Assembly: GCA_036342255.1 (NCBI GenBank)
Contig: JAZAUS010000002.1
Location: 6,334-70,333 of the forward strand
DNA: 64,000 bases
Direction of reading: 5' to 3'
From: Bacilli bacterium
Lineage (GTDB): Bacteria > Bacillota_I > Bacilli_A > RF39 > UBA660
This document shows positions 1-64,000 of this stretch, piece by piece; position 1 is the first letter of the stretch, and every line of letters starts with the position of its first letter. The notes beneath the pieces are model-generated. The model was not told the DNA's origin. It did not search any database and saw only the letters and a program-made list of their open reading frames with translations. Position numbers and translations under genes: made by a program.

Positions 1-245
1 GTATTATTAGTTACTTTGATATTAAATATTTTAGCATCATAAGAGTCTATACTTATACTTTTATATTCTTCAATATCTTCAATATTTAAACTAAAATCAA
101 AAGTTATGCCAACAGCGTCTTCATCTGTAATATAATCATGACTAAATTTGGCATAAGTAGGAGTTAAAATAGTTAATATTATTAATAAAACTACTATAGA
201 ACATAAATATAGATACATATTTTTTCTAATTATATCTTTGTTCAT
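1..245 (-). CDS. hypothetical membrane-anchored protein, 3' part cut by window start (N-term MNKDIIRKNMYLYLCSIVVLLIILTILTP...)
   Basis: ATG at 245..243 with GGAGG RBS (complement of 253..257) 7 nt upstream; hydrophobic N-terminal segment; frame open to window edge. Confidence 0.4.
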   Translation of the reverse strand, partial: MNKDIIRKNMYLYLCSIVVLLIILTILTPTYAKFSHDYITDEDAVGITFDFSLNIEDIEEYKSISIDSYDAKIFNIKVTNN

Positions 246-381
246 TTTATACCTCCTACTCTATTGTTTAGTATACTATGAATAGAGATAAATTTCAAGA
301 TTTTTGAATTTTTTTCTTTAATTTTAAATAATAATATTCAAATATGTTTTTTTTTGATATACTTATTATAGGTGATACTAT

Positions 382-1281
382 TTGAAAAAAGAGTTAATTA
401 TGAAATATATGGCAGTAATAGATGAAATTGCTGATAATAATAATTATGATAATAATATAAGGCATTTGTTATATTTAATTATTCCTGCTTTTATTACTAA
501 ATATACATATAAAGATAAATTGATAATAGATGTGTTTAAGAATACTCCTATTATTATTAAGAATGAAGATACTAAGTATGTTAATGCTTTTTATACTAGT
601 ATTCCGAAATTTGATGGTGATAAGATTGTTACAACTAAATATGTTGTTATTAATAATTATAGGGATAATTCTTTAATTAGGCTTTTAGATAGTTTAGTTC
701 ATGAATATAATCATGCTGTTAATTCATATCTTAAAGAGATTGTTGTTAAAGATAATATTGTTTATATTAGGACTGGGTTGACTTATATAACTTATGATAA
801 GAATAGTCTAAAGTCTATTGATAAACTTCCTTCATATATTTTAGAAGAGGTTATTAATACTAGACAAACTGAAGATATTATTGATATTATTAAGAATTAT
901 AAGGATAATGATATTGAGTCTATAAATAATACTATATATGCTATTAATATTGAGACAAATGATAATTATGAATCTAAAGCATATTATTTGGAGACTAGAA
1001 TATTAATGAAGTTACTTACTAATAGTACTTTTATTTATACTTTAGAGAACTTGCGTATGGAGGGTAATATTGATGATATAGAGAAATGGTTTAATGATAT
1101 TACGGGAATTAAGAATAGTTATAATGATTTAATTGTCTATTTGAATAGGATTATTGAATTGGAATATAAAGTATCAGAGATAAAACATTTTAAAAGTTTT
1201 ACTATTAATAAAATTAAATCATTAATTGATAAAGTTAATTATATTATTGATACTTTTAATAAAAATTGTAATTTTAGATAA
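382..1281 (+). CDS. hypothetical protein with HExxH motif (LVHEYNHAVN), possible metallopeptidase-like
   Basis: 299-aa ORF, only + strand gene in first 40 kb; HEYNH motif seen in translation; no signal peptide; start could also be M7/M10. Confidence 0.5.
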   Translation: MKKELIMKYMAVIDEIADNNNYDNNIRHLLYLIIPAFITKYTYKDKLIIDVFKNTPIIIKNEDTKYVNAFYTSIPKFDGDKIVTTKYVVINNYRDNSLIRLLDSLVHEYNHAVNSYLKEIVVKDNIVYIRTGLTYITYDKNSLKSIDKLPSYILEEVINTRQTEDIIDIIKNYKDNDIESINNTIYAINIETNDNYESKAYYLETRILMKLLTNSTFIYTLENLRMEGNIDDIEKWFNDITGIKNSYNDLIVYLNRIIELEYKVSEIKHFKSFTINKIKSLIDKVNYIIDTFNKNCNFR

Positions 1282-1340
1282 TATAAATAAAAAAACATAA
1301 CTAATATAAGAAATTACTTCTATATTAGTTTATGTTTTTT

Positions 1341-2927
1341 TTAGTATTCAATTTCGTTTTGTCTTTGATATTCTACAGGTTCATATACCGTTCCAGTAAA
1401 CCATATTTCACCAGAGTTTTTGTCTCTTATTAAGAACATATATGGTTTGTTAAATGATAAATCTATTTTTTCTACTGGTACTTTGTAAAGATACTCAAAG
1501 CCACAGCTTCCAGCTCCTGCTCCACCAACAGCGGTTGCAGCAGCAGCTTTAATTCCATCATTTGAGAATTCTATATTGGCTTTATGTGTTGCTTTATTAA
1601 TAGCAATATTACTTGATGATAAATTAGATAAATCAGCCTTATTGGAGTCAAATACATTAGTTATTCCTAGTTTATTTAAATCATTCATTAGATTTAATTC
1701 ATAGTCAAATTTAAACATTGGAATATAACCATATATTTCTGTTATTACTCCATCTTTAAAACTATCTAATTCAATTGGTTTTAAATTTGTAATTAGATTA
1801 TTAATTTCTTTAGAGTTGGTATTTTTTATATAATTATCTAAATTATCATTTTTAGGCATAATACCAATATATTGTAGTGTTGTTCCATTATATTCTTTTA
1901 AATCTTTAGCAAATACTTTTACATTATTATCACTATAAAAATTAAAATCGGTTGAACTGCTAAGTTGTTTATATCCTTCATTAATCTCTTTTATATAATC
2001 ATCAACATAAGATTTTACATCTTTATCTTTTCCTGGATCACAACTTTGTGATTCATAATTATCACTATTTAACCATTCTTGGTACTTTTTAGTAATATTA
2101 TCTCTAATATTTTGTTCTCCTAGGGTATTTAAAATATCATATTTATTAGCTACTACTCCAATCTCTGCTGATTTTGCTTTTTTAGAGAAACCATTAAATT
2201 CAAGTTCATGATAAGAAGAAATATTTAATGATCCTATAAATTTATGATAATCTTCATGAGCAAAATTTACATAATATGGTTTAGTTTCACTTTGAATTTT
2301 ATTAACCCATTCCATATCAATTGCTAAGGCATTTGTTAATATAAAATCTTGGTTTGATATATCATCTGCTATATTATTTATTAATTTGAATGTTTTATTA
2401 CTTACCCATGAATTAATAACGTCTGGTGTTTTAAATGAATCATATACTATTTCTGCATTATATTTATTGGATAAAGTACTAGCATATGAATCTTTTATTG
2501 AATTTTTAAAAGAATCTTTAATAAATAATGCATTTGCAAATGACATATTATTATTATTTATATATTTTTTAGCACTATAGGTTCCTATAATATCAGATAT
2601 TTGTTTTTTGGTTTCACCATTTGCTCCTTCTTCAAGCATTTCTAAAGCATATTTAATAGATAGTGGACTATATGTTTTATTCTTTTTCTCATTTTCTAAT
2701 TGAAGAAAATATAAGTCAAAATTTTCTAATGAATTACTTGATAAGCGATATGGTGAATATTTAGTTTCAGTTTTAACTTTAACTTCTTCAAATTTTTTCT
2801 TTCTAGTTATTTCATAGCAACATACACCAAATAGCATTAAAATTATTAACATTAATAATACTACAATAAATAATCTTCTATTTCGTTCTAGATTATCTTT
2901 TTTGATTGTTTTTTCTTTTTTTTTCAC
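1341..2927 (-). CDS. serpin-family protease inhibitor with N-terminal transmembrane anchor
   Basis: 528 aa; hinge/RCL-like GIKAAAATAV and C-terminal FNKPYMFLIRD motif typical of serpins; N-terminal KK-rich segment followed by hydrophobic helix LFIVVLLMLIILMLFGV; GTG start with AGGAG RBS. Confidence 0.75.
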   Translation of the reverse strand: MKKKEKTIKKDNLERNRRLFIVVLLMLIILMLFGVCCYEITRKKKFEEVKVKTETKYSPYRLSSNSLENFDLYFLQLENEKKNKTYSPLSIKYALEMLEEGANGETKKQISDIIGTYSAKKYINNNNMSFANALFIKDSFKNSIKDSYASTLSNKYNAEIVYDSFKTPDVINSWVSNKTFKLINNIADDISNQDFILTNALAIDMEWVNKIQSETKPYYVNFAHEDYHKFIGSLNISSYHELEFNGFSKKAKSAEIGVVANKYDILNTLGEQNIRDNITKKYQEWLNSDNYESQSCDPGKDKDVKSYVDDYIKEINEGYKQLSSSTDFNFYSDNNVKVFAKDLKEYNGTTLQYIGIMPKNDNLDNYIKNTNSKEINNLITNLKPIELDSFKDGVITEIYGYIPMFKFDYELNLMNDLNKLGITNVFDSNKADLSNLSSSNIAINKATHKANIEFSNDGIKAAAATAVGGAGAGSCGFEYLYKVPVEKIDLSFNKPYMFLIRDKNSGEIWFTGTVYEPVEYQRQNEIEY

Positions 2928-2943
2928 TTAATCTACTCCTTTA

Positions 2944-4068
2944 TTATTCTCTATTGCCTTTAGGTACTTGTTGTGTTATACAATGAATGTTTCCTCCACC
3001 TAGTAGAATTTCTCTAGCGTAGATTGGTTCTATTTTTCTATCAGGATATAGTTTTTGTAGTGTTTCAATTGCTTTTTTATCCATTGGATCATTAAATACT
3101 GGTAGAGCTATAAATCCATTGCCTGTCAAATAATTAACATAAGATGCTGCCATTCTATCACCTTCATTACGAGGTAATGTTCCCTCAACATAATCAATTC
3201 CACCACTCTCTTCTGCAGTAATAAATTGAGGAGATGGACAATACAATTTATGAATTTCTAATTTACGACCTCTAGCATCTTTTACTTTACTTAAATATTC
3301 ATAATCTTGTCTGCTAATTTTATATTGAGGGTCCTTCTTATCATCTGACCATGCTAATACTACAACACCAGGTCTAACAAAATTACAAATATTATCTACA
3401 TGTCCATTAGTATCTATGTCATTGTATAATCCTTTAGGAATCCATAATACTTTTTCTACATTTAAATAGTCTTTTAATATTTTTTCGATTTGTTTTTTCT
3501 TAAGTTTTGGATTTCTACCTGGAGATAGTAATGTTTCTTCTGTTACCATTGCTGTTCCTTCTCCATCAACATGGAAAGAACCACCTTCACAAACAAAATC
3601 TCTTATTTGATAGTAATCAACCCACTCAATTTCAGCCATTTTTTGACCTATACATTCATCAAAATCCCAAGGGAAGTATATTCCATCATAGAATCCTCCA
3701 TAGGCATTAAATCCCCAGTCAATTGCTCTTAGATCACCTTTTTTATTTACTAGGAATGTAGCTCCTGTATCTCTAGCCCAAGAATCATTATTAGATAATT
3801 CAATTACTCTAACACTATCTGGTAACATATTTCTAGCATTAGCATATTGATCTTTATTAACTAACATAGTCATTTTTTCATATTTAGCAATTGTACTAGC
3901 TACTTCAACAAATACTTCCTGAGCTGGTTTTGCACCATTACGCCAATTATCTGTTCTTTGTGGCCATAGCATGTATATTCCATCTTGTTCTTCGAATTCT
4001 CCAGGCATCCTAAAACCATCTTTTTTCGGAGTACTTTTTAGTCTTTTCAAATAAATCCCTTCTTTCAA
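2944..4068 (-). CDS. aguA: agmatine deiminase
   Basis: 374 aa; N-terminal STPKKDGFRMPGEFEEQDGIYMLWPQRTDNWR and C-terminal GGGNIHCITQQ match agmatine deiminase (AguA) family. Confidence 0.9.
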   Translation of the reverse strand: MKEGIYLKRLKSTPKKDGFRMPGEFEEQDGIYMLWPQRTDNWRNGAKPAQEVFVEVASTIAKYEKMTMLVNKDQYANARNMLPDSVRVIELSNNDSWARDTGATFLVNKKGDLRAIDWGFNAYGGFYDGIYFPWDFDECIGQKMAEIEWVDYYQIRDFVCEGGSFHVDGEGTAMVTEETLLSPGRNPKLKKKQIEKILKDYLNVEKVLWIPKGLYNDIDTNGHVDNICNFVRPGVVVLAWSDDKKDPQYKISRQDYEYLSKVKDARGRKLEIHKLYCPSPQFITAEESGGIDYVEGTLPRNEGDRMAASYVNYLTGNGFIALPVFNDPMDKKAIETLQKLYPDRKIEPIYAREILLGGGNIHCITQQVPKGNRE

Positions 4069-4116
4069 TTTCTTTTTTTATTAAAGGAATTCTTTATTTA
4101 GAATTCCTTTAATATT

Positions 4117-5517
4117 TTATTTTTTTACTTTTATTCTTGCAACTAATATTTCTTCACATATGAATGATAATATTACTCCAGCATATAGTGGAATACTATC
4201 CATTATATATTCACTTGTAAAATCACCAAATAATGTAAATATAATTCCAAGTACTAAGATTATAAATGGTACCCAGCCTGCTAAAGTGATAAGTGTTGGG
4301 CCTCCTGGTACTTTGTAAGGTCTTTTGGCTTTTGAATCTGTTTTTCTTAGTTTTAAGAATGCTAAGAACATTGGTGCATAACTAATTAATAAAGTTATCC
4401 AACTTAAACAGAAGAATAAGCTAAAACCTGCTCCAAAGTCTTCACTAACTAGATTTGCTATTATGCCACCTATTACAATAGCTGATGCAACTAGACCATT
4501 TATAAGTGCTGCTTTATATGGTACTCCTTCTTCATTAGTTGGAGTAAATATTTTTGGTAAACTTCCATCTTCTGCAGCATATTTAGCTACTTCATTTACA
4601 CCAAATGACCATGATGCGATATTAGCGATAAATGTATATATAAACATTAATCCTGCTACTATTACAAATGATTTCATTAGGCTACTACTTATACCAACTG
4701 CAGTAAATAATGCTGTTAAGACTTCTACAACATTTTCAGGATCCATTTTTGCTACTACTTTTGGTGATAGAGCAATATTAAATCCTGTTGCTGGTAAAAT
4801 GTAGAATATTGCCATTAGTAAGCCACCGAATATTAATGCTTTTGGTATTTCTTTTTTAGGATTTTCCATGTCTTCAGCCCAAGTTCCTACTACTTCAAAT
4901 CCCATAAAGTTGAATAATATTATTGAAATGAATGACCAACTTGCTAAATCCATAGATGGGAATAAGTCTCCTACACCTGTAATTGGATTTGCACTTTTTC
5001 CTGTTTTTAATACTGCATATATTCCTAATAGTCCAATTCCTAATAATAATACTATTTTAAAGATTGTTCCTAGGTTTACTACATATTTGCTTTCACCTAT
5101 TCTTTTTGTACTTAATAGTGTTACTATCCATACATATAATAATTGAATTAATAATAATGTTACAACAGTTAGTTCAATATTAAACATACCTGCTATTATA
5201 TCTGTTACAGCAACAGCTAATGATGCAATCCATAGTGGGAAATTAACCCAATAGTTCCAGGCAACACGTCCAGCCCATTTTGGACCAAATGCTCTTTTTA
5301 CCCAATCATACATTCCTCCTTCACTAGGATATGTAGTTCCAAGTTCTGCTGTAATCATACCATATGGTAGACAAAATGCTATAAGCAAGAATATCCACCA
5401 GAAATATTGTTGATTACCAATAGCAGCTGTTGGCATTACTGATTCACATACTAGTGTTAAACATACAGTTCCTAATATGGCATCAACTAATTTAAATTTT
5501 TTCTTTCCTTTTTCCAT
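4117..5517 (-). CDS. aguD: APC-family agmatine:putrescine antiporter
   Basis: 466 aa, about 12 predicted TM helices, APC transporter signature region near N-term; sits between aguA and putrescine carbamoyltransferase as in agmatine deiminase operons. Confidence 0.8.
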   Translation of the reverse strand: MEKGKKKFKLVDAILGTVCLTLVCESVMPTAAIGNQQYFWWIFLLIAFCLPYGMITAELGTTYPSEGGMYDWVKRAFGPKWAGRVAWNYWVNFPLWIASLAVAVTDIIAGMFNIELTVVTLLLIQLLYVWIVTLLSTKRIGESKYVVNLGTIFKIVLLLGIGLLGIYAVLKTGKSANPITGVGDLFPSMDLASWSFISIILFNFMGFEVVGTWAEDMENPKKEIPKALIFGGLLMAIFYILPATGFNIALSPKVVAKMDPENVVEVLTALFTAVGISSSLMKSFVIVAGLMFIYTFIANIASWSFGVNEVAKYAAEDGSLPKIFTPTNEEGVPYKAALINGLVASAIVIGGIIANLVSEDFGAGFSLFFCLSWITLLISYAPMFLAFLKLRKTDSKAKRPYKVPGGPTLITLAGWVPFIILVLGIIFTLFGDFTSEYIMDSIPLYAGVILSFICEEILVARIKVKK

Positions 5518-5531
5518 AATATACTCCTATT

Positions 5532-6524
5532 TTATTCTTCATTTAAATTTTTCTTGCATATTTCAATTGTTTCATCCATTTTCCCCATGAAATATATTAG
5601 TAATCCTCTCATTGCTGTTAGTCTATTCTCTGCTTCATCAAAGCAAATTGATATTTTTTCATCATCCATTACTTCATCTGTTACTTCTTCTCCTCTTGTA
5701 GCAGGTAAGCAATGCATAAATTTTACATTTGGAGAACATTTTTTAATCATATCCATATTTACTTGATATTTTGGATAGAATATTTTCATTCTCTCTTCTT
5801 TTGGAAGTTCTGATTCATATAATCCATACCAAACATCAGTATAAATAAAATCAGCATCCTTTAAAGCTTCTTGTGGGTTATCTGTAATTAAATAACTTCC
5901 TCCACTTGCTTTACAATTTTCCTCAAGTATATCTACATACTCTCCTTTTAATTGGAAATCTTTTGGACCATAGTGAACGTAATGACCACCCATCTTGGTA
6001 ATCATCATACCTAAAGATGCACATACTTGAGTACAATCTCCTACAAATACAACTTTACATTCTTCAATTGTTTTGTTTTCTGGTAAGTGTTCAAACATTG
6101 TAATGATATCACCCATCTCTTGAGTAGGATGATTATAATCACTCATACCATTAAGTACAGGTACAGTAGAATATTTTGCTAATTCTACTACTGTTTTATG
6201 TTGTTGAACACGAGCCATTATCACATCTACAAGTCTTGACAAAACAATTGAAGTATCTTTCATACTTTCATGTTTACCAAGCTGTATTTGCCCCGGTGCC
6301 AAATATTGAGCATGTCCACCTAATTGAGTCATTGCTGTTTCAAAAGAAACACGAGTCCTAGTAGATGATTGCTCAAAAATCATACCTAATGTCTTATGAT
6401 ATAAAACATTAAGTGGATATCCTGCTTTAATATTCTTCTTAATAAGAAGACTTAAATTAACGATATCCAATAACTCTTCCTTAGTAAAATCTTGAGTCGT
6501 AATATAATCTTTTACTCTCATCAA
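5532..6524 (-). CDS. aguB: putrescine carbamoyltransferase
   Basis: 330 aa; STRTR carbamoyl-phosphate motif, HCLP motif, near full-length similarity to enterococcal putrescine carbamoyltransferase by recall. Confidence 0.9.
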
Positions 6525-6684
6525 TCTCCTCCTTCTATTTTACATTTTTAGTATACCATAAGCTAAATTGTTTTTCAATTATATTTAACTAAAAAGATAC
6601 ATGAATGTTATTTTAATAATATTAAAAAAAGATATAAATTTAATCTATATCATTTTTAATTCTTATCATATAGTTATTAACAAA

Positions 6685-8736
6685 CTATTTCGTATGTTTA
6701 TTATAATATTTATCATTAGCAATATACATTTCTATTTTTACACCAATTTTAACTACTAATTCATTTAATATCTCTTTTATTTTATTATTATAATCTTTAA
6801 TATTATTTATATCATTATCTTCTAAACTTTTTAATTGCTTATTGATTGTATTTATTATATCTTTTCGCATATTTTTTTTCTGTTCTTCATTTAAAACATT
6901 ATCTTCTATATAATTATTTAATTCCTTAACTGTAGATGTTATAGCCTTATTTTGATCATCTTCTTTTAATGTTACTCTTCCATTTAATTCAGTTATTTCC
7001 TTACTTTCAGTCAACTCTTTAATTATATTATCTTTATTACATTTTTCTAATAATGGATTTCCCGCTCCCAATAATTCATAATATTTTAATAATTTTAAAA
7101 CAAACTGTAATTCTTTTCTCAATTCTAATTCTTTATCATTATATTTATCTTTCTTTAAAGGCTTAACATCTTTCTCTTTTAAAATATTTTTTAAATCATT
7201 TTTATATTTATTTATACAATCATTAAACTTATCTTCTAAAATTTTTCTATATTCTACACTTGATAAAGATTTAATACTTATTTTAATACCCGTTAATAAT
7301 TCTCCAATTTCTGTTTCATTATTATTCCCTTCCAAAGAAGAAAGTAACAATTCATACGGCAATTCATTATAATAATACTTTGATATTTCATCATATAATT
7401 TTGATATTTCTAAATCAAAGTATACATCTATATCTAAATCACTATTAATATCTTCTTTATTATTTATAATAGCCTTAATACTTGAATTTATTTTTTTAAT
7501 AGCTGTATCAATAATAGTATTAAAATCTTTTTCATATTTCTTTTTTTTATCATCTGGCATACTATTTATCATATATATAATATTATTTATTTTAGAATCT
7601 ATAGAATCAGCATCTTTTATAAAATCAAGTTTATCTTGAGATAATAATTCTTTATAACTTTCTAATTTAACAATTTTATCATTAGACTTTAAATTAAAAA
7701 TAATAAACTCTAGATTGGTTAATAACTTAGATTTTATATAACCAATATCATTTTTCCCAAAAATAAAATCATTACTTTCCCCATATACTGGACTTGTTTC
7801 CTCTACAGCTTTATCATATTCTTTTAATAACGCATCTACTTTATCATGTATACTATTTTTGATATCATCAGATAAATTATTACATATTTCATCTATTTTA
7901 TATAACAAATCCTGTATATCTTTAGAATACTTATTAATATCTTTAATATTATTTCCTTTATTATCATCTTCAGTTGACTTTTCATCATCTAGCAACTCAA
8001 TATTCACTGATTGCAAAATATCTTCTAGCATTGATTCATACATAAAAGAATACAAATGAGATTTTTTAATATCTTCACTAAGAGGATAACCTATATTTAA
8101 CGATATTCCTGATAATATGCCTTTTTGACATATAAACAATTCTTTTTGTCTATCCATTAACCATTTTATAGGCTTTACTTCGAACCATATTCGACGTCTC
8201 TTAGTATCATTTAAAAAAACATATTTCCTACCATTATACTCATATTCATCAAAAGGAACAAATCCTTCATTTCGATCTTTCAAATGATAACTCTTACCTG
8301 TTTTTTTCATTTCATAAAATTTCTTATTCAATTCTTTTTGCATTTTAGAATCAACTAAATCTTGAGGATATTCTCCAAATTCTACTTCATAATATCCATC
8401 AATATAGTTAGCTTTTGGTAACAACTTCTCAAATAAAAGAGGATATTTTATGACTGGAAGTATAATTCCGTACCATTCAGGTAAAAGACATTTACCTTCT
8501 TTACCATTTTCATCAAAACACTTTACATAATACTTATCCCTACTACGCCAATGTTCTTCATAAATAGTACCCTGAGTATAGAATTCCGGATAATTATAAT
8601 TACTAAGATTTTTAGCTAAATCAGTACAATTAAAATTGTAACCAAATCTTTTTATTACTTCTAATATGTTATCTCCCCATACTTCTTCTGGAGAAAGTAT
8701 ACCAATTTCTATTGAATCTGAATACATATTTATCAC
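6685..8736 (-). CDS. paralog family member P1 (type-1 N-module, 683 aa), function unknown
   Basis: N-term M..IEIGILSPEEVWG, YYEVEFGEYPQ, YEYNGRKYV, WFEVKPIKW, conserved C-terminal core ending IYIANDKYYNKHTK; no signal peptide. Confidence 0.8.
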   Translation of the reverse strand: MINMYSDSIEIGILSPEEVWGDNILEVIKRFGYNFNCTDLAKNLSNYNYPEFYTQGTIYEEHWRSRDKYYVKCFDENGKEGKCLLPEWYGIILPVIKYPLLFEKLLPKANYIDGYYEVEFGEYPQDLVDSKMQKELNKKFYEMKKTGKSYHLKDRNEGFVPFDEYEYNGRKYVFLNDTKRRRIWFEVKPIKWLMDRQKELFICQKGILSGISLNIGYPLSEDIKKSHLYSFMYESMLEDILQSVNIELLDDEKSTEDDNKGNNIKDINKYSKDIQDLLYKIDEICNNLSDDIKNSIHDKVDALLKEYDKAVEETSPVYGESNDFIFGKNDIGYIKSKLLTNLEFIIFNLKSNDKIVKLESYKELLSQDKLDFIKDADSIDSKINNIIYMINSMPDDKKKKYEKDFNTIIDTAIKKINSSIKAIINNKEDINSDLDIDVYFDLEISKLYDEISKYYYNELPYELLLSSLEGNNNETEIGELLTGIKISIKSLSSVEYRKILEDKFNDCINKYKNDLKNILKEKDVKPLKKDKYNDKELELRKELQFVLKLLKYYELLGAGNPLLEKCNKDNIIKELTESKEITELNGRVTLKEDDQNKAITSTVKELNNYIEDNVLNEEQKKNMRKDIINTINKQLKSLEDNDINNIKDYNNKIKEILNELVVKIGVKIEMYIANDKYYNKHTK

Positions 8737-8776
8737 TTCTCTCTACTATTATTTTTTGTTCATTTAATTATCTAAA

Positions 8777-11083
8777 CTATTTCGTATGTTTATTATAATA
8801 TTTATCATTAGCAATATATATATCTATTTTTAAACCTACATCTACTATTAAGTCATGTAAAATATTTTTTAATTCTTTATTATATTCTTTAGCATTTTTT
8901 ATATCTTTTGTTGTTAAATTCTTTATTGATTCATCTATTCTATTTATTAAGTCATTTCGCATTTCATTTTTGATTTCTTCTTCTATTACATTATCTACTA
9001 TATAGTTATTTAATTCTATTACTGTTGATGTTATAGCTTTTGACTCATCTTCTTTAGATATATCTTTTTTTATTTTTCTATTAATTATATCTTTACTTTC
9101 TTCTAATTCTTTTAAAATACTATCTTTATTATACTTATTATTAGATTGTTCTTCTAACACTTCTAATATATCATATTTTTTGATTAATTTTGCTAATTCT
9201 TGGATTTCTTTTCTTATACTAATCTCTATTTCTTTAGAATTAGTTTTCTTTAACAAATCATTATTATTTAAAATATCTGTTATTAACTGTATATACTTCT
9301 CTTTAATATTATTAAATCTAGTTTCTATATCGTCTTTGTATTTTATATTATTTTCTTTTAATTCTTTTATTTTTTCTTCTATTAATTTTATTTCTTCGAT
9401 AAGATTTGAACTATTATTGTCTTCTTTATTTAAGGCGTTTAGTAGCTTTTCAAATGGTAATGCAGTATTACGATATGATAATATTTCATCATATAGTTTA
9501 GATATATTTAAATCTAGTTTTCTATCTATATTAGAATCTTTTGATAGTGATAAATCTGGTTTATCATTAGTTTCTTTTTCTAATTCTTTTGATAATTCAT
9601 TAATAGCGTCATCTATAAAACTAATTAATGATTTTTCAAATGTCTCTTTTTTTGAATTGCTCATTTCATTTAATATAAATATAATATTATTTATTTTAGC
9701 CTCTGTTGAATTATCATCATTAACTAGTATAGTTCCATTTTGAGATAATAATCTTTTATATTTACTTAATTTTTCTAATAATTTAATAGTCTTGTCTTCA
9801 TTTTTTAAGTTTAGTATTATTAATTCTAAATTAGATAATAATGATGTTTTTAAATAAGCAATATCTTTTTTATCTATATCTAATTCATAGATATTTCCAT
9901 ATTTTGGTTTAGCTTCTTTTAAATCATTATCATATTGATCTAGTAAACTATTTACTTCATCCATTATACTCTTTTTGGTATTATCTGGTAGATTATTACA
10001 AATATCATATATCTTATCTAATAATTCTTCTATATCATTAGAATATTTATTAATTCTAGTTGGATTATCTTTTACTTTATTAATATATGATAATATTATC
10101 TCTTTTGGTAATATATTCTTAATTGTATTCATCGCAACATCACTTAATTCAGGACCATCTAAAATTATTTGAGCTATTCCTGTAAAATCTTTTAATTCTT
10201 CAATTATTGCTTTTAATTCATAAATATTATTATACTTAATTGTTTTTGTTAATTTTGTTGATTGTAAGATATCTTTTAAAAAGTATTTTTTTAAAAATTG
10301 TTCTGTATCTTCTCTAGATGGTTTTATAGTATGTACTTTTACATAATAACGTATTTTTAGATATATTTCTTCATATTCTTTTTCTGTTTTACATATATTA
10401 TTAAATAATCCTAGTTTAGAATATAATACTCCATCTTCTATCTCCCATTTTATAGGTAATACTTTAAGCCAATATACTTCATTATTATTGTTTATGAAAC
10501 GAATATATTTTTCATTGTTATACTCATATTCTTCATAAGATTTATATGTAGTTTTACAATGTTTATTAACTACCCTTCCACTAACAATACCAAAATTATA
10601 TTGTTTTGGCTTTATTACAACCTTAGGTTCTTCTTTTATTATTGTTGATGGGATAGTATAAGTCTTTCCTGTTTTTTTAAATTCTTTACTATTAGAAGAA
10701 CCTCTTTGAATAAATAATTGTTCTAGTTTTTTTTGAGTATCTGGCTCTACTTTAGTTTGAGGATATTCACCTAACTCTATGGTTTTACTGCTACTATTAT
10801 TTTTTGTAATTTGAGATAACAATTCAGCATCTAATTCTATTTTAGGATATACTGCTTTATCAGGATATCCTAAATAATCCTTAGTACTATCTTTATTAAT
10901 AGCCATTAATAGTGTTAAATCAGTGGAAGTAAAGTTTCCTTTGGTTAAGTTAGATACGGGATAGCCCATTCGTATTAAATATTCTTCATCTGTTTCTTCA
11001 GCATATGGAGTATTATCATCATAATGACTACGACTTTTATAATTTGGAATTTGTAAATCATTTAAATAATCTATGCTTATCAT
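8777..11083 (-). CDS. paralog family member P2 (type-2 N-module, 768 aa)
   Basis: N-term IDYLNDL, IELGEYPQ, YEEYEYNNEKYIRF, WLKVLPIKW, ILDGPEL, shared C-terminal core; last about 14 aa and 3' DNA identical to P1. Confidence 0.8.
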   Translation of the reverse strand: MISIDYLNDLQIPNYKSRSHYDDNTPYAEETDEEYLIRMGYPVSNLTKGNFTSTDLTLLMAINKDSTKDYLGYPDKAVYPKIELDAELLSQITKNNSSSKTIELGEYPQTKVEPDTQKKLEQLFIQRGSSNSKEFKKTGKTYTIPSTIIKEEPKVVIKPKQYNFGIVSGRVVNKHCKTTYKSYEEYEYNNEKYIRFINNNNEVYWLKVLPIKWEIEDGVLYSKLGLFNNICKTEKEYEEIYLKIRYYVKVHTIKPSREDTEQFLKKYFLKDILQSTKLTKTIKYNNIYELKAIIEELKDFTGIAQIILDGPELSDVAMNTIKNILPKEIILSYINKVKDNPTRINKYSNDIEELLDKIYDICNNLPDNTKKSIMDEVNSLLDQYDNDLKEAKPKYGNIYELDIDKKDIAYLKTSLLSNLELIILNLKNEDKTIKLLEKLSKYKRLLSQNGTILVNDDNSTEAKINNIIFILNEMSNSKKETFEKSLISFIDDAINELSKELEKETNDKPDLSLSKDSNIDRKLDLNISKLYDEILSYRNTALPFEKLLNALNKEDNNSSNLIEEIKLIEEKIKELKENNIKYKDDIETRFNNIKEKYIQLITDILNNNDLLKKTNSKEIEISIRKEIQELAKLIKKYDILEVLEEQSNNKYNKDSILKELEESKDIINRKIKKDISKEDESKAITSTVIELNNYIVDNVIEEEIKNEMRNDLINRIDESIKNLTTKDIKNAKEYNKELKNILHDLIVDVGLKIDIYIANDKYYNKHTK

Positions 11084-11124
11084 TCTATCATTCCTTTACA
11101 ATACAATTAAAGTATCTTTTTTAA

Positions 11125-13530
11125 TTATTTGGTATGTTTTTCATAATTAGATATTCTTTTATTATATATTTCCATTTCTAATTCTACATCTACTAAACTA
11201 TATAATATTTTTCTTAGTTCTTGATTATAATCTTTTAAATTATTTATTTCTTTTTTATTTAAATCTTCAATTGATTCATCAATTTTCTTAATTATAAGAT
11301 TCCTTATCATATCTCTAGTGTCTTTATCAGGTATTTTTTTATATAAATAATTATTCATTTCAGTAATAGTAGATGTAATTGCTTTTAATTCAATATCTTT
11401 TGTTATTTTAACAGTTTCTTTATTGTTTATTATTTGTTTACTTTCTTCTAATTGATTTAATAAATCTTCTTTATCATATTTTTTTGTTTTTAATGAATCC
11501 ATAATATTATATTGTTTTATCATAATTAATAATTCTTGTATTTCTTTTATAAGTTTAGTTTCTATTTTTTCATATTTAGTATTATTTAATAAATCTTTAT
11601 TACCTATGATATTTTTTAGCATATTAATATATTTTGCCTTTATAGAATTAAATTTATTATTAATATCTTCTTTATAATTATTATTTGATAAATTATTAAC
11701 TATTTCTTCAATTAAATTTAATTCTTCAATTATATCTGATGAAGTATTAGTATTCTTCTCTAAAGCATTTAGTAATTTTACAAATGGTATTATCTTATTA
11801 TAAGATAAAGATACTTCATCATATAATTTAGAGATATTTAAATCTAATTTTTTATCTATATCAAAACCATTGTTATAAGATAAATCTGGTTTAAAATCTA
11901 TACCTTTTTCTAATTCTTTTGATACTCCCCTAGTAGCATCATCTAAATATTTTATTAGTTCTTCTCTATATGATTCTTTATTATTATTTATTTCATTTAT
12001 CATAAATATAATATTATTAATTTTAGCATATATAGAACTATCATCTTTTATTAATTCTTTTGGACTTGTAGATAATATTTTTTTATAATTACTTAATTTT
12101 TCCATATAGTTAATAGCTTTATCTTCACTTGTTAGCTGCAATAGTATTAATTCTAATTCATTTAATAATAATGGTTTTAGTAAATCAATATCTTTTTCAC
12201 CAAGATTAAAGTCATTGCTAGAGCCAAATTCTGGTTTAGCCTCTTTTAGATCTTTTTTATATTGTTTTAGTAATTTACTAACCTTATCTGTTATACTTTT
12301 TTTAGTATTATCTGGTAAATTATTACTAATGTTATATATCTTATCTAATAAGTCTTGTATATCTTCAGAAAAGTCACCATTTTTGAAAGATAGTTCTATT
12401 AATGGGGAAATTAACCTTTTAATTTTTTTTATTTCACTGCTAGTTAGTTCAGGACCATCTAATATAAGTTTAGTTATCCTTTTTGTATCATCATAAATTT
12501 TAACTCTATCATATTCTTTTGTATTTTGTTGGAAAATATTATGCATTATATCTGTATTATTCTTTTTTTTATCCTTATGTGCTTGATCTTTATTACCATT
12601 CAAAATACTTTTTAATTCATTAAAATTAGTATATTTTATAACTTTTGTTAAATTAACAGATTGGAGAATATCTTTTAAAAAATTATTTTCTAGGAAATTA
12701 CTAGTTTTATAATCTGATATTTCTATGAAACTCCAAGGCTTTTTTTTCCACCAATTTTCATAATAATAATCTTTTTCATAATAAGGTACATCACGATTCA
12801 TAACTTCATATGCATATCTACTTATATTTCGATCTTCATTTCCTAAAAAACTATTAAATAGTCCTAATTTTGAATATAAGATTCCATTTTCAACTTCCCA
12901 TTTTATTGGTAAAACTTTTAACCATATTACTTCATTAGATTTTCCTTTTCTATTATCAACAAAACGTATATACTTATTACCTTTATATTCATATTCGTTA
13001 TATTTTGTTACTCTATCCTTACTTTCCCTATTTTGAAATCTATATTTACCATAATATGCATCTGAGGGCTCTGATTTAATTATTGGTGTTGTTTCTATAG
13101 TATATGTATGTCCAGTTAGTTTTAGTTTTTGATAAGCAGATGCTTTGGAATTATTATAGAATGAACTGGCAGTTTTATATAATTGTTCTAGTTCTTGCCC
13201 AACTACTGGGTCAGCCTTAGTTTGAGGATATTCACCAAATTCTATTATATTATCATCACTATATTCATCAATAAGTGATAATAAAATATCTTTGGGTAAT
13301 AATAATTTAGGATATACTATTTCGTTTATTGATCCATATCTAAAAACAGGAATAAATCTGGCCATGTAATAATCATAACTTGTTAATTCAGCTAAATCAG
13401 TTTTATTAAAAGATTCTTCTTCTAAGCATGATGTAGGATATCCTAATGTTTTTATACTCTTATAATCAAGAAGTCTATCAGTTGATATTTTATCTAGATT
13501 AGGACAATAATCTATTTCAATGTGTTCCAT
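11125..13530 (-). CDS. paralog family member P3 (type-2, 801 aa)
   Basis: IEFGEYPQ, YNEYEYKGNKYIRF, WLKVLPIKW, FLKDILQSV, ILDGPEL, NISKLYDEV, KAITSTITEMNNYL. Confidence 0.8.
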   Translation of the reverse strand: MEHIEIDYCPNLDKISTDRLLDYKSIKTLGYPTSCLEEESFNKTDLAELTSYDYYMARFIPVFRYGSINEIVYPKLLLPKDILLSLIDEYSDDNIIEFGEYPQTKADPVVGQELEQLYKTASSFYNNSKASAYQKLKLTGHTYTIETTPIIKSEPSDAYYGKYRFQNRESKDRVTKYNEYEYKGNKYIRFVDNRKGKSNEVIWLKVLPIKWEVENGILYSKLGLFNSFLGNEDRNISRYAYEVMNRDVPYYEKDYYYENWWKKKPWSFIEISDYKTSNFLENNFLKDILQSVNLTKVIKYTNFNELKSILNGNKDQAHKDKKKNNTDIMHNIFQQNTKEYDRVKIYDDTKRITKLILDGPELTSSEIKKIKRLISPLIELSFKNGDFSEDIQDLLDKIYNISNNLPDNTKKSITDKVSKLLKQYKKDLKEAKPEFGSSNDFNLGEKDIDLLKPLLLNELELILLQLTSEDKAINYMEKLSNYKKILSTSPKELIKDDSSIYAKINNIIFMINEINNNKESYREELIKYLDDATRGVSKELEKGIDFKPDLSYNNGFDIDKKLDLNISKLYDEVSLSYNKIIPFVKLLNALEKNTNTSSDIIEELNLIEEIVNNLSNNNYKEDINNKFNSIKAKYINMLKNIIGNKDLLNNTKYEKIETKLIKEIQELLIMIKQYNIMDSLKTKKYDKEDLLNQLEESKQIINNKETVKITKDIELKAITSTITEMNNYLYKKIPDKDTRDMIRNLIIKKIDESIEDLNKKEINNLKDYNQELRKILYSLVDVELEMEIYNKRISNYEKHTK

Positions 13531-13558
13531 ATTTGCCTCCTAATAATTCTTATTATGT

Positions 13559-16500
13559 TCATTTAATAATCTTCTTATATGTTTTCAAATCATATATATA
13601 TATTTCTATTTGTAATCTTACATCCATTAATTTACCTAATACTTCATATAAGTATTTATTATAATCTTTATAATTATTAATTTGAATATCATTTAATTCT
13701 ATTATTTCATTATCAATAATTTCATTTAGTAAATCTTTTACTTCTCTTATAGTATTAATATCAGATATATTATCTATAAGATAATTATATGTTTCTATAA
13801 CAGTAGATGTTATAGCCTTTAATTCATCATAATTAGATAAGTGAGCATCTTCTTTGTTAATTATATCTTTACTTTCTTTTAATTGTTCTAATAAATTATC
13901 TTTAGTATATTTTAGATGAGATTTTATATTTATACTTTCTAAGACATTATATTTTTTTATTAGTTTTAATAAATCTTGTAAATCATTTTTAAGATTTTTT
14001 TCTATTTCATCATATTTTGTTTTATTTAATGATTTGCTATCATTTAAAAGACTTTCTAATATACAAATATTTTCTGCTATTAAAGTATTAAATCTGTTTT
14101 CTATTTCATCTTTATAATCGCTATTATTTTCTATTAATACTTTAATAACCTCTTCTATACCAGATATTATATTAGTTATGTCTATATTGGTACTACCATT
14201 ATTATTTATAAGTGAATTAAGTAACTTTTCAAATGGTACATTTTTTTCATAATAGGTTAAAACTTTATCATATAATTTAGATATGTTTAATTTGAATGTT
14301 TTATCAACATCAAAATTTTTTGGTAATGATATGTCAGGTTTATCATCAATACCTTCTTCTAATAATTTAGATAACTCTTTAATACTATTATCAATAATTG
14401 TATTTAATTCATTCAAATATAATTGTTTCTTATCATCATTCATTTCATTTGTCATAAATATAATATTATTAATCTTAGTTTCTATAGAGTCATTATCTTT
14501 AATAAATTGGGTATTGTTTTGAGATATTATTTTTTTATAATTACTTAATTCTTCTAAGAATTTAATAGTTTTATCTTCATTAGTTAGATTTATATTTATT
14601 ATTTCTAATTTAGATAATAATGATGGTTTTAAAGAATAAATATCATCTTGTCCTATAACAAGTTCATTAGTATGATTAAATTTAGGTTTTAATTTTTGAA
14701 TACCATTATCATATTGCTTTAATAATTCTTTTACTTGATCTGTTATTTTTTTCTTAGCATTATTTGGCAAACCATCACAGATACTATTTATTTTATCTAA
14801 TAAATTTTGAATATCTTTTGGATATTCTTTTGTTTGTTCTTCTTCTATTACAGTTTTCATTTTTTCTTTTTCAATTGAGAAACTATTAATAAACATTTTA
14901 TTATTTAAAAAGGTATATATTCCACTATCAATAAATATAGATTTTTCATTTTTAATCATAGTCATTAATAATACATCTTTACTAATTAGCAAATCATTTT
15001 TTTCATCTATTAACCAAGTAATACCTTTGACTTTATACCATATTTTAACACTTCCTTTTTGTTGAACATAAACATATTTTTCCCCATTATATTCATATTC
15101 ATAGCATTTTTCTTTTAGAGAACTATCTAATTGATATATTCTCCCCGTTTTCTTTAACTCATTATTCTTAAAAAGAAAATCTAAATGATTCATTAAATAT
15201 ACTTCTACTTCTTCTTGAGGATATTCACCAAACTCCACTTCGTAATAATAACCCTGACGAGATGCATTTGGTAATAATTTCTTAACAAGATTTTTTGATT
15301 TTATAACTGGTAATAATTCAATAGAAGAATATTGGTTAAAATATAAATTATTGTTTTTCTGATCTAAAGCCTTAAATATCACTCCATTGTTGTCCATAAA
15401 CCATTTAGAAAACAAGCAATTGTTAAATTCCCCTTTTCTAGGGCTTAAAAGAATAGGATAACTATCAAGAATACTGTTTCTAAAAGTTAAATATATTTTC
15501 TTTGCAAAATCTGTCACATGAATAGGATTATGTCTCAAATCATACATATTTTTTAATGTTTTTTCAATATAATCTGGTGATAATAAAGTTAACTCCATAT
15601 CATTATTGATTCTAAATACTAAATTAGATATTTCTTCAGAAAACATGCCATTAATTAATACATCTAAATCTTTACTATTTCCATATATTATTTCAGCTTT
15701 TGGAGAAAAGAAATGTTTTATAGATTCTAATTCACTTTTATTTAATTCTGGTCCATCTAAAATTATCTTTGATGCTTTATTATAAGTACTAATTCCCCCA
15801 TTATTTTTAATAATAGTATTTAATTCTTTAAAGTTATTATATTTTATAGCCTTAGATAATTTTACTGTTTGTAATATATCTTTTAAAAAATGATCTTCTA
15901 AAAAATTAATAGTTTCTTCTTTTGATGGTTGTAGTCTACTTATTTTACTTAAACCTTTTTTATTTTTATTAATGTCTTCTGTTATAAATAAATTATTAAA
16001 GACACCAATTCTAGAATATAAGTATCCATCTTGATAATCCCATTTTATAGGAGAAACTTTAAACCAATTAACTATAGGTAATAAACTATATTCATCATCA
16101 ACATAACGAATATATTTTTCATTATTAACTTTAAATTCAATACAATTCTTAGCAAATACTCTTCCTTGCATATGAATAACATTAGATTTTTCTCCATTAG
16201 GTAATTTAATAGTCTTCTCTTTCTCTTGAGTAATAATATTATTTGGTATTGTATAAGAATTACCAGTTACCTTTAAAGCATCACTTTTAGTCCTATATAA
16301 ACGTTCTAAATATAAATAGGTTGTTTCATCAACTCCATTTTGAGGATACTCACCAAATTCGATAGTTGAAATTTTAGCATCTTTATTTGAAATAAAAGAC
16401 ATTACTTCATCTGGTAATTTAATTCTTGGATATACTATAGCATTAGATAAATGATCGGGATATTTTGAAGAAATACAGCATGTCAAATCTGCCAAATCAG

Positions 16501-16594
16501 TTGTTTCAAAAGCATATTTTATTCTATCATTATCAGATGCATGTATGGAATCACGCTCTAAATCAGTCAAATAATCTATTTTCATTTTGTCCAT
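13559..16594 (-). CDS. paralog family member P4 (1011 aa, chimeric: type-2 N-module followed by a second type-1 N-module, then common core)
   Basis: two EFGEYPQ / EYEYNGEKY / W-KV-PIKW modules in one ORF (IEFGEYPQNGV... and YYYEVEFGEYPQEEV...), then YPKDIQNLLDKI core. Confidence 0.8.
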   Translation of the reverse strand: MDKMKIDYLTDLERDSIHASDNDRIKYAFETTDLADLTCCISSKYPDHLSNAIVYPRIKLPDEVMSFISNKDAKISTIEFGEYPQNGVDETTYLYLERLYRTKSDALKVTGNSYTIPNNIITQEKEKTIKLPNGEKSNVIHMQGRVFAKNCIEFKVNNEKYIRYVDDEYSLLPIVNWFKVSPIKWDYQDGYLYSRIGVFNNLFITEDINKNKKGLSKISRLQPSKEETINFLEDHFLKDILQTVKLSKAIKYNNFKELNTIIKNNGGISTYNKASKIILDGPELNKSELESIKHFFSPKAEIIYGNSKDLDVLINGMFSEEISNLVFRINNDMELTLLSPDYIEKTLKNMYDLRHNPIHVTDFAKKIYLTFRNSILDSYPILLSPRKGEFNNCLFSKWFMDNNGVIFKALDQKNNNLYFNQYSSIELLPVIKSKNLVKKLLPNASRQGYYYEVEFGEYPQEEVEVYLMNHLDFLFKNNELKKTGRIYQLDSSLKEKCYEYEYNGEKYVYVQQKGSVKIWYKVKGITWLIDEKNDLLISKDVLLMTMIKNEKSIFIDSGIYTFLNNKMFINSFSIEKEKMKTVIEEEQTKEYPKDIQNLLDKINSICDGLPNNAKKKITDQVKELLKQYDNGIQKLKPKFNHTNELVIGQDDIYSLKPSLLSKLEIININLTNEDKTIKFLEELSNYKKIISQNNTQFIKDNDSIETKINNIIFMTNEMNDDKKQLYLNELNTIIDNSIKELSKLLEEGIDDKPDISLPKNFDVDKTFKLNISKLYDKVLTYYEKNVPFEKLLNSLINNNGSTNIDITNIISGIEEVIKVLIENNSDYKDEIENRFNTLIAENICILESLLNDSKSLNKTKYDEIEKNLKNDLQDLLKLIKKYNVLESINIKSHLKYTKDNLLEQLKESKDIINKEDAHLSNYDELKAITSTVIETYNYLIDNISDINTIREVKDLLNEIIDNEIIELNDIQINNYKDYNKYLYEVLGKLMDVRLQIEIYIYDLKTYKKIIK

Positions 16595-16618
16595 ATTATC
16601 AACCTTTCAACTTATTAT

Positions 16619-17044
16619 TTATACTCTTTTATTTGTATTCTTTTTACCAAAAATATTTGTATTAATAAATATAAATATATTTGATATTAATATTATTGTA
16701 TCTATTAACAATCCAGCAAAAGAGAATACATGTATACTATATATAACCCTAGCTGTATATGAAATAATAGCTCCTATTGTTACATATTTCTTCTCTAGAG
16801 TTAGACTATAACCATCTACTAAACTAGCAAATATTGGTAAGTAATCATACCAATTTCTTACACATAATAAGCTTATGGATATATATAATATAGCGCTAAC
16901 TATAAATATATATTTATCTTTATCTGTTTTATAATATAAGAAATCTCTTGTTCCTTCAAGTAAATATGTACAAGCACCACTATAAGCACCTAATAAAATA
17001 TAATGAATAAAATCTAATGCTCCTGATATAATATGAAAAGACAA
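16619..17044 (-). CDS. small polytopic membrane protein inside the array; TTG start, possible 5' frameshifted extension to 17136
   Basis: 141-aa hydrophobic ORF; overlapping ATG-initiated 40-aa hydrophobic ORF (17014..17136) in another frame suggests frameshift or sequencing error. Confidence 0.4.
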   Translation of the reverse strand: MSFHIISGALDFIHYILLGAYSGACTYLLEGTRDFLYYKTDKDKYIFIVSAILYISISLLCVRNWYDYLPIFASLVDGYSLTLEKKYVTIGAIISYTARVIYSIHVFSFAGLLIDTIILISNIFIFINTNIFGKKNTNKRV

Positions 17045-17183
17045 TCTTTATTAGTATCTTTTCTAAAATAACTTAGTATTAAAAATAATCCTGCTAATAA
17101 ACCTATAAACTGTATTATTAAAAATTTTATTTCCATATTGTATCCCTTATTCTATTAATTATTTATTTTATAAATATTTTAAG

Positions 17184-19322
17184 CTATCTAGTACGTTCAT
17201 TATATTCTTTAACTTTTTTTAAATACATATCCATATGTATTCTTACATTCATTATTTCTTTCAAAATTTCAAATACTATTTTACTATATTCTTCATAATT
17301 TTTAATTTTTATATTATTATTGTCTATTTTATAATTATATTTATCTAGTATCTTTTTTAAATCATCAAATATTTCCTTCTTTATTTCTTCATCTATTTCA
17401 CTATCTAATAAATCATTGTTTAATTCTGCAATTGTAGATTCAATAATATCATTACTATTTTCATAGGGAACATCACATTTTTCATAGCCTTCTATTATTT
17501 TTTTACAAAGGCATAATTGGTTACCTAATTCATAATTATAATTCATATACTTTTTAGGGGTTAAAGGAGTTAATACTTCTAATAAATTATATTTCTTTAT
17601 TAATAGTAATAATTCTTGTAATTCTCTTCTAAAATTTACTTCTATTTTTTCATAGTTAGAATTTTTTAACAGTTCATCATTATTAATAATATTTTTAATC
17701 ATATTAATGTATTTAATTATAATATTATTTTTTTTTCTTTTTATTTCTTCTTTTTGTTCTTTATCAGTTAATTCAGATGTTATTTTATTAATTCCTGTTA
17801 ATAGTTCATCTATTTCTGAAAGATTATCTTTTCCTTCTAATGAAGATAATAGTTTTTCAAAAGGTATTGCCTTTTCATGATATAATGATACATTATCATA
17901 TAATTTAGATATATTTAATTTAAGTTGCATATCAGCATCAAATCTTGGAGGAAAGGCATCTGGTTTATCATCTATACCTTTTTCTAACTCTTTTGATACT
18001 TCTTTAATAGCTTCATCTATATATTTAACTAATTCATTTTCAAAAAAATCTTTCTTATTACTAGTTATATCGTTTATCATTACTATAATATTATTAATCT
18101 GACTATCTATAGAATCATCATTTCTTATTAGTTCTTTAGGATTTGTAAATAATAATCTTTTATAGTCACTTAACTTTGATAATAAATTAATGGCTTTTTT
18201 TTCGCTTGTTAGTTTCATAACTATCATTTCTAATTCAACTAATAGTGTAGATTTTATCATACTAATATCTTTTTTATCAATATCAAATTCATCATTAAGA
18301 CTGTATTTTGGTTTAGAATCTTCTAAATCTTTATCATAATCACTTAATAATTTATCTACTTTGTCTAAGATAGGTTTTCTTGCATTATCTGGTAAATTAT
18401 CAACTATATTATTTATTTTATCTAATAATTCTTGTATATCTTGAGGATATTTGCCATATTTTTGTTTTTTTACTGACTGTAAAATATCTTTAACCATATA
18501 CTTATTCATAAATCTATATAGAGAAGAATCTTCAAATCTATAATTGCTACCATGACTTCCAGGACCATCATAACAAAATCGATTAGCAAGAGGTATACCT
18601 GATAGTATTCCATTTTTACATATAAACAATTCTCTTTCTGGATCAATAATCCACTTTAATGGTTGGACCTCATACCAAACCTTTTTAGTTTTACTTTTAT
18701 TTAAATAGTTCATACTGGCGATGGGAGCATTTTCTACATCTACACAAACATATCTTTTACCATTATATTCATATTCATCATATGCTATAACATTATCATC
18801 ACTAAACTTTTCTTCATTTTTTTCATCATCATCTTTCAAATAATATTTTCTATCAGTTTTATTTAATTGATCAAATGATAACATTCTAGTTAATTCTATT
18901 TGTAAATCAGTGCTTGCCATATTTTGAGGATACTCTCCAAATTCTACTTCTAATATGCCATTATTTTTATTTCCTTTAGGAAATAAATATTTAAATAAAG
19001 ATGATGATTTTATAACTGGAAGTATAATTCCATTGGACAAGCATCTATCTAATTCCCCCTTCTTACCATTTTCTAAAATAGTACTATAACTTACCTTAAT
19101 ATAATCAAAATTATTAGATGTCAATATCATATAAGGATACTTTCTATTTGATAAAGCTTTGGCTAAATCAGAACTTGGAATTTTAGAATGAGTCTTTTTA
19201 AGCTTTTCTATGTATTCATGAAATGTTTCTATTCTTCTATACTGAGAAAAAACTTCTTTTCTTTGATTTAATCCCCAAACATCATATGGTGAAAGTATAA
19301 TCATTTCAACATCATTAAACAT
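17184..19322 (-). CDS. paralog family member P5 (type-1, 712 aa)
   Basis: N-term VEMIILSPYDVWG, LEVEFGEYPQ, YDEYEYNGKRYV, WYEVQPLKW, YPQDIQELLDKI core. Confidence 0.8.
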   Translation of the reverse strand: MFNDVEMIILSPYDVWGLNQRKEVFSQYRRIETFHEYIEKLKKTHSKIPSSDLAKALSNRKYPYMILTSNNFDYIKVSYSTILENGKKGELDRCLSNGIILPVIKSSSLFKYLFPKGNKNNGILEVEFGEYPQNMASTDLQIELTRMLSFDQLNKTDRKYYLKDDDEKNEEKFSDDNVIAYDEYEYNGKRYVCVDVENAPIASMNYLNKSKTKKVWYEVQPLKWIIDPERELFICKNGILSGIPLANRFCYDGPGSHGSNYRFEDSSLYRFMNKYMVKDILQSVKKQKYGKYPQDIQELLDKINNIVDNLPDNARKPILDKVDKLLSDYDKDLEDSKPKYSLNDEFDIDKKDISMIKSTLLVELEMIVMKLTSEKKAINLLSKLSDYKRLLFTNPKELIRNDDSIDSQINNIIVMINDITSNKKDFFENELVKYIDEAIKEVSKELEKGIDDKPDAFPPRFDADMQLKLNISKLYDNVSLYHEKAIPFEKLLSSLEGKDNLSEIDELLTGINKITSELTDKEQKEEIKRKKNNIIIKYINMIKNIINNDELLKNSNYEKIEVNFRRELQELLLLIKKYNLLEVLTPLTPKKYMNYNYELGNQLCLCKKIIEGYEKCDVPYENSNDIIESTIAELNNDLLDSEIDEEIKKEIFDDLKKILDKYNYKIDNNNIKIKNYEEYSKIVFEILKEIMNVRIHMDMYLKKVKEYNERTR

Positions 19323-19340
19323 ATTATCACTCCTCGTATA

Positions 19341-21443
19341 TTATCTTGTATATTCTTTCCATTCTTTCATATTAGCTATATAATTATTTATTTCTATCTT
19401 TATTCCCATTATATCACTTAGAATCTTTTTTAACTCTTCCATATATTCTTTTGGATTATTTATATCAGTTTTTTCAAGTTCTAATTCTTTTTTGTCTATA
19501 ATACTAACTAAATCATGTTTTATTTCTTTTTTAGTATCATTATCTATTACACTATTAATTAAATGATTATTAATATCTATAATTGTAGAAGTAATAGATT
19601 GTAATTCAATCTCATTAGTTATTTCAACTACTTTATTACCTAATATTATTTGTTTGCTATCTTGTAATTCTTTAATTAGATTATTTTTACTATAATTTTT
19701 AGGTTTACATAATTCTAATATATTATATTTTTTTATTAATAATAATAATTCTTGTAATTCTTTTCGTAAATTATTCTCTATCTTTTCATACTTAGTATTT
19801 TTAATTAGTTCATCATTACCTATAATATTATTAATCATAGATATATAATTAGTTTTAATATCATTAAACTTAGTTTCTAATTCTTCTTTATACTCTTTAT
19901 TAGGAAATTCTGAAATAATCTTTTTTATATCTAATATCATTTTTCCTATTTCTGAATCATTATTACTATCTGTTTCAAATGCTTTAATTATCTTTTCATA
20001 TGGTATAACTTTATCATAATAAAAAGAAACATCGTCATATAACTTAGATATATTTAATTCTAATTTTTTATCTGCACCAAACCATTCTTTGATAGATATA
20101 TCTGGTTTATTATCTATACCTCTTTCTAATTCTTTAGATACCTCTTTAATAGCATTAGATATATACTTAATTAAATCATTTCTAAATAATTCTTTTTTAC
20201 TATTACTAATTTCATTTATCATAAATATAATATTATTAATTTTACTATCTAAAGAATCATCACCTTTTATTAGGTCTTTAGGATTTGTAGATAATAACTT
20301 CTTATAATCACTTAGTTTTGATAAAAACTTAATAGCTTTTTCCTCACTTGTTAAACTTATAATTATCATATCTAATTCTGTAATTAAATTTGTTTGTAAA
20401 AATTTAACATTTTTTAATTCTATTATTAATTCATGTTTAGGATTAAACATTGGTTTTGTCTGTTCAACATCTTTATCATATTCAATTAATAATTTATCTA
20501 CTTCCATCATAATAGAACTTTTTACATCATCTGGTAACTTACTACATACTTTAATTATTTCATTTATTTTTTCTTGTACTTCTTTAGGATATTTACTATA
20601 ATTTCTTGCTGGTTCAGATGATAATGATTTATCTTCTTCTAAAGAAACTGTTTGCATGATATCTTTTAACATACATCTAGTTATAAAATGATAAATCGCA
20701 GTATTTGAGTATTTAATCGTTCTCGCATACTTTTCATTTATTTTAGGTGCATAATATTTTATATTAGATAAAAGAGCTTTTTCACATACAAAACATTTTC
20801 TTTTCTCATCAACTAACCACTTTATTGGTTTTACCTCAAACCATCTATTTTTTTTATTACTTACATAATATCCAACTCTTTTAGGATTTGATTTTTCTTC
20901 TGGAATACAAATATACTTTTTTCCATTATATTCATACTCATCGTATGCTATTCTAGTTGCACTCCAATCTGTATTCCAACCTCCTTCCCATTCTTCAGTT
21001 ATATAATATCTTCTTCCAGTTTTATGTAATTGGTTAAGTGATAATTTATTATCTAGTTGTCTTTGCTCTACACTACTTACTTTTTCTTGAGGATATTCTC
21101 CAAATTCTACTTCATAGTAACCTTTCCAAACAGCTTTAGGAAATAATTGTTTAAATAACTCTTCTGAAGTAATAACAGGAAGTATTGCTCCATCCAAGTC
21201 ATAATGTGTAAATTCTTTTTCTCCATTTGGTAAAATGGAAACACCCATTAAATAATCTGAATAATAAGGATTGCCTTGAATTTCGGTACCACTTGTATGT
21301 ATGATTAGTGGTTCTTTCCCAGTATAAAGCTCCTGTGCTAAATCAGTACAAGAAAAACTTGTACCATATTCTTTTAAAACATCTAATTTATCTTCTCCCC
21401 AAACATCTTCTGGAGATAATAAAGATATTTCTACATTTTTCAT
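19341..21443 (-). CDS. paralog family member P6 (type-1, 700 aa)
   Basis: N-term VEISLLSPEDVWG, YYEVEFGEYPQ, YDEYEYNGKKYI, WFEVKPIKW, ITSTIIDINNHL. Confidence 0.8.
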   Translation of the reverse strand: MKNVEISLLSPEDVWGEDKLDVLKEYGTSFSCTDLAQELYTGKEPLIIHTSGTEIQGNPYYSDYLMGVSILPNGEKEFTHYDLDGAILPVITSEELFKQLFPKAVWKGYYEVEFGEYPQEKVSSVEQRQLDNKLSLNQLHKTGRRYYITEEWEGGWNTDWSATRIAYDEYEYNGKKYICIPEEKSNPKRVGYYVSNKKNRWFEVKPIKWLVDEKRKCFVCEKALLSNIKYYAPKINEKYARTIKYSNTAIYHFITRCMLKDIMQTVSLEEDKSLSSEPARNYSKYPKEVQEKINEIIKVCSKLPDDVKSSIMMEVDKLLIEYDKDVEQTKPMFNPKHELIIELKNVKFLQTNLITELDMIIISLTSEEKAIKFLSKLSDYKKLLSTNPKDLIKGDDSLDSKINNIIFMINEISNSKKELFRNDLIKYISNAIKEVSKELERGIDNKPDISIKEWFGADKKLELNISKLYDDVSFYYDKVIPYEKIIKAFETDSNNDSEIGKMILDIKKIISEFPNKEYKEELETKFNDIKTNYISMINNIIGNDELIKNTKYEKIENNLRKELQELLLLIKKYNILELCKPKNYSKNNLIKELQDSKQIILGNKVVEITNEIELQSITSTIIDINNHLINSVIDNDTKKEIKHDLVSIIDKKELELEKTDINNPKEYMEELKKILSDIMGIKIEINNYIANMKEWKEYTR

Positions 21444-21475
21444 ATTATCACTTCTTTCAGATTTTACTAAGTCTA

Positions 21476-23788
21476 TTACTTAATGATTTTTTTATATTTT
21501 TCCTCTTCTTTTGTATATACTTCTGTTTCTAGTTGAAGTTTCATTATTTTTCCTAATATTTTTCTTAATTCTTTATCATATTCTTTTTTGTTATTAATGG
21601 CCTTTCCTTCTAACTCTTCAAGTGATGAGTTAATATCATCCATTAGCTTTACTACTATTTCATTTTTTATATCTAATTTTATATCGTTATCTATTAAATA
21701 GTTATTTAATTCTTTAACTGTAGAGGTTATTGCTTTTAACTTGTCCTCTTCAGTTAGTTCAACTTTTTTATTATTTTTAACTATTTCTTTGCTTTCTTTT
21801 AATTCTTTAATTAAACTATCTTTGTTATATTTATCTGGTTTAAATAAATCTAATATTTCGTATTTCTTTACTACTAATAATAATTCTTGTAATTCTCTTC
21901 TTAAATTTAGTTCTATTCTTTCGTAGTTAGAGGTTTTAAGTAGATTACTATTATTAAGAATATTATTTATCATATTTATATATTTAGTTTTAATTTCATT
22001 ATATTTATTTTCTATTTCTTCTTTATGTTTGTTTTTAGATGAATCATTAATAATTATATTTATTCCTTTTAATATTTCATCTATTTCTGGTAATCTACCA
22101 TTACCCTCTAATGAAGATTTTAGTTTTTCAAAAGGTACTGACTTATCATAGTAAATAGATACTTCATCATATAATTTAGAGATATTTAATTCTAATCTCT
22201 TATCTACATCAAAATCTTCTTGAAAAGAATAATCTGGTTTAGTATCTATACCTTTTTCTAATTGTTTAGATACCTCTTTAATAGCTTCATCTATATAATT
22301 AATTAATTCTTTATAAATTGATTCTTTTTTACTAGTATTCATTTCATTAGACATGGCTAAAATATTATTTATTTTAGCCTCTGTGGTACTAGTATCACCT
22401 ACTATAGATAGATTATTTTGAGATAATAATTTCTTATAGTTACTTAATCTTGACAAATAGTTAATAGCTTTTTCCTCACTATTTAACATCATAATTATTA
22501 TTTCTAATTTAGATAATAATATTGGCTTTAGGTTTTCTATATCTTTCCCATTATAACTAAAGGGAGTATCAAAACCAAATTTTGGTTCTAATTCTACTAT
22601 ATCTTTATCATATTCATCTAATAATTTATCTACTTCATCAAACACATTTTTCTTTGCAACACTAGGTAGATTATTACATATAATACTTATTTTATTTAAT
22701 AAAGCTTGGATGTCTTCATGGTATTTACTATATTTAGAATTAATATTCTTTATTTCACTTCCGTAAGATATTTTGATTTCTGATGGAACTAAGGCTTTTA
22801 TTTTATTCATTTCTTGTTTTGTTAGTGTAGGACCATCTAATACTATTTCTGTAATACCATCTTTAAGTTCATAATTATTATCTTTTATTGTCATTTCTAA
22901 CTCAATAAAAGTATTATATTTTATTACTTTTGATAAGTGTACTGTTTGTAATAGATCCTTTAAAAACTGAGTTTCTAAGAATTGTTTAGTTTCCTTATAT
23001 GATTCTGTTAAATATTTATAATGTGTTTTAATTCCTAAAATACTATCATCTTCTTCTTTGTTGTTTTCTAATAAAGTATTAAATAAGCCTTGTTTTGCAT
23101 ATAGAATTCCATCTTCTATTATCCAAGTTACTGGTGATACTTCAAGCCATATTTCTTCTTTTGTTCCATATATTATATCTGAATAAACATAGCGTATATA
23201 TTTTTTGTTTTTATACTCATATTCTTCATATGTTGTTTTATTTGTTTTACCTGTTGTATTATAAGGATTGCTATGGCCACCCTTAATAAATCTTATCTTT
23301 GTTGGATTTTCTATTCTACGTGTTTCTTTAATTGTTGTTGTTGGGATGGTATATGTATTTCCTGTTGGTTTTAATTCTTGACTATTATTTGCATTAGGTT
23401 GTTGATATATTTGAATACTACTTGCATTTTTTTGTTTATATAGTTGTTCTAATTCTTGTTGAAGTTCTGGTTCTACTTTATTTTGAGGATATTCTCCAAA
23501 CTCTATAGTTGTTATACTAGAATCATTATTAGTAATTGATGCTAGCATCTCTTGTGGTAATATTAACTTGGGATATACAGTGTTACTATCTTGAACGATT
23601 GTTAATTTACCTAAATATGTTATATTAAAATTTCCTTGAGTTAGGTTTGCTATAGGTAAACCAAGTCTCTTTACATACTCCTCATCAGTTTCTTCATTAT
23701 TATTGGGAAAATCAGAAGCATATCGAGAACGATTCTTCTTCCTTACTATCTCCAAATTTCGTAAATAATCTATTTTTATTTTTTCCAT
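21476..23788 (-). CDS. paralog family member P7 (type-2, about 770 aa)
   Basis: IEFGEYPQ, YEEYEYKNKKYIRY, WLEVSPVTW, ILDGPTL; start moved to M8 (ATG 23788 with AGGA RBS) versus ORF-track 23809, which lacks an RBS. Confidence 0.75.
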   Translation of the reverse strand: MEKIKIDYLRNLEIVRKKNRSRYASDFPNNNEETDEEYVKRLGLPIANLTQGNFNITYLGKLTIVQDSNTVYPKLILPQEMLASITNNDSSITTIEFGEYPQNKVEPELQQELEQLYKQKNASSIQIYQQPNANNSQELKPTGNTYTIPTTTIKETRRIENPTKIRFIKGGHSNPYNTTGKTNKTTYEEYEYKNKKYIRYVYSDIIYGTKEEIWLEVSPVTWIIEDGILYAKQGLFNTLLENNKEEDDSILGIKTHYKYLTESYKETKQFLETQFLKDLLQTVHLSKVIKYNTFIELEMTIKDNNYELKDGITEIVLDGPTLTKQEMNKIKALVPSEIKISYGSEIKNINSKYSKYHEDIQALLNKISIICNNLPSVAKKNVFDEVDKLLDEYDKDIVELEPKFGFDTPFSYNGKDIENLKPILLSKLEIIIMMLNSEEKAINYLSRLSNYKKLLSQNNLSIVGDTSTTEAKINNILAMSNEMNTSKKESIYKELINYIDEAIKEVSKQLEKGIDTKPDYSFQEDFDVDKRLELNISKLYDEVSIYYDKSVPFEKLKSSLEGNGRLPEIDEILKGINIIINDSSKNKHKEEIENKYNEIKTKYINMINNILNNSNLLKTSNYERIELNLRRELQELLLVVKKYEILDLFKPDKYNKDSLIKELKESKEIVKNNKKVELTEEDKLKAITSTVKELNNYLIDNDIKLDIKNEIVVKLMDDINSSLEELEGKAINNKKEYDKELRKILGKIMKLQLETEVYTKEEEKYKKIIK

Positions 23789-23828
23789 ATTTTTAATCCT
23801 TCTTTTCATCTAAAATATAATATTACCA

Positions 23829-24578
23829 TTACTTTATTCCTTTTTTCTTGTTTAAATATTCATATATACATTTTTCTCTTTTTAAATCGTTATTTTTAAC
23901 ATTAGTATTAGGTAACATTTGATAATCACTAGCAACATATGGTGTACTCTTCTTTTTAAAAAATACTGTCTCTACAGTTGAATAATTTGTTCCATCAAAT
24001 CCAAATCCTTCAGATACTTCTTTAAAACCTAAACTATGATATAAGTTTTTAGCTCTTAAATTATGCATTAAGCAATCAAATCCTATTTCATCGAATCCTT
24101 CTTCATGCATTTGTTCAATAAAGTATTTCAAAAGCCTTTTACCTATACTTTTACCACGTAAATTAGTATCAATACATATATTGGTTAAATACATATATTT
24201 TTTCTCAACGACTTCATCTATTAATACTTTTAAATAATTATCTACTGTAAATTTATAATTATCATTTACATTAATTAAGTTAGTATAATCATAATCTAGA
24301 TTTGTAGTTGTATCAATAGCTCCACATATTCCTATTATTTTTTTATTTTCTTTATCATATGCAACATAAAAGTTTTCATAATGAAATATAAATCCTTCTT
24401 CATGCATTAATGGAACTAACACCTTTATAGCTTCATCCAAATTATTATTAAACCAAAAAGGATATATATATGGATCTGTATCATATATTAATCTAGCTAT
24501 CTCACTAAAATCATCATCTATAGTAGCCCTTCTCAATATTATATCATCAAAATTTATTTCATAACTTTTCTTACTCAT
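23829..24578 (-). CDS. GNAT-family N-acetyltransferase embedded in the paralog array
   Basis: 249 aa; acetyl-CoA binding-like motif NLRGKSIGKRLL (R/Q-x-x-G-x-G/A) in translation. Confidence 0.6.
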   Translation of the reverse strand: MSKKSYEINFDDIILRRATIDDDFSEIARLIYDTDPYIYPFWFNNNLDEAIKVLVPLMHEEGFIFHYENFYVAYDKENKKIIGICGAIDTTTNLDYDYTNLINVNDNYKFTVDNYLKVLIDEVVEKKYMYLTNICIDTNLRGKSIGKRLLKYFIEQMHEEGFDEIGFDCLMHNLRAKNLYHSLGFKEVSEGFGFDGTNYSTVETVFFKKKSTPYVASDYQMLPNTNVKNNDLKREKCIYEYLNKKKGIK

Positions 24579-24616
24579 TATTTTATTCTCCTTATATCTT
24601 TTATATTTAGTTATTT

Positions 24617-26752
24617 CTATTTAATACTCTTATTATAGTTATTTACATCCTTAACATAAATTTCAGTTCTTATTCTTATATTAATTATCTCACCTAATAT
24701 CTTATTTAATATATCATTATATTCTTTTTCATTTTTAATATCTTTTTTTTCTATATTTAGAATATATTTATCTATAATATTATTAAATTCAATTCCTATC
24801 TGTTCTATAGTTTTTTGATCTGTTATATTATCCATTAGATAATTATGAGTTTCTATGACAGTAGAAGTAATTGCCTTTAATTCATCTTTTTCAGATAATT
24901 GTCTAATTCCTGAAATATTAATAATAATCTTACTTTCTCTTAATTGTTCCAAAATATTATCCTTATTATATCTTCTATAACCATATACATCTAGTAAATT
25001 ATTCTTCTTTATTAATTTTAATAATGATTGTAATTCTTTTATTAAATCTGTTTCTATTTCATCATAATTTGTTTTATTAAACAATTCATCATTACCTTGA
25101 AGTTCATTAAGTAATATATCTCTTAATTTATCTATATATTTATTTCTAATAGAATTATATTTATTATTTACTTCTTCTTTATATTGGTTATTTGGTAAAT
25201 AGCTAATAATTTCTTCTATAGATAACAATAGATCTTTTATTTCAGAATTAATATGATTCTCTTTTAATAAAGAGCTTAATAGTTCATGAAGTGGAGCAAT
25301 TTTTTCATAATAAGATTTTACTTCATCGTATAGTTTTGAAATGTTTAATTCAAATTTTTTATCAATATCAAATTCTTTTTTTGTTGTTAAATCTATTTCA
25401 TTATCTATATCTTTTTCTAATATACTTGATAAGTCTTTAATAGCATCATCTATATATTTTGTTAATTTATTTTTTAGTATTATATCTTTACGTCCAGTAG
25501 TTTTATTCAACATAAAGACAATATTATTAATTTTATTATCTATAGAATTATCATCTTTTATTAATTCTAACTGTTCTTTTTTTGTTAATTTCTTAAAACT
25601 ACTTAATCTTTCTAAATACTTAATAGTTTTATCTTCATTATTTAAATTAGATATAATTATTTCTAATTTAGTTATTAGTAGTGGCTTTAATAATCTTACA
25701 TCTTTTTGTTCAAGACTAAAAGTTTCATTGAGACTAAAACTTGGTTTTAAAGAATCAATATCTTTATCATATTCTTTTAATATATTTTCTACATTTGATA
25801 AAACATTATTTTTAGCATTATCTGGCAAGTTATTACATATATCATTTATTTTATCTAATAAATCTTGAATTTCTTTTGGATATTTATTAGATTCTTTTTT
25901 TTCTATTTTTGATTGTTCTGTTATTTTTTCTTTTACATCATTATTAAAAGAAATATTTATACCATTTGGTATTAATAAACTAATTCTTTTTTCTTCAAGA
26001 AAGCTTAATTTAGGTCCACAAAAAACAATATTAGTAATTCCTTTATAAACCTTAAATCTATTGTTATCTTCAATTATATTCTTTAATTCAGTAAAATTTT
26101 GATAATTAATTGTTTTTTTAAAATTAACGGATTGTAAAATATCTTTCAAAAAATATTTTTGTAAAAATTTAGTAGTTTTTTCATATGCTATGGTGTAATT
26201 AAGATGAGAATTAGCACTATAATCTCCTTCTAATAAATAATTAAGCAATCCATCTCTTGAATATAAAACTCCACCTTCAATTTTCCATTTTATTGGTAAT
26301 ACTTTAAACCAACCTTTTTCAGTTATTTTAGTTTCAATATCATAAAAAGCATAGCGAATATACTTTTTACCTTTATATTCAAATTCTTGAAATATTTTTT
26401 TATTTGTTTTAGGATAGCCTTTTTCTAATCTAGATATTTCAATTGTAAAAGTATTACCAGTAGTTTTTAACTCTTCCTGGTAAGATTGATACTTTTTTTC
26501 CAATTCTTCTCTTAATTTTTGTTCAACTCTCTCTTGAGGATAATATCCTAATTCTATCATTTTTACATTAGGATCATTATTTGTTTTTAGTGATAATATT
26601 TCTTCTGGTATTATTAATTTAGGATAAACAAATTCTTTAGAAAAGATGGATTTTTTTGATCTATTAAGATTTGCAAAAACTGTACCCTGAAGATTTACAT
26701 TTATCTTTTTTTTCTCATCTTCAGTCATATCATCAATTATTATTTTTTTCAT
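24617..26752 (-). CDS. paralog family member P8 (type-2, 711 aa; first in transcription order)
   Basis: IELGYYPQ, FQEFEYKGKKYIRY, WFKVLPIKW, FLKDILQSV, YPKEIQDLLDKINDICNNLPDN core. Confidence 0.8.
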   Translation of the reverse strand: MKKIIIDDMTEDEKKKINVNLQGTVFANLNRSKKSIFSKEFVYPKLIIPEEILSLKTNNDPNVKMIELGYYPQERVEQKLREELEKKYQSYQEELKTTGNTFTIEISRLEKGYPKTNKKIFQEFEYKGKKYIRYAFYDIETKITEKGWFKVLPIKWKIEGGVLYSRDGLLNYLLEGDYSANSHLNYTIAYEKTTKFLQKYFLKDILQSVNFKKTINYQNFTELKNIIEDNNRFKVYKGITNIVFCGPKLSFLEEKRISLLIPNGINISFNNDVKEKITEQSKIEKKESNKYPKEIQDLLDKINDICNNLPDNAKNNVLSNVENILKEYDKDIDSLKPSFSLNETFSLEQKDVRLLKPLLITKLEIIISNLNNEDKTIKYLERLSSFKKLTKKEQLELIKDDNSIDNKINNIVFMLNKTTGRKDIILKNKLTKYIDDAIKDLSSILEKDIDNEIDLTTKKEFDIDKKFELNISKLYDEVKSYYEKIAPLHELLSSLLKENHINSEIKDLLLSIEEIISYLPNNQYKEEVNNKYNSIRNKYIDKLRDILLNELQGNDELFNKTNYDEIETDLIKELQSLLKLIKKNNLLDVYGYRRYNKDNILEQLRESKIIINISGIRQLSEKDELKAITSTVIETHNYLMDNITDQKTIEQIGIEFNNIIDKYILNIEKKDIKNEKEYNDILNKILGEIINIRIRTEIYVKDVNNYNKSIK

Positions 26753-26780
26753 AAAAACCTCCTATAATTTTAATTATATA

Positions 26781-27779
26781 TTATTTTATATCTGCCCATA
26801 TATTATCATATTTGCTAATGTTATTTCCTATATTTTTTACATAATACCCATTATTGAATATTTTTTGTGGAGATATTATACTGTTTTGTTTTATATTATT
26901 GGGACTTATATATGGATATTCTTTAGTTATACTGTCACTTACTTCATTTCTTAATAAATAATTAATGAATTTATAGGCATTTTCTAAATTTTTAGCTCCT
27001 TTTACTATACAGTAATTATCAGTACTTATGGCATGTCCTTCTTTGGGATCAATTATTTCTATATTTGGATTTTTTTCTTTTGCTAATTCGGCTTCGGCGT
27101 TCCACATAACGCCGATATCTGTTTCTTCTGTTATAAAGAAGCTTTTAGGACTATCACTATCATAGGCTTTTACGTTTTCTTTTAATTTTAATAGCCAATC
27201 TTTGGCTCTATCTAAGGCTATTGAATCTGTTGAACTCATATCATAGCCATTGGCTAATAGAGCCATTCCAATTATTATTCTTTGATCTTCTATAAGTACG
27301 ATATTATTTTTATATTTTTTATTTAATAAATCATTATAGCTTGATATTTTATCTTTAATATTATTTCTATTTACTGCTATTACTACTTCTGTTGTTAAGA
27401 ATGGTAGTGAGTAATCATTGTTGTAGTCATATACTTGTCTTAAAAATATATTATTTAAATTATTAATATTAGTTATTTGACTTTTATCTAATTGTTGAAT
27501 TAATCCTCTTTTTTTCATTAATTCAACCATATAATCACTTGGAAATATTACATCATATGTTCCTTCTTTAGAAGAATTAACTTTAGCTAATAATTCTTCA
27601 TTTGATGAATAAGTACCATAATTAACTTTAATTCCGGTTTCTTTTTCAAAATTTGATATTACTTCATCTGGAATGTAAGACGACCAATTTAGAACGTTTA
27701 CACTATTATTACTATTAGTATTTTTAGAACAGCCTGTTAAAATAATAAATAATAATATTAGTAGTAGTTTTTTATTCAT
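26781..27779 (-). CDS. potD: spermidine/putrescine ABC transporter substrate-binding lipoprotein
   Basis: 332 aa, lipobox LTGC after signal peptide; follows potABC. Confidence 0.8.
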   Translation of the reverse strand: MNKKLLLILLFIILTGCSKNTNSNNSVNVLNWSSYIPDEVISNFEKETGIKVNYGTYSSNEELLAKVNSSKEGTYDVIFPSDYMVELMKKRGLIQQLDKSQITNINNLNNIFLRQVYDYNNDYSLPFLTTEVVIAVNRNNIKDKISSYNDLLNKKYKNNIVLIEDQRIIIGMALLANGYDMSSTDSIALDRAKDWLLKLKENVKAYDSDSPKSFFITEETDIGVMWNAEAELAKEKNPNIEIIDPKEGHAISTDNYCIVKGAKNLENAYKFINYLLRNEVSDSITKEYPYISPNNIKQNSIISPQKIFNNGYYVKNIGNNISKYDNIWADIK

Positions 27780-28564
27780 CTTACTTCACCTGCTGCTATC
27801 TTTCTTGATTGATTTATAGCTGATGCTGTTAAGATAATTATTGTTACTAGTAGCATTAGTGTTGATAAGGCATTAACATCAGGAGTGATACCTGTTTTGA
27901 TAATAGAATATATTTTTAATGGTAATGTATTACTTCCTGGTCCAGCCGTAAAATAACTTATTACTACATCATCCATTGATAGAGTGAAAGCTAATGTTGC
28001 TCCACTTATTACACCCGGCATAATGGATGGTAAAGTTATTTTTAAAAAAGTTGTAAATTCATTTGCTCCTAAATCAGCTGCTGCTTCTTCATATGTTTTT
28101 ATTAGTGGTGATAAGGTTGAGCGTACACTAACTATTACATATGGTATTGAGAAAGCTATATGTGATAATATTAGGGTAAACATTCCTAGTTCTAATTTTA
28201 ATAAAGTATACATTGATAATAGAGATATACCTAATACTATTTCTGGTATAACTATTGGTATATAGATTAATTTGTTTATTAAATTTTTTCCTGGAAAATT
28301 GTGTTTATTTAGGCCTACAGCACCTATAGTGCCTATTATTGTTGAGATAACAGTACTAGTTATAGCTATAATCATGGTATTTATAAATGCTTCTAATAAA
28401 TCTCTGTTGTGAAGTAAGGTATTGTACCATTTAAAAGTAAAGCCTTCAAAAATAATATTCATTTTTGAAGTATTAAAAGAAAACACTATTAGTATGATAA
28501 TTGGTAAATATAGGAAGAAGAATACTAGTGCAACAAATAGGTTTTTTAAGTGTTTATTTTTCAT
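27776..28564 (-). CDS. potC: spermidine/putrescine ABC transporter permease
   Basis: 262 aa, 6 TM, ABC permease EAA-like region; 4-nt overlap with potD. Confidence 0.8.
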   Translation of the reverse strand: MKNKHLKNLFVALVFFFLYLPIIILIVFSFNTSKMNIIFEGFTFKWYNTLLHNRDLLEAFINTMIIAITSTVISTIIGTIGAVGLNKHNFPGKNLINKLIYIPIVIPEIVLGISLLSMYTLLKLELGMFTLILSHIAFSIPYVIVSVRSTLSPLIKTYEEAAADLGANEFTTFLKITLPSIMPGVISGATLAFTLSMDDVVISYFTAGPGSNTLPLKIYSIIKTGITPDVNALSTLMLLVTIIILTASAINQSRKIAAGEVR

Positions 28565-29419
28565 TTACATTCCTCCTAATTCATCTAATTTACCACCAAG
28601 TTTTTTATAAATTTGTACTAATATGAAAGTAACAAGGATTAAGAAAATTGAAATAGCTGAACCTAACGGCCAATTTCTTGCGGTTAAGAATTGGTTTTTA
28701 ATTAAATTACCTATTATCATTACTTTTCCTCCACCTAATATATCAGCTATAAAGAAATATCCAATAGCTGGTATAAATACCATTAAAGACCCATTAAAAA
28801 CTCCTGATATGGTTTCTGGGACAATGATATTTTTAAACACTTTAAATGGAGTTGCTCCTAAATCTCTGGCTGCTTCAATGATGTTTTCATCAATTTTGAA
28901 GACAGCACTGCATACTGGCATTATCATAAATGGTAATAATGTATATGTCATACCTATAATAATGCCTATGTTATTATACATTAATGATAGTGGTTTATCT
29001 ATTAAGGATAATCCTTGCAAAGTATTATTTATTACTCCTGTTTTTCTTAAGAGAACTATCCAACCATAGGTTCTAATTAGAGAATTGGTTAGGAATGGTA
29101 TCATTACTAATTTGGTCATTAGATTTCTGGTTGATTCTTTTTTTTCTCTTAATATTAGAGCAAATGGGTATGCTATACATATACATATTATAGTAGTTAT
29201 TATGGCTATTAAGCTTGATTTTAATAGAATTCTAATATATGTTAAGTTAAAGATAGTTAAATAATTTATTAGGCTAAAATTATATATAACTCCGCCATAT
29301 GAATCGTTTTGACAGAAGCTTAAGAAGAATATATAAATTAGAGGTAATAGTATTAAGATAAGGCTATAGATGGTAACTGGTAAAATAAATAGGTATTTAA
29401 ATAATTTATTTTTATTCAT
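28565..29419 (-). CDS. potB: spermidine/putrescine ABC transporter permease
   Basis: 284 aa, polytopic permease; overlaps potA by 8 nt. Confidence 0.8.
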   Translation of the reverse strand: MNKNKLFKYLFILPVTIYSLILILLPLIYIFFLSFCQNDSYGGVIYNFSLINYLTIFNLTYIRILLKSSLIAIITTIICICIAYPFALILREKKESTRNLMTKLVMIPFLTNSLIRTYGWIVLLRKTGVINNTLQGLSLIDKPLSLMYNNIGIIIGMTYTLLPFMIMPVCSAVFKIDENIIEAARDLGATPFKVFKNIIVPETISGVFNGSLMVFIPAIGYFFIADILGGGKVMIIGNLIKNQFLTARNWPLGSAISIFLILVTFILVQIYKKLGGKLDELGGM

Positions 29420-30488
29420 ATTTTTTTCCTCTAATTGGTACTATATCTTCATCTTCTATTTTTATATATATTTCTTCTTCTTCAATAAAATCTATATTAC
29501 CATTGGTATTAACTTTTAAATCTAATTCTCCTTCAGTATCGATAAATAATTTTGTAATAGCGCCATCATAAACAACATCTTTAACTACTCCTTTAATACT
29601 ATTTTTTAAGGGGTTCTTTGATATTTTTATGTTTTCTGGTCTTATTAGAATGCTTATTCTATTTTTTACTTTATCTGATTCATGTTTAGGAATTGTAAAT
29701 GTTATATTATCTTCTATTTTTATTTTGGTTTCATCATTTTTAATAGAGGTAATTATACCAGGGATGATGTTGGATTCTCCTATAAAGTCTGCTGCAAATA
29801 TGGTATTTGGTTTACGATATATATTTTGTGGAGTATCATTTTGTTGAATTATACCTTTATCAATAATAACGATACGATCACTCATAGTTAAGGCTTCATC
29901 TTGATCATGAGTAACATAAATAAATGTTATTCCTAATTTTTTTTGTATTTTTTTTAGTTCTATTTGCATTGTTCTTTTTAATTTAAGATCTAGTGAACAT
30001 AATGATTCATCTAGTAATAGTACTTTAGGATTCATTATTACTCCTCTGGCAATAGCTACTCTTTGTTGTTGTCCTCCTGATAATTGAGATGGTAATCTAT
30101 CTTCAAATCCTTCTAGTTTCACTAACTTTATAACATTTTTTACCCTTTTTTCTATTTCTTCAGGATCAACTTTTTTCATTTTTAAGCCAAAGCTTATATT
30201 ATCCCAAGTTGTCATATGTGGAAATAAAGCAAAATTTTGAAAAATGGTATTTACTTCTCTTTTGGTTGGATCAACATTTGTTACGTCTACATTATCTAAA
30301 TAAATTTTACCATTTGTTACTTTTTCTAATCCTGATATCATTCTAAGAATAGTTGTTTTACCACAACCAGATGGACCTAATAGAGTTAAGAATTCTCCTT
30401 CATATATGTCTAATGATAAATTTTTAATTACATATTTATCATTATATTTTTTAGAAATATTATCTAATTTTACAATTACTTTTTCCAT
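29412..30488 (-). CDS. potA: spermidine/putrescine ABC transporter ATP-binding protein
   Basis: 358 aa; Walker A GPSGCGKTT, ABC signature LSGGQQQRVAIARG, C-terminal TOBE-like domain. Confidence 0.85.
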   Translation of the reverse strand: MEKVIVKLDNISKKYNDKYVIKNLSLDIYEGEFLTLLGPSGCGKTTILRMISGLEKVTNGKIYLDNVDVTNVDPTKREVNTIFQNFALFPHMTTWDNISFGLKMKKVDPEEIEKRVKNVIKLVKLEGFEDRLPSQLSGGQQQRVAIARGVIMNPKVLLLDESLCSLDLKLKRTMQIELKKIQKKLGITFIYVTHDQDEALTMSDRIVIIDKGIIQQNDTPQNIYRKPNTIFAADFIGESNIIPGIITSIKNDETKIKIEDNITFTIPKHESDKVKNRISILIRPENIKISKNPLKNSIKGVVKDVVYDGAITKLFIDTEGELDLKVNTNGNIDFIEEEEIYIKIEDEDIVPIRGKKYE

Positions 30489-30555
30489 ACTATCTCCCTC
30501 TATTTTCTTTATTTAATTATATCATTATAATATATATAAATCAATTATTTAGAGA

Positions 30556-30587
30556 TATAAAAAAGAGTATTAAATATTTAATACTCT
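30556..30587 (-). terminator. rho-independent terminator after carbamate kinase
   Basis: perfect hairpin agagtattaaa/tttaatactct (30564..30587) preceded on + strand by A-run (T-run on minus). Confidence 0.6.
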
Positions 30588-30588
30588 G

Positions 30589-31530
30589 TTATTTGTTTTT
30601 GATTATTGTTCCTGTTAATCCTTTAACAGCATCACTTGCTTTCTCTAGTGAAGATATGATAGCTTTTCTAGTATTATCTCCTTTTACAAAGTCGATACAT
30701 GCTTCTACTTTTGGAAGCATACTTCCTTTAGCAAAATGTCCATCATTTATATATTTTTCTGCTTCTTTTACGGTTAGTTTATCTAACTCTTTTACTTTTG
30801 GAGTATTATAGTTTAGACATACTTTGTCAACTGCTGTTAGAATTAGTAATGTGTCTGCCTTTATTTCTTTGGCAAGAAGGGCTGCGGATCTATCTTTATC
30901 TATTACTGCTTCAACTCCTTCTAATAATTCTATTTTATTAGTTTTTATTACTGGAATTCCTCCACCACCTACTGCTATGACTATATTATCATTATTTACT
31001 AGTTGTTCAATAACATTTTTTTCAATGATATCGATAGGTTTAGGAGATGGTACTACTCTTCTATAGCCACGACCGGCATCTTCAACAAAAACATATCCTT
31101 TTTCTGCTACAATTTTGTCAGCTTCTTCTTTAGTATAAAATTTACCAATTGGTTTAGTTGGGTTGGAGAATGCACTATCTTTAGGATCAACTAGGACTTG
31201 TGTTATTAGTGTGGCACAATTCTTTTTTACTTTTTGACGTTCTAATTCATCTTGTAAGCATTGTTGTAATTGATATCCAATATAACCTTGACTCATACTT
31301 CCGCATTCTGGAAATGGCATTGATGGAGTTTTCACTTCACCTAAATGAGAATAATCCATAGCTAGAAATATTTGACCTACTTGTGGACCATTTCCATGTG
31401 TTAATACTATTTTGTTACCACTTTTTACTAAGTCAACAATTATTTTAGCAACACCTTCTAATAAATCTAATTGTTCTTCAGGACTATTACCTAAAGCATT
31501 TCCTCCTAGAGCTATTACTATTTTACTCAA
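30589..31530 (-). CDS. arcC: carbamate kinase
   Basis: 313 aa; N-term MSKIVIALGGNALG and amino-acid kinase fold motifs typical of carbamate kinase. Confidence 0.85.
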   Translation of the reverse strand: MSKIVIALGGNALGNSPEEQLDLLEGVAKIIVDLVKSGNKIVLTHGNGPQVGQIFLAMDYSHLGEVKTPSMPFPECGSMSQGYIGYQLQQCLQDELERQKVKKNCATLITQVLVDPKDSAFSNPTKPIGKFYTKEEADKIVAEKGYVFVEDAGRGYRRVVPSPKPIDIIEKNVIEQLVNNDNIVIAVGGGGIPVIKTNKIELLEGVEAVIDKDRSAALLAKEIKADTLLILTAVDKVCLNYNTPKVKELDKLTVKEAEKYINDGHFAKGSMLPKVEACIDFVKGDNTRKAIISSLEKASDAVKGLTGTIIKNK

Positions 31531-31606
31531 ACTATCATCCTACTTTCTATATTTAGAGTATATCATATTTATTTATTATGTTCAATAAAATGAAGATAAG
31601 TATTTA

Positions 31607-32395
31607 CTACTTATCTTCATTATTAGTATGATTTACTATTTTATTAGCAACTTTTGCTAAGTCTTTACCTTCAAAAGCTCTTAAAACTTCTATTGGTATA
31701 GCAAATATAATTGTATTTGATTGATCAGATGATAAATCATTTAGGGTTGCTAATGTTCTTAAATGTAGAGCTCCTGGAGTTGTAGACATTATATTAGCAG
31801 CTTCAGCTAAATTTTTAGCAGCTTCAGTTTCACCAACTGATTTAGTTATTACAGCTGCTTTTTCTCTTTCGGCTTCTGCAACTTTTGCAATTACTCTTTG
31901 CATCTCTTCTGGTAGTTTAATGTCTTTTAATTCTACATTTTCTACTTTTATTCCCCAAGGATCTGTTGCTTCATCAATTACTTTACATATCTCAGTTGAT
32001 ATTTTATCTCTTTCTGTTAATAATTCATCTAAAGATACAGCTCCAACAGCGTTACGCATTGTTGTTTGAGCTAATTGAGAAACAGCATATTGATAATGTT
32101 CTACAGCAATAACAGCTTTTGATGCATCAAATACTTTATAATATAATACAGCATTTATTCTAATAGATACATTATCTTTAGTAATTGCATCTTGTTCTGC
32201 AACATCAACGGCTTTAGTACGAATATCTATTTTTTGATAAGATTCAATAATTGGTAATACAATATTCCATCCAGGATTTAATATTTTTTTGAATTTACCA
32301 AATCTAAATAGTATACCCCTTTCATATTCAGTAATTTGTCTTATTGATATTAATAAAATAAAACCAATTACTATTAATAAACTAATTAAAACCAT
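31607..32395 (-). CDS. SPFH/band-7 (stomatin/prohibitin-like) membrane protein
   Basis: 262 aa; N-terminal TM then SPFH domain, Ala/Glu-rich coiled-coil region. Confidence 0.75.
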   Translation of the reverse strand: MVLISLLIVIGFILLISIRQITEYERGILFRFGKFKKILNPGWNIVLPIIESYQKIDIRTKAVDVAEQDAITKDNVSIRINAVLYYKVFDASKAVIAVEHYQYAVSQLAQTTMRNAVGAVSLDELLTERDKISTEICKVIDEATDPWGIKVENVELKDIKLPEEMQRVIAKVAEAEREKAAVITKSVGETEAAKNLAEAANIMSTTPGALHLRTLATLNDLSSDQSNTIIFAIPIEVLRAFEGKDLAKVANKIVNHTNNEDK

Positions 32396-32450
32396 AGTAC
32401 ACTCCTTTCTAGTTTAAGTATACATTTAATATTCATAAATGTAAATATTT

Positions 32451-33512
32451 TTATCCAATTAATAATAATTTTATTATTATTATCCATTTACTCTTTGTTT
32501 TATTAGGAATATTCTTTATATCTTTTATTAATTTTATTACTTCATTTATTTTTAAATCTTGTAATTGTTCCGTATATTCTATTTTTAATTTTTTAAAAAT
32601 GTCAAAAGTATTTATAACTAGTTCTTCTTTTTCTTCATTAGTCATTTTATCTAAATATATTTTTAAATTTTCTTTTAATTTAGTACTCTTTTTGCTTAAA
32701 TGGCCTTGGAATAGTAAGCCTCCGAAGACTTCCCATGAGAATCCATCATGAGCCCATAATCCTTTATTGGGACTATTTACAATGAAGTAGTTGGTATTTT
32801 CTAAAGTCATACCAACTATGCTGTAATTTGGTACTATTGTTATTAATTTGTTAGTTAGATCTTGATATAATTCTTTATTATTTTCTATCATTTCTTTTTT
32901 TAGTCCAGGGCCATCATAATTATATACTTTTTTTACTCTTTTTTTATAATTATTATTACTAAACATATAAGCATACATTGATAGGTTTCCACCTTTAGAA
33001 TGGCCTCCAATATAAATATTTCGATCAAAAAAGTTAATAGTATCTTCTAAATATTTTAGGGCTAGTTTTTGAGATGGAATATAATCTTTATAAAACATTT
33101 CTAAGTCTTCTCTCCAACCTACTATACTGCTATCGGTTCCACGATAGCTTATGTATGTTAATTTATCTAATCTTATTGTTATGGCTGAGAATTGTGTTTC
33201 TTTATCTATTATCTCTATATGGTTATATATTTTTAAATTCTTGTATCTTTTAGAGTCTTTTAATGTTTCCATTAATTTATAACAATTAGGAAATAACCAA
33301 TTCTCTTTTTTGGGATTAAAACATTTAAATTTTTCTATAAATAAATTAATAGCATCATCTAAATATATATAATCTTTTTTGCTATTTGGAACGATGTCTT
33401 TTAATTTTACATAACTTAATAAAGCAAATATTAATGAATCTGTTTCATTGAAGTTATATTCTTTCATTGGTATATTTTTATAATATTCTATATAATCAAA
33501 TATATTTTTCAT
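32451..33512 (-). CDS. alpha/beta hydrolase, DUF2974/lipase-like
   Basis: 353 aa; GGHSKGG nucleophile elbow (GxSxG) in translation. Confidence 0.55.
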   Translation of the reverse strand: MKNIFDYIEYYKNIPMKEYNFNETDSLIFALLSYVKLKDIVPNSKKDYIYLDDAINLFIEKFKCFNPKKENWLFPNCYKLMETLKDSKRYKNLKIYNHIEIIDKETQFSAITIRLDKLTYISYRGTDSSIVGWREDLEMFYKDYIPSQKLALKYLEDTINFFDRNIYIGGHSKGGNLSMYAYMFSNNNYKKRVKKVYNYDGPGLKKEMIENNKELYQDLTNKLITIVPNYSIVGMTLENTNYFIVNSPNKGLWAHDGFSWEVFGGLLFQGHLSKKSTKLKENLKIYLDKMTNEEKEELVINTFDIFKKLKIEYTEQLQDLKINEVIKLIKDIKNIPNKTKSKWIIIIKLLLIG

Positions 33513-33520
33513 CTTATCAC

Positions 33521-34279
33521 CTAGTTTAATTCTATATTAATACTTATGGGGCAGTGGTCACTGCCATAGACATCTTTATGGATGGTTGGATTTTTAACTT
33601 TATTAATGATACTTTTTGATACAAGAAAATAATCTATTCTCCAACCAATGTTATTCTCTCTTGCATGTCCCATGTAACTCCACCAAGTATAGGCATCTTT
33701 TTGATCTTTGTTATAATATCTGTACGTATCAATAAAGCCACTATCTAAAAGAGTGGTAAATTTTTCTCTTTCTTCATCTGTGAAACCTGCATTACCGCGA
33801 TTTGCTTTAGCATTTTTTATATCCATTTCTGTATGTGCAACATTAAAGTCACCACATATTATTACTGGTTTCTTTTTCTCTAATTGTTTTAAATAATTTT
33901 TTATATCTTCTTCCCATTTCATGCGATAATCTAATCTTGATAAATCTCTTTTAACGTTTGGTACATATTGGTTAACTAAGTAGAAATCTTTATATTCTAA
34001 TGTAATTACTCTTCCTTCATGGTCGTGTTCATCTATACCTATTCCGTATGTAACATTAAGAGGTTCATAACAAGTATATATCATTGTTCCTGAATATCCT
34101 TTTTTATCTGCTGGATTTAGATAACAATAATAGTCTTTGGGATTAAAATCTATTTGTTCTTGTAATGCTTTGACTTCTTGTAAGCAATAGATGTCAGCAT
34201 CTATATTGTAAAAAAAGTCTTCAAAGCCTTTTTTTAAGCAGGCTCTAAAGCCAGCTACATTCCAAGATATAATTTTCAT
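33521..34279 (-). CDS. xth: exodeoxyribonuclease III
   Basis: 252 aa; MKIISWNVAG..., CLQEVK, GDFNVAHTE, GSDHCPI motifs of the ExoIII/APE family. Confidence 0.85.
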   Translation of the reverse strand: MKIISWNVAGFRACLKKGFEDFFYNIDADIYCLQEVKALQEQIDFNPKDYYCYLNPADKKGYSGTMIYTCYEPLNVTYGIGIDEHDHEGRVITLEYKDFYLVNQYVPNVKRDLSRLDYRMKWEEDIKNYLKQLEKKKPVIICGDFNVAHTEMDIKNAKANRGNAGFTDEEREKFTTLLDSGFIDTYRYYNKDQKDAYTWWSYMGHARENNIGWRIDYFLVSKSIINKVKNPTIHKDVYGSDHCPISINIELN

Positions 34280-34321
34280 ATTAACACTTCCTTGCGTAAT
34301 GTATTATATCACTATTTTCTT

Positions 34322-36916
34322 TTATTTTATAGTTCTATATATTATTTTATATAACTCTGATACTATTATTATTAGTAATGAGAAGGCAAATGATAGAATT
34401 ATGGTTGGTAATGGTAAATTAGTTATTTTTAAGAAATTAGCTAGAATTGGTACTTTTATTACTATAATTTGTAATAATATGGAACCTATTATGGTTATTA
34501 TTACTAATGGATTGCTAGTTAATGGTGTGGTAAAAATACTATTTTTTTCGCTTCGACAATTTAGAACATGAATATTTTGAATGAAGACCATTAGAAGCAT
34601 AATTATGCTTCTAGATAGTAAGAGATTAGTATTTTTATCATTTAAATATTTCCAAATTGTAAATATCATGAATGATATAGTAAAGGCAAATATAAGTACT
34701 TCTATCATTAACTCTTTGTTAAATAATGATTCATCTGTTTTTCTTGGCGGGGTATTCATTATATCTTTTGATCCTCTTTCAAATGATAAAGCCATATCTT
34801 GTAGACCATCTGTAACAATATTTAGCCATAATAATTGGATGGCTACTAATGGCAATTCGTAGCCTAAACATACTGAGAATAGATAAAATAATACTTCTGC
34901 TAACCCACAAGACAATAAGAATAAAACTATTTTTCTTATGTTAGCATAAGCTATTCTTCCTTCTTTTACTCCTTCTACAATAGAAGTAAAATTATCATCC
35001 ATTATAATCATATCTGCTGTATCAATGGCTACATCTGTACCACTTCCCATTGCTACTCCTATATTGGCTGTTTTTATTGCTGGAGCATCATTAACTCCGT
35101 CTCCTGTTACTGCTACATATTCCCCTGTTCTTTTTAGAGCACTAACTATATTTAGTTTATCTGTTGGGGTCACTCTTGAAAAAACTTTAATTTTTTTAAT
35201 ATAATTATCAAAATAAGATTGTCCTTTGGAGTAAGCTTCTTCTAATTCTTTGCTAGTTATAACTTCTTTTTCAGTATTGACTAAATTTAATTCTTTAGCA
35301 ATAGCTAGAGCTGTTTTAGGATGATCTCCTGTTATCATTATAACTTTGATACCTGCATTTTGACACTCTTTAATGGATTCTTTAACTTCATCTCTAACAG
35401 GATCTATAAAAGCTACTAGACCTAAGAAATCTAAATCTTTTATGTCTTTTTCTTTGGTACTATCTACATAGCCATCGCATACTGCTATTACGCGATAGCC
35501 TTCTTTTGATAATTCTTCATTTTGTTTTATATATTTTTCACTATGTTGAGAAAATGACATTACTTTTTCGATTGAGCCTTTAACGGTACATTTTAGTTTC
35601 CCATTGTCTCTATAGAATACTGCTGAATATTGTTTTTCTGATTCATATGATATCATTTTTTCTTGTTGATAATTGATACTTGTATTCAATTTTGATTTAA
35701 GAGCTAGAAAGGCTATATCGATAGAATCACCATAGTATTTGAATTTGTTTTGTTCTTTGGTAAAATGAGCTTCATTATTTAAAGCACATAGATTTATTAT
35801 TTTGGTTACTTGAGTGATAGATTTTTCATTATTAATTATTATTTCTCCATCATTATTGTATCCGGTACCTGTTATATTAATAATTTCACCATTTTTTAAT
35901 ACTATTTTTCTTGCTGTTTGTTCATTGGCTGTAAGTGTTCCTGTTTTGTCAGTTGCAATGACAGTGCAACTGCCTAGTGCTTCTACGGAATTTAAATTTT
36001 TTACGATAACATTTTTTTTACTCATTTTATTGGATGCTATTGTTAGGGCCATTGTTAGGGCTAATGGTAGCCCTTCTGGCATGGCAGATATGGCTAATGC
36101 TACTACTGAGAGAAAAATTGAATTAAATTTATAACCATTTATATATAGAATAATACTAGATATGATAGCTATTATGACCATTATAAGGCTTATTTGTTTG
36201 GTAAAATGTTCCATCCTAATGGTTAATGGGGTTTTTTCTTCTTGAGTATCAGTAACTTGTTTGAATATTTTTCCTATTTCTGTATCTATGCCTGTAGATG
36301 TTACAATAGCTTTAGCTCTACCAGTAATTATATTACATCCTGCATATAACATATTCTTGCGTTCTGCTAAAATAGTATTATCCTTTATTACTTTATTATT
36401 CTTTACTATGTTAATACTTTCTCCTGTTAATATAGATTCATCTACTTGGAGATTATTGGCTTCAATTATTCTAGCATCTGCATTTATTTTATCTCCACTT
36501 TCTAAAAGAATAATATCTCCTTTTATGATATTTTCAGAATCTATAATATATTCTTTATTATCTCTTAATACTTTGCTTTTATTTTTTAGCATATTATTTA
36601 AACTTTCAGCTGATTTTAAAGCTTTATTTTCTTGATAAGTACCCATTATTGTATCTACTAGAATAATAAAGATAATAACACTAGCGTCAACTATTTCTCC
36701 TACTATAAAAGAAATTATTACTGTTATAATTAGGATTATTTCAATAGGAGATGTGAATTCTTTTAAAAATAATTCTATAATACTTGGTCTTTTTTTCTTT
36801 GGCAATATGTTTTTGCCTTCTTCTTTTATTCTTTTATTTACTTCATTATTAGTTAATCCTTTACTATTAGATTTTAACCTTTTATATATTATATCTATAT
36901 CCTCGTTATAGTACAT
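34322..36916 (-). CDS. P-type Ca2+-transporting ATPase (type II)
   Basis: DKTGTLT phosphorylation motif, PEGLP, TGDGVNDAPA; start placed at second ATG (36916), which has GGAGGT SD 5 nt upstream, rather than ORF-track 36928. Confidence 0.85.
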   Translation of the reverse strand: MYYNEDIDIIYKRLKSNSKGLTNNEVNKRIKEEGKNILPKKKRPSIIELFLKEFTSPIEIILIITVIISFIVGEIVDASVIIFIILVDTIMGTYQENKALKSAESLNNMLKNKSKVLRDNKEYIIDSENIIKGDIILLESGDKINADARIIEANNLQVDESILTGESINIVKNNKVIKDNTILAERKNMLYAGCNIITGRAKAIVTSTGIDTEIGKIFKQVTDTQEEKTPLTIRMEHFTKQISLIMVIIAIISSIILYINGYKFNSIFLSVVALAISAMPEGLPLALTMALTIASNKMSKKNVIVKNLNSVEALGSCTVIATDKTGTLTANEQTARKIVLKNGEIINITGTGYNNDGEIIINNEKSITQVTKIINLCALNNEAHFTKEQNKFKYYGDSIDIAFLALKSKLNTSINYQQEKMISYESEKQYSAVFYRDNGKLKCTVKGSIEKVMSFSQHSEKYIKQNEELSKEGYRVIAVCDGYVDSTKEKDIKDLDFLGLVAFIDPVRDEVKESIKECQNAGIKVIMITGDHPKTALAIAKELNLVNTEKEVITSKELEEAYSKGQSYFDNYIKKIKVFSRVTPTDKLNIVSALKRTGEYVAVTGDGVNDAPAIKTANIGVAMGSGTDVAIDTADMIIMDDNFTSIVEGVKEGRIAYANIRKIVLFLLSCGLAEVLFYLFSVCLGYELPLVAIQLLWLNIVTDGLQDMALSFERGSKDIMNTPPRKTDESLFNKELMIEVLIFAFTISFMIFTIWKYLNDKNTNLLLSRSIIMLLMVFIQNIHVLNCRSEKNSIFTTPLTSNPLVIITIIGSILLQIIVIKVPILANFLKITNLPLPTIILSFAFSLLIIIVSELYKIIYRTIK

Positions 36917-37000
36917 AGCTACCTCCATAAAAAAATTAAGAATTATTATATTCTTAATTTTATTTTATCATATTTTTATTTTTTTTCAAATATAGCTTAA

Positions 37001-37426
37001 TTATTCATTATTTCCCATTGTGAAACATACCATATACTTTTTAAATTCAACAAAAAACATATCATCCATTAAATAAAACATACTTATGCCTCCATCACAT
37101 CTACCAAGTGAATCTAATAATTTGTTGTTTTTTATTGTATATACTTTGATTGGATTACCTATTTCAAGATTAATCCAATATAATAAGCTTTCTAATAACT
37201 TTTTTTCATCAGTACCTAACCAAGAGGCTAGTATTTGTTCTAGTGTTTTATTTGTTTCTTCTAATTCAATTAATTCTTCTTTTATTTTGTATTTATTGGC
37301 AAAAGATTTTTTGTAATCTTTTTTATACATGCAATCTACTTCTATAAATGAAGGGCCTATATAGGAAGAAATAGATGAAGCTAGATTAGTTAGTCCGGTT
37401 AGATATGAACTAATATTTTGCTGCAT
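37001..37426 (-). CDS. hypothetical protein
   Basis: ORF-track 154 aa; start probably internal M14 to avoid 26-nt overlap with gpmI. Confidence 0.4.
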   Translation of the reverse strand: MQQNISSYLTGLTNLASSISSYIGPSFIEVDCMYKKDYKKSFANKYKIKEELIELEETNKTLEQILASWLGTDEKKLLESLLYWINLEIGNPIKVYTIKNNKLLDSLGRCDGGISMFYLMDDMFFVEFKKYMVCFTMGNNE

Positions 37427-37439
37427 TATATCACCACCT

Positions 37440-38954
37440 TTATTTATTAATAAGTACTTTCCCATCTATTTCAATAGGTATTGGTATATTTAATAGTGAT
37501 AACATAGTTGGAGCTATGTCTGCTAGTTTACCATTATCTATTAATTTTAGATTTTTTCTCGTTATGATAAATGGTACTTTATTGGTTGTATGTGTTGTAC
37601 ATGGAGTACCATCTTCATTAATCATAACATCACAATTACCATGATCAGCTGTTACTATTAGAATTCCATCTATTTCTTTTATTTTGTCATATAATCTTTT
37701 TAGACATTTATCGACGAATTCTACTGCTACAACGGCAGCATCATAATTACCAGTGTGTCCAACCATATCCCCATTAGCATAGTTTAAAATAACTACATCT
37801 AAATAATCTTTATTTAGTTCTTTTAATAATTTATCTGTTATTTCTTCAGCACTCATTTCCGGTTTTAAATCATATGTGGCTACTTTTGGAGAATGAACTA
37901 GTATTCTTTTAGAGTGTTTTAATTCTTTTTCTACTCCTCCATCAAAGAAATAAGTAACATGGGCATATTTTTCTGTTTCTGCTATTCTTAGTTGATTTAA
38001 GCCTAAGCCTTCTATATACTCACCTATGGTATTGTTTAATACTTGGTGATCAAAAGCATGTTCACCCATAACAGTATCTGTAATTGGCATCATTGATACT
38101 AGCTTTATATTATTAAATGTCTTAGTTTCCATAGGACTAGCTTTAGGATTAGTTATGGCTGTACACATTTCTCTTAATCTATCTGGACGATAATTAAAGA
38201 TTATTATGCCATCGTTATCATTTAAGTAGCCATTGGTATTATTAATTATACTTGGTTTAATGAATTCATCTGTTATATCATTTTCATATGATTTATTAAA
38301 TACTTCTGTAGGAGTGTTATATTTATCACCTATTCCATAACAGATAGCATCATACGCTAGTTTTAATCTATCATAGTTATTATCTCTATCCATAGCATAA
38401 TATCTACCAGATATAGTAGTAATAACACCTATATTTGTTTCTTTTAATTTTTTTTCTAATTCTTCTATATACTTTATTCCACCATGAATATCGGTATCTC
38501 TTCCATCTGTGAACATATGCAAATAAACTTCATTAATGTTTTGTTTTTTACACATATCAATGATGGCAAATAAGTGCGATATATGAGAATGAATTCCTCC
38601 ATCACTTAAAAGACCCATAATATGTAATTTGGAATTATTATCTTTAACATGTTGCATTATCTTTAATATATTTTCATTTTTAAAGAAATTTTTACTTTCT
38701 ATTTCTCTATTAATTAATTCTTGTGGTTGATATACTATTCTTCCTGCTCCTATATTCATGTGTCCTACTTCACTATTGCCCATTTGACCTTTTGGAAGAC
38801 CTACTAATTGGCCAGAGGCTTCTAATAAAGTATGAGGATAATTATTGTATAAATAATCAAATGTAGGTTTTTTAGCGTTTTTAAAAGCATTACCATTACT
38901 TTCTTTTCTAATACCACAACCATCTAGTATACATAATACTAAAGTCTTTTTCAT
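37440..38954 (-). CDS. gpmI: 2,3-bisphosphoglycerate-independent phosphoglycerate mutase
   Basis: 504 aa; full-length iPGM (N-term MKKTLVLCILDGCG..., metal-binding His/Asp motifs). Confidence 0.9.
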   Translation of the reverse strand: MKKTLVLCILDGCGIRKESNGNAFKNAKKPTFDYLYNNYPHTLLEASGQLVGLPKGQMGNSEVGHMNIGAGRIVYQPQELINREIESKNFFKNENILKIMQHVKDNNSKLHIMGLLSDGGIHSHISHLFAIIDMCKKQNINEVYLHMFTDGRDTDIHGGIKYIEELEKKLKETNIGVITTISGRYYAMDRDNNYDRLKLAYDAICYGIGDKYNTPTEVFNKSYENDITDEFIKPSIINNTNGYLNDNDGIIIFNYRPDRLREMCTAITNPKASPMETKTFNNIKLVSMMPITDTVMGEHAFDHQVLNNTIGEYIEGLGLNQLRIAETEKYAHVTYFFDGGVEKELKHSKRILVHSPKVATYDLKPEMSAEEITDKLLKELNKDYLDVVILNYANGDMVGHTGNYDAAVVAVEFVDKCLKRLYDKIKEIDGILIVTADHGNCDVMINEDGTPCTTHTTNKVPFIITRKNLKLIDNGKLADIAPTMLSLLNIPIPIEIDGKVLINK

Positions 38955-39014
38955 TTTATCATTCTCCTTAACTAAATATTATTATACAATAAAAAGACTT
39001 TTATTTAAAGTCTT

Positions 39015-39443
39015 TTATCTTAATTTAGGTTTATCATTATTCTCAAATAGTTTATTATAATTTGCAACACGTTTTCCATATACTATTTCACTATCGGTTC
39101 TAGATTTATGCATTATTTCTTCAAAAGTTATTTTTTCATAATCTTCTTCAGTAAGAAAGCTATGACTTCCTTTTTTTGATTCTGCTAAGTCTTGGATAAT
39201 GCATTTATAAGTATATACTGTTTTTTCTTCAAGGTTTAGTATGCTATTAGGGATTGGATAATTATTATGAGCAAAACTGTTATATAGTTCTTTTAAGAAT
39301 TTTATTGTTTTAGTATAAGCTGCTTCATCATTTAGCCATTCACCAGCAAGTCTTCCTTTTTCTGTGCTTTCTAAATTGCTTATATATTCATTAAGTTTTT
39401 CATCCCATCTTCTACTTTGTTCTATCTTATCCATTATTATCAC
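39015..39443 (-). CDS. hypothetical protein
   Basis: 142-aa ORF, no recognisable motif. Confidence 0.4.
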   Translation of the reverse strand: MIIMDKIEQSRRWDEKLNEYISNLESTEKGRLAGEWLNDEAAYTKTIKFLKELYNSFAHNNYPIPNSILNLEEKTVYTYKCIIQDLAESKKGSHSFLTEEDYEKITFEEIMHKSRTDSEIVYGKRVANYNKLFENNDKPKLR

Positions 39444-39480
39444 TCCTAGTTTAGTTGTTGATTATATTTTATCAAACAAT

Positions 39481-39507
39481 AGAAAAAGTAGCAATAGATA
39501 TGCTACT
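39481..39507 (-). terminator. rho-independent terminator after the LOG-like gene
   Basis: hairpin agtagca-N7-tgctact followed by T-run on minus strand; same element recurs at 47040..47070. Confidence 0.5.
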
Positions 39508-40033
39508 TTTTTTGTGTTAATTCAATGGCTTTAGATAAAGCTTCTTGTGGTGTTGATACTTTTATACATTTTAATCTTTTTCTATCATCTAGATATTTAT
39601 TGGATAATTTATTGGCCCAACCACCATATTTGTCTACTACTATTATTGGTATTTCTGCTTGATATGCTATGGCTATTTCGGTTAGGGTTCCTGATCCTCC
39701 TGATATAGCTATTATAATGTCACAAGATAATACTAGGTTAAATTCTCTTCCACCACCTATTTCTAATCCTGAATTGATTAAGATGGTTGGGCGATATGAT
39801 CCATAAATTTTTTTATTTTTACCACTAGTAATACCTACAGTGATTCCATTATTTTTACTGGCTGATTTGGCTGCTTCTGTTGATAGAGATGTATACTCTT
39901 TTTCAGCACCATATACTAGTATGTTTCCTGATTTGGCTATTAATTTGCCTAATTCTTTGGCAAATTTAATAGCTTCTTTACTATATTTTAAATCAGCAGC
40001 TGATCCCATTATACCTATTTGTATCTTTTTCAT
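39503..40033 (-). CDS. LOG-family / TIGR00725-like Rossmann-fold protein
   Basis: 176 aa; GIMGSA...GITVGI...ISGGSGTLTE pattern of LOG/SLOG-type nucleotide-binding proteins. Confidence 0.55.
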   Translation of the reverse strand: MKKIQIGIMGSAADLKYSKEAIKFAKELGKLIAKSGNILVYGAEKEYTSLSTEAAKSASKNNGITVGITSGKNKKIYGSYRPTILINSGLEIGGGREFNLVLSCDIIIAISGGSGTLTEIAIAYQAEIPIIVVDKYGGWANKLSNKYLDDRKRLKCIKVSTPQEALSKAIELTQKK

Positions 40034-40704
40034 AATTTTCTTATCTCCTTCTTTAAGGTTTTAACGACTTCTTCATTTTCATTAGTATTAATTATTCTTT
40101 CAGGTAACTCTGATATTTTGGTATTGGTTTTCTTTTGTTTATCTATTTCTTCCCATAGATAGGTACTTCTATATAGGCAACCTTTAGAAAAATATTTTTC
40201 ATATTTATCAGGTATAGAGGCTCTTTCATTAGGATTGCCATATGGTTTAAAATATGGAGCTTTATAGAGGCCGTTATTGGTATTAATCATAATACCGGAG
40301 CCTGCTATGCCAAAATAGAAGTCTCTTTCACATATTTGATCTATGACACTTGTTGACATTAAATAGTTGGTTATAAGGCCATATTTTAGATTTTGATTAA
40401 AAATATAATAGGCTTTACTGGTAGTTAGGGATGATATTATTCCTACTACTTTTATATTATATTTATTAAATCTATTAATAATATCTTTTAGTACATTACC
40501 TGAGAATACTACATCATCTGCTAATATTATTTGTTTTGCTTGTATTTGGTTAGATAATCTTGATATTTGGTAATCTAATGATTCACTGGTTCTAGATATT
40601 ATTTCATTAGTACCATCTACTCTAGTGCAATCTAAAAAATAGATATTTTTTTCATCAGGCCTTATATAAATTTTATCTAGAGTAACAATGGGGATAGTCA
40701 CCAC
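40030..40704 (-). CDS. type I phosphoribosyltransferase-like protein
   Basis: 224 aa; PRPP-binding-like IILADDVVFSGNVL motif; GTG start; 4-nt overlap with the LOG-like gene. Confidence 0.5.
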   Translation of the reverse strand: MVTIPIVTLDKIYIRPDEKNIYFLDCTRVDGTNEIISRTSESLDYQISRLSNQIQAKQIILADDVVFSGNVLKDIINRFNKYNIKVVGIISSLTTSKAYYIFNQNLKYGLITNYLMSTSVIDQICERDFYFGIAGSGIMINTNNGLYKAPYFKPYGNPNERASIPDKYEKYFSKGCLYRSTYLWEEIDKQKKTNTKISELPERIINTNENEEVVKTLKKEIRKL

Positions 40705-40918
40705 TTATTAGGTTATTTACTTCTAACATTTCTTCTTCTGTAATTATAGTTACATTACTATTAAATATTTTATTTACATCCCTTTTAAAATCTTCTCTTA
40801 TGGTATTAATTACTATATTGTTTGGTATAAATTTATATTCATAATTATAGGCATTTACGCCTTTTAATATTCTTTTTATGTCATTACTAAAGACAATTCC
40901 TTTATTTATTTTTTTCAT
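40673..40918 (-). CDS. hypothetical small protein overlapping the PRTase-like gene start by 32 nt (possible frameshifted N-terminal domain)
   Basis: 81-aa ORF with GAGGAG RBS; different frame from the downstream gene. Confidence 0.4.
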   Translation of the reverse strand: MKKINKGIVFSNDIKRILKGVNAYNYEYKFIPNNIVINTIREDFKRDVNKIFNSNVTIITEEEMLEVNNLISGDYPHCYSR

Positions 40919-40956
40919 AATAATCTCCTCTTTCTTATATTTATTTAATTAAAAAA

Positions 40957-40981
40957 GCTATACAAGTAGTACTTGTATAGC
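40957..40981 (-). terminator. perfect 12-bp-arm palindrome followed by T-run on minus strand, between leader ORF and the RBS of the downstream operon (terminator/attenuator)
   Basis: gctatacaagta-g-tacttgtatagc with aaaaaa on + strand side. Confidence 0.5.
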
Positions 40982-41043
40982 ATAATAGTTTTATTTATAG
41001 CTAGATACAAGCACTACAAATAGCACTTGTACCTACGACAGGG

Positions 41044-41112
41044 TCAATGTCGTATTAACAAGTGCAGACTATTATGATGATGATTAAATTGTATTATATA
41101 TAATTTAATCAT
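41044..41112 (-). CDS. candidate 22-aa leader peptide MIKLYIIQFNHHHNSLHLLIRH
   Basis: ATG with GGAAGG RBS 7 nt upstream; overlaps a series of ACAAGT/ACTTGT alternative pairing segments ending in a terminator hairpin. Confidence 0.2.
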   Translation of the reverse strand: MIKLYIIQFNHHHNSLHLLIRH

Positions 41113-41162
41113 AATAATCCTTCCTTTCGTTGCAGTGATTATAGCATATAATATACTTTAAG

Positions 41163-41723
41163 TCAATTTTTTATGCATATATCTTCAGCATCCCAGTTAT
41201 TAAAATTAGGTTTTAAAGATAGTCTTTTTGCTCTGCTTTCTTTTCTTTTTTTACTTACATCTATATTTCTAATATTATCAAGAGCTATCTCATAATATTT
41301 AATGGCAGTTAAATCATTAATATTAGGATATACTTCTTTTAATTTAAAATATATAGCCTGAGCTAAACTTAAATCACATTTATTTCCAGTATTAATACCA
41401 TCAATTCTACTATGATGATTTTTTAAATAGTCATACATTATTTTATTTTTAAGTGAAAGATCATCTCTATTTTCATCTAAAACGCTTTCATCTAAACCGC
41501 ACTTAATACATCCACAACGTTTATTTTTATCATCATAAACTTTTGAATATACTAATACATGCTTACATAAATCATATTGTTCATTGCATAAGCTATAATT
41601 TAACATCTTCTTTAATTCTATATATTTTTTTACATTTTTATCTTCTTCAAGTAGTTTTATCTCATTCTTTATTTTTTTCCTTATCTCTTTCATTTTAGTA
41701 TATTCATTATCCAATTCTTTCAT
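41163..41723 (-). CDS. hypothetical protein with Cys cluster (CGCIKCG)
   Basis: 186-aa ORF; coiled-coil N-term; possible zinc-binding Cys pairs. Confidence 0.5.
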   Translation of the reverse strand: MKELDNEYTKMKEIRKKIKNEIKLLEEDKNVKKYIELKKMLNYSLCNEQYDLCKHVLVYSKVYDDKNKRCGCIKCGLDESVLDENRDDLSLKNKIMYDYLKNHHSRIDGINTGNKCDLSLAQAIYFKLKEVYPNINDLTAIKYYEIALDNIRNIDVSKKRKESRAKRLSLKPNFNNWDAEDICIKN

Positions 41724-41855
41724 TTAAAATTCCTCCAATTATAAATACTATTATAAATATTTCTCGTTTCTAATGTTTTTACCATTTCTACAAATATATC
41801 AATTTTATTTCTAGAATTGATATTTATTAGTAAATAGAAGAAAAGTTAAACCAAA

Positions 41856-42887
41856 TTATTTACGGCGCAAGCGACAAAGCGGCTTATACTTCATCCGATT
41901 TCTTCTTTCCAAATACAGTCTTTTTTCTTCTTGAAGTTTTTCTCTTGTAATAGGTGAATCATTTTGTACCACACTATCATCATATTTTGAACTTAAAGAT
42001 TGTAATTGTTCTAGATATGGTTTAATTTCTAGTAATACCTCATGTAATTGTTCTTTACTTTCTACATTTTTTAAACTTTCTATAATTTTACTTGTAATAT
42101 CATATTGAGAATATAAATCATCAACACCAATACTCAAATCAACAGAATTTCTTATACTATCACATTCTTCCTGTTTTTCTTTCTTTAAGCTTACAATTCT
42201 ATCAAATGTAAACTCTTTAGTTATATCTTCTGGTAATTTTTTATAATCAAATAATAAACTATTAACTGTAATTTTTTTCCCATATTTCGAAAGTTCGCAT
42301 TTTGAAATGTCGCCTAAGGAAACATCGGCAACTATTTCATAATTAGAACCAGTTGTTCTATATTCAACGATATCGCTTCGATAATTAGGAATTGCCTCCA
42401 TATTATCTAGATATGATATGCTAAAATTCTCATTAAGTTTTGTATATATTTTATACTCATTATTAGTGAAATCCAATTCTTCATTAAATTCTAATCTATC
42501 AAAACCTAATTTATTAATTTGTTCTAATAAAGAAAGTATTCTTTCTAAATCTTTTTGATGGTTTGTAATATACTTATAGAAGAAATCTACACTAGATTCC
42601 TCGTTTGAATTACCATAACAATCATTAATAAATTCACCTATACTATAAAATTTATTTATTATATCTATAACTGATTTATTATCTTTATAGAATCTTTTAA
42701 TTATTTTTGAGCCAACAACAAAATGGCCATTAGATATTTTACATAAATTATATACTATATCACTGTAATCTTCTTCTTTTATCAATCTTGTTAAATTTTT
42801 AGTAAATTCATCATAATCATTTAATATATGACATAATGCAATTAGATTATTTACTTGAATTGATATTGTTTTCTCTTCTTTTTCCAT
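41856..42887 (-). CDS. hypothetical protein
   Basis: 343-aa ORF, no recognisable motif. Confidence 0.5.
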   Translation of the reverse strand: MEKEEKTISIQVNNLIALCHILNDYDEFTKNLTRLIKEEDYSDIVYNLCKISNGHFVVGSKIIKRFYKDNKSVIDIINKFYSIGEFINDCYGNSNEESSVDFFYKYITNHQKDLERILSLLEQINKLGFDRLEFNEELDFTNNEYKIYTKLNENFSISYLDNMEAIPNYRSDIVEYRTTGSNYEIVADVSLGDISKCELSKYGKKITVNSLLFDYKKLPEDITKEFTFDRIVSLKKEKQEECDSIRNSVDLSIGVDDLYSQYDITSKIIESLKNVESKEQLHEVLLEIKPYLEQLQSLSSKYDDSVVQNDSPITREKLQEEKRLYLERRNRMKYKPLCRLRRK

Positions 42888-43025
42888 AAAACCTCCTCAT
42901 TTCGATAATTTATTATATTATTATATAATTAATTAGTCAATCACTTGATTAGGGTATTATTATTTAGTTTTCTTTTTTTCATTTGAATAATTAAATTCTA
43001 GATAGAGTTTATTGCTCTTTATGTC

Positions 43026-43113
43026 TTTTTCTTATAAACAAAAAAAATCAATCATTTCTGATTGATATCTTTCTAAATAATTCGAATAGTTCGAACAGAT
43101 TCGTCAATAGTGT
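43026..43113. repeat. about 87-bp repeat copy A (contains palindromes ATCAATCA-TTTC-TGATTGAT and GTTCGAA-TAG-TTCGAAC)
   Basis: near-identical to 48496..48582; partial copy at 43890..43919. Confidence 0.7.
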
Positions 43114-43127
43114 AATGCCGTAAATAT

Positions 43128-43598
43128 CTACAACTTCTTATTAAGGACTTTTGGATTATTAAAAATTATTTCTGGACTATAATATTTATTAGTAGTTTCT
43201 GTTGCTACCCACCCATAATCTTTAATAATTTTTGAAAATTCATCTAATCTTTTTTCTGGAATAGTTATTAATGGTTTTTCAGTACCTAAATACTCATATG
43301 AATCCTCTAGTATCAATTTAGAATAACCTTTTTTACGATAGTCTTCATTTATTAAAAGTGTACATATTTTAGATTCATCTTCAGTTTTTTTTAACATCGA
43401 TAAACCTACTATTTGAAAACCATCTAAATAAAATATAGCTTCACCATTTCCCGTTATTATTCTTGGTAAATTTTTTTGATAATACCATTTATAATATTCT
43501 GGATACTGAAGTTTATTATAGTCAGTTAATAAATAAATCTCGTTAACAGCTTTAGAAAAATTTTTATCTTTCATATTGCTTAATATATATTTTTCCAT
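43128..43598 (-). CDS. hypothetical protein, possibly GNAT-like acetyltransferase
   Basis: 156 aa; weak R-x-x-G-x-S motif (YRKKGYSKLIL). Confidence 0.4.
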   Translation of the reverse strand: MEKYILSNMKDKNFSKAVNEIYLLTDYNKLQYPEYYKWYYQKNLPRIITGNGEAIFYLDGFQIVGLSMLKKTEDESKICTLLINEDYRKKGYSKLILEDSYEYLGTEKPLITIPEKRLDEFSKIIKDYGWVATETTNKYYSPEIIFNNPKVLNKKL

Positions 43599-43889
43599 AG
43601 TACACCTCGGTTTTATATTATAACATAATCATATGTTATTTCAATATTTTATTTTATCAAAATATCTGTTATTCATTTATATTATTGTAATATTTATACA
43701 ATAGTTTTTACAAGAATATTTAGTTAGTTTAGGTACTATTATCCTTTAACTTTAATAAAAGTGTATAGAGATGAAGTTATGAGAAAATAAGAGAAATATC
43801 TTTGTACTATCATATATTTATTATATAAGATATTTCTTCACATATACAAAATAACAAAAAAAGAACTTTTTGAAAGCTCTCTATATGAA

Positions 43890-43919
43890 GTTCGAATAAT
43901 TCGAACAGATTCGTCAATG
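43890..43919. repeat. partial (30-bp) copy of the GTTCGAATA-TTCGAACAGATTCGTCAAT repeat
   Basis: matches the distal half of the repeats at 43026 and 48496. Confidence 0.6.
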
Positions 43920-44081
43920 ATACATGTGAAGAAAAAGTTGAATACCTTTTCTTGTAAACTTTATTAGGTAGTAATAAATTATTACCTAATATAAATATAC
44001 TACATTTTAAGTAAATGTTACAAAAAATAGTAAAAATATATAATTATATGTTAAAATATATACATAAGGGAGGTTTTTAAT

Positions 44082-45230
44082 TTGAAAAGTGTTGATGAAT
44101 TTGTAAGAAAAGATTGGACTTGGCCTGAAACTCTTAATGGTCAAATTGAAAATTATAAAGAATTAAATGACAGAATTGAAGATTGTTTATCTAGAAAAGA
44201 ACAATATGATAAATTAATTAGTGAAGAAAAGAATAATGAAGAAAATGGGAAATTAAGCTTTAAAGAACAATGGGGGTTATATAGTATTGTTGATAATTTG
44301 ATAAGAAAAAGTTCTAGTAATTGTACTTATTTAGGCGTAGATTTACTAGATTTAAGGCGACGATTAAAAAATGTTTATAAAGAAGTTTATGATTATGTTA
44401 GAATTAAGGATGAATTAAGAAGTCTTAGAGAAGAAAAACATAAAATATTAACTGAATATATTACTTTTAATATTTTTTATAAAGATTTTTTTAATGAACG
44501 TTGTGTAGACAGACACTTTTTTGTTAAATTAGAAGACGAATTAAAATGTATGTGTTGTGGTGCAACAACAAAAGATTATCCTTTGAGTAAAGAAGAACTA
44601 GATTTTTTAACATTATGTGCAGAAAATCAAGGAATATTATTAAAAGAAGTAACTAAAAATGATTTTCCTTTATTACAAGTTCTTATGGAAGAACAAGATT
44701 ATTATAGAAGTTTGAGAGAACCTTTAGATGTTGACAATGAATATTATTTATCAATAGCTGAAGAACAATGGTTAGAAGACGAAGCAGAAATACCACATTT
44801 AAGAGTACAAATTAGAATAGCACATTTACTTGATTCACAAAAATATGATAGTGAAGATATTAAAGTCACTAATCCAAAATACTTATCTGATGAAAAATCA
44901 AAAAAATTATTATTAGAAGTTGAAAAAGAATTGGGAAGAATTCAAGGAATTGATTCTAGATTTAAAGATTTAATGATGGAAGAATGTAAAACTGCAAAAT
45001 ATGAAATATTAATTTTATCAGGAGCACATATCCCAACTTTATTAGAACAAGCACAAAATGAAGATGAAAAAGTTGCATTAACAAAAGCATATTATAATAT
45101 TTCAAATCAAGAATTTAGAGATAATAGTAACTATTTTGATTCAAGATGGGATGCACTTTCATATGATTGCATAACTGCTAATCCTGAAATTAACAATAGA
45201 ATATTACAAATGAAGATAAGAAGAAAATAA
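44082..45230 (+). CDS. hypothetical protein
   Basis: 382-aa ORF with GGGAGG RBS; acidic, Cys-x-x-Cys pair (CMCCGAT). Confidence 0.55.
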   Translation: MKSVDEFVRKDWTWPETLNGQIENYKELNDRIEDCLSRKEQYDKLISEEKNNEENGKLSFKEQWGLYSIVDNLIRKSSSNCTYLGVDLLDLRRRLKNVYKEVYDYVRIKDELRSLREEKHKILTEYITFNIFYKDFFNERCVDRHFFVKLEDELKCMCCGATTKDYPLSKEELDFLTLCAENQGILLKEVTKNDFPLLQVLMEEQDYYRSLREPLDVDNEYYLSIAEEQWLEDEAEIPHLRVQIRIAHLLDSQKYDSEDIKVTNPKYLSDEKSKKLLLEVEKELGRIQGIDSRFKDLMMEECKTAKYEILILSGAHIPTLLEQAQNEDEKVALTKAYYNISNQEFRDNSNYFDSRWDALSYDCITANPEINNRILQMKIRRK

Positions 45231-45354
45231 CTGCAATTTATTGTAATTAAAAAATACATAATTTTGCTTTAACAAAAAGTTCATACTTAATTATATTTTA
45301 GGATTTTAAAAGAAACTTTCACTTTGTACTCCTATTAAATCTGCCAATAAAAAG

Positions 45355-45445
45355 TATGTTTTATCTATTGTATATAGATATTATCGACAAGCGAATGCTT
45401 GTCTTTTTAAATATCAAAATCCTTGTCATGCAATAGTTTTATTAA
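45355..45445 (+). repeat. about 90-bp repeat cassette copy 1 containing an intrinsic terminator
   Basis: 44-nt core identical to 46787..46830 and flanks about 85% identical. Confidence 0.65.
45386..45408 (+). terminator. rho-independent terminator
   Basis: hairpin gacaagc-gaat-gcttgtc followed by ttttt. Confidence 0.7.
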
Positions 45446-45541
45446 TAGATATACTATATTTTAAGGAAAAACAATAAAAAATATATTTTTCCTTAGAAAA
45501 TATGATATAATAGCTTTACTTTCGTTAAGGGGGAAGATAAT

Positions 45542-46603
45542 ATGTTTATACCAGTAGTGCCATTTGTACCACATACAACTGTAATTAATAAGACAATAGT
45601 ATATAATGATATAGTATTACCACTTAAAGATTTAGGTAATAATTTAAAAATTTGTAGTATTAGTAATATTAGTGAATATTCATTAGAAAGTTGCCTAAAA
45701 AAAATATTTGAATCTAATCCTGATGTAATATTTAATACAATTCAATATTCAAAAGAAGGTAAAAAGATATATTTTTATACTGATAAAGCTGTATCTACAC
45801 AAGCTTGGGAAGAAAGCAAAATTACTAAATACAAACCATTAAGCAATAGTGAAGAAATTATAAAAGAAGTTGATGAATTATTTACTCAAGAAAGAATTAA
45901 AGATACTGATTGTATATCATTATATGATATTGCAAATCTAATAAAAATATTTGACAATAAATACAAATATATAAAAGAAAGATATCAAGAACATTTTTAT
46001 AATATTAATCCAAGTATTATAATTTATAATTTTGATTATAAAAAGAAGCAATTAAGAATCGAATTTAAAAATGACGAAATATTTTTTGCAAAACAAAATG
46101 ATGATTTATATGTTGTTGAAAGTGAATCATTACATTATCAAGAATTATTAACTCTTATAGGAAAAGAATTATCAGAGCTTTATGATGAATTAATAAAGTT
46201 CCATGATTTTAAAAATCAATCTGCTTATGAAATAAAAGCATTAAATTCTAATTTCTTAGTTTATATAGGGCAGTATGGTGTTGATATTCATGTCGATAAA
46301 CGATCTAATAGATTTTCCAAAGATTTTAGTTTATCATCCCATAGTTATAAAAAGGAATATTATTATGAATGTAATTCAACTTCAGTTATAACAGCACTTA
46401 AAGGAAAAGAAGATGAGATATTTAAAAGAATATTTGTAAAAATTGATGATTGCCCTGAATGGAGCAAAACAATATTATATCAAATGAGACAAGATCAATT
46501 AGAAGAAGAAAAAAGATTAGAAGAAAAACAACTTTATAAAGAAATGAAAAGGCAAAAAAGATTAGAATTAAAAAGAAAGATTTTTCCTTGGATGAATAAA
46601 TAA
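45542..46603 (+). CDS. hypothetical protein
   Basis: 353-aa ORF with GGGGGAAG RBS; Lys/Glu-rich C-terminal tail. Confidence 0.55.
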   Translation: MFIPVVPFVPHTTVINKTIVYNDIVLPLKDLGNNLKICSISNISEYSLESCLKKIFESNPDVIFNTIQYSKEGKKIYFYTDKAVSTQAWEESKITKYKPLSNSEEIIKEVDELFTQERIKDTDCISLYDIANLIKIFDNKYKYIKERYQEHFYNINPSIIIYNFDYKKKQLRIEFKNDEIFFAKQNDDLYVVESESLHYQELLTLIGKELSELYDELIKFHDFKNQSAYEIKALNSNFLVYIGQYGVDIHVDKRSNRFSKDFSLSSHSYKKEYYYECNSTSVITALKGKEDEIFKRIFVKIDDCPEWSKTILYQMRQDQLEEEKRLEEKQLYKEMKRQKRLELKRKIFPWMNK

Positions 46604-46751
46604 TAGTCAAGCATGTTTCTGTTTGCGATTGCAAATAAAAGTGGCAATAGATTTTAAAAAAACATATTTTTGATTGATTGTTTAATTAAGCTTTAAGGTT
46701 TCAAAAGGGAATATTCCCTTTGCACACACCATTTTGACTCTATCAAATGAA

Positions 46752-46850
46752 AAATATGTTACTCTATTAGAAATAGAATATTATATGACAAGCGAATGCT
46801 TGTCTTTTTAAATATCAAAATCCTTGTCATACCATAGTTTTATAAAAGAT
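46752..46850 (+). repeat. repeat cassette copy 2 containing an intrinsic terminator
   Basis: see copy 1. Confidence 0.65.
46787..46809 (+). terminator. rho-independent terminator
   Basis: hairpin gacaagc-gaat-gcttgtc followed by ttttt. Confidence 0.7.
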
Positions 46851-46879
46851 ATAATCATTCTCACTTTCTTTCTTAAACA

Positions 46880-47036
46880 ACAAAAAAAACTAACATTTCT
46901 AGTTAGTTCATTTATTGCATCTCGGATAAGTTGTCCGAGTTTACTATCATAATGGTGCGAACGACGAAGTGGTTTACAACTCTTTGGCATAAAGACGATT
47001 GATTTATATCAATCACTACATTCATTTTACCAAAGA
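46880..47036 (-). ncRNA. candidate small structured RNA (locally GC-richer, bounded by two minus-strand terminators)
   Basis: lies between the terminator of gene 47064..47771 (47040..47070) and hairpin aactaac-N7-gttagtt plus T-run (46880..46906); internal hairpins ctcgga-N7-tccgag and gattgat-ataa-atcaatc. Confidence 0.25.
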
Positions 47037-47063
47037 ATAGAAAAAGTAGCAATAACTTTTATG

Positions 47064-47771
47064 CTACTTTGATTCTTTTTTTCTTCCTAATACTTTTTGT
47101 TTTGCTTTTTGCAATTGTTCTTTTTCTTTTTGGTACATTTGCTCTTCAATAATTTTTATATTTTTTTGTTCCTCAGATTCAATTTTATCAATGTCTTCTT
47201 TACTACTTACTTTTATAAAAGAATCTCTAAGTTGACTATAACAATCAGAATTTGGTAGTAATGTATTTGGATCAACTGTAAATATTAATTTTTGATTATT
47301 TAATCTATATGAATATATTTCTTTTTCAACATATAATTTAATTTCATCTGGATTTTCATCATCTTTATATATATCTATAATAGTACCTTCTAACCAATTA
47401 GCTTCTTTTAGCATACTATTATCTTTTATAGAATAAATACCTCCACAACGATATCGACCAGTGTTGCCCCAATAAGTGAACATTATCCTATCATCAGAAA
47501 TAAAATAAAATTGACTAAATCTTTCAGAAAATAATTTTATAAACTTAGATTTTTGTAGTTTATATCTTACTATTTCGAAATCATCATAATTTGCTCTTCT
47601 AAAAACAAGAAACTCATCGTCTGTGACTTGTTCAAAACCTATAATGTGATTCAAAAAATAAATTTCTTCATTTTCCTTATCTATAAGTTTGTAAGAATTA
47701 TAATTTTCTTTATCAATTTCAACGATTTTCCATCTTTTTTCATCTGCTTTTGTTTCATATAATCTACTCAT
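47064..47771 (-). CDS. hypothetical protein
   Basis: 235-aa ORF with GGAGGGA RBS. Confidence 0.5.
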   Translation of the reverse strand: MSRLYETKADEKRWKIVEIDKENYNSYKLIDKENEEIYFLNHIIGFEQVTDDEFLVFRRANYDDFEIVRYKLQKSKFIKLFSERFSQFYFISDDRIMFTYWGNTGRYRCGGIYSIKDNSMLKEANWLEGTIIDIYKDDENPDEIKLYVEKEIYSYRLNNQKLIFTVDPNTLLPNSDCYSQLRDSFIKVSSKEDIDKIESEEQKNIKIIEEQMYQKEKEQLQKAKQKVLGRKKESK

Positions 47772-47846
47772 AGTATCCCTCCTGTTTAATTAGCATATAT
47801 TATAACATAACTTTTTGGCTTTTCATACTACAATTATTTTTTTTTA

Positions 47847-48485
47847 TTACCTCTCATAATCATCACGATTTTTCTCTTTTTTATTAATAACACTAGTATA
47901 TTCTTTTTCGTCCATAATACCATTTATAAATAAATTATCAGCCATTTCTTTATATTTATCATCTTTATCGCCAAATATACCATGTATTTTATCGTGAATA
48001 AATTTTATTACTCTTTGAAATTTATCTTTCCAATAGTCTAATGAATCTTTTAAATCTTTTATTTTAGATTTTAATGAAGAAATTTCATCATCTGAATTTT
48101 CTTCATTTTCATAGTAAGGAACATGTTTTGATTCTACTAATATAGATTCCTTACTATATACAACATTACCATCACATTCAGCTGGTATTAATTTAAATAC
48201 ATCATCAACATTTTCTAGTAAAGTTCCATTATCTTCTTTAACATATAATACACCAAGATTATGAACATAGATTTCATTTGAATAATTAAATGCTAGAAAT
48301 GTAATACCTTTAATAATAATTCTATGTGGCTCAATATAAGTTAAATTAGTATGTTGTATTTTCCTAATACTACCATTCTCTATGATAGGTGTAGTATTGC
48401 AAAAATCACATATAACATTTAATCTAGAAACTAATGATTCATCAATCTCAATTTCTTCTTTAATTATTTTTATCATAGACACCAA
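47847..48485 (-). CDS. hypothetical protein (TTG start in ORF track)
   Basis: 212-aa ORF; Cys pairs (CDFCNTTP ... AECDG). Confidence 0.45.
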   Translation of the reverse strand: MVSMIKIIKEEIEIDESLVSRLNVICDFCNTTPIIENGSIRKIQHTNLTYIEPHRIIIKGITFLAFNYSNEIYVHNLGVLYVKEDNGTLLENVDDVFKLIPAECDGNVVYSKESILVESKHVPYYENEENSDDEISSLKSKIKDLKDSLDYWKDKFQRVIKFIHDKIHGIFGDKDDKYKEMADNLFINGIMDEKEYTSVINKKEKNRDDYER

Positions 48486-48495
48486 CCTTTCTATG

Positions 48496-48582
48496 ATTTT
48501 TTCTTATAAAATGAAAAAATCAATCATTTCTGATTGATATCTATCTAAAAGTTCGAATAGTTCGAACAGATTCGTCAATGGT
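48496..48582. repeat. about 87-bp repeat copy B, abutting the 3' end of tRNA-Thr
   Basis: near-identical to 43026..43113; last 3-4 nt overlap the tRNA CCA end. Confidence 0.7.
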
Positions 48583-48654
48583 GCTGAAGACAGGACTTGA
48601 ACCTGCGACCTATTCATTACGAGTGAATTGCTCTACCAACTGAGCTACTTCAGC
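48579..48654 (-). tRNA. tRNA-Thr (anticodon CGU), CCA encoded
   Basis: cloverleaf folds by hand: acceptor GCUGAAG/CUUCAGC, D-stem GCUC/GAGC, anticodon stem AUUCA/UGAAU with loop CUCGUAA, T-loop GGTTCAAGTCC. Confidence 0.85.
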
Positions 48655-48713
48655 ATTACCAATATAATTATAGCACATTTTTGTTAAATAGAACAATGAT
48701 TTATAAAAAAAGA

Positions 48714-49163
48714 CTATTGAAGTCTTTTAGATAATACTTTATGTTCAGTTAATTCATTTTGTCTAATATAATTACTTATTTCTTCATCTGTTATATCTTC
48801 AATAGTCTTTTTTAAGTATTTGGATGCTATAGAATAAGGTTTTGTACATATTATTTCTTCTATTACACCTTTTTGTTCAAGAATACTTCTTATAATATCT
48901 TCATAATATGTGTTATCATATAAAATTTTATTTGTTTGAATATTTTTCTTATATTTGTTTACTCGTTCTGCAATTAGTATTTGGGTTTCTTTTTTTAGTT
49001 TTTTAGTTGGACCTATGTTTACCCAGTTTAACATGTATCCATCAGATGTTGCTTTTACTAGATCTTCATAATCTACCATAAAGCCAGCTGTATGTTGTTC
49101 TTTTATTTTTATTAATCCAGTTACTATTTCTTCAAATTTTGAGATTAATGAATTGTTTTTCAT
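48714..49163 (-). CDS. hypothetical protein
   Basis: 149-aa ORF directly downstream of smc. Confidence 0.45.
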   Translation of the reverse strand: MKNNSLISKFEEIVTGLIKIKEQHTAGFMVDYEDLVKATSDGYMLNWVNIGPTKKLKKETQILIAERVNKYKKNIQTNKILYDNTYYEDIIRSILEQKGVIEEIICTKPYSIASKYLKKTIEDITDEEISNYIRQNELTEHKVLSKRLQ

Positions 49164-49191
49164 ATGAACACTCCTTTTAAAGATTAGAAGA

Positions 49192-52137
49192 TTATTTTTT
49201 AATATCTTCTAATCTTACACTTACTAGTTTACTAACACCTGATTCTTGCATGGTAATTCCATATAAGATATCGGCAAATTCCATGGTTTTCTTTTTGTGA
49301 GTTATTAAAATAAATTGTGTTTTATCTCTATATTTTTCTAAATATTTGCCAAATGATTCGACGTTAGCATCGTCTAAGGCTGCTTCAACCTCATCTAATA
49401 AACAGAATGGTACTGGTCTAACATTTAGAATAGCAAATAATAAGGATATAGCTGTAAATGTTTTTTCACCACCTGATAGAAGTGATAGACTTTTTAAATT
49501 CTTACCTGATGGTACAGCTTTTATATCAATACCTGTTTCTAGAATATTATCTGGTTCAGTTAAAGTTAATTCAGCCTCGCCTCCACCAAATAGTTCTTTA
49601 AATACTTTTTTAAATTCTACTCTTATTTCTTCAAATGTTTTAAGAAACTTTTCTTGCATGATAGTATCCATTTCATTAATAATTTCCATTAATGTTTGTT
49701 CGGCGTTATGTAAATCTTCTTTTTGACTATTTAGAAAATTGTATCTTTCACTTACTCTTTTATATTCTTCAATAGCACCTATATTAACATTATCTATTCT
49801 TTTTATATTATCTTTAATATTATTAACTTGTTCTCTTGCTATATTTTCATCTATTTCTAATTTATAATTATTTATAGCACTTTCATAAGTCATATTATAT
49901 TCTTCTGTTAGACGCATTAATAGATTATCCATTTTAATATTTATGGTGTTGATATTTAAATTTAGTTTGTTTAATTCTTTTTCTTTGTTATTAATATAGC
50001 TGTTACTTTGTTTGCTGTTTGTTTCTAATTCTGTTATTGTTTCAGATAATGATTGCTTTTCTTTATTTAGTAATTCTATGCTGTTTTCTATATCGTTTTT
50101 ATTATTAATTGTAGCATAATAAGTGTTCAGTAATTTTTCTAATTCTCCTTTACTTTTATCTTTGTTAATAGCTTCTAAATCTTTTAATTCTCTTGCTATA
50201 TTATCTTTATTATTATTATTATCTTCTTTTTCAGTATTAGTCTTTTTAATAATATTATTAATTGAGATTATCGAATTAGTTATTTCATGTAATTCTTTTT
50301 CTTTTGATGTTATAGTTTTTGATATATTAGTTATCTCTTGTTCTAGTTTTTTATTACTATTTATTAATTCTTGATATTCTCTTTTTTTGTTATCTAGTTC
50401 ATACTTTTCGTTGATTAGGTTGTTTTTATTAGTAATGGAACCACCTGTTATAGATCCACCTACGTTTACTATTTGGCCATCTAGTGTTACTATTTTGTAA
50501 CGATTATTAATTGTTTTAGATATAGAATTGGCACTTTCTATATCTTCTGTTATAATAATATTCCCAAGTTGATTTAAGATAATATTTTCATATGTTTTTT
50601 GATATTTAACTATATTTGAGGCAACATTAATGAATCCTTTAATGTTTTTTATTGTATTTAATGTTTGTTCATCTATTGCCCTTGGCTTAATTGTATCTAG
50701 AGGGTAAAATGTTGCTCGGCCTAGCTTATTATCTTTTAGATACTTAATCATCTCTTTGGCATCATTTGGTGTATTGACTACTAGATAGTTACTGGCATTT
50801 CCTAAAGACATGCTAATGCATGTAGCATATTTATCATCTACTTCAATTAATTTAGCTATTACATTATGATAGTTTTTTAATCTTGGATTGTTTAAAATAT
50901 TTTTTATAGATGGTGGTAAAGATTCGTTATTATTTATGGTTCTTTCTTGATAATCTATTTTATATTTTAAATCTGTTAGGTCACGATTGTTTTTTTGAAT
51001 ACTATTATTGATTTTGTTATAATCTTTATTTAATTCTTCTATTTCTTTTTCTAATATGTTTTTTTCTCTTTCTAGTTTAGATAATTGTTTGGTATTATTA
51101 TCTATTATTAAGTTTAGATTATCTATATTATTATTAAGCTTTAATAGATCTTCTTTCAGTTTAATTATATTTGAACTTACTTCATTAGTTTTTTTAGTGT
51201 ATTTTTCTCTTTCTTTTAATATTCTTACATTAGCATCTATTTTTTCAATATTTTTTGTAAGTTCAACTAATTGGTGCTGATTTTCTGTAATTTTATTTTC
51301 TACTTTAATTAATTCTTCTTTTTTGGTAATTATTTCTATATCATAATTAGAATTATTTATGGATAAACTAGTAAGTTCATCGTTTATTTCATTTATTTTG
51401 TCTTCTGTTATTTTTATTTCATAGCTGTAATTATTAATATCATGACTCATTAATGATATTTCAATATTTTTTAATTTCTCTTTTAATTCTAAGTATTTTT
51501 GAGCATCTTCACTTTGTCTTTTTAATGGTTCAAGATTTGTTTCTAATTCACTTATAATATCGTTGATACGTTCAATATTAGTATTGGTTCTATCTAATTT
51601 TTTTAAAGCTTCTATTTTTCTTTTTTTGTATTTTAATACGCCAGCAGCACTTTCAAATACTGATCTTCTATCGTCTGCTTTGGCACTTAATATTTCATCT
51701 ATTTTTCCTTGAGAAATTATATTGAATGATTCTTTATCTACTCCAGAATCGGCAAATAAGTTTGTTATATCTTTTAATCTACAGTTCTCATTGTTTAGGA
51801 AAAATTCACTTTCACCTGATCTATACATTATCCTTTTTATTGATACTTCAGTATAATTAATTGGTAGATGTCTATCTGAATTGTCAAAAACTAATGTTAT
51901 TGAAGCACTGTTTAAAGGCTTTCTACTTTTGCTTCCAGAAAATATTATATCTACAGATGAATCACCTCTTAATGATTTTATAGATTGTTCTCCTAATACC
52001 CATCTAACAGCATCTACTACATTGCTTTTACCACTTCCATTAGGTCCTACTATTCCATTAATATTCTGCCCAAAATTAATTTCTGTTTTATCAGCAAAAG
52101 ATTTGAAACCATATGCTTTTATACTTTTTAGATACAT
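49192..52137 (-). CDS. smc: chromosome partition protein SMC (short, about 980-aa form)
   Basis: N-term Walker A GPNGSGKSN, long coiled coils, hinge, C-terminal LSGGEKT signature and Walker B LLDEVEAALD. Confidence 0.85.
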   Translation of the reverse strand: MYLKSIKAYGFKSFADKTEINFGQNINGIVGPNGSGKSNVVDAVRWVLGEQSIKSLRGDSSVDIIFSGSKSRKPLNSASITLVFDNSDRHLPINYTEVSIKRIMYRSGESEFFLNNENCRLKDITNLFADSGVDKESFNIISQGKIDEILSAKADDRRSVFESAAGVLKYKKRKIEALKKLDRTNTNIERINDIISELETNLEPLKRQSEDAQKYLELKEKLKNIEISLMSHDINNYSYEIKITEDKINEINDELTSLSINNSNYDIEIITKKEELIKVENKITENQHQLVELTKNIEKIDANVRILKEREKYTKKTNEVSSNIIKLKEDLLKLNNNIDNLNLIIDNNTKQLSKLEREKNILEKEIEELNKDYNKINNSIQKNNRDLTDLKYKIDYQERTINNNESLPPSIKNILNNPRLKNYHNVIAKLIEVDDKYATCISMSLGNASNYLVVNTPNDAKEMIKYLKDNKLGRATFYPLDTIKPRAIDEQTLNTIKNIKGFINVASNIVKYQKTYENIILNQLGNIIITEDIESANSISKTINNRYKIVTLDGQIVNVGGSITGGSITNKNNLINEKYELDNKKREYQELINSNKKLEQEITNISKTITSKEKELHEITNSIISINNIIKKTNTEKEDNNNNKDNIARELKDLEAINKDKSKGELEKLLNTYYATINNKNDIENSIELLNKEKQSLSETITELETNSKQSNSYINNKEKELNKLNLNINTINIKMDNLLMRLTEEYNMTYESAINNYKLEIDENIAREQVNNIKDNIKRIDNVNIGAIEEYKRVSERYNFLNSQKEDLHNAEQTLMEIINEMDTIMQEKFLKTFEEIRVEFKKVFKELFGGGEAELTLTEPDNILETGIDIKAVPSGKNLKSLSLLSGGEKTFTAISLLFAILNVRPVPFCLLDEVEAALDDANVESFGKYLEKYRDKTQFILITHKKKTMEFADILYGITMQESGVSKLVSVRLEDIKK

Positions 52138-52229
52138 CCTATCACCATCTTACTTATTATAATTTATCATATTTTAAGATATTTTACAAGCAATATAAAA
52201 AGAGTTCTAATTATATTTGTGAACTCTTT

Positions 52230-53159
52230 TTATATTTTTATATTTTTACTATTTAAATAATTCTTTAGTAAATTATATTCATCATATGTTATCATACTTA
52301 ATTGATTTATATCTAAATTAATATTATTTATATCTTTGATATTTAATCTATTTATAATATCTTTTATTTTAGTATATTCTTGAATAGTATATCCATTTGT
52401 TAATTTGGCATTGACATCATTTAATAAGATATAATAATTTTTATAAGTTTCTTCTTTGTTGTTACTATCAAATATAGCACTACAGTCAATGCCATCGATG
52501 ATGAAGGTATTGCTATTAATTGGGATATTATCTTTGATAATATCGTTTGTTTCTGGTTCTTCAATTATAATATTTTCTTCTATTGGTTCAGAAATACTAT
52601 TATCAATTTCTTGTTTATATTGTTTGGTTAATTTTTTTTCTAATATGATATCTTTTATCTTATTAATTATAATTTCAATTAGATATATATAACATATTAT
52701 ATTTATATATATTATAAAGATTATATAATTAATATTTATTACTTTTAATACGTGATCTATGGTTATGTTTGTTAAATTTAATCTATTTGTTAATATTAAT
52801 ATAACATTTATCATGAAGATTAATAAATTAATACTAAACATTAAATAATTTATTATTTTATATTTTTTTGATTTAATAAAATTAATATTTATGACTGTTA
52901 TGATATTAACAATTATTAAAAGTAATAAATATGTCTTAATATTTGAATATTGTAGCTTGAATACAGCATTTAATCTATCATTGAAGATAAGGAAACCTAT
53001 CCATATTATGATTACATATACTATTACATATATTTGTTTTAATAATGGTTTTATTTTTTTATGAGATAAAAAAATAAAGGATATAATGAATAAGATAACT
53101 ACTATACTTAGATAAGCAAAATTTATATTTGCTATAAAGTTAATTAGTTCTTTTTTCAT
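52230..53159 (-). CDS. polytopic membrane protein with soluble C-terminal domain
   Basis: 309 aa; about 5 N-terminal TM helices. Confidence 0.5.
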   Translation of the reverse strand: MKKELINFIANINFAYLSIVVILFIISFIFLSHKKIKPLLKQIYVIVYVIIIWIGFLIFNDRLNAVFKLQYSNIKTYLLLLIIVNIITVININFIKSKKYKIINYLMFSINLLIFMINVILILTNRLNLTNITIDHVLKVININYIIFIIYINIICYIYLIEIIINKIKDIILEKKLTKQYKQEIDNSISEPIEENIIIEEPETNDIIKDNIPINSNTFIIDGIDCSAIFDSNNKEETYKNYYILLNDVNAKLTNGYTIQEYTKIKDIINRLNIKDINNINLDINQLSMITYDEYNLLKNYLNSKNIKI

Positions 53160-53172
53160 AATATCCTTCCTT

Positions 53173-54405
53173 TTAATTTGAATAATTCTTTATCATACTT
53201 TTAAATAGACTATATTCTTCTTCAGAATATCTTAATTTTAGTCTTAAATCTAGTCTACTATCTATATTGATAATATTACTATTATTCATTTCTCTTATTT
53301 CTTTTAACATTTTATTAAATGTTTTATAATCATTTAATGTATAATTATCTTTTTCATTTTTTTGTTCTTCAATTAATGGAATACCATTATTTAATAATCT
53401 ATCAAATAATATTTCACTGTCTACTTTTGGTTCTTCAACATCCATTATATTAGATTCTTGTTCTAGATCTTCATCAATAGATATAGTTAAATCATTTAGA
53501 CTGAAATTATCTTCAATTGTTTTATTTATATTTGTTTCGATAATTTCGGGTTCAGTTGATAATTCTATGTTATTATTTTCTATATTATCAAATGTTAAAA
53601 TATTATTATCTATATTTTTTGCTGTTTCAAATTCGTCCTCTAATGTTTCTATATAAGATAACTCGTTTGTATCATCTTCATTCTTAGAAAATGTATATAG
53701 ATAATTTTCCTCTTCTAATTGGTTTTCATCGTTGGTGATATCATCATCAATATTATCTATTTCTAATGTTGCTTTATTTATTATATTATTATTTATATAT
53801 TCTTCTTCAACATCTGTTTCTTTATTATTTCTTTCAATAATTCTAGATGCTATAATATTTGTTATATAAATAACTGCTAATGATATTAACCAAATAATAA
53901 ATATACCTATACTTATTTCTAATAATACTACTAAACTAGTATTTGAAAATAAAGATTTTTTAGAAAAAATATCTATTTTATTTTTACCTATAACTTCTAA
54001 TATTAGTGCTAATAGGAATTTTGTTGTAAAGAAACATATTCCATTGGCAATACGATAGGCTTTATCTATTTTCTTATTTAATAAACTTGTTAAAGTTACG
54101 ATATCTATTAATAATAAAGTGAATAAATAGCTTTGTGTTGATGGAAAATAGATATCTTTAAAGATGTTTGTTGCTATACTATCAAATACTCTATTTAATG
54201 TCATTGTATGATTTGATATAGTAACTATAAATAAGATAAGATAGCTTATTATCATTAGAATAATTACTTTATTATTTTTTATTTTTTTAGAAATTAATAC
54301 TATTGTTAATAAGGCAAATATTATTAGGAATATTGGATAGATAATAGAACTTCCAATAATACTAAATAAGTATCCTATTTTATCAAATATATTCGTGTAT
54401 TTCAT
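53173..54405 (-). CDS. polytopic membrane protein with highly acidic low-complexity C-terminal region
   Basis: 410 aa; N-terminal TM helices, Asp/Glu/Asn-rich tail. Confidence 0.5.
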   Translation of the reverse strand: MKYTNIFDKIGYLFSIIGSSIIYPIFLIIFALLTIVLISKKIKNNKVIILMIISYLILFIVTISNHTMTLNRVFDSIATNIFKDIYFPSTQSYLFTLLLIDIVTLTSLLNKKIDKAYRIANGICFFTTKFLLALILEVIGKNKIDIFSKKSLFSNTSLVVLLEISIGIFIIWLISLAVIYITNIIASRIIERNNKETDVEEEYINNNIINKATLEIDNIDDDITNDENQLEEENYLYTFSKNEDDTNELSYIETLEDEFETAKNIDNNILTFDNIENNNIELSTEPEIIETNINKTIEDNFSLNDLTISIDEDLEQESNIMDVEEPKVDSEILFDRLLNNGIPLIEEQKNEKDNYTLNDYKTFNKMLKEIREMNNSNIINIDSRLDLRLKLRYSEEEYSLFKSMIKNYSN

Positions 54406-54431
54406 GTCAACCTCCCCCTTAAATTTCCTTT

Positions 54432-55082
54432 CTATTCTATATTATCAAGTTCTAATATATATATGGTTTGTTTTGTTTCATCATCTTTGGTACAAGTTAT
54501 TAGAGTCATTGTACTTTTATTTTCATCTCTATAAATTGTAACTGTACCATCTTTTGTGTCAGTATAAATATTTACTATTTTGTAGTTATATTTTTTGTTT
54601 TTATAAGTTACACTTGCTATATCGCCTAAACCTAATTGGTATAGATTAGCAAAATAACTATTACTATAATTTCCAGAATGTCCTATAATTATAACATTAC
54701 CATATTCTTCATCTGGATAACTAGATACTTCTAAGATTTTTATGTTGAATTTAACATTATTTAATGAAGATTCTTTAGCATAAAAACCTTTTTGAAAACC
54801 TATTTTAGGTATTGATAGTTGTCCAATATATGATTGATAATTTGGATCTTGTTCTGTATCAACGCTATTTGAATCCCCTTCATTTTCTTGTTCAGTAGTT
54901 TCTTTTACCTCTTCAGATTCTTTTTCATTATCTTTTTTTATTTCCTCTGAAATAGCTATATTCATACTACTGAATACTTCTTCTCTTTTTTCTATAATAT
55001 AATTATGTAGCAAAAGAGTAATACCTATTATGATGAGTATTACTCCTGATGCTATTTGATATTTTAATTTATTAAATTCCAT
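54432..55082 (-). CDS. sortase
   Basis: 216 aa; N-terminal membrane anchor, catalytic His (IIIGHSG) and TLITC active-site motif; start codon overlaps the end of the upstream substrate gene. Confidence 0.8.
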   Translation of the reverse strand: MEFNKLKYQIASGVILIIIGITLLLHNYIIEKREEVFSSMNIAISEEIKKDNEKESEEVKETTEQENEGDSNSVDTEQDPNYQSYIGQLSIPKIGFQKGFYAKESSLNNVKFNIKILEVSSYPDEEYGNVIIIGHSGNYSNSYFANLYQLGLGDIASVTYKNKKYNYKIVNIYTDTKDGTVTIYRDENKSTMTLITCTKDDETKQTIYILELDNIE

Positions 55083-56886
55083 TATTCTTTTTAAAATTCT
55101 TAGCGATTAGAACAGAACCCATCATTAATACTATTAACCCTATCATAGATGAAGCAATAGTACTAAATGAACCTGTACTTGGTACTGCTACTTCTTCAGC
55201 TTTTTGTGGTACTACTTCTTTAGTGTTATATACGATAACATTAATGTTTGTTTCGTTGTTTTCTGGTACTGTAAAGCTTACTTTTTCTGTTGACAATTTA
55301 TATCCTTCTGGTGCATCTGTTTCAGTAATTGTATAAGTTCCTGGAGCTAGATTTTTTATTACATGAGCAGTTGTTTCAGTAACAAAGGTTTCAACAACTT
55401 CTCCTTTTTCATTTCTAACTTCTAATGTTGCTCCAGCAATTTGTTCTTTTGTAGAACTATCTTGTTTATTGATAATTACTTGTGGTGCAACAACTTTTTT
55501 AGGACTATTATACATAACTACTGGACTAGTTTCACCATTTTCATCTACTTCAAATGTAACAGATTCAGTAGATAATTCATATCCTTCTGGTGCAATTGTT
55601 TCTGTTAATTTGTATTTTCCTGGTTTTAAATCTGTTATAACATGTGGTGTTGAACCAGATACCCATTTATCTATTTCATTACCATTTTCATCTTCTAATA
55701 CTAAAGTTGCTCCTGGTAATTCTTGTTTTGTAGTTGCATCTTGTTTACTAATTGTAGTTTTCTTTACTTCTTTTTTAGTTGGAGTATTATACATAACTAC
55801 TTTATTAGTTGTTCCTTTATTTGTAACTTCGAAAGATATTTCTTCAGTTGATAAATCATATCCTTCTGGTGCAATTGTTTCTTTCAATTTATATGTTCCT
55901 GGAGTTAAACTTACTTCATGTGGTGTATCTGATGAAGTCCATGAATCAATTACTTCATTTGATGCATTTCTTATTTCTAATTTTGCTCCTGGTAATTCTT
56001 TCTTAGAAGTTACATCTTGTTTGCTGATTACAACTTTATCTACTGCTAATGACATACTTTTTGATGCACTAGCACTTTTTGCGATTGGATAAGTTGCACT
56101 CATAACTTGGTATTTGCTATTACTTGGAGTGTATTTATATGATTTAAGTATAGTCTTGCTGTTAGAAACTTTAACTGTGAAAGTACTTTTTGTATTGCTA
56201 ACTGAGCTAGCTGGTACTTTAATAGTTATTTTATTTCCATTTTTAGTAAAATCTGTATTCTTTGGTGCATTTACTAATTCTACTTTATAATCACTTTCTG
56301 AACTGTTAACAACTATTCCATTAGAAACATAGTATTTACCATCATTACTTATAGTGAAGTTAATACTATCTGTTGTAATACTAATAGTTGGAGCAGCTTG
56401 ATTATAGCTTTTTTGAGCTTTAGCTTTACTTACTAAATCTTTAATTTGTTTTGCATATGTATTTGATGAAGATGAAATTTTTGATTTAAATGTGTTAATA
56501 CTATCTGAATAATTCATCTTTTTAGTATCCATTAGGTAAATCCAATATGCAGTTTGTGCTACAAAATATTCCTTATCTGTTTTAGCTTTATATCCTTGCT
56601 CTAAAATGTAATTTACACCTGGATCAGTATATGATCCTGCATTTGTGTAATTAACACTTGTTACTGGCATGTTTTTAGCATAAGTTGCACAGTATACGTA
56701 TTTTCCATCAGTAGTTTCCTTTATATGAAATGTTTGAGGAAAACTAATTGGTGGCGTATAATTACGATATTTCATCTTTAAAGATGAAGGTGCTGAACTA
56801 GCAGCATTTACATTACTTAATCCTAATATAGATATAATAGTTATAAATAATGCAAGAATTGATTTTCTTATATTATATTTTTTCAT
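55072..56886 (-). CDS. sortase-anchored surface protein with three tandem Cna-B/SpaA-type domains and VPSTG sorting signal
   Basis: signal peptide MKKYNIRKSILALFITIISILGLSNVNA (start moved to ATG 56886, which has AAGGAGGG SD); C-term VPSTG + hydrophobic stretch + KNFKKNNGI. Confidence 0.8.
   Translation of the reverse strand: MKKYNIRKSILALFITIISILGLSNVNAASSAPSSLKMKYRNYTPPISFPQTFHIKETTDGKYVYCATYAKNMPVTSVNYTNAGSYTDPGVNYILEQGYKAKTDKEYFVAQTAYWIYLMDTKKMNYSDSINTFKSKISSSSNTYAKQIKDLVSKAKAQKSYNQAAPTISITTDSINFTISNDGKYYVSNGIVVNSSESDYKVELVNAPKNTDFTKNGNKITIKVPASSVSNTKSTFTVKVSNSKTILKSYKYTPSNSKYQVMSATYPIAKSASASKSMSLAVDKVVISKQDVTSKKELPGAKLEIRNASNEVIDSWTSSDTPHEVSLTPGTYKLKETIAPEGYDLSTEEISFEVTNKGTTNKVVMYNTPTKKEVKKTTISKQDATTKQELPGATLVLEDENGNEIDKWVSGSTPHVITDLKPGKYKLTETIAPEGYELSTESVTFEVDENGETSPVVMYNSPKKVVAPQVIINKQDSSTKEQIAGATLEVRNEKGEVVETFVTETTAHVIKNLAPGTYTITETDAPEGYKLSTEKVSFTVPENNETNINVIVYNTKEVVPQKAEEVAVPSTGSFSTIASSMIGLIVLMMGSVLIAKNFKKNNGI
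55213..56031 (-). repeat. three tandem about 276-bp (92-aa) coding repeats (ISKQD...LPGA-L....G....W-S...PH-I--L-PG-Y-L-ET-APEGY-LSTE...F-V...VVMYN)
   Basis: repeat visible in translation, residues about 303-575. Confidence 0.8.
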
Positions 56887-56973
56887 AACCTTGAACCCTC
56901 CTTGAATTTCGGTTTTATATAATAGCACTAAAAACATGGTTTGTCAAGTATTTTTTTACTTTTTGTTAATTTT

Positions 56974-57014
56974 TTAGCAATCTAAGTTGACAATTGCTAA
57001 AAAGGTGCTATAAT
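56974..57014 (+). promoter_or_regulatory. clpB promoter (TTGACA-16-TATAAT) overlapped by a CIRCE-like inverted repeat TTAGCAATC-N9-AATTGCTAA
   Basis: -35 at 56987..56992, -10 at 57009..57014, IR 56974..57000; GGGAG RBS 57025..57029. Confidence 0.6.
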
Positions 57015-57039
57015 TAATCTTGAAGGGAGATGGATAAAA

Positions 57040-59154
57040 ATGAATATGGGCTTTAATAATAATGAAAATGATGAGAATGTATTAGAGAAATATGGACGTG
57101 ATATTACTGAAAGCTCAAAAGCTGGTAAGATAGATCCTGTTATTGGACGTGACGATGAAATAAGGAGTATTACAAGAATACTATCTAGGAAAACTAAAAA
57201 TAATCCTGTATTAATTGGTGAGGCTGGTGTTGGTAAAACAGCTATTGTTGAAGGTCTTGCTAATAGAATTATTAAAGGAGATGTTCCTAATAGTCTTAAG
57301 GATAAAACTATATGGGAGTTAGATATGGCTTCTTTAGTAGCAGGAGCTAAGTATCGTGGTGAATTTGAAGAAAGATTAAAAGTAGTATTAAAAAAGGTTA
57401 AAGAATCTGATGGAGAAATTATTTTATTTATAGATGAGATTCATATGATAGTTGGAGCTGGGGCTGTAGATGGGGCAATGGATGCTGGTAATATGCTAAA
57501 GCCTATGCTTGCTCGTGGTGAAATACATTGTATTGGTGCAACCACTTTAAATGAATATCGTAAATATATTGAAAAAGATAGTGCACTAGAAAGAAGATTT
57601 CAGAAAGTACAAGTTAATGAACCTACTGTTATGGATACTATAACTATATTAAGGGGGTTAAAATCTAAGTTTGAAGTTTATCATGGGGTTAATATTAAGG
57701 ATAATGCTTTAATAGCTGCTGCTACTTTATCTGATAGATATATTACTAATAGATTTTTGCCAGATAAGGCTATTGACTTGGTTGATGAAGCTTGTGCTAC
57801 AATAAAAGTACAAATGGAATCAGTTCCTACGGAACTAGATACTTTAACTAGAAAAATAATGCGTTTGCAGATAGAGAAAGCTGCTTTAAAGAAAGAAAAA
57901 GATGATATATCTAAAAATAGAAAATTAGAGATAGATAAGCAACTTGATAAATTAACTGAACAAGAAAAAAATTTAAGAGATGCTTGGGAGGAAGAAAAAG
58001 ATATTAATAGTTTAATTAGTAATAAGAAAGAAGAAATTGATAAGGCTAATTATAAATTGGAAGTAGCAGAGACTAATTATGATTTAGAAACTGCTGCTAG
58101 ATTAAGACATGGGGAAATACCTAAGCTAGAGTCTGAACTTATGGAACTGCAGAAGCAAAATAAATCTAATATTCTATCTGATACGGTTACTGATGAGAGT
58201 ATTGCTTCAATTATTTCTAAATGGACTTCTATTCCTATAAATAAACTAGTTGGTAGTGAAAAGGATAAATTATTGCATTTAGAAGAGAATATGAAGAAAC
58301 GTGTTATGGGTCAGGATAAGGCTATTCATTTGGTTAGTGAAGCTATTATAAGGGCAAGAGCTGGAATAAAAGATCCTAATCATCCAATTGGTTCATTCAT
58401 CTTCTTAGGACCTACTGGAGTTGGTAAAACTGAAGTTGCTAGAACTCTTGCATATGAATTATTTGATGATGAAAGACATATTGTTAGGATTGATATGTCT
58501 GAATATATGGAATCTCATAGTGTTGCTAGGTTAATCGGTTCTCCTCCAGGATATGTTGGATATGATGATGGAGGACAATTAACAGAAGCTGTTAGAAGAA
58601 ATCCCTACTCTATTGTTTTATTTGATGAGATTGAAAAGGCTCACAAAGATATTTTTAATATTTTATTACAAATACTAGATGATGGTAGAATTACTGATTC
58701 ACAAGGTAGATGCGTAGATTTTAAAAATACTATTATTATAATGACTTCTAATATTGGTAGTGAATATATTCTTGATAATCATGATAATTATGAAGATATG
58801 GTTATGGGTGAATTAAAGAATAATTTTAAACCTGAGTTTATTAATAGAATTGATGAAATAATTATATTTAATTCTCTTACAAAGGATGTTGTTTATACTA
58901 TTTTAGATAAGATAATTAGTGATTTGGAAGAACGTTTAAGAGATAAGAGATTGAAAGTTGTTTTAACGGATAAGGCTAAGGATTATATAATTAATGAGTC
59001 TTATGATGTTAATTTTGGAGCTAGACCTATTAAGAGATATGTTCAAAGAAATATTGAGACTTTGATTGCTAATGAGATTATTAAAGATAATATTAAATAT
59101 AATAGTACTATTGTTGTTGATGTTGATGAGGATAAGTTTATAATTGAGAATTAA
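57040..59154 (+). CDS. clpB: ATP-dependent chaperone ClpB lacking the N-terminal domain
   Basis: 704 aa; begins at the region equivalent to the end of the N-domain linker ([46 protein letters not shown]); two AAA+ modules, middle coiled-coil domain. Confidence 0.9.
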
Positions 59155-59164
59155 AAAAGAACCA

Positions 59165-59190
59165 ATAAGGTTCTTTTTAATTGGTTACAT
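59165..59190. terminator. bidirectional rho-independent terminator between clpB and the deacetylase gene
   Basis: hairpin aagaacc-aataa-ggttctt flanked by A-run and T-run. Confidence 0.6.
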
Positions 59191-60607
59191 TATGTTTTAT
59201 TTGTGGTGTATCTAAAGTAATATTTGAAAATGTATAGCCATTTTTCTTTCCATATTTGATTATATCACGTAAGGCATTTAGTGTTTTATAGTTGTTATCA
59301 TAATCATGTAATAGAACAATATTTGTTTTTTCATGATCAAGATTATTAATTACATTATTATATACATCTTCTTTTGTTTGAGCACTACCTGCGTCTTCAG
59401 AATCAACGTTCCAATCATAATATTTATAACCTTTATTAGTTAATTCTTTTGTTAGGTAACTCATTACTCCTTTGGTATATTTATTACTTATTGTATTGGA
59501 ACTTCCACCAGGGAAACGTATTATTTTTGGATTTATTCCAACTAATGAATATACTTTTTTAGATAAAATTGATAATCCCTCAATGTAGGCGTTGTTGCTT
59601 GAATAGTCAATATTATAACGATGAGTGTTGCTGTGAAGAGCTATAGTATGTCCTTCTTTATATTGTCTTTTAATCAAATAGTTTAAGTTATTATCTTTAT
59701 TTATAATAAAAAAGGTAGCTTTAATATCTTCTTCTTTTAATATATCAAGTATCTTTGGTGTTATTTGCGCACTTGGTCCATCGTCAAAGGTTAAGTATAT
59801 TTTGCCATCACCAGGATTATTAATTTCATTATTGGTTACTCGCACTATTCTTTTAATGGTTTCTTTATTTCCACTTGAATCTGATACTTCGTAGTTTATA
59901 GTATAGGTACCTAGTTTGTTATTGTCTAAGTCACTTGTTATTTTTACTTTATTAGTTAGATCTTTATCACAGTTATCTATGGCTTTGTATCCTGGTTCTT
60001 TATATTCTTTTCCAAGTGAAAGATATAAATAATTATTTCCTTCTAATGTTATTACTGGTTTATCTATGTCTTTAAGAGAAATTTTTCTTGTTTTAGAAGT
60101 AGTATTTCCACTTGTGTCTTTAACTGTATATACTATTTCTTTTTTGTACTTTTTAGTTGTTACTTTATTTGTAAGATCACCATCATAATTGTCTTTAGCA
60201 ATATATCCTATTTCTTTATATTCTTTATTAGGACATATATTTATTATTTTATCTCCTTTAAGTATTATTTCTGGTTTCAATTTATCTACAACATTAACAA
60301 TTCTTTTTTTCTTAATTGAGAATATAGAATTGTTAATGTTGTAGTTAACATAATATTTGCCTATTTTTTTATTATTTATATTATTATATATTTTGACTTT
60401 ATTGGTTAGGTCTTTATTTAAATAATAAGCTTTGTATCCTGGTTCTTTATAATTACTATATACATCCATATTAATTGTATCATTTGTTAATTTTATTTTT
60501 GGCATATATAATATTATAGAAGTAAATATTATTATATTGATTGCTATTAAGATATGTATGGATTTTGGTAATTTTTTATTTTTTTTATTGTTATATTTCT
60601 TTGACAT
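59177..60607 (-). CDS. membrane-anchored polysaccharide (peptidoglycan) deacetylase with two Ig-like (DUF5011-type) repeats
   Basis: 476 aa; N-terminal TM; NodB motifs TFDDGP and HS-TH; repeated KPxI-LKG...EYKE-GY-A-D-YDGDLT modules. Confidence 0.75.
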   Translation of the reverse strand: MSKKYNNKKNKKLPKSIHILIAINIIIFTSIILYMPKIKLTNDTINMDVYSNYKEPGYKAYYLNKDLTNKVKIYNNINNKKIGKYYVNYNINNSIFSIKKKRIVNVVDKLKPEIILKGDKIINICPNKEYKEIGYIAKDNYDGDLTNKVTTKKYKKEIVYTVKDTSGNTTSKTRKISLKDIDKPVITLEGNNYLYLSLGKEYKEPGYKAIDNCDKDLTNKVKITSDLDNNKLGTYTINYEVSDSSGNKETIKRIVRVTNNEINNPGDGKIYLTFDDGPSAQITPKILDILKEEDIKATFFIINKDNNLNYLIKRQYKEGHTIALHSNTHRYNIDYSSNNAYIEGLSILSKKVYSLVGINPKIIRFPGGSSNTISNKYTKGVMSYLTKELTNKGYKYYDWNVDSEDAGSAQTKEDVYNNVINNLDHEKTNIVLLHDYDNNYKTLNALRDIIKYGKKNGYTFSNITLDTPQIKHNVTN

Positions 60608-60686
60608 ACTATCACTACCTATTTATTAATATTATTTATAACTATATAAAAATAATAATTTAGAAAAATTATTATTTTGTTTATTA

Positions 60687-61010
60687 TTATTCACTTTCAT
60701 TTGCTTTAAAAGCTATTACAATCATTATTATTCCTATTATGGCACAAAATATTTCTACGAAGACGATACCTATTGATTTTTTGGGATTAATATTATCTTC
60801 AACGGTATCATCACTTTCTTCTTGGTCATCAAATAAACTATTATCTGATTCTTCACTCTCTTCGTATTCGTTATCTTCATAGTTATATGTATCAGTTATT
60901 TCTTCTGTTGTGGTAGTAGTTGTTGTAGTTTCTTCTGCTTTTACTACTATATTAGAAGAAAAACTTATTATAAATATTAACACTAGTATTGCTATTAGTT
61001 TCTTTTTCAT
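60687..61010 (-). CDS. small secreted/anchored acidic protein with Thr run and C-terminal TM
   Basis: 107 aa; signal peptide, TTTTTTT, Asp/Glu-rich, C-terminal hydrophobic helix. Confidence 0.45.
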   Translation of the reverse strand: MKKKLIAILVLIFIISFSSNIVVKAEETTTTTTTTEEITDTYNYEDNEYEESEESDNSLFDDQEESDDTVEDNINPKKSIGIVFVEIFCAIIGIIMIVIAFKANESE

Positions 61011-61129
61011 AATACCACCTTTATATTCAGTTTCTATTAATAGAATATCAAATAATTAGTAAAATTTCAAGAGAAAAGAATAATATTTATAAAAAAAGAT
61101 TATTGATTTTAATCAATAATCTTAGTATG

Positions 61130-62005
61130 TTAATTATTAATTTGTTTCATTACTTCGTCAGCAAAATTTTCATTTCTTTTTTCTATTCCTTCACCAACTT
61201 CATAACGTACAAAACTTATTACTTTGCTATTTTTAGATTCTACATATTTAGATACTTTCATCTTGCTTTCTTTTATAAAAGTTTGATCTACTAAACATAC
61301 TTCTTCAAAGAATTTGTTTAATCTTCCTTTTACAATCATTGGTATCTTTTTAGAATCTAATCCTTCATTTTCAGCTTGTTCTGTTAAAATTTCTTTTTCT
61401 CTTTCAATTCTTTCTTCTGGTACTTCATCTTGATTTAGGTATAATGGGCGCATTGCTGCTGCTTGCATTGCTATATCTTTAGCTAATTCTTCATCATCAC
61501 CATCTATAACAGTTACTGTTACAATTTTTCCGCCCATGTGTGAGTATGTACCAAATATTTCTTTAGCTTTCTTTTTAATAATTTCGAATCTTCTTAAGGT
61601 AAGTTTTTCACCTATTTTTCCACTTTTTTCAGCAATTATTTCTTCAATAGTTTTATCATCTATTTTCATTTTTAATGCTTCTTCTGTTGTTTTTGCTTTT
61701 CCATTTAATATAGCATCAGATACTATTTCTACTAATTCTTTAAATTCTTCGTTTTTGGCAACGAAATCTGTTTCTGAATTAATTTCAACAATTACTGCTT
61801 TATTCTTATTAATTTTGGCAAGAGCTAATCCTTCTGCTGCTATACGTGATTGTTTCTTTGCTGCTTTTGAAATTCCTTTTTCTCTTAACCAATCAATTGC
61901 TTCTTCAATATTCCCGTTTGTTTCGTCTAGTGCTTTTTTACAATCTAACATACCAGCACCAGTAGCTTCTCTTAATTCTTTTACCATACTTGCACTAATA
62001 GCCAT
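61130..62005 (-). CDS. tsf: translation elongation factor Ts
   Basis: 291 aa; [27 protein letters not shown]-terminal UBA-like motif of EF-Ts. Confidence 0.9.
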
Positions 62006-62026
62006 TTTTTTACCTCTTTCTTTTTT

Positions 62027-62986
62027 TTACTTTAAAACTTCTATTAATTCGCTTTTTTTCATTTTAGAATAGCCTTTTATTTCTCTTTTTTTAGCCATTT
62101 CTTTTAATTCTGCTACTGTTAGAATATTTAAATCTAGTTTTGGTTCAGCAATTTCTTCTTTTATTTCTTTTTGCTCTTCTTCTACTACTTTATTATCTTT
62201 TGGAGCTGGTTTTGTTTCTTTCTTAGTAAATTTTTTTTCTTTTTCTTTACGTTCAAAGCTCTTTGCTTTCTTTGTTTCATCTTCACTTACGTAATCTACT
62301 AAAGTTCCTCCATTTACTTCAACAATTGCATTTGTTAAAGAACCTAATACTACTTTAATAGCTCTAACTGCATCATCATTTCCTGGGATTACATAATCTA
62401 CTAGATCTGGATCACAGTTAGTGTCAATAATACCAAATGTTGGTATTCCTAATTTATGTGCTTCTCTTATTGCATTTTCTTCTTTAATAGAATCTACAAT
62501 AATTACAGCTTGTGGTAATCTATTCATTTCTCTTATACCACAAAGGTTTCTGTTTAGTTTTTCATATTCTTTTTTTAAGCCTATTACTTCTTTTTTTGGT
62601 AACTTGTCAAAAGTACCATCTTTTTCCATTTTTTCAATGTCTTCTAATCTTCTTACTCTTTTTCTAATTGTTCCAAAGTTTGTTAGGGTTCCTCCAAGCC
62701 ATCTTTCTGTCATGTAATACATATTACTTCTTGTTGCTTCTTCACGACATACTTCACTAGCTTGTTTTTTAGTTCCAACAAACAATACTTTTCCGCCATC
62801 TGCAACTATTTTTGTTAATGCTGCATAAGCTTCTTCTAATTTTTCTACAGTTTTTTGTAAATCAATTATATAAATATCATCACGAGAGTTGTAGATATAC
62901 TCTTTCATTTTAGGATTCCATCTCTTAGTTTGATGACCGAAATGAACTCCTGCTTCTAGCAAGTAACTCATAGATACTACTGCCAT
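62027..62986 (-). CDS. rpsB: 30S ribosomal protein S2 with about 85-aa Lys/Glu-rich C-terminal extension ending in a Rho_N-like motif
   Basis: start set at ATG 62986 (MAVVSMSY..., AGGAGG RBS) rather than GTG 63040; S2 core; tail [31 protein letters not shown]. Confidence 0.85.
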
Positions 62987-63189
62987 TTTTTCATTCCTCC
63001 TTTTTGTTTTGCTTCCAAATATTTCAACTTTATCTTCCACTTATAAATAAGCACTAGAAAGATAAATCCATATTTGTGAATATTTTGAAAAGCCATAATT
63101 ATGTTAACATAAAAATTCTTTATTAACAAGGGTTTTGTAAAAAAAACTTACTAATTTAGTATTATTACTAAACTAGTAAGTTATTTTTT

Positions 63190-64000
63190 TTAATATTCAT
63201 ACCATAATCCTGATTTTTTTAGTTTGTTTATGGTATTTGTATGTTCCTTTTGGGTTCTACTAAAATAAATTTTTTTATTTTTATCTGCAACAAAATAATA
63301 ATAATCATTATCATCAGGAGTTAGAACTGCTTCAATGGCTTCAATTGAGCTACTACATATTGGTGATATAGGTAATGTTTTAAATGTTGCACATCTTGTA
63401 TTATAGTTATTGCAACTTGTTACCTCTTCTGAGTATAAATCTCTTTCACCCATGTTTATTTTAGCTCCATAATAGGTTGTTACATCACTTCCTAAATTCA
63501 TATTGCTAGCCATTCTATTCATAAATACTCTTGCTATTTTCTTTCTTTCTTCTACTGTTGTTCCTTCTAGTTCAACAATTGAAGCTAATGTTAGTATTTG
63601 ATGAAGAGATAGTGAGTTTTTTTCTATGACGCTTTGATGCTTTTTTAATTGTCTATTTGTTTCATCAAGCATTTGTTCAAATATTTCTTCAACTGTACTA
63701 TCTTTTGATCTTAAACTGTAGGTATTTGGATATAAATATCCTTCTAATGAATAATAAATGTTACTATTTTTTATATCATTATTTAGAAACCAATATTTAT
63801 TTATTATTTTATTTAAATAGTTTTCATCTTTTAATAGGTTGTATACGTCTTCTTCTTTATTATTAGTGTGTTTTTCTATAATGTTGGCAATAGTACGCAT
63901 ATTTATTCCTTCTTTAAAAGTTATTTTTACATCATCTTGGGCTTTTTTTCCTTTACTTAGAATATCTACAATTTTTCTAGTACCCATATTTTGGCTTAAT
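63190..64000 (-). CDS. mltG: endolytic murein transglycosylase MltG (YceG family), N-terminus beyond window end
   Basis: YceG-domain motifs (ITFKEGINMRTIANII, LEGYLYPNTY, TLPISPICS); frame open upstream of ATG 63987 to window edge. Confidence 0.65.
   Translation of the reverse strand, partial: LSQNMGTRKIVDILSKGKKAQDDVKITFKEGINMRTIANIIEKHTNNKEEDVYNLLKDENYLNKIINKYWFLNNDIKNSNIYYSLEGYLYPNTYSLRSKDSTVEEIFEQMLDETNRQLKKHQSVIEKNSLSLHQILTLASIVELEGTTVEERKKIARVFMNRMASNMNLGSDVTTYYGAKINMGERDLYSEEVTSCNNYNTRCATFKTLPISPICSSSIEAIEAVLTPDDNDYYYFVADKNKKIYFSRTQKEHTNTINKLKKSGLWYEY

Follow-up and report, generated by a model that had tools for sequence, protein, structure and literature searches.

The repeat abutting the tRNA-Thr gene of this locus is, in our reading (probability roughly 85%), the tRNA-proximal end, here called the T module, of a family of integrative mobilizable elements, and the locus is a decayed array of such elements beside that gene. 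Within the window (the whole stretch of 64,000 nt that was analysed), a variable region of 9.6 kb (48578-38994) consists of at least four tandem units, E1 to E4, all without an intact recombinase (Table 1). The repeat recurs because several elements or cassettes stand in tandem. A first-pass annotation had suggested a possible island remnant left by insertion at the 3′ end of the tRNA gene, which our analysis supports; the bracketed 5.4 kb that it treated as a single unit proved to be three units (E1-E3), and the variable region goes on to about 38994.

ARAGORN and Rfam agree on one tRNA in the window, tRNA-Thr(CGT), and the gene is indeed abutted by a repeat that recurs about 5.4 kb away (48487-48583 and 43015-43112). 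A repeat search of the window aligned 43015-43077 with 48487-48549 (87% identity) and 43076-43112 with 48547-48583 (92%), and located the 37-nt core a third time, at 43886-43922 (78%); the repeat length, initially put at about 87 bp, is corrected to about 98 nt. The window contains the 19-mer TTCGAACAGATTCGTCAAT at exactly three places (expected 0.01; none of 100 shuffles reached three). At the tRNA 3′ end the repeat overlaps by 4-5 nt, reading CACCA in copy B and CACTA in copy A. Both palindromes described earlier are present, and every window copy of the module folds into two hairpins. The supposed 30-bp half copy is a complete two-hairpin module (43850-43922) whose terminator stem differs in sequence (GAGCTTTCAAAAAGTTC, followed by a U-run).

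At least 119 GTDB genome stretches contain the 18-nt core of the module. Among the matches listed, about 110 came from AT-rich Bacilli or ‘Tenericutes’ MAGs, 65 cores lay directly 3′ of a tRNA (Gly, Leu, Thr, Phe, Cys, Ala, Arg, Met) or tmRNA, and the remaining cores were preceded by sequence ending GC(A/T)CCA. The homology continues from the T module into orf93, then into a large serine recombinase (LSR) and then into Mob. An intact element measures 4.7-6.8 kb and is hosted by AT-rich uncultured gut Bacilli. On the tRNA strand it opens with the T module, made up of the 19-nt arm TTGACGAATCTGTTCGAAC, a hairpin of 7 bp and an intrinsic terminator; orf93 (90-93 aa), the CcrB-like LSR (~645 aa) and a MobV relaxase come next, then cargo that varies, and the right end is a P-unit terminating in GC(A/T)CCA. 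Resolvase, Recombinase, Zn ribbon and Mob_Pre domains were detected in the element proteins, and among NCBIfam models the LSR matched CcrB best, at 143 bits far below the equivalog cut-off of 900. In other loci, same-orientation T modules are spaced 0.8-6.3 kb apart, and units with common ends hold unrelated cargo. In 25 of 31 P-units a promoter-like site precedes the CCA by 48-80 nt; in one scan of the AT-rich window DNA such sites did not exceed chance, and their conserved position alone argues for them.

Table 1 Features of the tRNA-Thr locus and of the units beside it, in window coordinates
Feature	Coordinates	Strand	Evidence
tRNA-Thr(CGU), probable integration target (B arm of attL)	48579..48654	-	ARAGORN; Rfam 76.3 bits
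Unit E1	48578-46953		
E1 T module (repeat B)	48487..48578	-	conserved in ~110 loci
Chimeric ORF, orf93 + LSR + MobV fragments	47847..48476	-	tblastn, L032 proteins
E1 cargo ORF, 235 aa	47064..47771	-	
E1 right end (P-unit)	46953..47074	-	nhmmer, P-arm profile
Unit E2	46952-43920		
E2 left-end module, sister ‘X2’ type	46880..46952	-	z = -4.07
E2 cargo, two ORFs (44082-45230, 45542-46603)	44082..46603	+, opposite to other parts	
E2 right end (class-I P-unit)	43920..44023	-	homology; fold z = -3.38
Unit E3	43919-43113		
E3 T module (‘half copy’)	43850..43919	-	30-nt core as in other copies
E3 cargo, GNAT-type acetyltransferase	43128..43598	-	phrog_13728, 1.5e-10
E3 right end, degenerate (AAGTTGTAGATATTTACGGCATTACACTA)	43113..43145	-	
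Unit E4	43112 to about 38994		
E4 T module (repeat A)	43015..43112	-	lineage same as E1 copy
Rest of variable region: E4, possibly with further decayed units	38994..43014	-	

Unit E1 retains both ends of an element. Its T module carries the 19-nt arm at 48578-48560 (minus strand), a first hairpin at 48567-48551 and a terminator hairpin at 48538-48519 followed by a U-run (48518-48514), after which a conserved spacer reaches the orf93 ribosome-binding site. The adjoining ORF joins in frame aa 1-78 of orf93, aa 582-645 of the LSR and aa 364-446 of MobV (91%, 89% and 92% identity to the proteins of the intact element of locus L032 in tblastn), through two deletions at short repeats of ~10 and ~17 nt, with microhomology at both junctions. 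Being a fusion of orf93 with the C-termini of LSR and Mob, it represents the wreck of an integrase module and makes E1 demonstrably a deletion derivative. The earlier impression that no integrase is present holds for an intact enzyme, none being found anywhere in the window, and fails for the 64-aa C-terminal LSR fragment inside this ORF; without an intact recombinase in the window, activity of its units cannot be shown. The 235-aa cargo ORF takes the position of a 134-aa ORF in L032. The P-unit of E1, composed of a terminator, the promoter-like sequence TGgTAAAAT, a 5′ hairpin and an arm whose final bases, up to 46953, are CTTCGTCGTTCGCACCA, is 89-95% identical to right ends in three other loci (L032, L117 and L047), and units identical to it close elements in L127-L133.

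Directly after this right end, which finishes GCACCA at 46953, stands a fourth module with two hairpins (46952-46880), of a sister type that runs from TTATGATAGTAAACTCGGAC through a hairpin to a terminator with a U-run; modules of this type in other loci lie directly 3′ of tRNA-Lys, tRNA-Leu, tRNA-Gly or P-units. The same 60-nt terminator repeat follows each of the two E2 cargo ORFs. The right end of E2, with a promoter-like site and two hairpins, is homologous to P-units of L002 and L131 and to L026, and its terminal CCA has decayed to TCA (CACATGTATCA). E3 carries an acetyltransferase ORF with several weak matches to Pfam GNAT models, and ends in a P-unit remnant that bears GTTGTAGAT, the motif of a common P-unit class, with its CCA decayed to CTA. 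The statement that the bracketed proteins resist annotation does not apply to this acetyltransferase or to the recombinase/relaxase chimera, and otherwise stands. Beyond the E4 T module lie ORFs at 41856-42887, 41163-41723, 40673-40918 and 39015-39443 (minus strand), a PRTase-like ORF at 40030-40704 and a SLOG/LOG-like ORF at 39503-40033 (minus strand). No right-end unit of E4 was recognised in 38994..43014, and E4 is counted in the array on the strength of its T module and of its absence from relatives.

A tRNA-Thr gene downstream of SMC is also found in three relatives (L124-L126), which provided, with a positive outcome, the comparison with genomes lacking the segment that had been suggested at the outset. 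L125 shows the same SMC-tRNA-Thr...P-type ATPase synteny as the window and lacks both the repeat and the insert: homology to the window breaks off at 48578, and the tRNA is trailed solely by its own terminator, which identifies an empty site. L124 and L126 carry a single T module and a remnant of ~330 nt, with content differing from that of the window. From 38993, the iPGM promoter, onwards the window is again homologous to relatives. Copies of one element with an identical LSR (P0132) lie at tRNA-Leu(tag), at tmRNAs in several hosts and next to a class-I P-unit; their flanks diverge exactly between CCA and T on the left side and, on the right, exactly behind the CCA that ends the P-unit. In a locus with a single integrated element (L128), the T module stands on the left only, the right flank is a plain terminator, and the direct repeat left by integration is no larger than CACCA.

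The T variants follow both element lineages and the discriminator base: variant A goes with A73 in 45 of 45 cases, variants B and C with U73 in 48 of 50, and the match holds at tRNA-T and P-T junctions alike. Dyad symmetry at P-T junctions peaks between -5 and -4, with 9.27 of 24 positions complementary against ~6 in other registers, and the E1-type junction reads TTCGTC-N5-CA-N5-GACGAA. From the correlation together with this modest symmetry (~2.6 SD above other registers) we infer a crossover at C72-N73. Excision would join P-unit and T into attP, and recombination by the LSR between this attP and the acceptor end of a tRNA would take place at the dinucleotide that includes the discriminator position; with the crossover placed there, the incoming element would supply a CCA of its own and a terminator to replace the resident one, leaving the tRNA intact. 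The 19-nt arm may serve as a recombinase-binding site. Repeated integration at one tRNA, followed by internal deletions, would yield tandem arrays whose units keep both ends and have lost the recombinase.

Against this scheme, no circular or excised form of the element was found, the 15 whole contigs having no terminal overlap, and LSRs normally recombine attP with attB only, which counts against arrays built by the LSR. With the same elements, the arrays could instead have grown by serial capture of cassettes at the tRNA-T junction or at a tRNA-mimicking P-unit, as in integrons or SCC, rather than by decay alone, a reading to which we grant a real but minor chance. It would account for how common P-T junctions are (~40 of 110), for arrays of single-gene units of 0.7-2.5 kb that have both ends in common and not their cargo, and for a P-unit terminus that has the GC(A/T)CCA of tRNAs and a discriminator-equivalent base matching the lineage; in L131, moreover, an element with an identical LSR directly follows a P-unit. 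Against it, E1 arose by deletion, the CCA of E2 and E3 has decayed, canonical LSRs do not use hybrid sites, and no excised cassettes were seen.

That the T module is instead native to the host, as a tRNA trailer with a processing or terminator function or a REP-like repeat beside which recombinase elements insert, is very improbable. In its favour, a CCA end precedes every module, the intrinsic terminator is a good one, and at ~30 loci no orf93 or LSR is detectable downstream. Yet the orthologous tRNA-Thr of L125 has a different terminator in its place, and this empty site largely refutes the idea. The module also follows P-units that are not tRNAs, it is confined to the left of single elements, its variants change together with LSR lineage, and one variant can accompany 97-98% identical LSRs in different species at different tRNAs. 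Still harder to maintain is the classical scheme in which one integration by a tyrosine integrase at the tRNA-Thr 3′ end duplicated an att core of ~87 bp, the integrase having since disappeared; att duplication had been the main model of the first-pass annotation. The scheme does fit the presence of a direct repeat, one copy of which adjoins the tRNA, and the lack of an integrase in the interval; the repeat, however, has at most 5-6 nt in common with the tRNA and is otherwise element-borne, CACCA alone flanks single elements, four module copies (one of the sister type) split the region into separate units, and serine recombinases adjoin the T module, a tyrosine recombinase at none of the ~110 copies.

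Scarcely credible, too, are regulatory cassettes, in which a transcription factor bound to TTCGAA repeats (the hexamers recur at a spacing of 9-10 nt) would control the minus-strand gene downstream of each window copy, since the content downstream is unrelated between copies, the constants being an upstream CCA end and a terminator, and since the stems vary in the G-U-tolerant, compensatory manner typical of RNA hairpins; no conserved DNA-binding protein with a regulon matching the genes downstream of T was found. The first-pass alternative of a REP-like or transcription-factor-binding module likewise gives way, as all ~110 copies from other genomes stand in one orientation directly after the CCA of a tRNA, tmRNA or element end, and the palindromes act as RNA hairpins, followed by a T-run in 87 of 94 unique modules, with 36 different hairpin sequences and compensatory changes.

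Tandem accretion with decay is a known kind of process, as in SCC and the ssrA islands of Dehalococcoides. In SCC and SCCmec, cassettes placed by LSRs (Ccr) at the 3′ end of a conserved gene leave that gene functional, and composite tandem arrays include cassettes without ccr genes. CcrB is also the best-scoring curated family for the present LSR, but at 143 bits against 900; the target is the CCA end of a tRNA or tmRNA and not rlmH, and elements of ~5-7 kb carry one recombinase gene and a relaxase. In the ssrA islands, proposed to be mobilizable and not conjugative, an integration module with the CcrB-like serine recombinase DsiB adjoins attL at the tmRNA 3′ end, several islands stand in tandem, and many units without the module are read as cis-mobilizable (PMC3146451). 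The present family shares the placement of the recombinase module, tandem and module-less units, mobilizable nature, tmRNA among its targets and the CcrB match. Whereas insertion in the T-loop leaves a 20-bp direct ssrA repeat in those islands (PMC3146451), the junction here lies at the acceptor end with ~5 nt (CACCA) shared, and many different tRNAs are used besides tmRNA. The MobV relaxase, T terminator module and P-unit are specific to the present family, in which no second small serine recombinase (DsiA/CcrA-like) was seen.

Tandem accretion of CIMEs, ICEs and IMEs in Firmicutes runs from integration through loss of genes for recombination and transfer, with the ends kept, to new integration beside the remnant (PMC5704250), exactly the pattern of the window. 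Cases described at tRNA genes depend on tyrosine integrases, and serine-recombinase IMEs usually insert inside dispensable genes and disrupt them (PMC5704250); here, by contrast, a serine recombinase occupies the non-disruptive niche at the tRNA 3′ end. Prochlorococcus tycheposons likewise form tandem cargo elements with degenerate remnants beside tRNA genes, a minority of them with large serine recombinases (bioRxiv 10.1101/2020.12.28.424599). Most have tyrosine recombinases, partial-tRNA flanks and replication modules (same source), none of which was seen in the present family. The unusual feature of this family is an LSR aimed at the extreme 3′ end of many tRNAs. It resembles multi-targeting LSRs, in which one recombinase uses several genomic targets with a common short motif (Durrant et al., PMC10083194, whose main text has no occurrence of tRNA), in that a single recombinase is found at several different targets, and differs from them in having the functional 3′ terminus of tRNA and tmRNA genes as the common motif.

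The window is AT-rich (GC ~24%), and its sole tRNA is a tRNA-Thr(CGU) whose 3' end adjoins a sequence of ~98 nt, here called the T module, which recurs elsewhere in the window at 87–92% identity (coordinates of all features are collected in the table). The first-pass annotation had noticed a repeat next to this tRNA, and the repeat is real, with its extents now corrected. What had been taken for a half copy also recurs, as the third occurrence of a 37-nt core, but it is not half: all parts of the T module are present, and it differs solely in the sequence of the terminator stem. A 19-mer (TTCGAACAGATTCGTCAAT) occurs three times in the window, compared to 0.01 expected occurrences. Read on the tRNA strand, the module runs from (N)CCA through TTGACGAATCTGTTCGAAC, a 7-bp hairpin (GTTCGAA-N3-TTCGAAC) and a spacer to a second hairpin with a U-run.

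Scanning one genome per species for exact matches to an 18-nt core, we found it in at least 119 stretches. Among the matches listed, ~110 are AT-rich MAGs (Bacilli, 'Tenericutes', Erysipelotrichaceae, Clostridium sp. CAG), and the remaining ~9 are high-GC genomes in which the core occurs by chance. Throughout the AT-rich loci listed, the T module invariably follows a CCA end in a single orientation. Directly upstream of 65 of these listed copies lies a tRNA-Gly, -Leu, -Thr, -Phe, -Cys, -Ala, -Arg or -Met or a tmRNA, and the other listed copies are preceded by non-tRNA sequences ending in GC(A/T)CCA. These non-tRNA sequences form recurrent classes of 45–80 nt, which we term P-units; each has an extended -10 of promoter-like sequence, a hairpin at its 5' side and an arm that closes with GC(A/T)CCA, and they are also found with non-T sequence 3' of them. 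Sister types of the left end likewise adjoin tRNAs. An Rfam search at gathering thresholds, covering the window and 20 loci with non-tRNA upstream sequence, returned only tRNAs and one unrelated sRNA; T modules and P-units are not a described RNA family.

We traced the synteny with the SMC protein of the window, whose relatives on long contigs are 72–76% identical. One of these relatives, L125, matches the gene order of the window (SMC, tRNA-Thr(CGT), P-type ATPase, Exo_endo_phos, Mbeg1-like, Band_7, AA_kinase), and its tRNA-Thr directly precedes its own terminator, with the PGM gene 140 nt further on; its nucleotide homology with the window goes no further than 48578. In two others, L124 and L126, the same tRNA-Thr carries a T module and a ~330-nt remnant, in which the start of a small ORF (orf93, see below) is joined to the C-terminus of a MobV-type relaxase (Mob), followed by different genes. 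Their homology to the window restarts at 38993, the iPGM promoter, and the variable region of the window is therefore 48578-38994 (9.6 kb). By this comparison, L125 has an unoccupied target site, and the T module comes in with the inserted DNA. The first-pass proposal of an island remnant at the tRNA was right in substance, and the comparative test it suggested came out in its favour with the empty tRNA-Thr site of L125. GC content is similar inside (0.23–0.25) and outside (0.25–0.28) the region, so that composition does not mark the island. An exact-protein look-up of the window iPGM gave no match, and those of other window proteins led to short contigs; contigs from two other samples share the gene order of the window where neighbours are visible.

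Homology between the window and the core-bearing loci runs far past the repeat in BLASTN comparisons: segment 48252-48584 matches dozens of loci, and segments 48075-48262, 47846-48093 and 46933-47074 have their matches in L032 and L069 much further apart. L032 carries an intact element, in which the T module precedes a 93-aa ORF (orf93), a 646-aa large serine recombinase (LSR) and a 446-aa Mob_Pre relaxase. The recombinase comprises Resolvase (PF00239, 1.4e-34), Recombinase (PF07508, 1.2e-17) and weakly matching zinc-ribbon (PF13408) domains, an architecture also present in L062 and L127-L142. Its N-terminal catalytic domain matches the structure of the TP901-1 integrase, and the best curated match of the L032-type LSR is CcrB (143 bits vs. 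an equivalog cut-off of 900). The relaxase matches Mob_Pre (PF01076) with 1.2e-13 in L032 and 1.7e-16 in L062, and its NCBIfam MobV match is weak. Measured from the T start, spacing is constant across loci (orf93 at 93–101 nt, recombinase at 510–635 nt, Mob at ~2.8 kb); a search of orf93, a candidate directionality factor, for a resolvase domain found none. With an LSR, a relaxase, precise boundaries and an unoccupied site, the relatives of the window copy can be classed, from their sequences, as integrative mobilizable elements (IMEs). In metagenomes, the LSR is represented by at least 7,775 clusters (90% identity) with E ≤ 1e-100; of those listed, more than 100 are 95–100% identical to the L032 recombinase. 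Searches of PLSDB (plasmids) and INPHARED (phages) gave no close relative, the LSR matches there having at most 34% identity over the N-terminal half, and a DNA query against both matched in its tRNA part only. Intact elements have among their cargo a methyltransferase and a radical-SAM enzyme in L062 and an ABC transporter and a GNAT in the P0132 element described next (L127-L133), which could be resistance-type functions.

The boundaries became apparent from a recombinase, P0132, whose protein sequence is identical on 12 contigs. Its element of ~6.8 kb contains T, orf90 (the small ORF between T and LSR), LSR, Mob, ABC transporter, GNAT and P-unit, and it sits behind tRNA-Leu(tag), behind the tmRNA in several hosts or behind a class-I P-unit. 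On the left, the flanks part exactly at ...CACCA|TTGACG and on the right exactly past the P-unit (...GCACCA), which in L128 is followed by a plain terminator; the element therefore spans T to P-unit. A recombinase 97% identical to P0132 (P0207) is found at tRNA-Thr(CGT). One recombinase serves many targets with a common acceptor end. No terminal overlap and no circular form was found among 15 whole contigs. In L136 and L137, a second, different LSR (617 aa) starts ~740 nt past the P-unit of the first element, behind a sister-type left-end module (TAGGGAAATCCGCTCGAAC...), making these loci tandems of two apparently intact elements.

The kind of element is already known: IMEs, the derivatives left by their decay, and composite arrays like those of SCC. 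What is unusual is the variant, in which a serine recombinase operates non-disruptively at the extreme 3' ends of many tRNA/tmRNA genes: according to a review, elements with serine recombinases usually integrate inside dispensable genes, which they disrupt, tRNA ends being the niche of tyrosine integrases (PMC5704250), and tRNA is absent from the main text of a large recombinase survey (PMC10083194). Among the closest known systems are SCC, which shares the CcrB affinity of the recombinase, and the ssrA islands of Dehalococcoides, which share the tmRNA target. SCC, however, has a Ccr equivalog recombinase, a threshold the LSR falls short of, and integrates at the 3' end of rlmH (orfX), whereas the targets here are tRNA and tmRNA genes. 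The ssrA islands enter the T-loop of the tmRNA, leave 20 bp of ssrA as a direct repeat and use a DsiA/DsiB serine-recombinase pair, in contrast to the CCA-end junction with ~5 shared nt and the orf93 without resolvase domain found here. A tRNA island of a tyrosine integrase, which would duplicate a tRNA 3' end over ~15 nt or more, was rejected because the overlap is 4–6 nt and no tyrosine recombinase lies beside T in the loci examined. The att duplication proposed by the first-pass annotation fails on the same overlap, a single insertion being bounded by only ~5 shared nucleotides. An integron (IntI, attI, attC) is contradicted by cassette ends consisting of T module and P-unit instead of attC, and no tyrosine recombinase was found. 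The alternative first-pass reading as a REP-like or regulatory module, and any REP/MITE-type dispersed repeat, is wrong, since copies in AT-rich genomes among the matches listed all follow one fixed target, the CCA end, in one orientation, and no terminal inverted repeats were seen.

As for the mechanism, excision would join the P-unit to T, creating attP, and the recombinase would carry out strand exchange with a tRNA gene at its acceptor end. In this way the distal bases, CCA and a new terminator would come from the element, so that the tRNA would stay functional. At tRNA|T and P|T junctions alike, the discriminator base tracks the T lineage almost perfectly: it is A in 45/45 cases of variant A and T in 48/50 cases of variants B and C, which are found at tRNA-Gly. 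This correlation is the expected outcome if identical central dinucleotides are required in attP and attB. In addition, the dyad symmetry of 45 P|T junctions peaks between -5 and -4 (C72|N73; 9.27/24 vs. ~6 in other registers), and E1-type junctions (named after the first unit of the window array) read TTCGTC-N5-CA-N5-GACGAA. Taken together, discriminator correlation and dyad symmetry suggest a crossover at C72-N73. The T-loop-like GTTCGAA was considered as a recognition motif but kept only as a lead, as tRNA|T symmetry peaks at several registers and the native right flank of L128 is without the motif.

The second hairpin of the T module behaves as a putative intrinsic (Rho-independent) terminator whose stem is kept by compensatory changes: 87 of 94 unique T modules have a T-run behind a hairpin, and these hairpins are of 36 distinct sequences. 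These figures derive from per-sequence folding, used instead of RNAalifold on a MAFFT alignment of 54 T modules, which was uninformative because indels misalign the terminator. Transcription of the tRNA would stop at such a terminator, which would also shield the recombinase operon. Since there is no space for a promoter between it and orf93, recombinase expression probably relies on read-through from the tRNA promoter or the P-unit promoter.

Behind its tRNA-Thr, the window holds at least four tandem units without an intact recombinase (E1–E4).

Features of the window array, its surroundings and individual loci of other genomes (window coordinates unless a locus is named).
Feature	Coordinates	Strand	Content
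tRNA-Thr(CGU)	48579-48654	-	
T module at tRNA-Thr	48487-48583		
T module, second copy	43015-43112		
T core, third occurrence	43886-43922		
E1	48578-46953	-	T, chimeric ORF, 235-aa ORF, intact P-unit ending GCACCA at 46953
E1 chimeric ORF	47847-48476		209 aa
E2	46952-43920	-	sister-type two-hairpin left module (z = -4.07), two plus-strand ORFs, class-I P-unit
Direct repeat in E2	45386-45445, 46787-46846	+	60 nt, 95% identical
E3	43919-43113	-	T module, GNAT acetyltransferase, degenerate right end finishing CTA (mutated CCA)
E4	43112 to ~38994	-	second near-identical T module, six ORFs including SLOG/LOG-like and PRTase-like pair
SLOG/LOG–PRTase pair	39503-40704	-	SLOG/LOG-like ORF (PF18306 7.7e-30; TIGR00725) overlapping PRTase-like ORF (weak PF00156) by 4 nt
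Mini-ORF locus	41166-40957	-	TTGACT-17-TATAAT with upstream TG, then mini-ORF (MIKLYIIQFNHHHNS...)
Terminator of mini-ORF locus	40981-40957		11-bp stem
ORFan	48714-49163	-	149 aa, between SMC and tRNA-Thr
ORF at synthetase position	37001-37465	-	154 aa
Paralog run	6685-26752	-	eight tandem ORFs, 683-1011 aa
Imp-YgjV membrane protein	16619-17044		within paralog run
GNAT	23829-24578		within paralog run
L062 cargo	2481-7807	-	methyltransferase, radical-SAM enzyme
L124 synthetase	18943-20208		421 aa, class II (tRNA-synt_2b + HGTP_anticodon)
L136, region of second LSR	12573-13938		
L137, region of second LSR	8005-9370		
L122, T	11757	-	IMG/VR contig, 51 kb
L123, T	10509	+	IMG/VR contig, 40 kb

Decay by deletion is recorded in the chimeric ORF of E1, which joins in frame aa 1-78 of orf93, aa 582-645 of the LSR and aa 364-446 of Mob, the fragments being 89–92% identical to their source proteins and the two deletion junctions showing microhomology of ~10 nt and ~17 nt. 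E1-type elements range from 4.7 kb (intact L032) through 2.5 kb (L117) and 1.6 kb (window) to 1.1 kb (L047). None of the ORFs in 39015-48476 contains a recombinase domain, and the window copies have no intact recombinase or relaxase of their own, only these LSR and Mob fragments being left. The first-pass statement that no integrase is present consequently holds for an intact enzyme but overlooked the surviving LSR piece. With an intact T (48487-48578) and an intact P-unit, E1 would qualify as a cis-mobilizable element (CIME) or non-autonomous cassette. The right-end CCA has decayed to TCA in E2 and to CTA in E3, so both are probably fossils. The left-module type of E2 also occurs 3' of tRNAs and P-units in other loci. 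Each copy of the direct repeat in E2 is a hairpin (GACAAGCGAATGCTTGTC) with a T-run, 155–185 nt past each plus-strand ORF; the two ORFs themselves show no detectable relationship. No right-end unit was recognised in E4, and PADLOC and NCBIfam recognised no defence system among the cargo ORFs, SLOG/LOG–PRTase pair included.

Comparable arrays exist elsewhere: same-orientation T modules lie 0.8–6.3 kb apart in several other loci, and units sharing P-unit class and T module there enclose unrelated cargo, an indirect hint that such cassettes may be mobilized in trans by a related recombinase. Such arrays fit the accretion and decay described for cis-mobilizable elements (PMC5704250) and the tandem ssrA islands of Dehalococcoides with their CcrB-like serine recombinase (PMC3146451). 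A more far-reaching reading, which we regard as doubtful (a probability of roughly one in five), is that a CcrB-like LSR crossing at C72-N73 of generic tRNA/tmRNA ends leaves a re-usable tRNA|T junction and thereby permits integron-like serial cassette capture. As the element would donate a new CCA and terminator, the tRNA|T junction would again be a usable target. A cassette would then consist of a T-type left end and a promoter-bearing, tRNA-mimicking P-unit, and the latter may give rise to a small RNA with a CCA end.

The anonymous 9.6-kb stretch is thus explained not as core genome but as mobile DNA that varies between strains and is stacked behind tRNA-Thr, and its 209-aa ORF as a fossil. 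The array itself is a fossil of modest interest; the more interesting result is the element family behind it, which points to very abundant elements in poorly known, uncultured gut Bacilli. If the predicted att sites are right, they are compact (~50 bp) with a universal target motif and could serve as integration tools, and the arrays would offer reduced-genome gut bacteria a route to collect and exchange cargo such as ABC transporters, acetyltransferases and methyltransferase/radical-SAM gene pairs.

Several further observations concern individual loci. An IMG/VR scan gave three matches, one by chance; in the other two (L122, L123), T is preceded by only 15–23 nt of a tRNA-Gly 3' end. Similar junctions of truncated tRNA and T occur in L046, L051, L105 and L111, and look like att sites of other elements, possibly prophages, entering a T-bearing tRNA. 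Within the variable region, the mini-ORF behind a strong promoter-like site precedes ~100 nt of GC-richer DNA and a terminator. This locus, which has no match in Rfam, could encode a small RNA, a leader or a small toxin. A scan counted 83 promoter-like sites in the region vs. 85.7 in shuffles, so that single-sequence promoter calls carry no weight. The ORF between SMC and tRNA-Thr matches only itself among 5.8 billion proteins, and a metagenome scan found no relatives (ORFan); since the gap from SMC stop to tRNA is ~50 nt in L124-L126, it is a lineage-specific insertion upstream of the tRNA. Between PGM gene and P-type ATPase, the relatives carry a class-II aminoacyl-tRNA synthetase gene, whose place in the window is taken by no more than a 154-aa ORF; a 140-aa ORF of L125 shares 62% identity with the latter. 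Finally, a 20-kb run of eight paralogous ORFs (32–48% pairwise identity, no Pfam match) is broken only by genes for an Imp-YgjV membrane protein and a GNAT.
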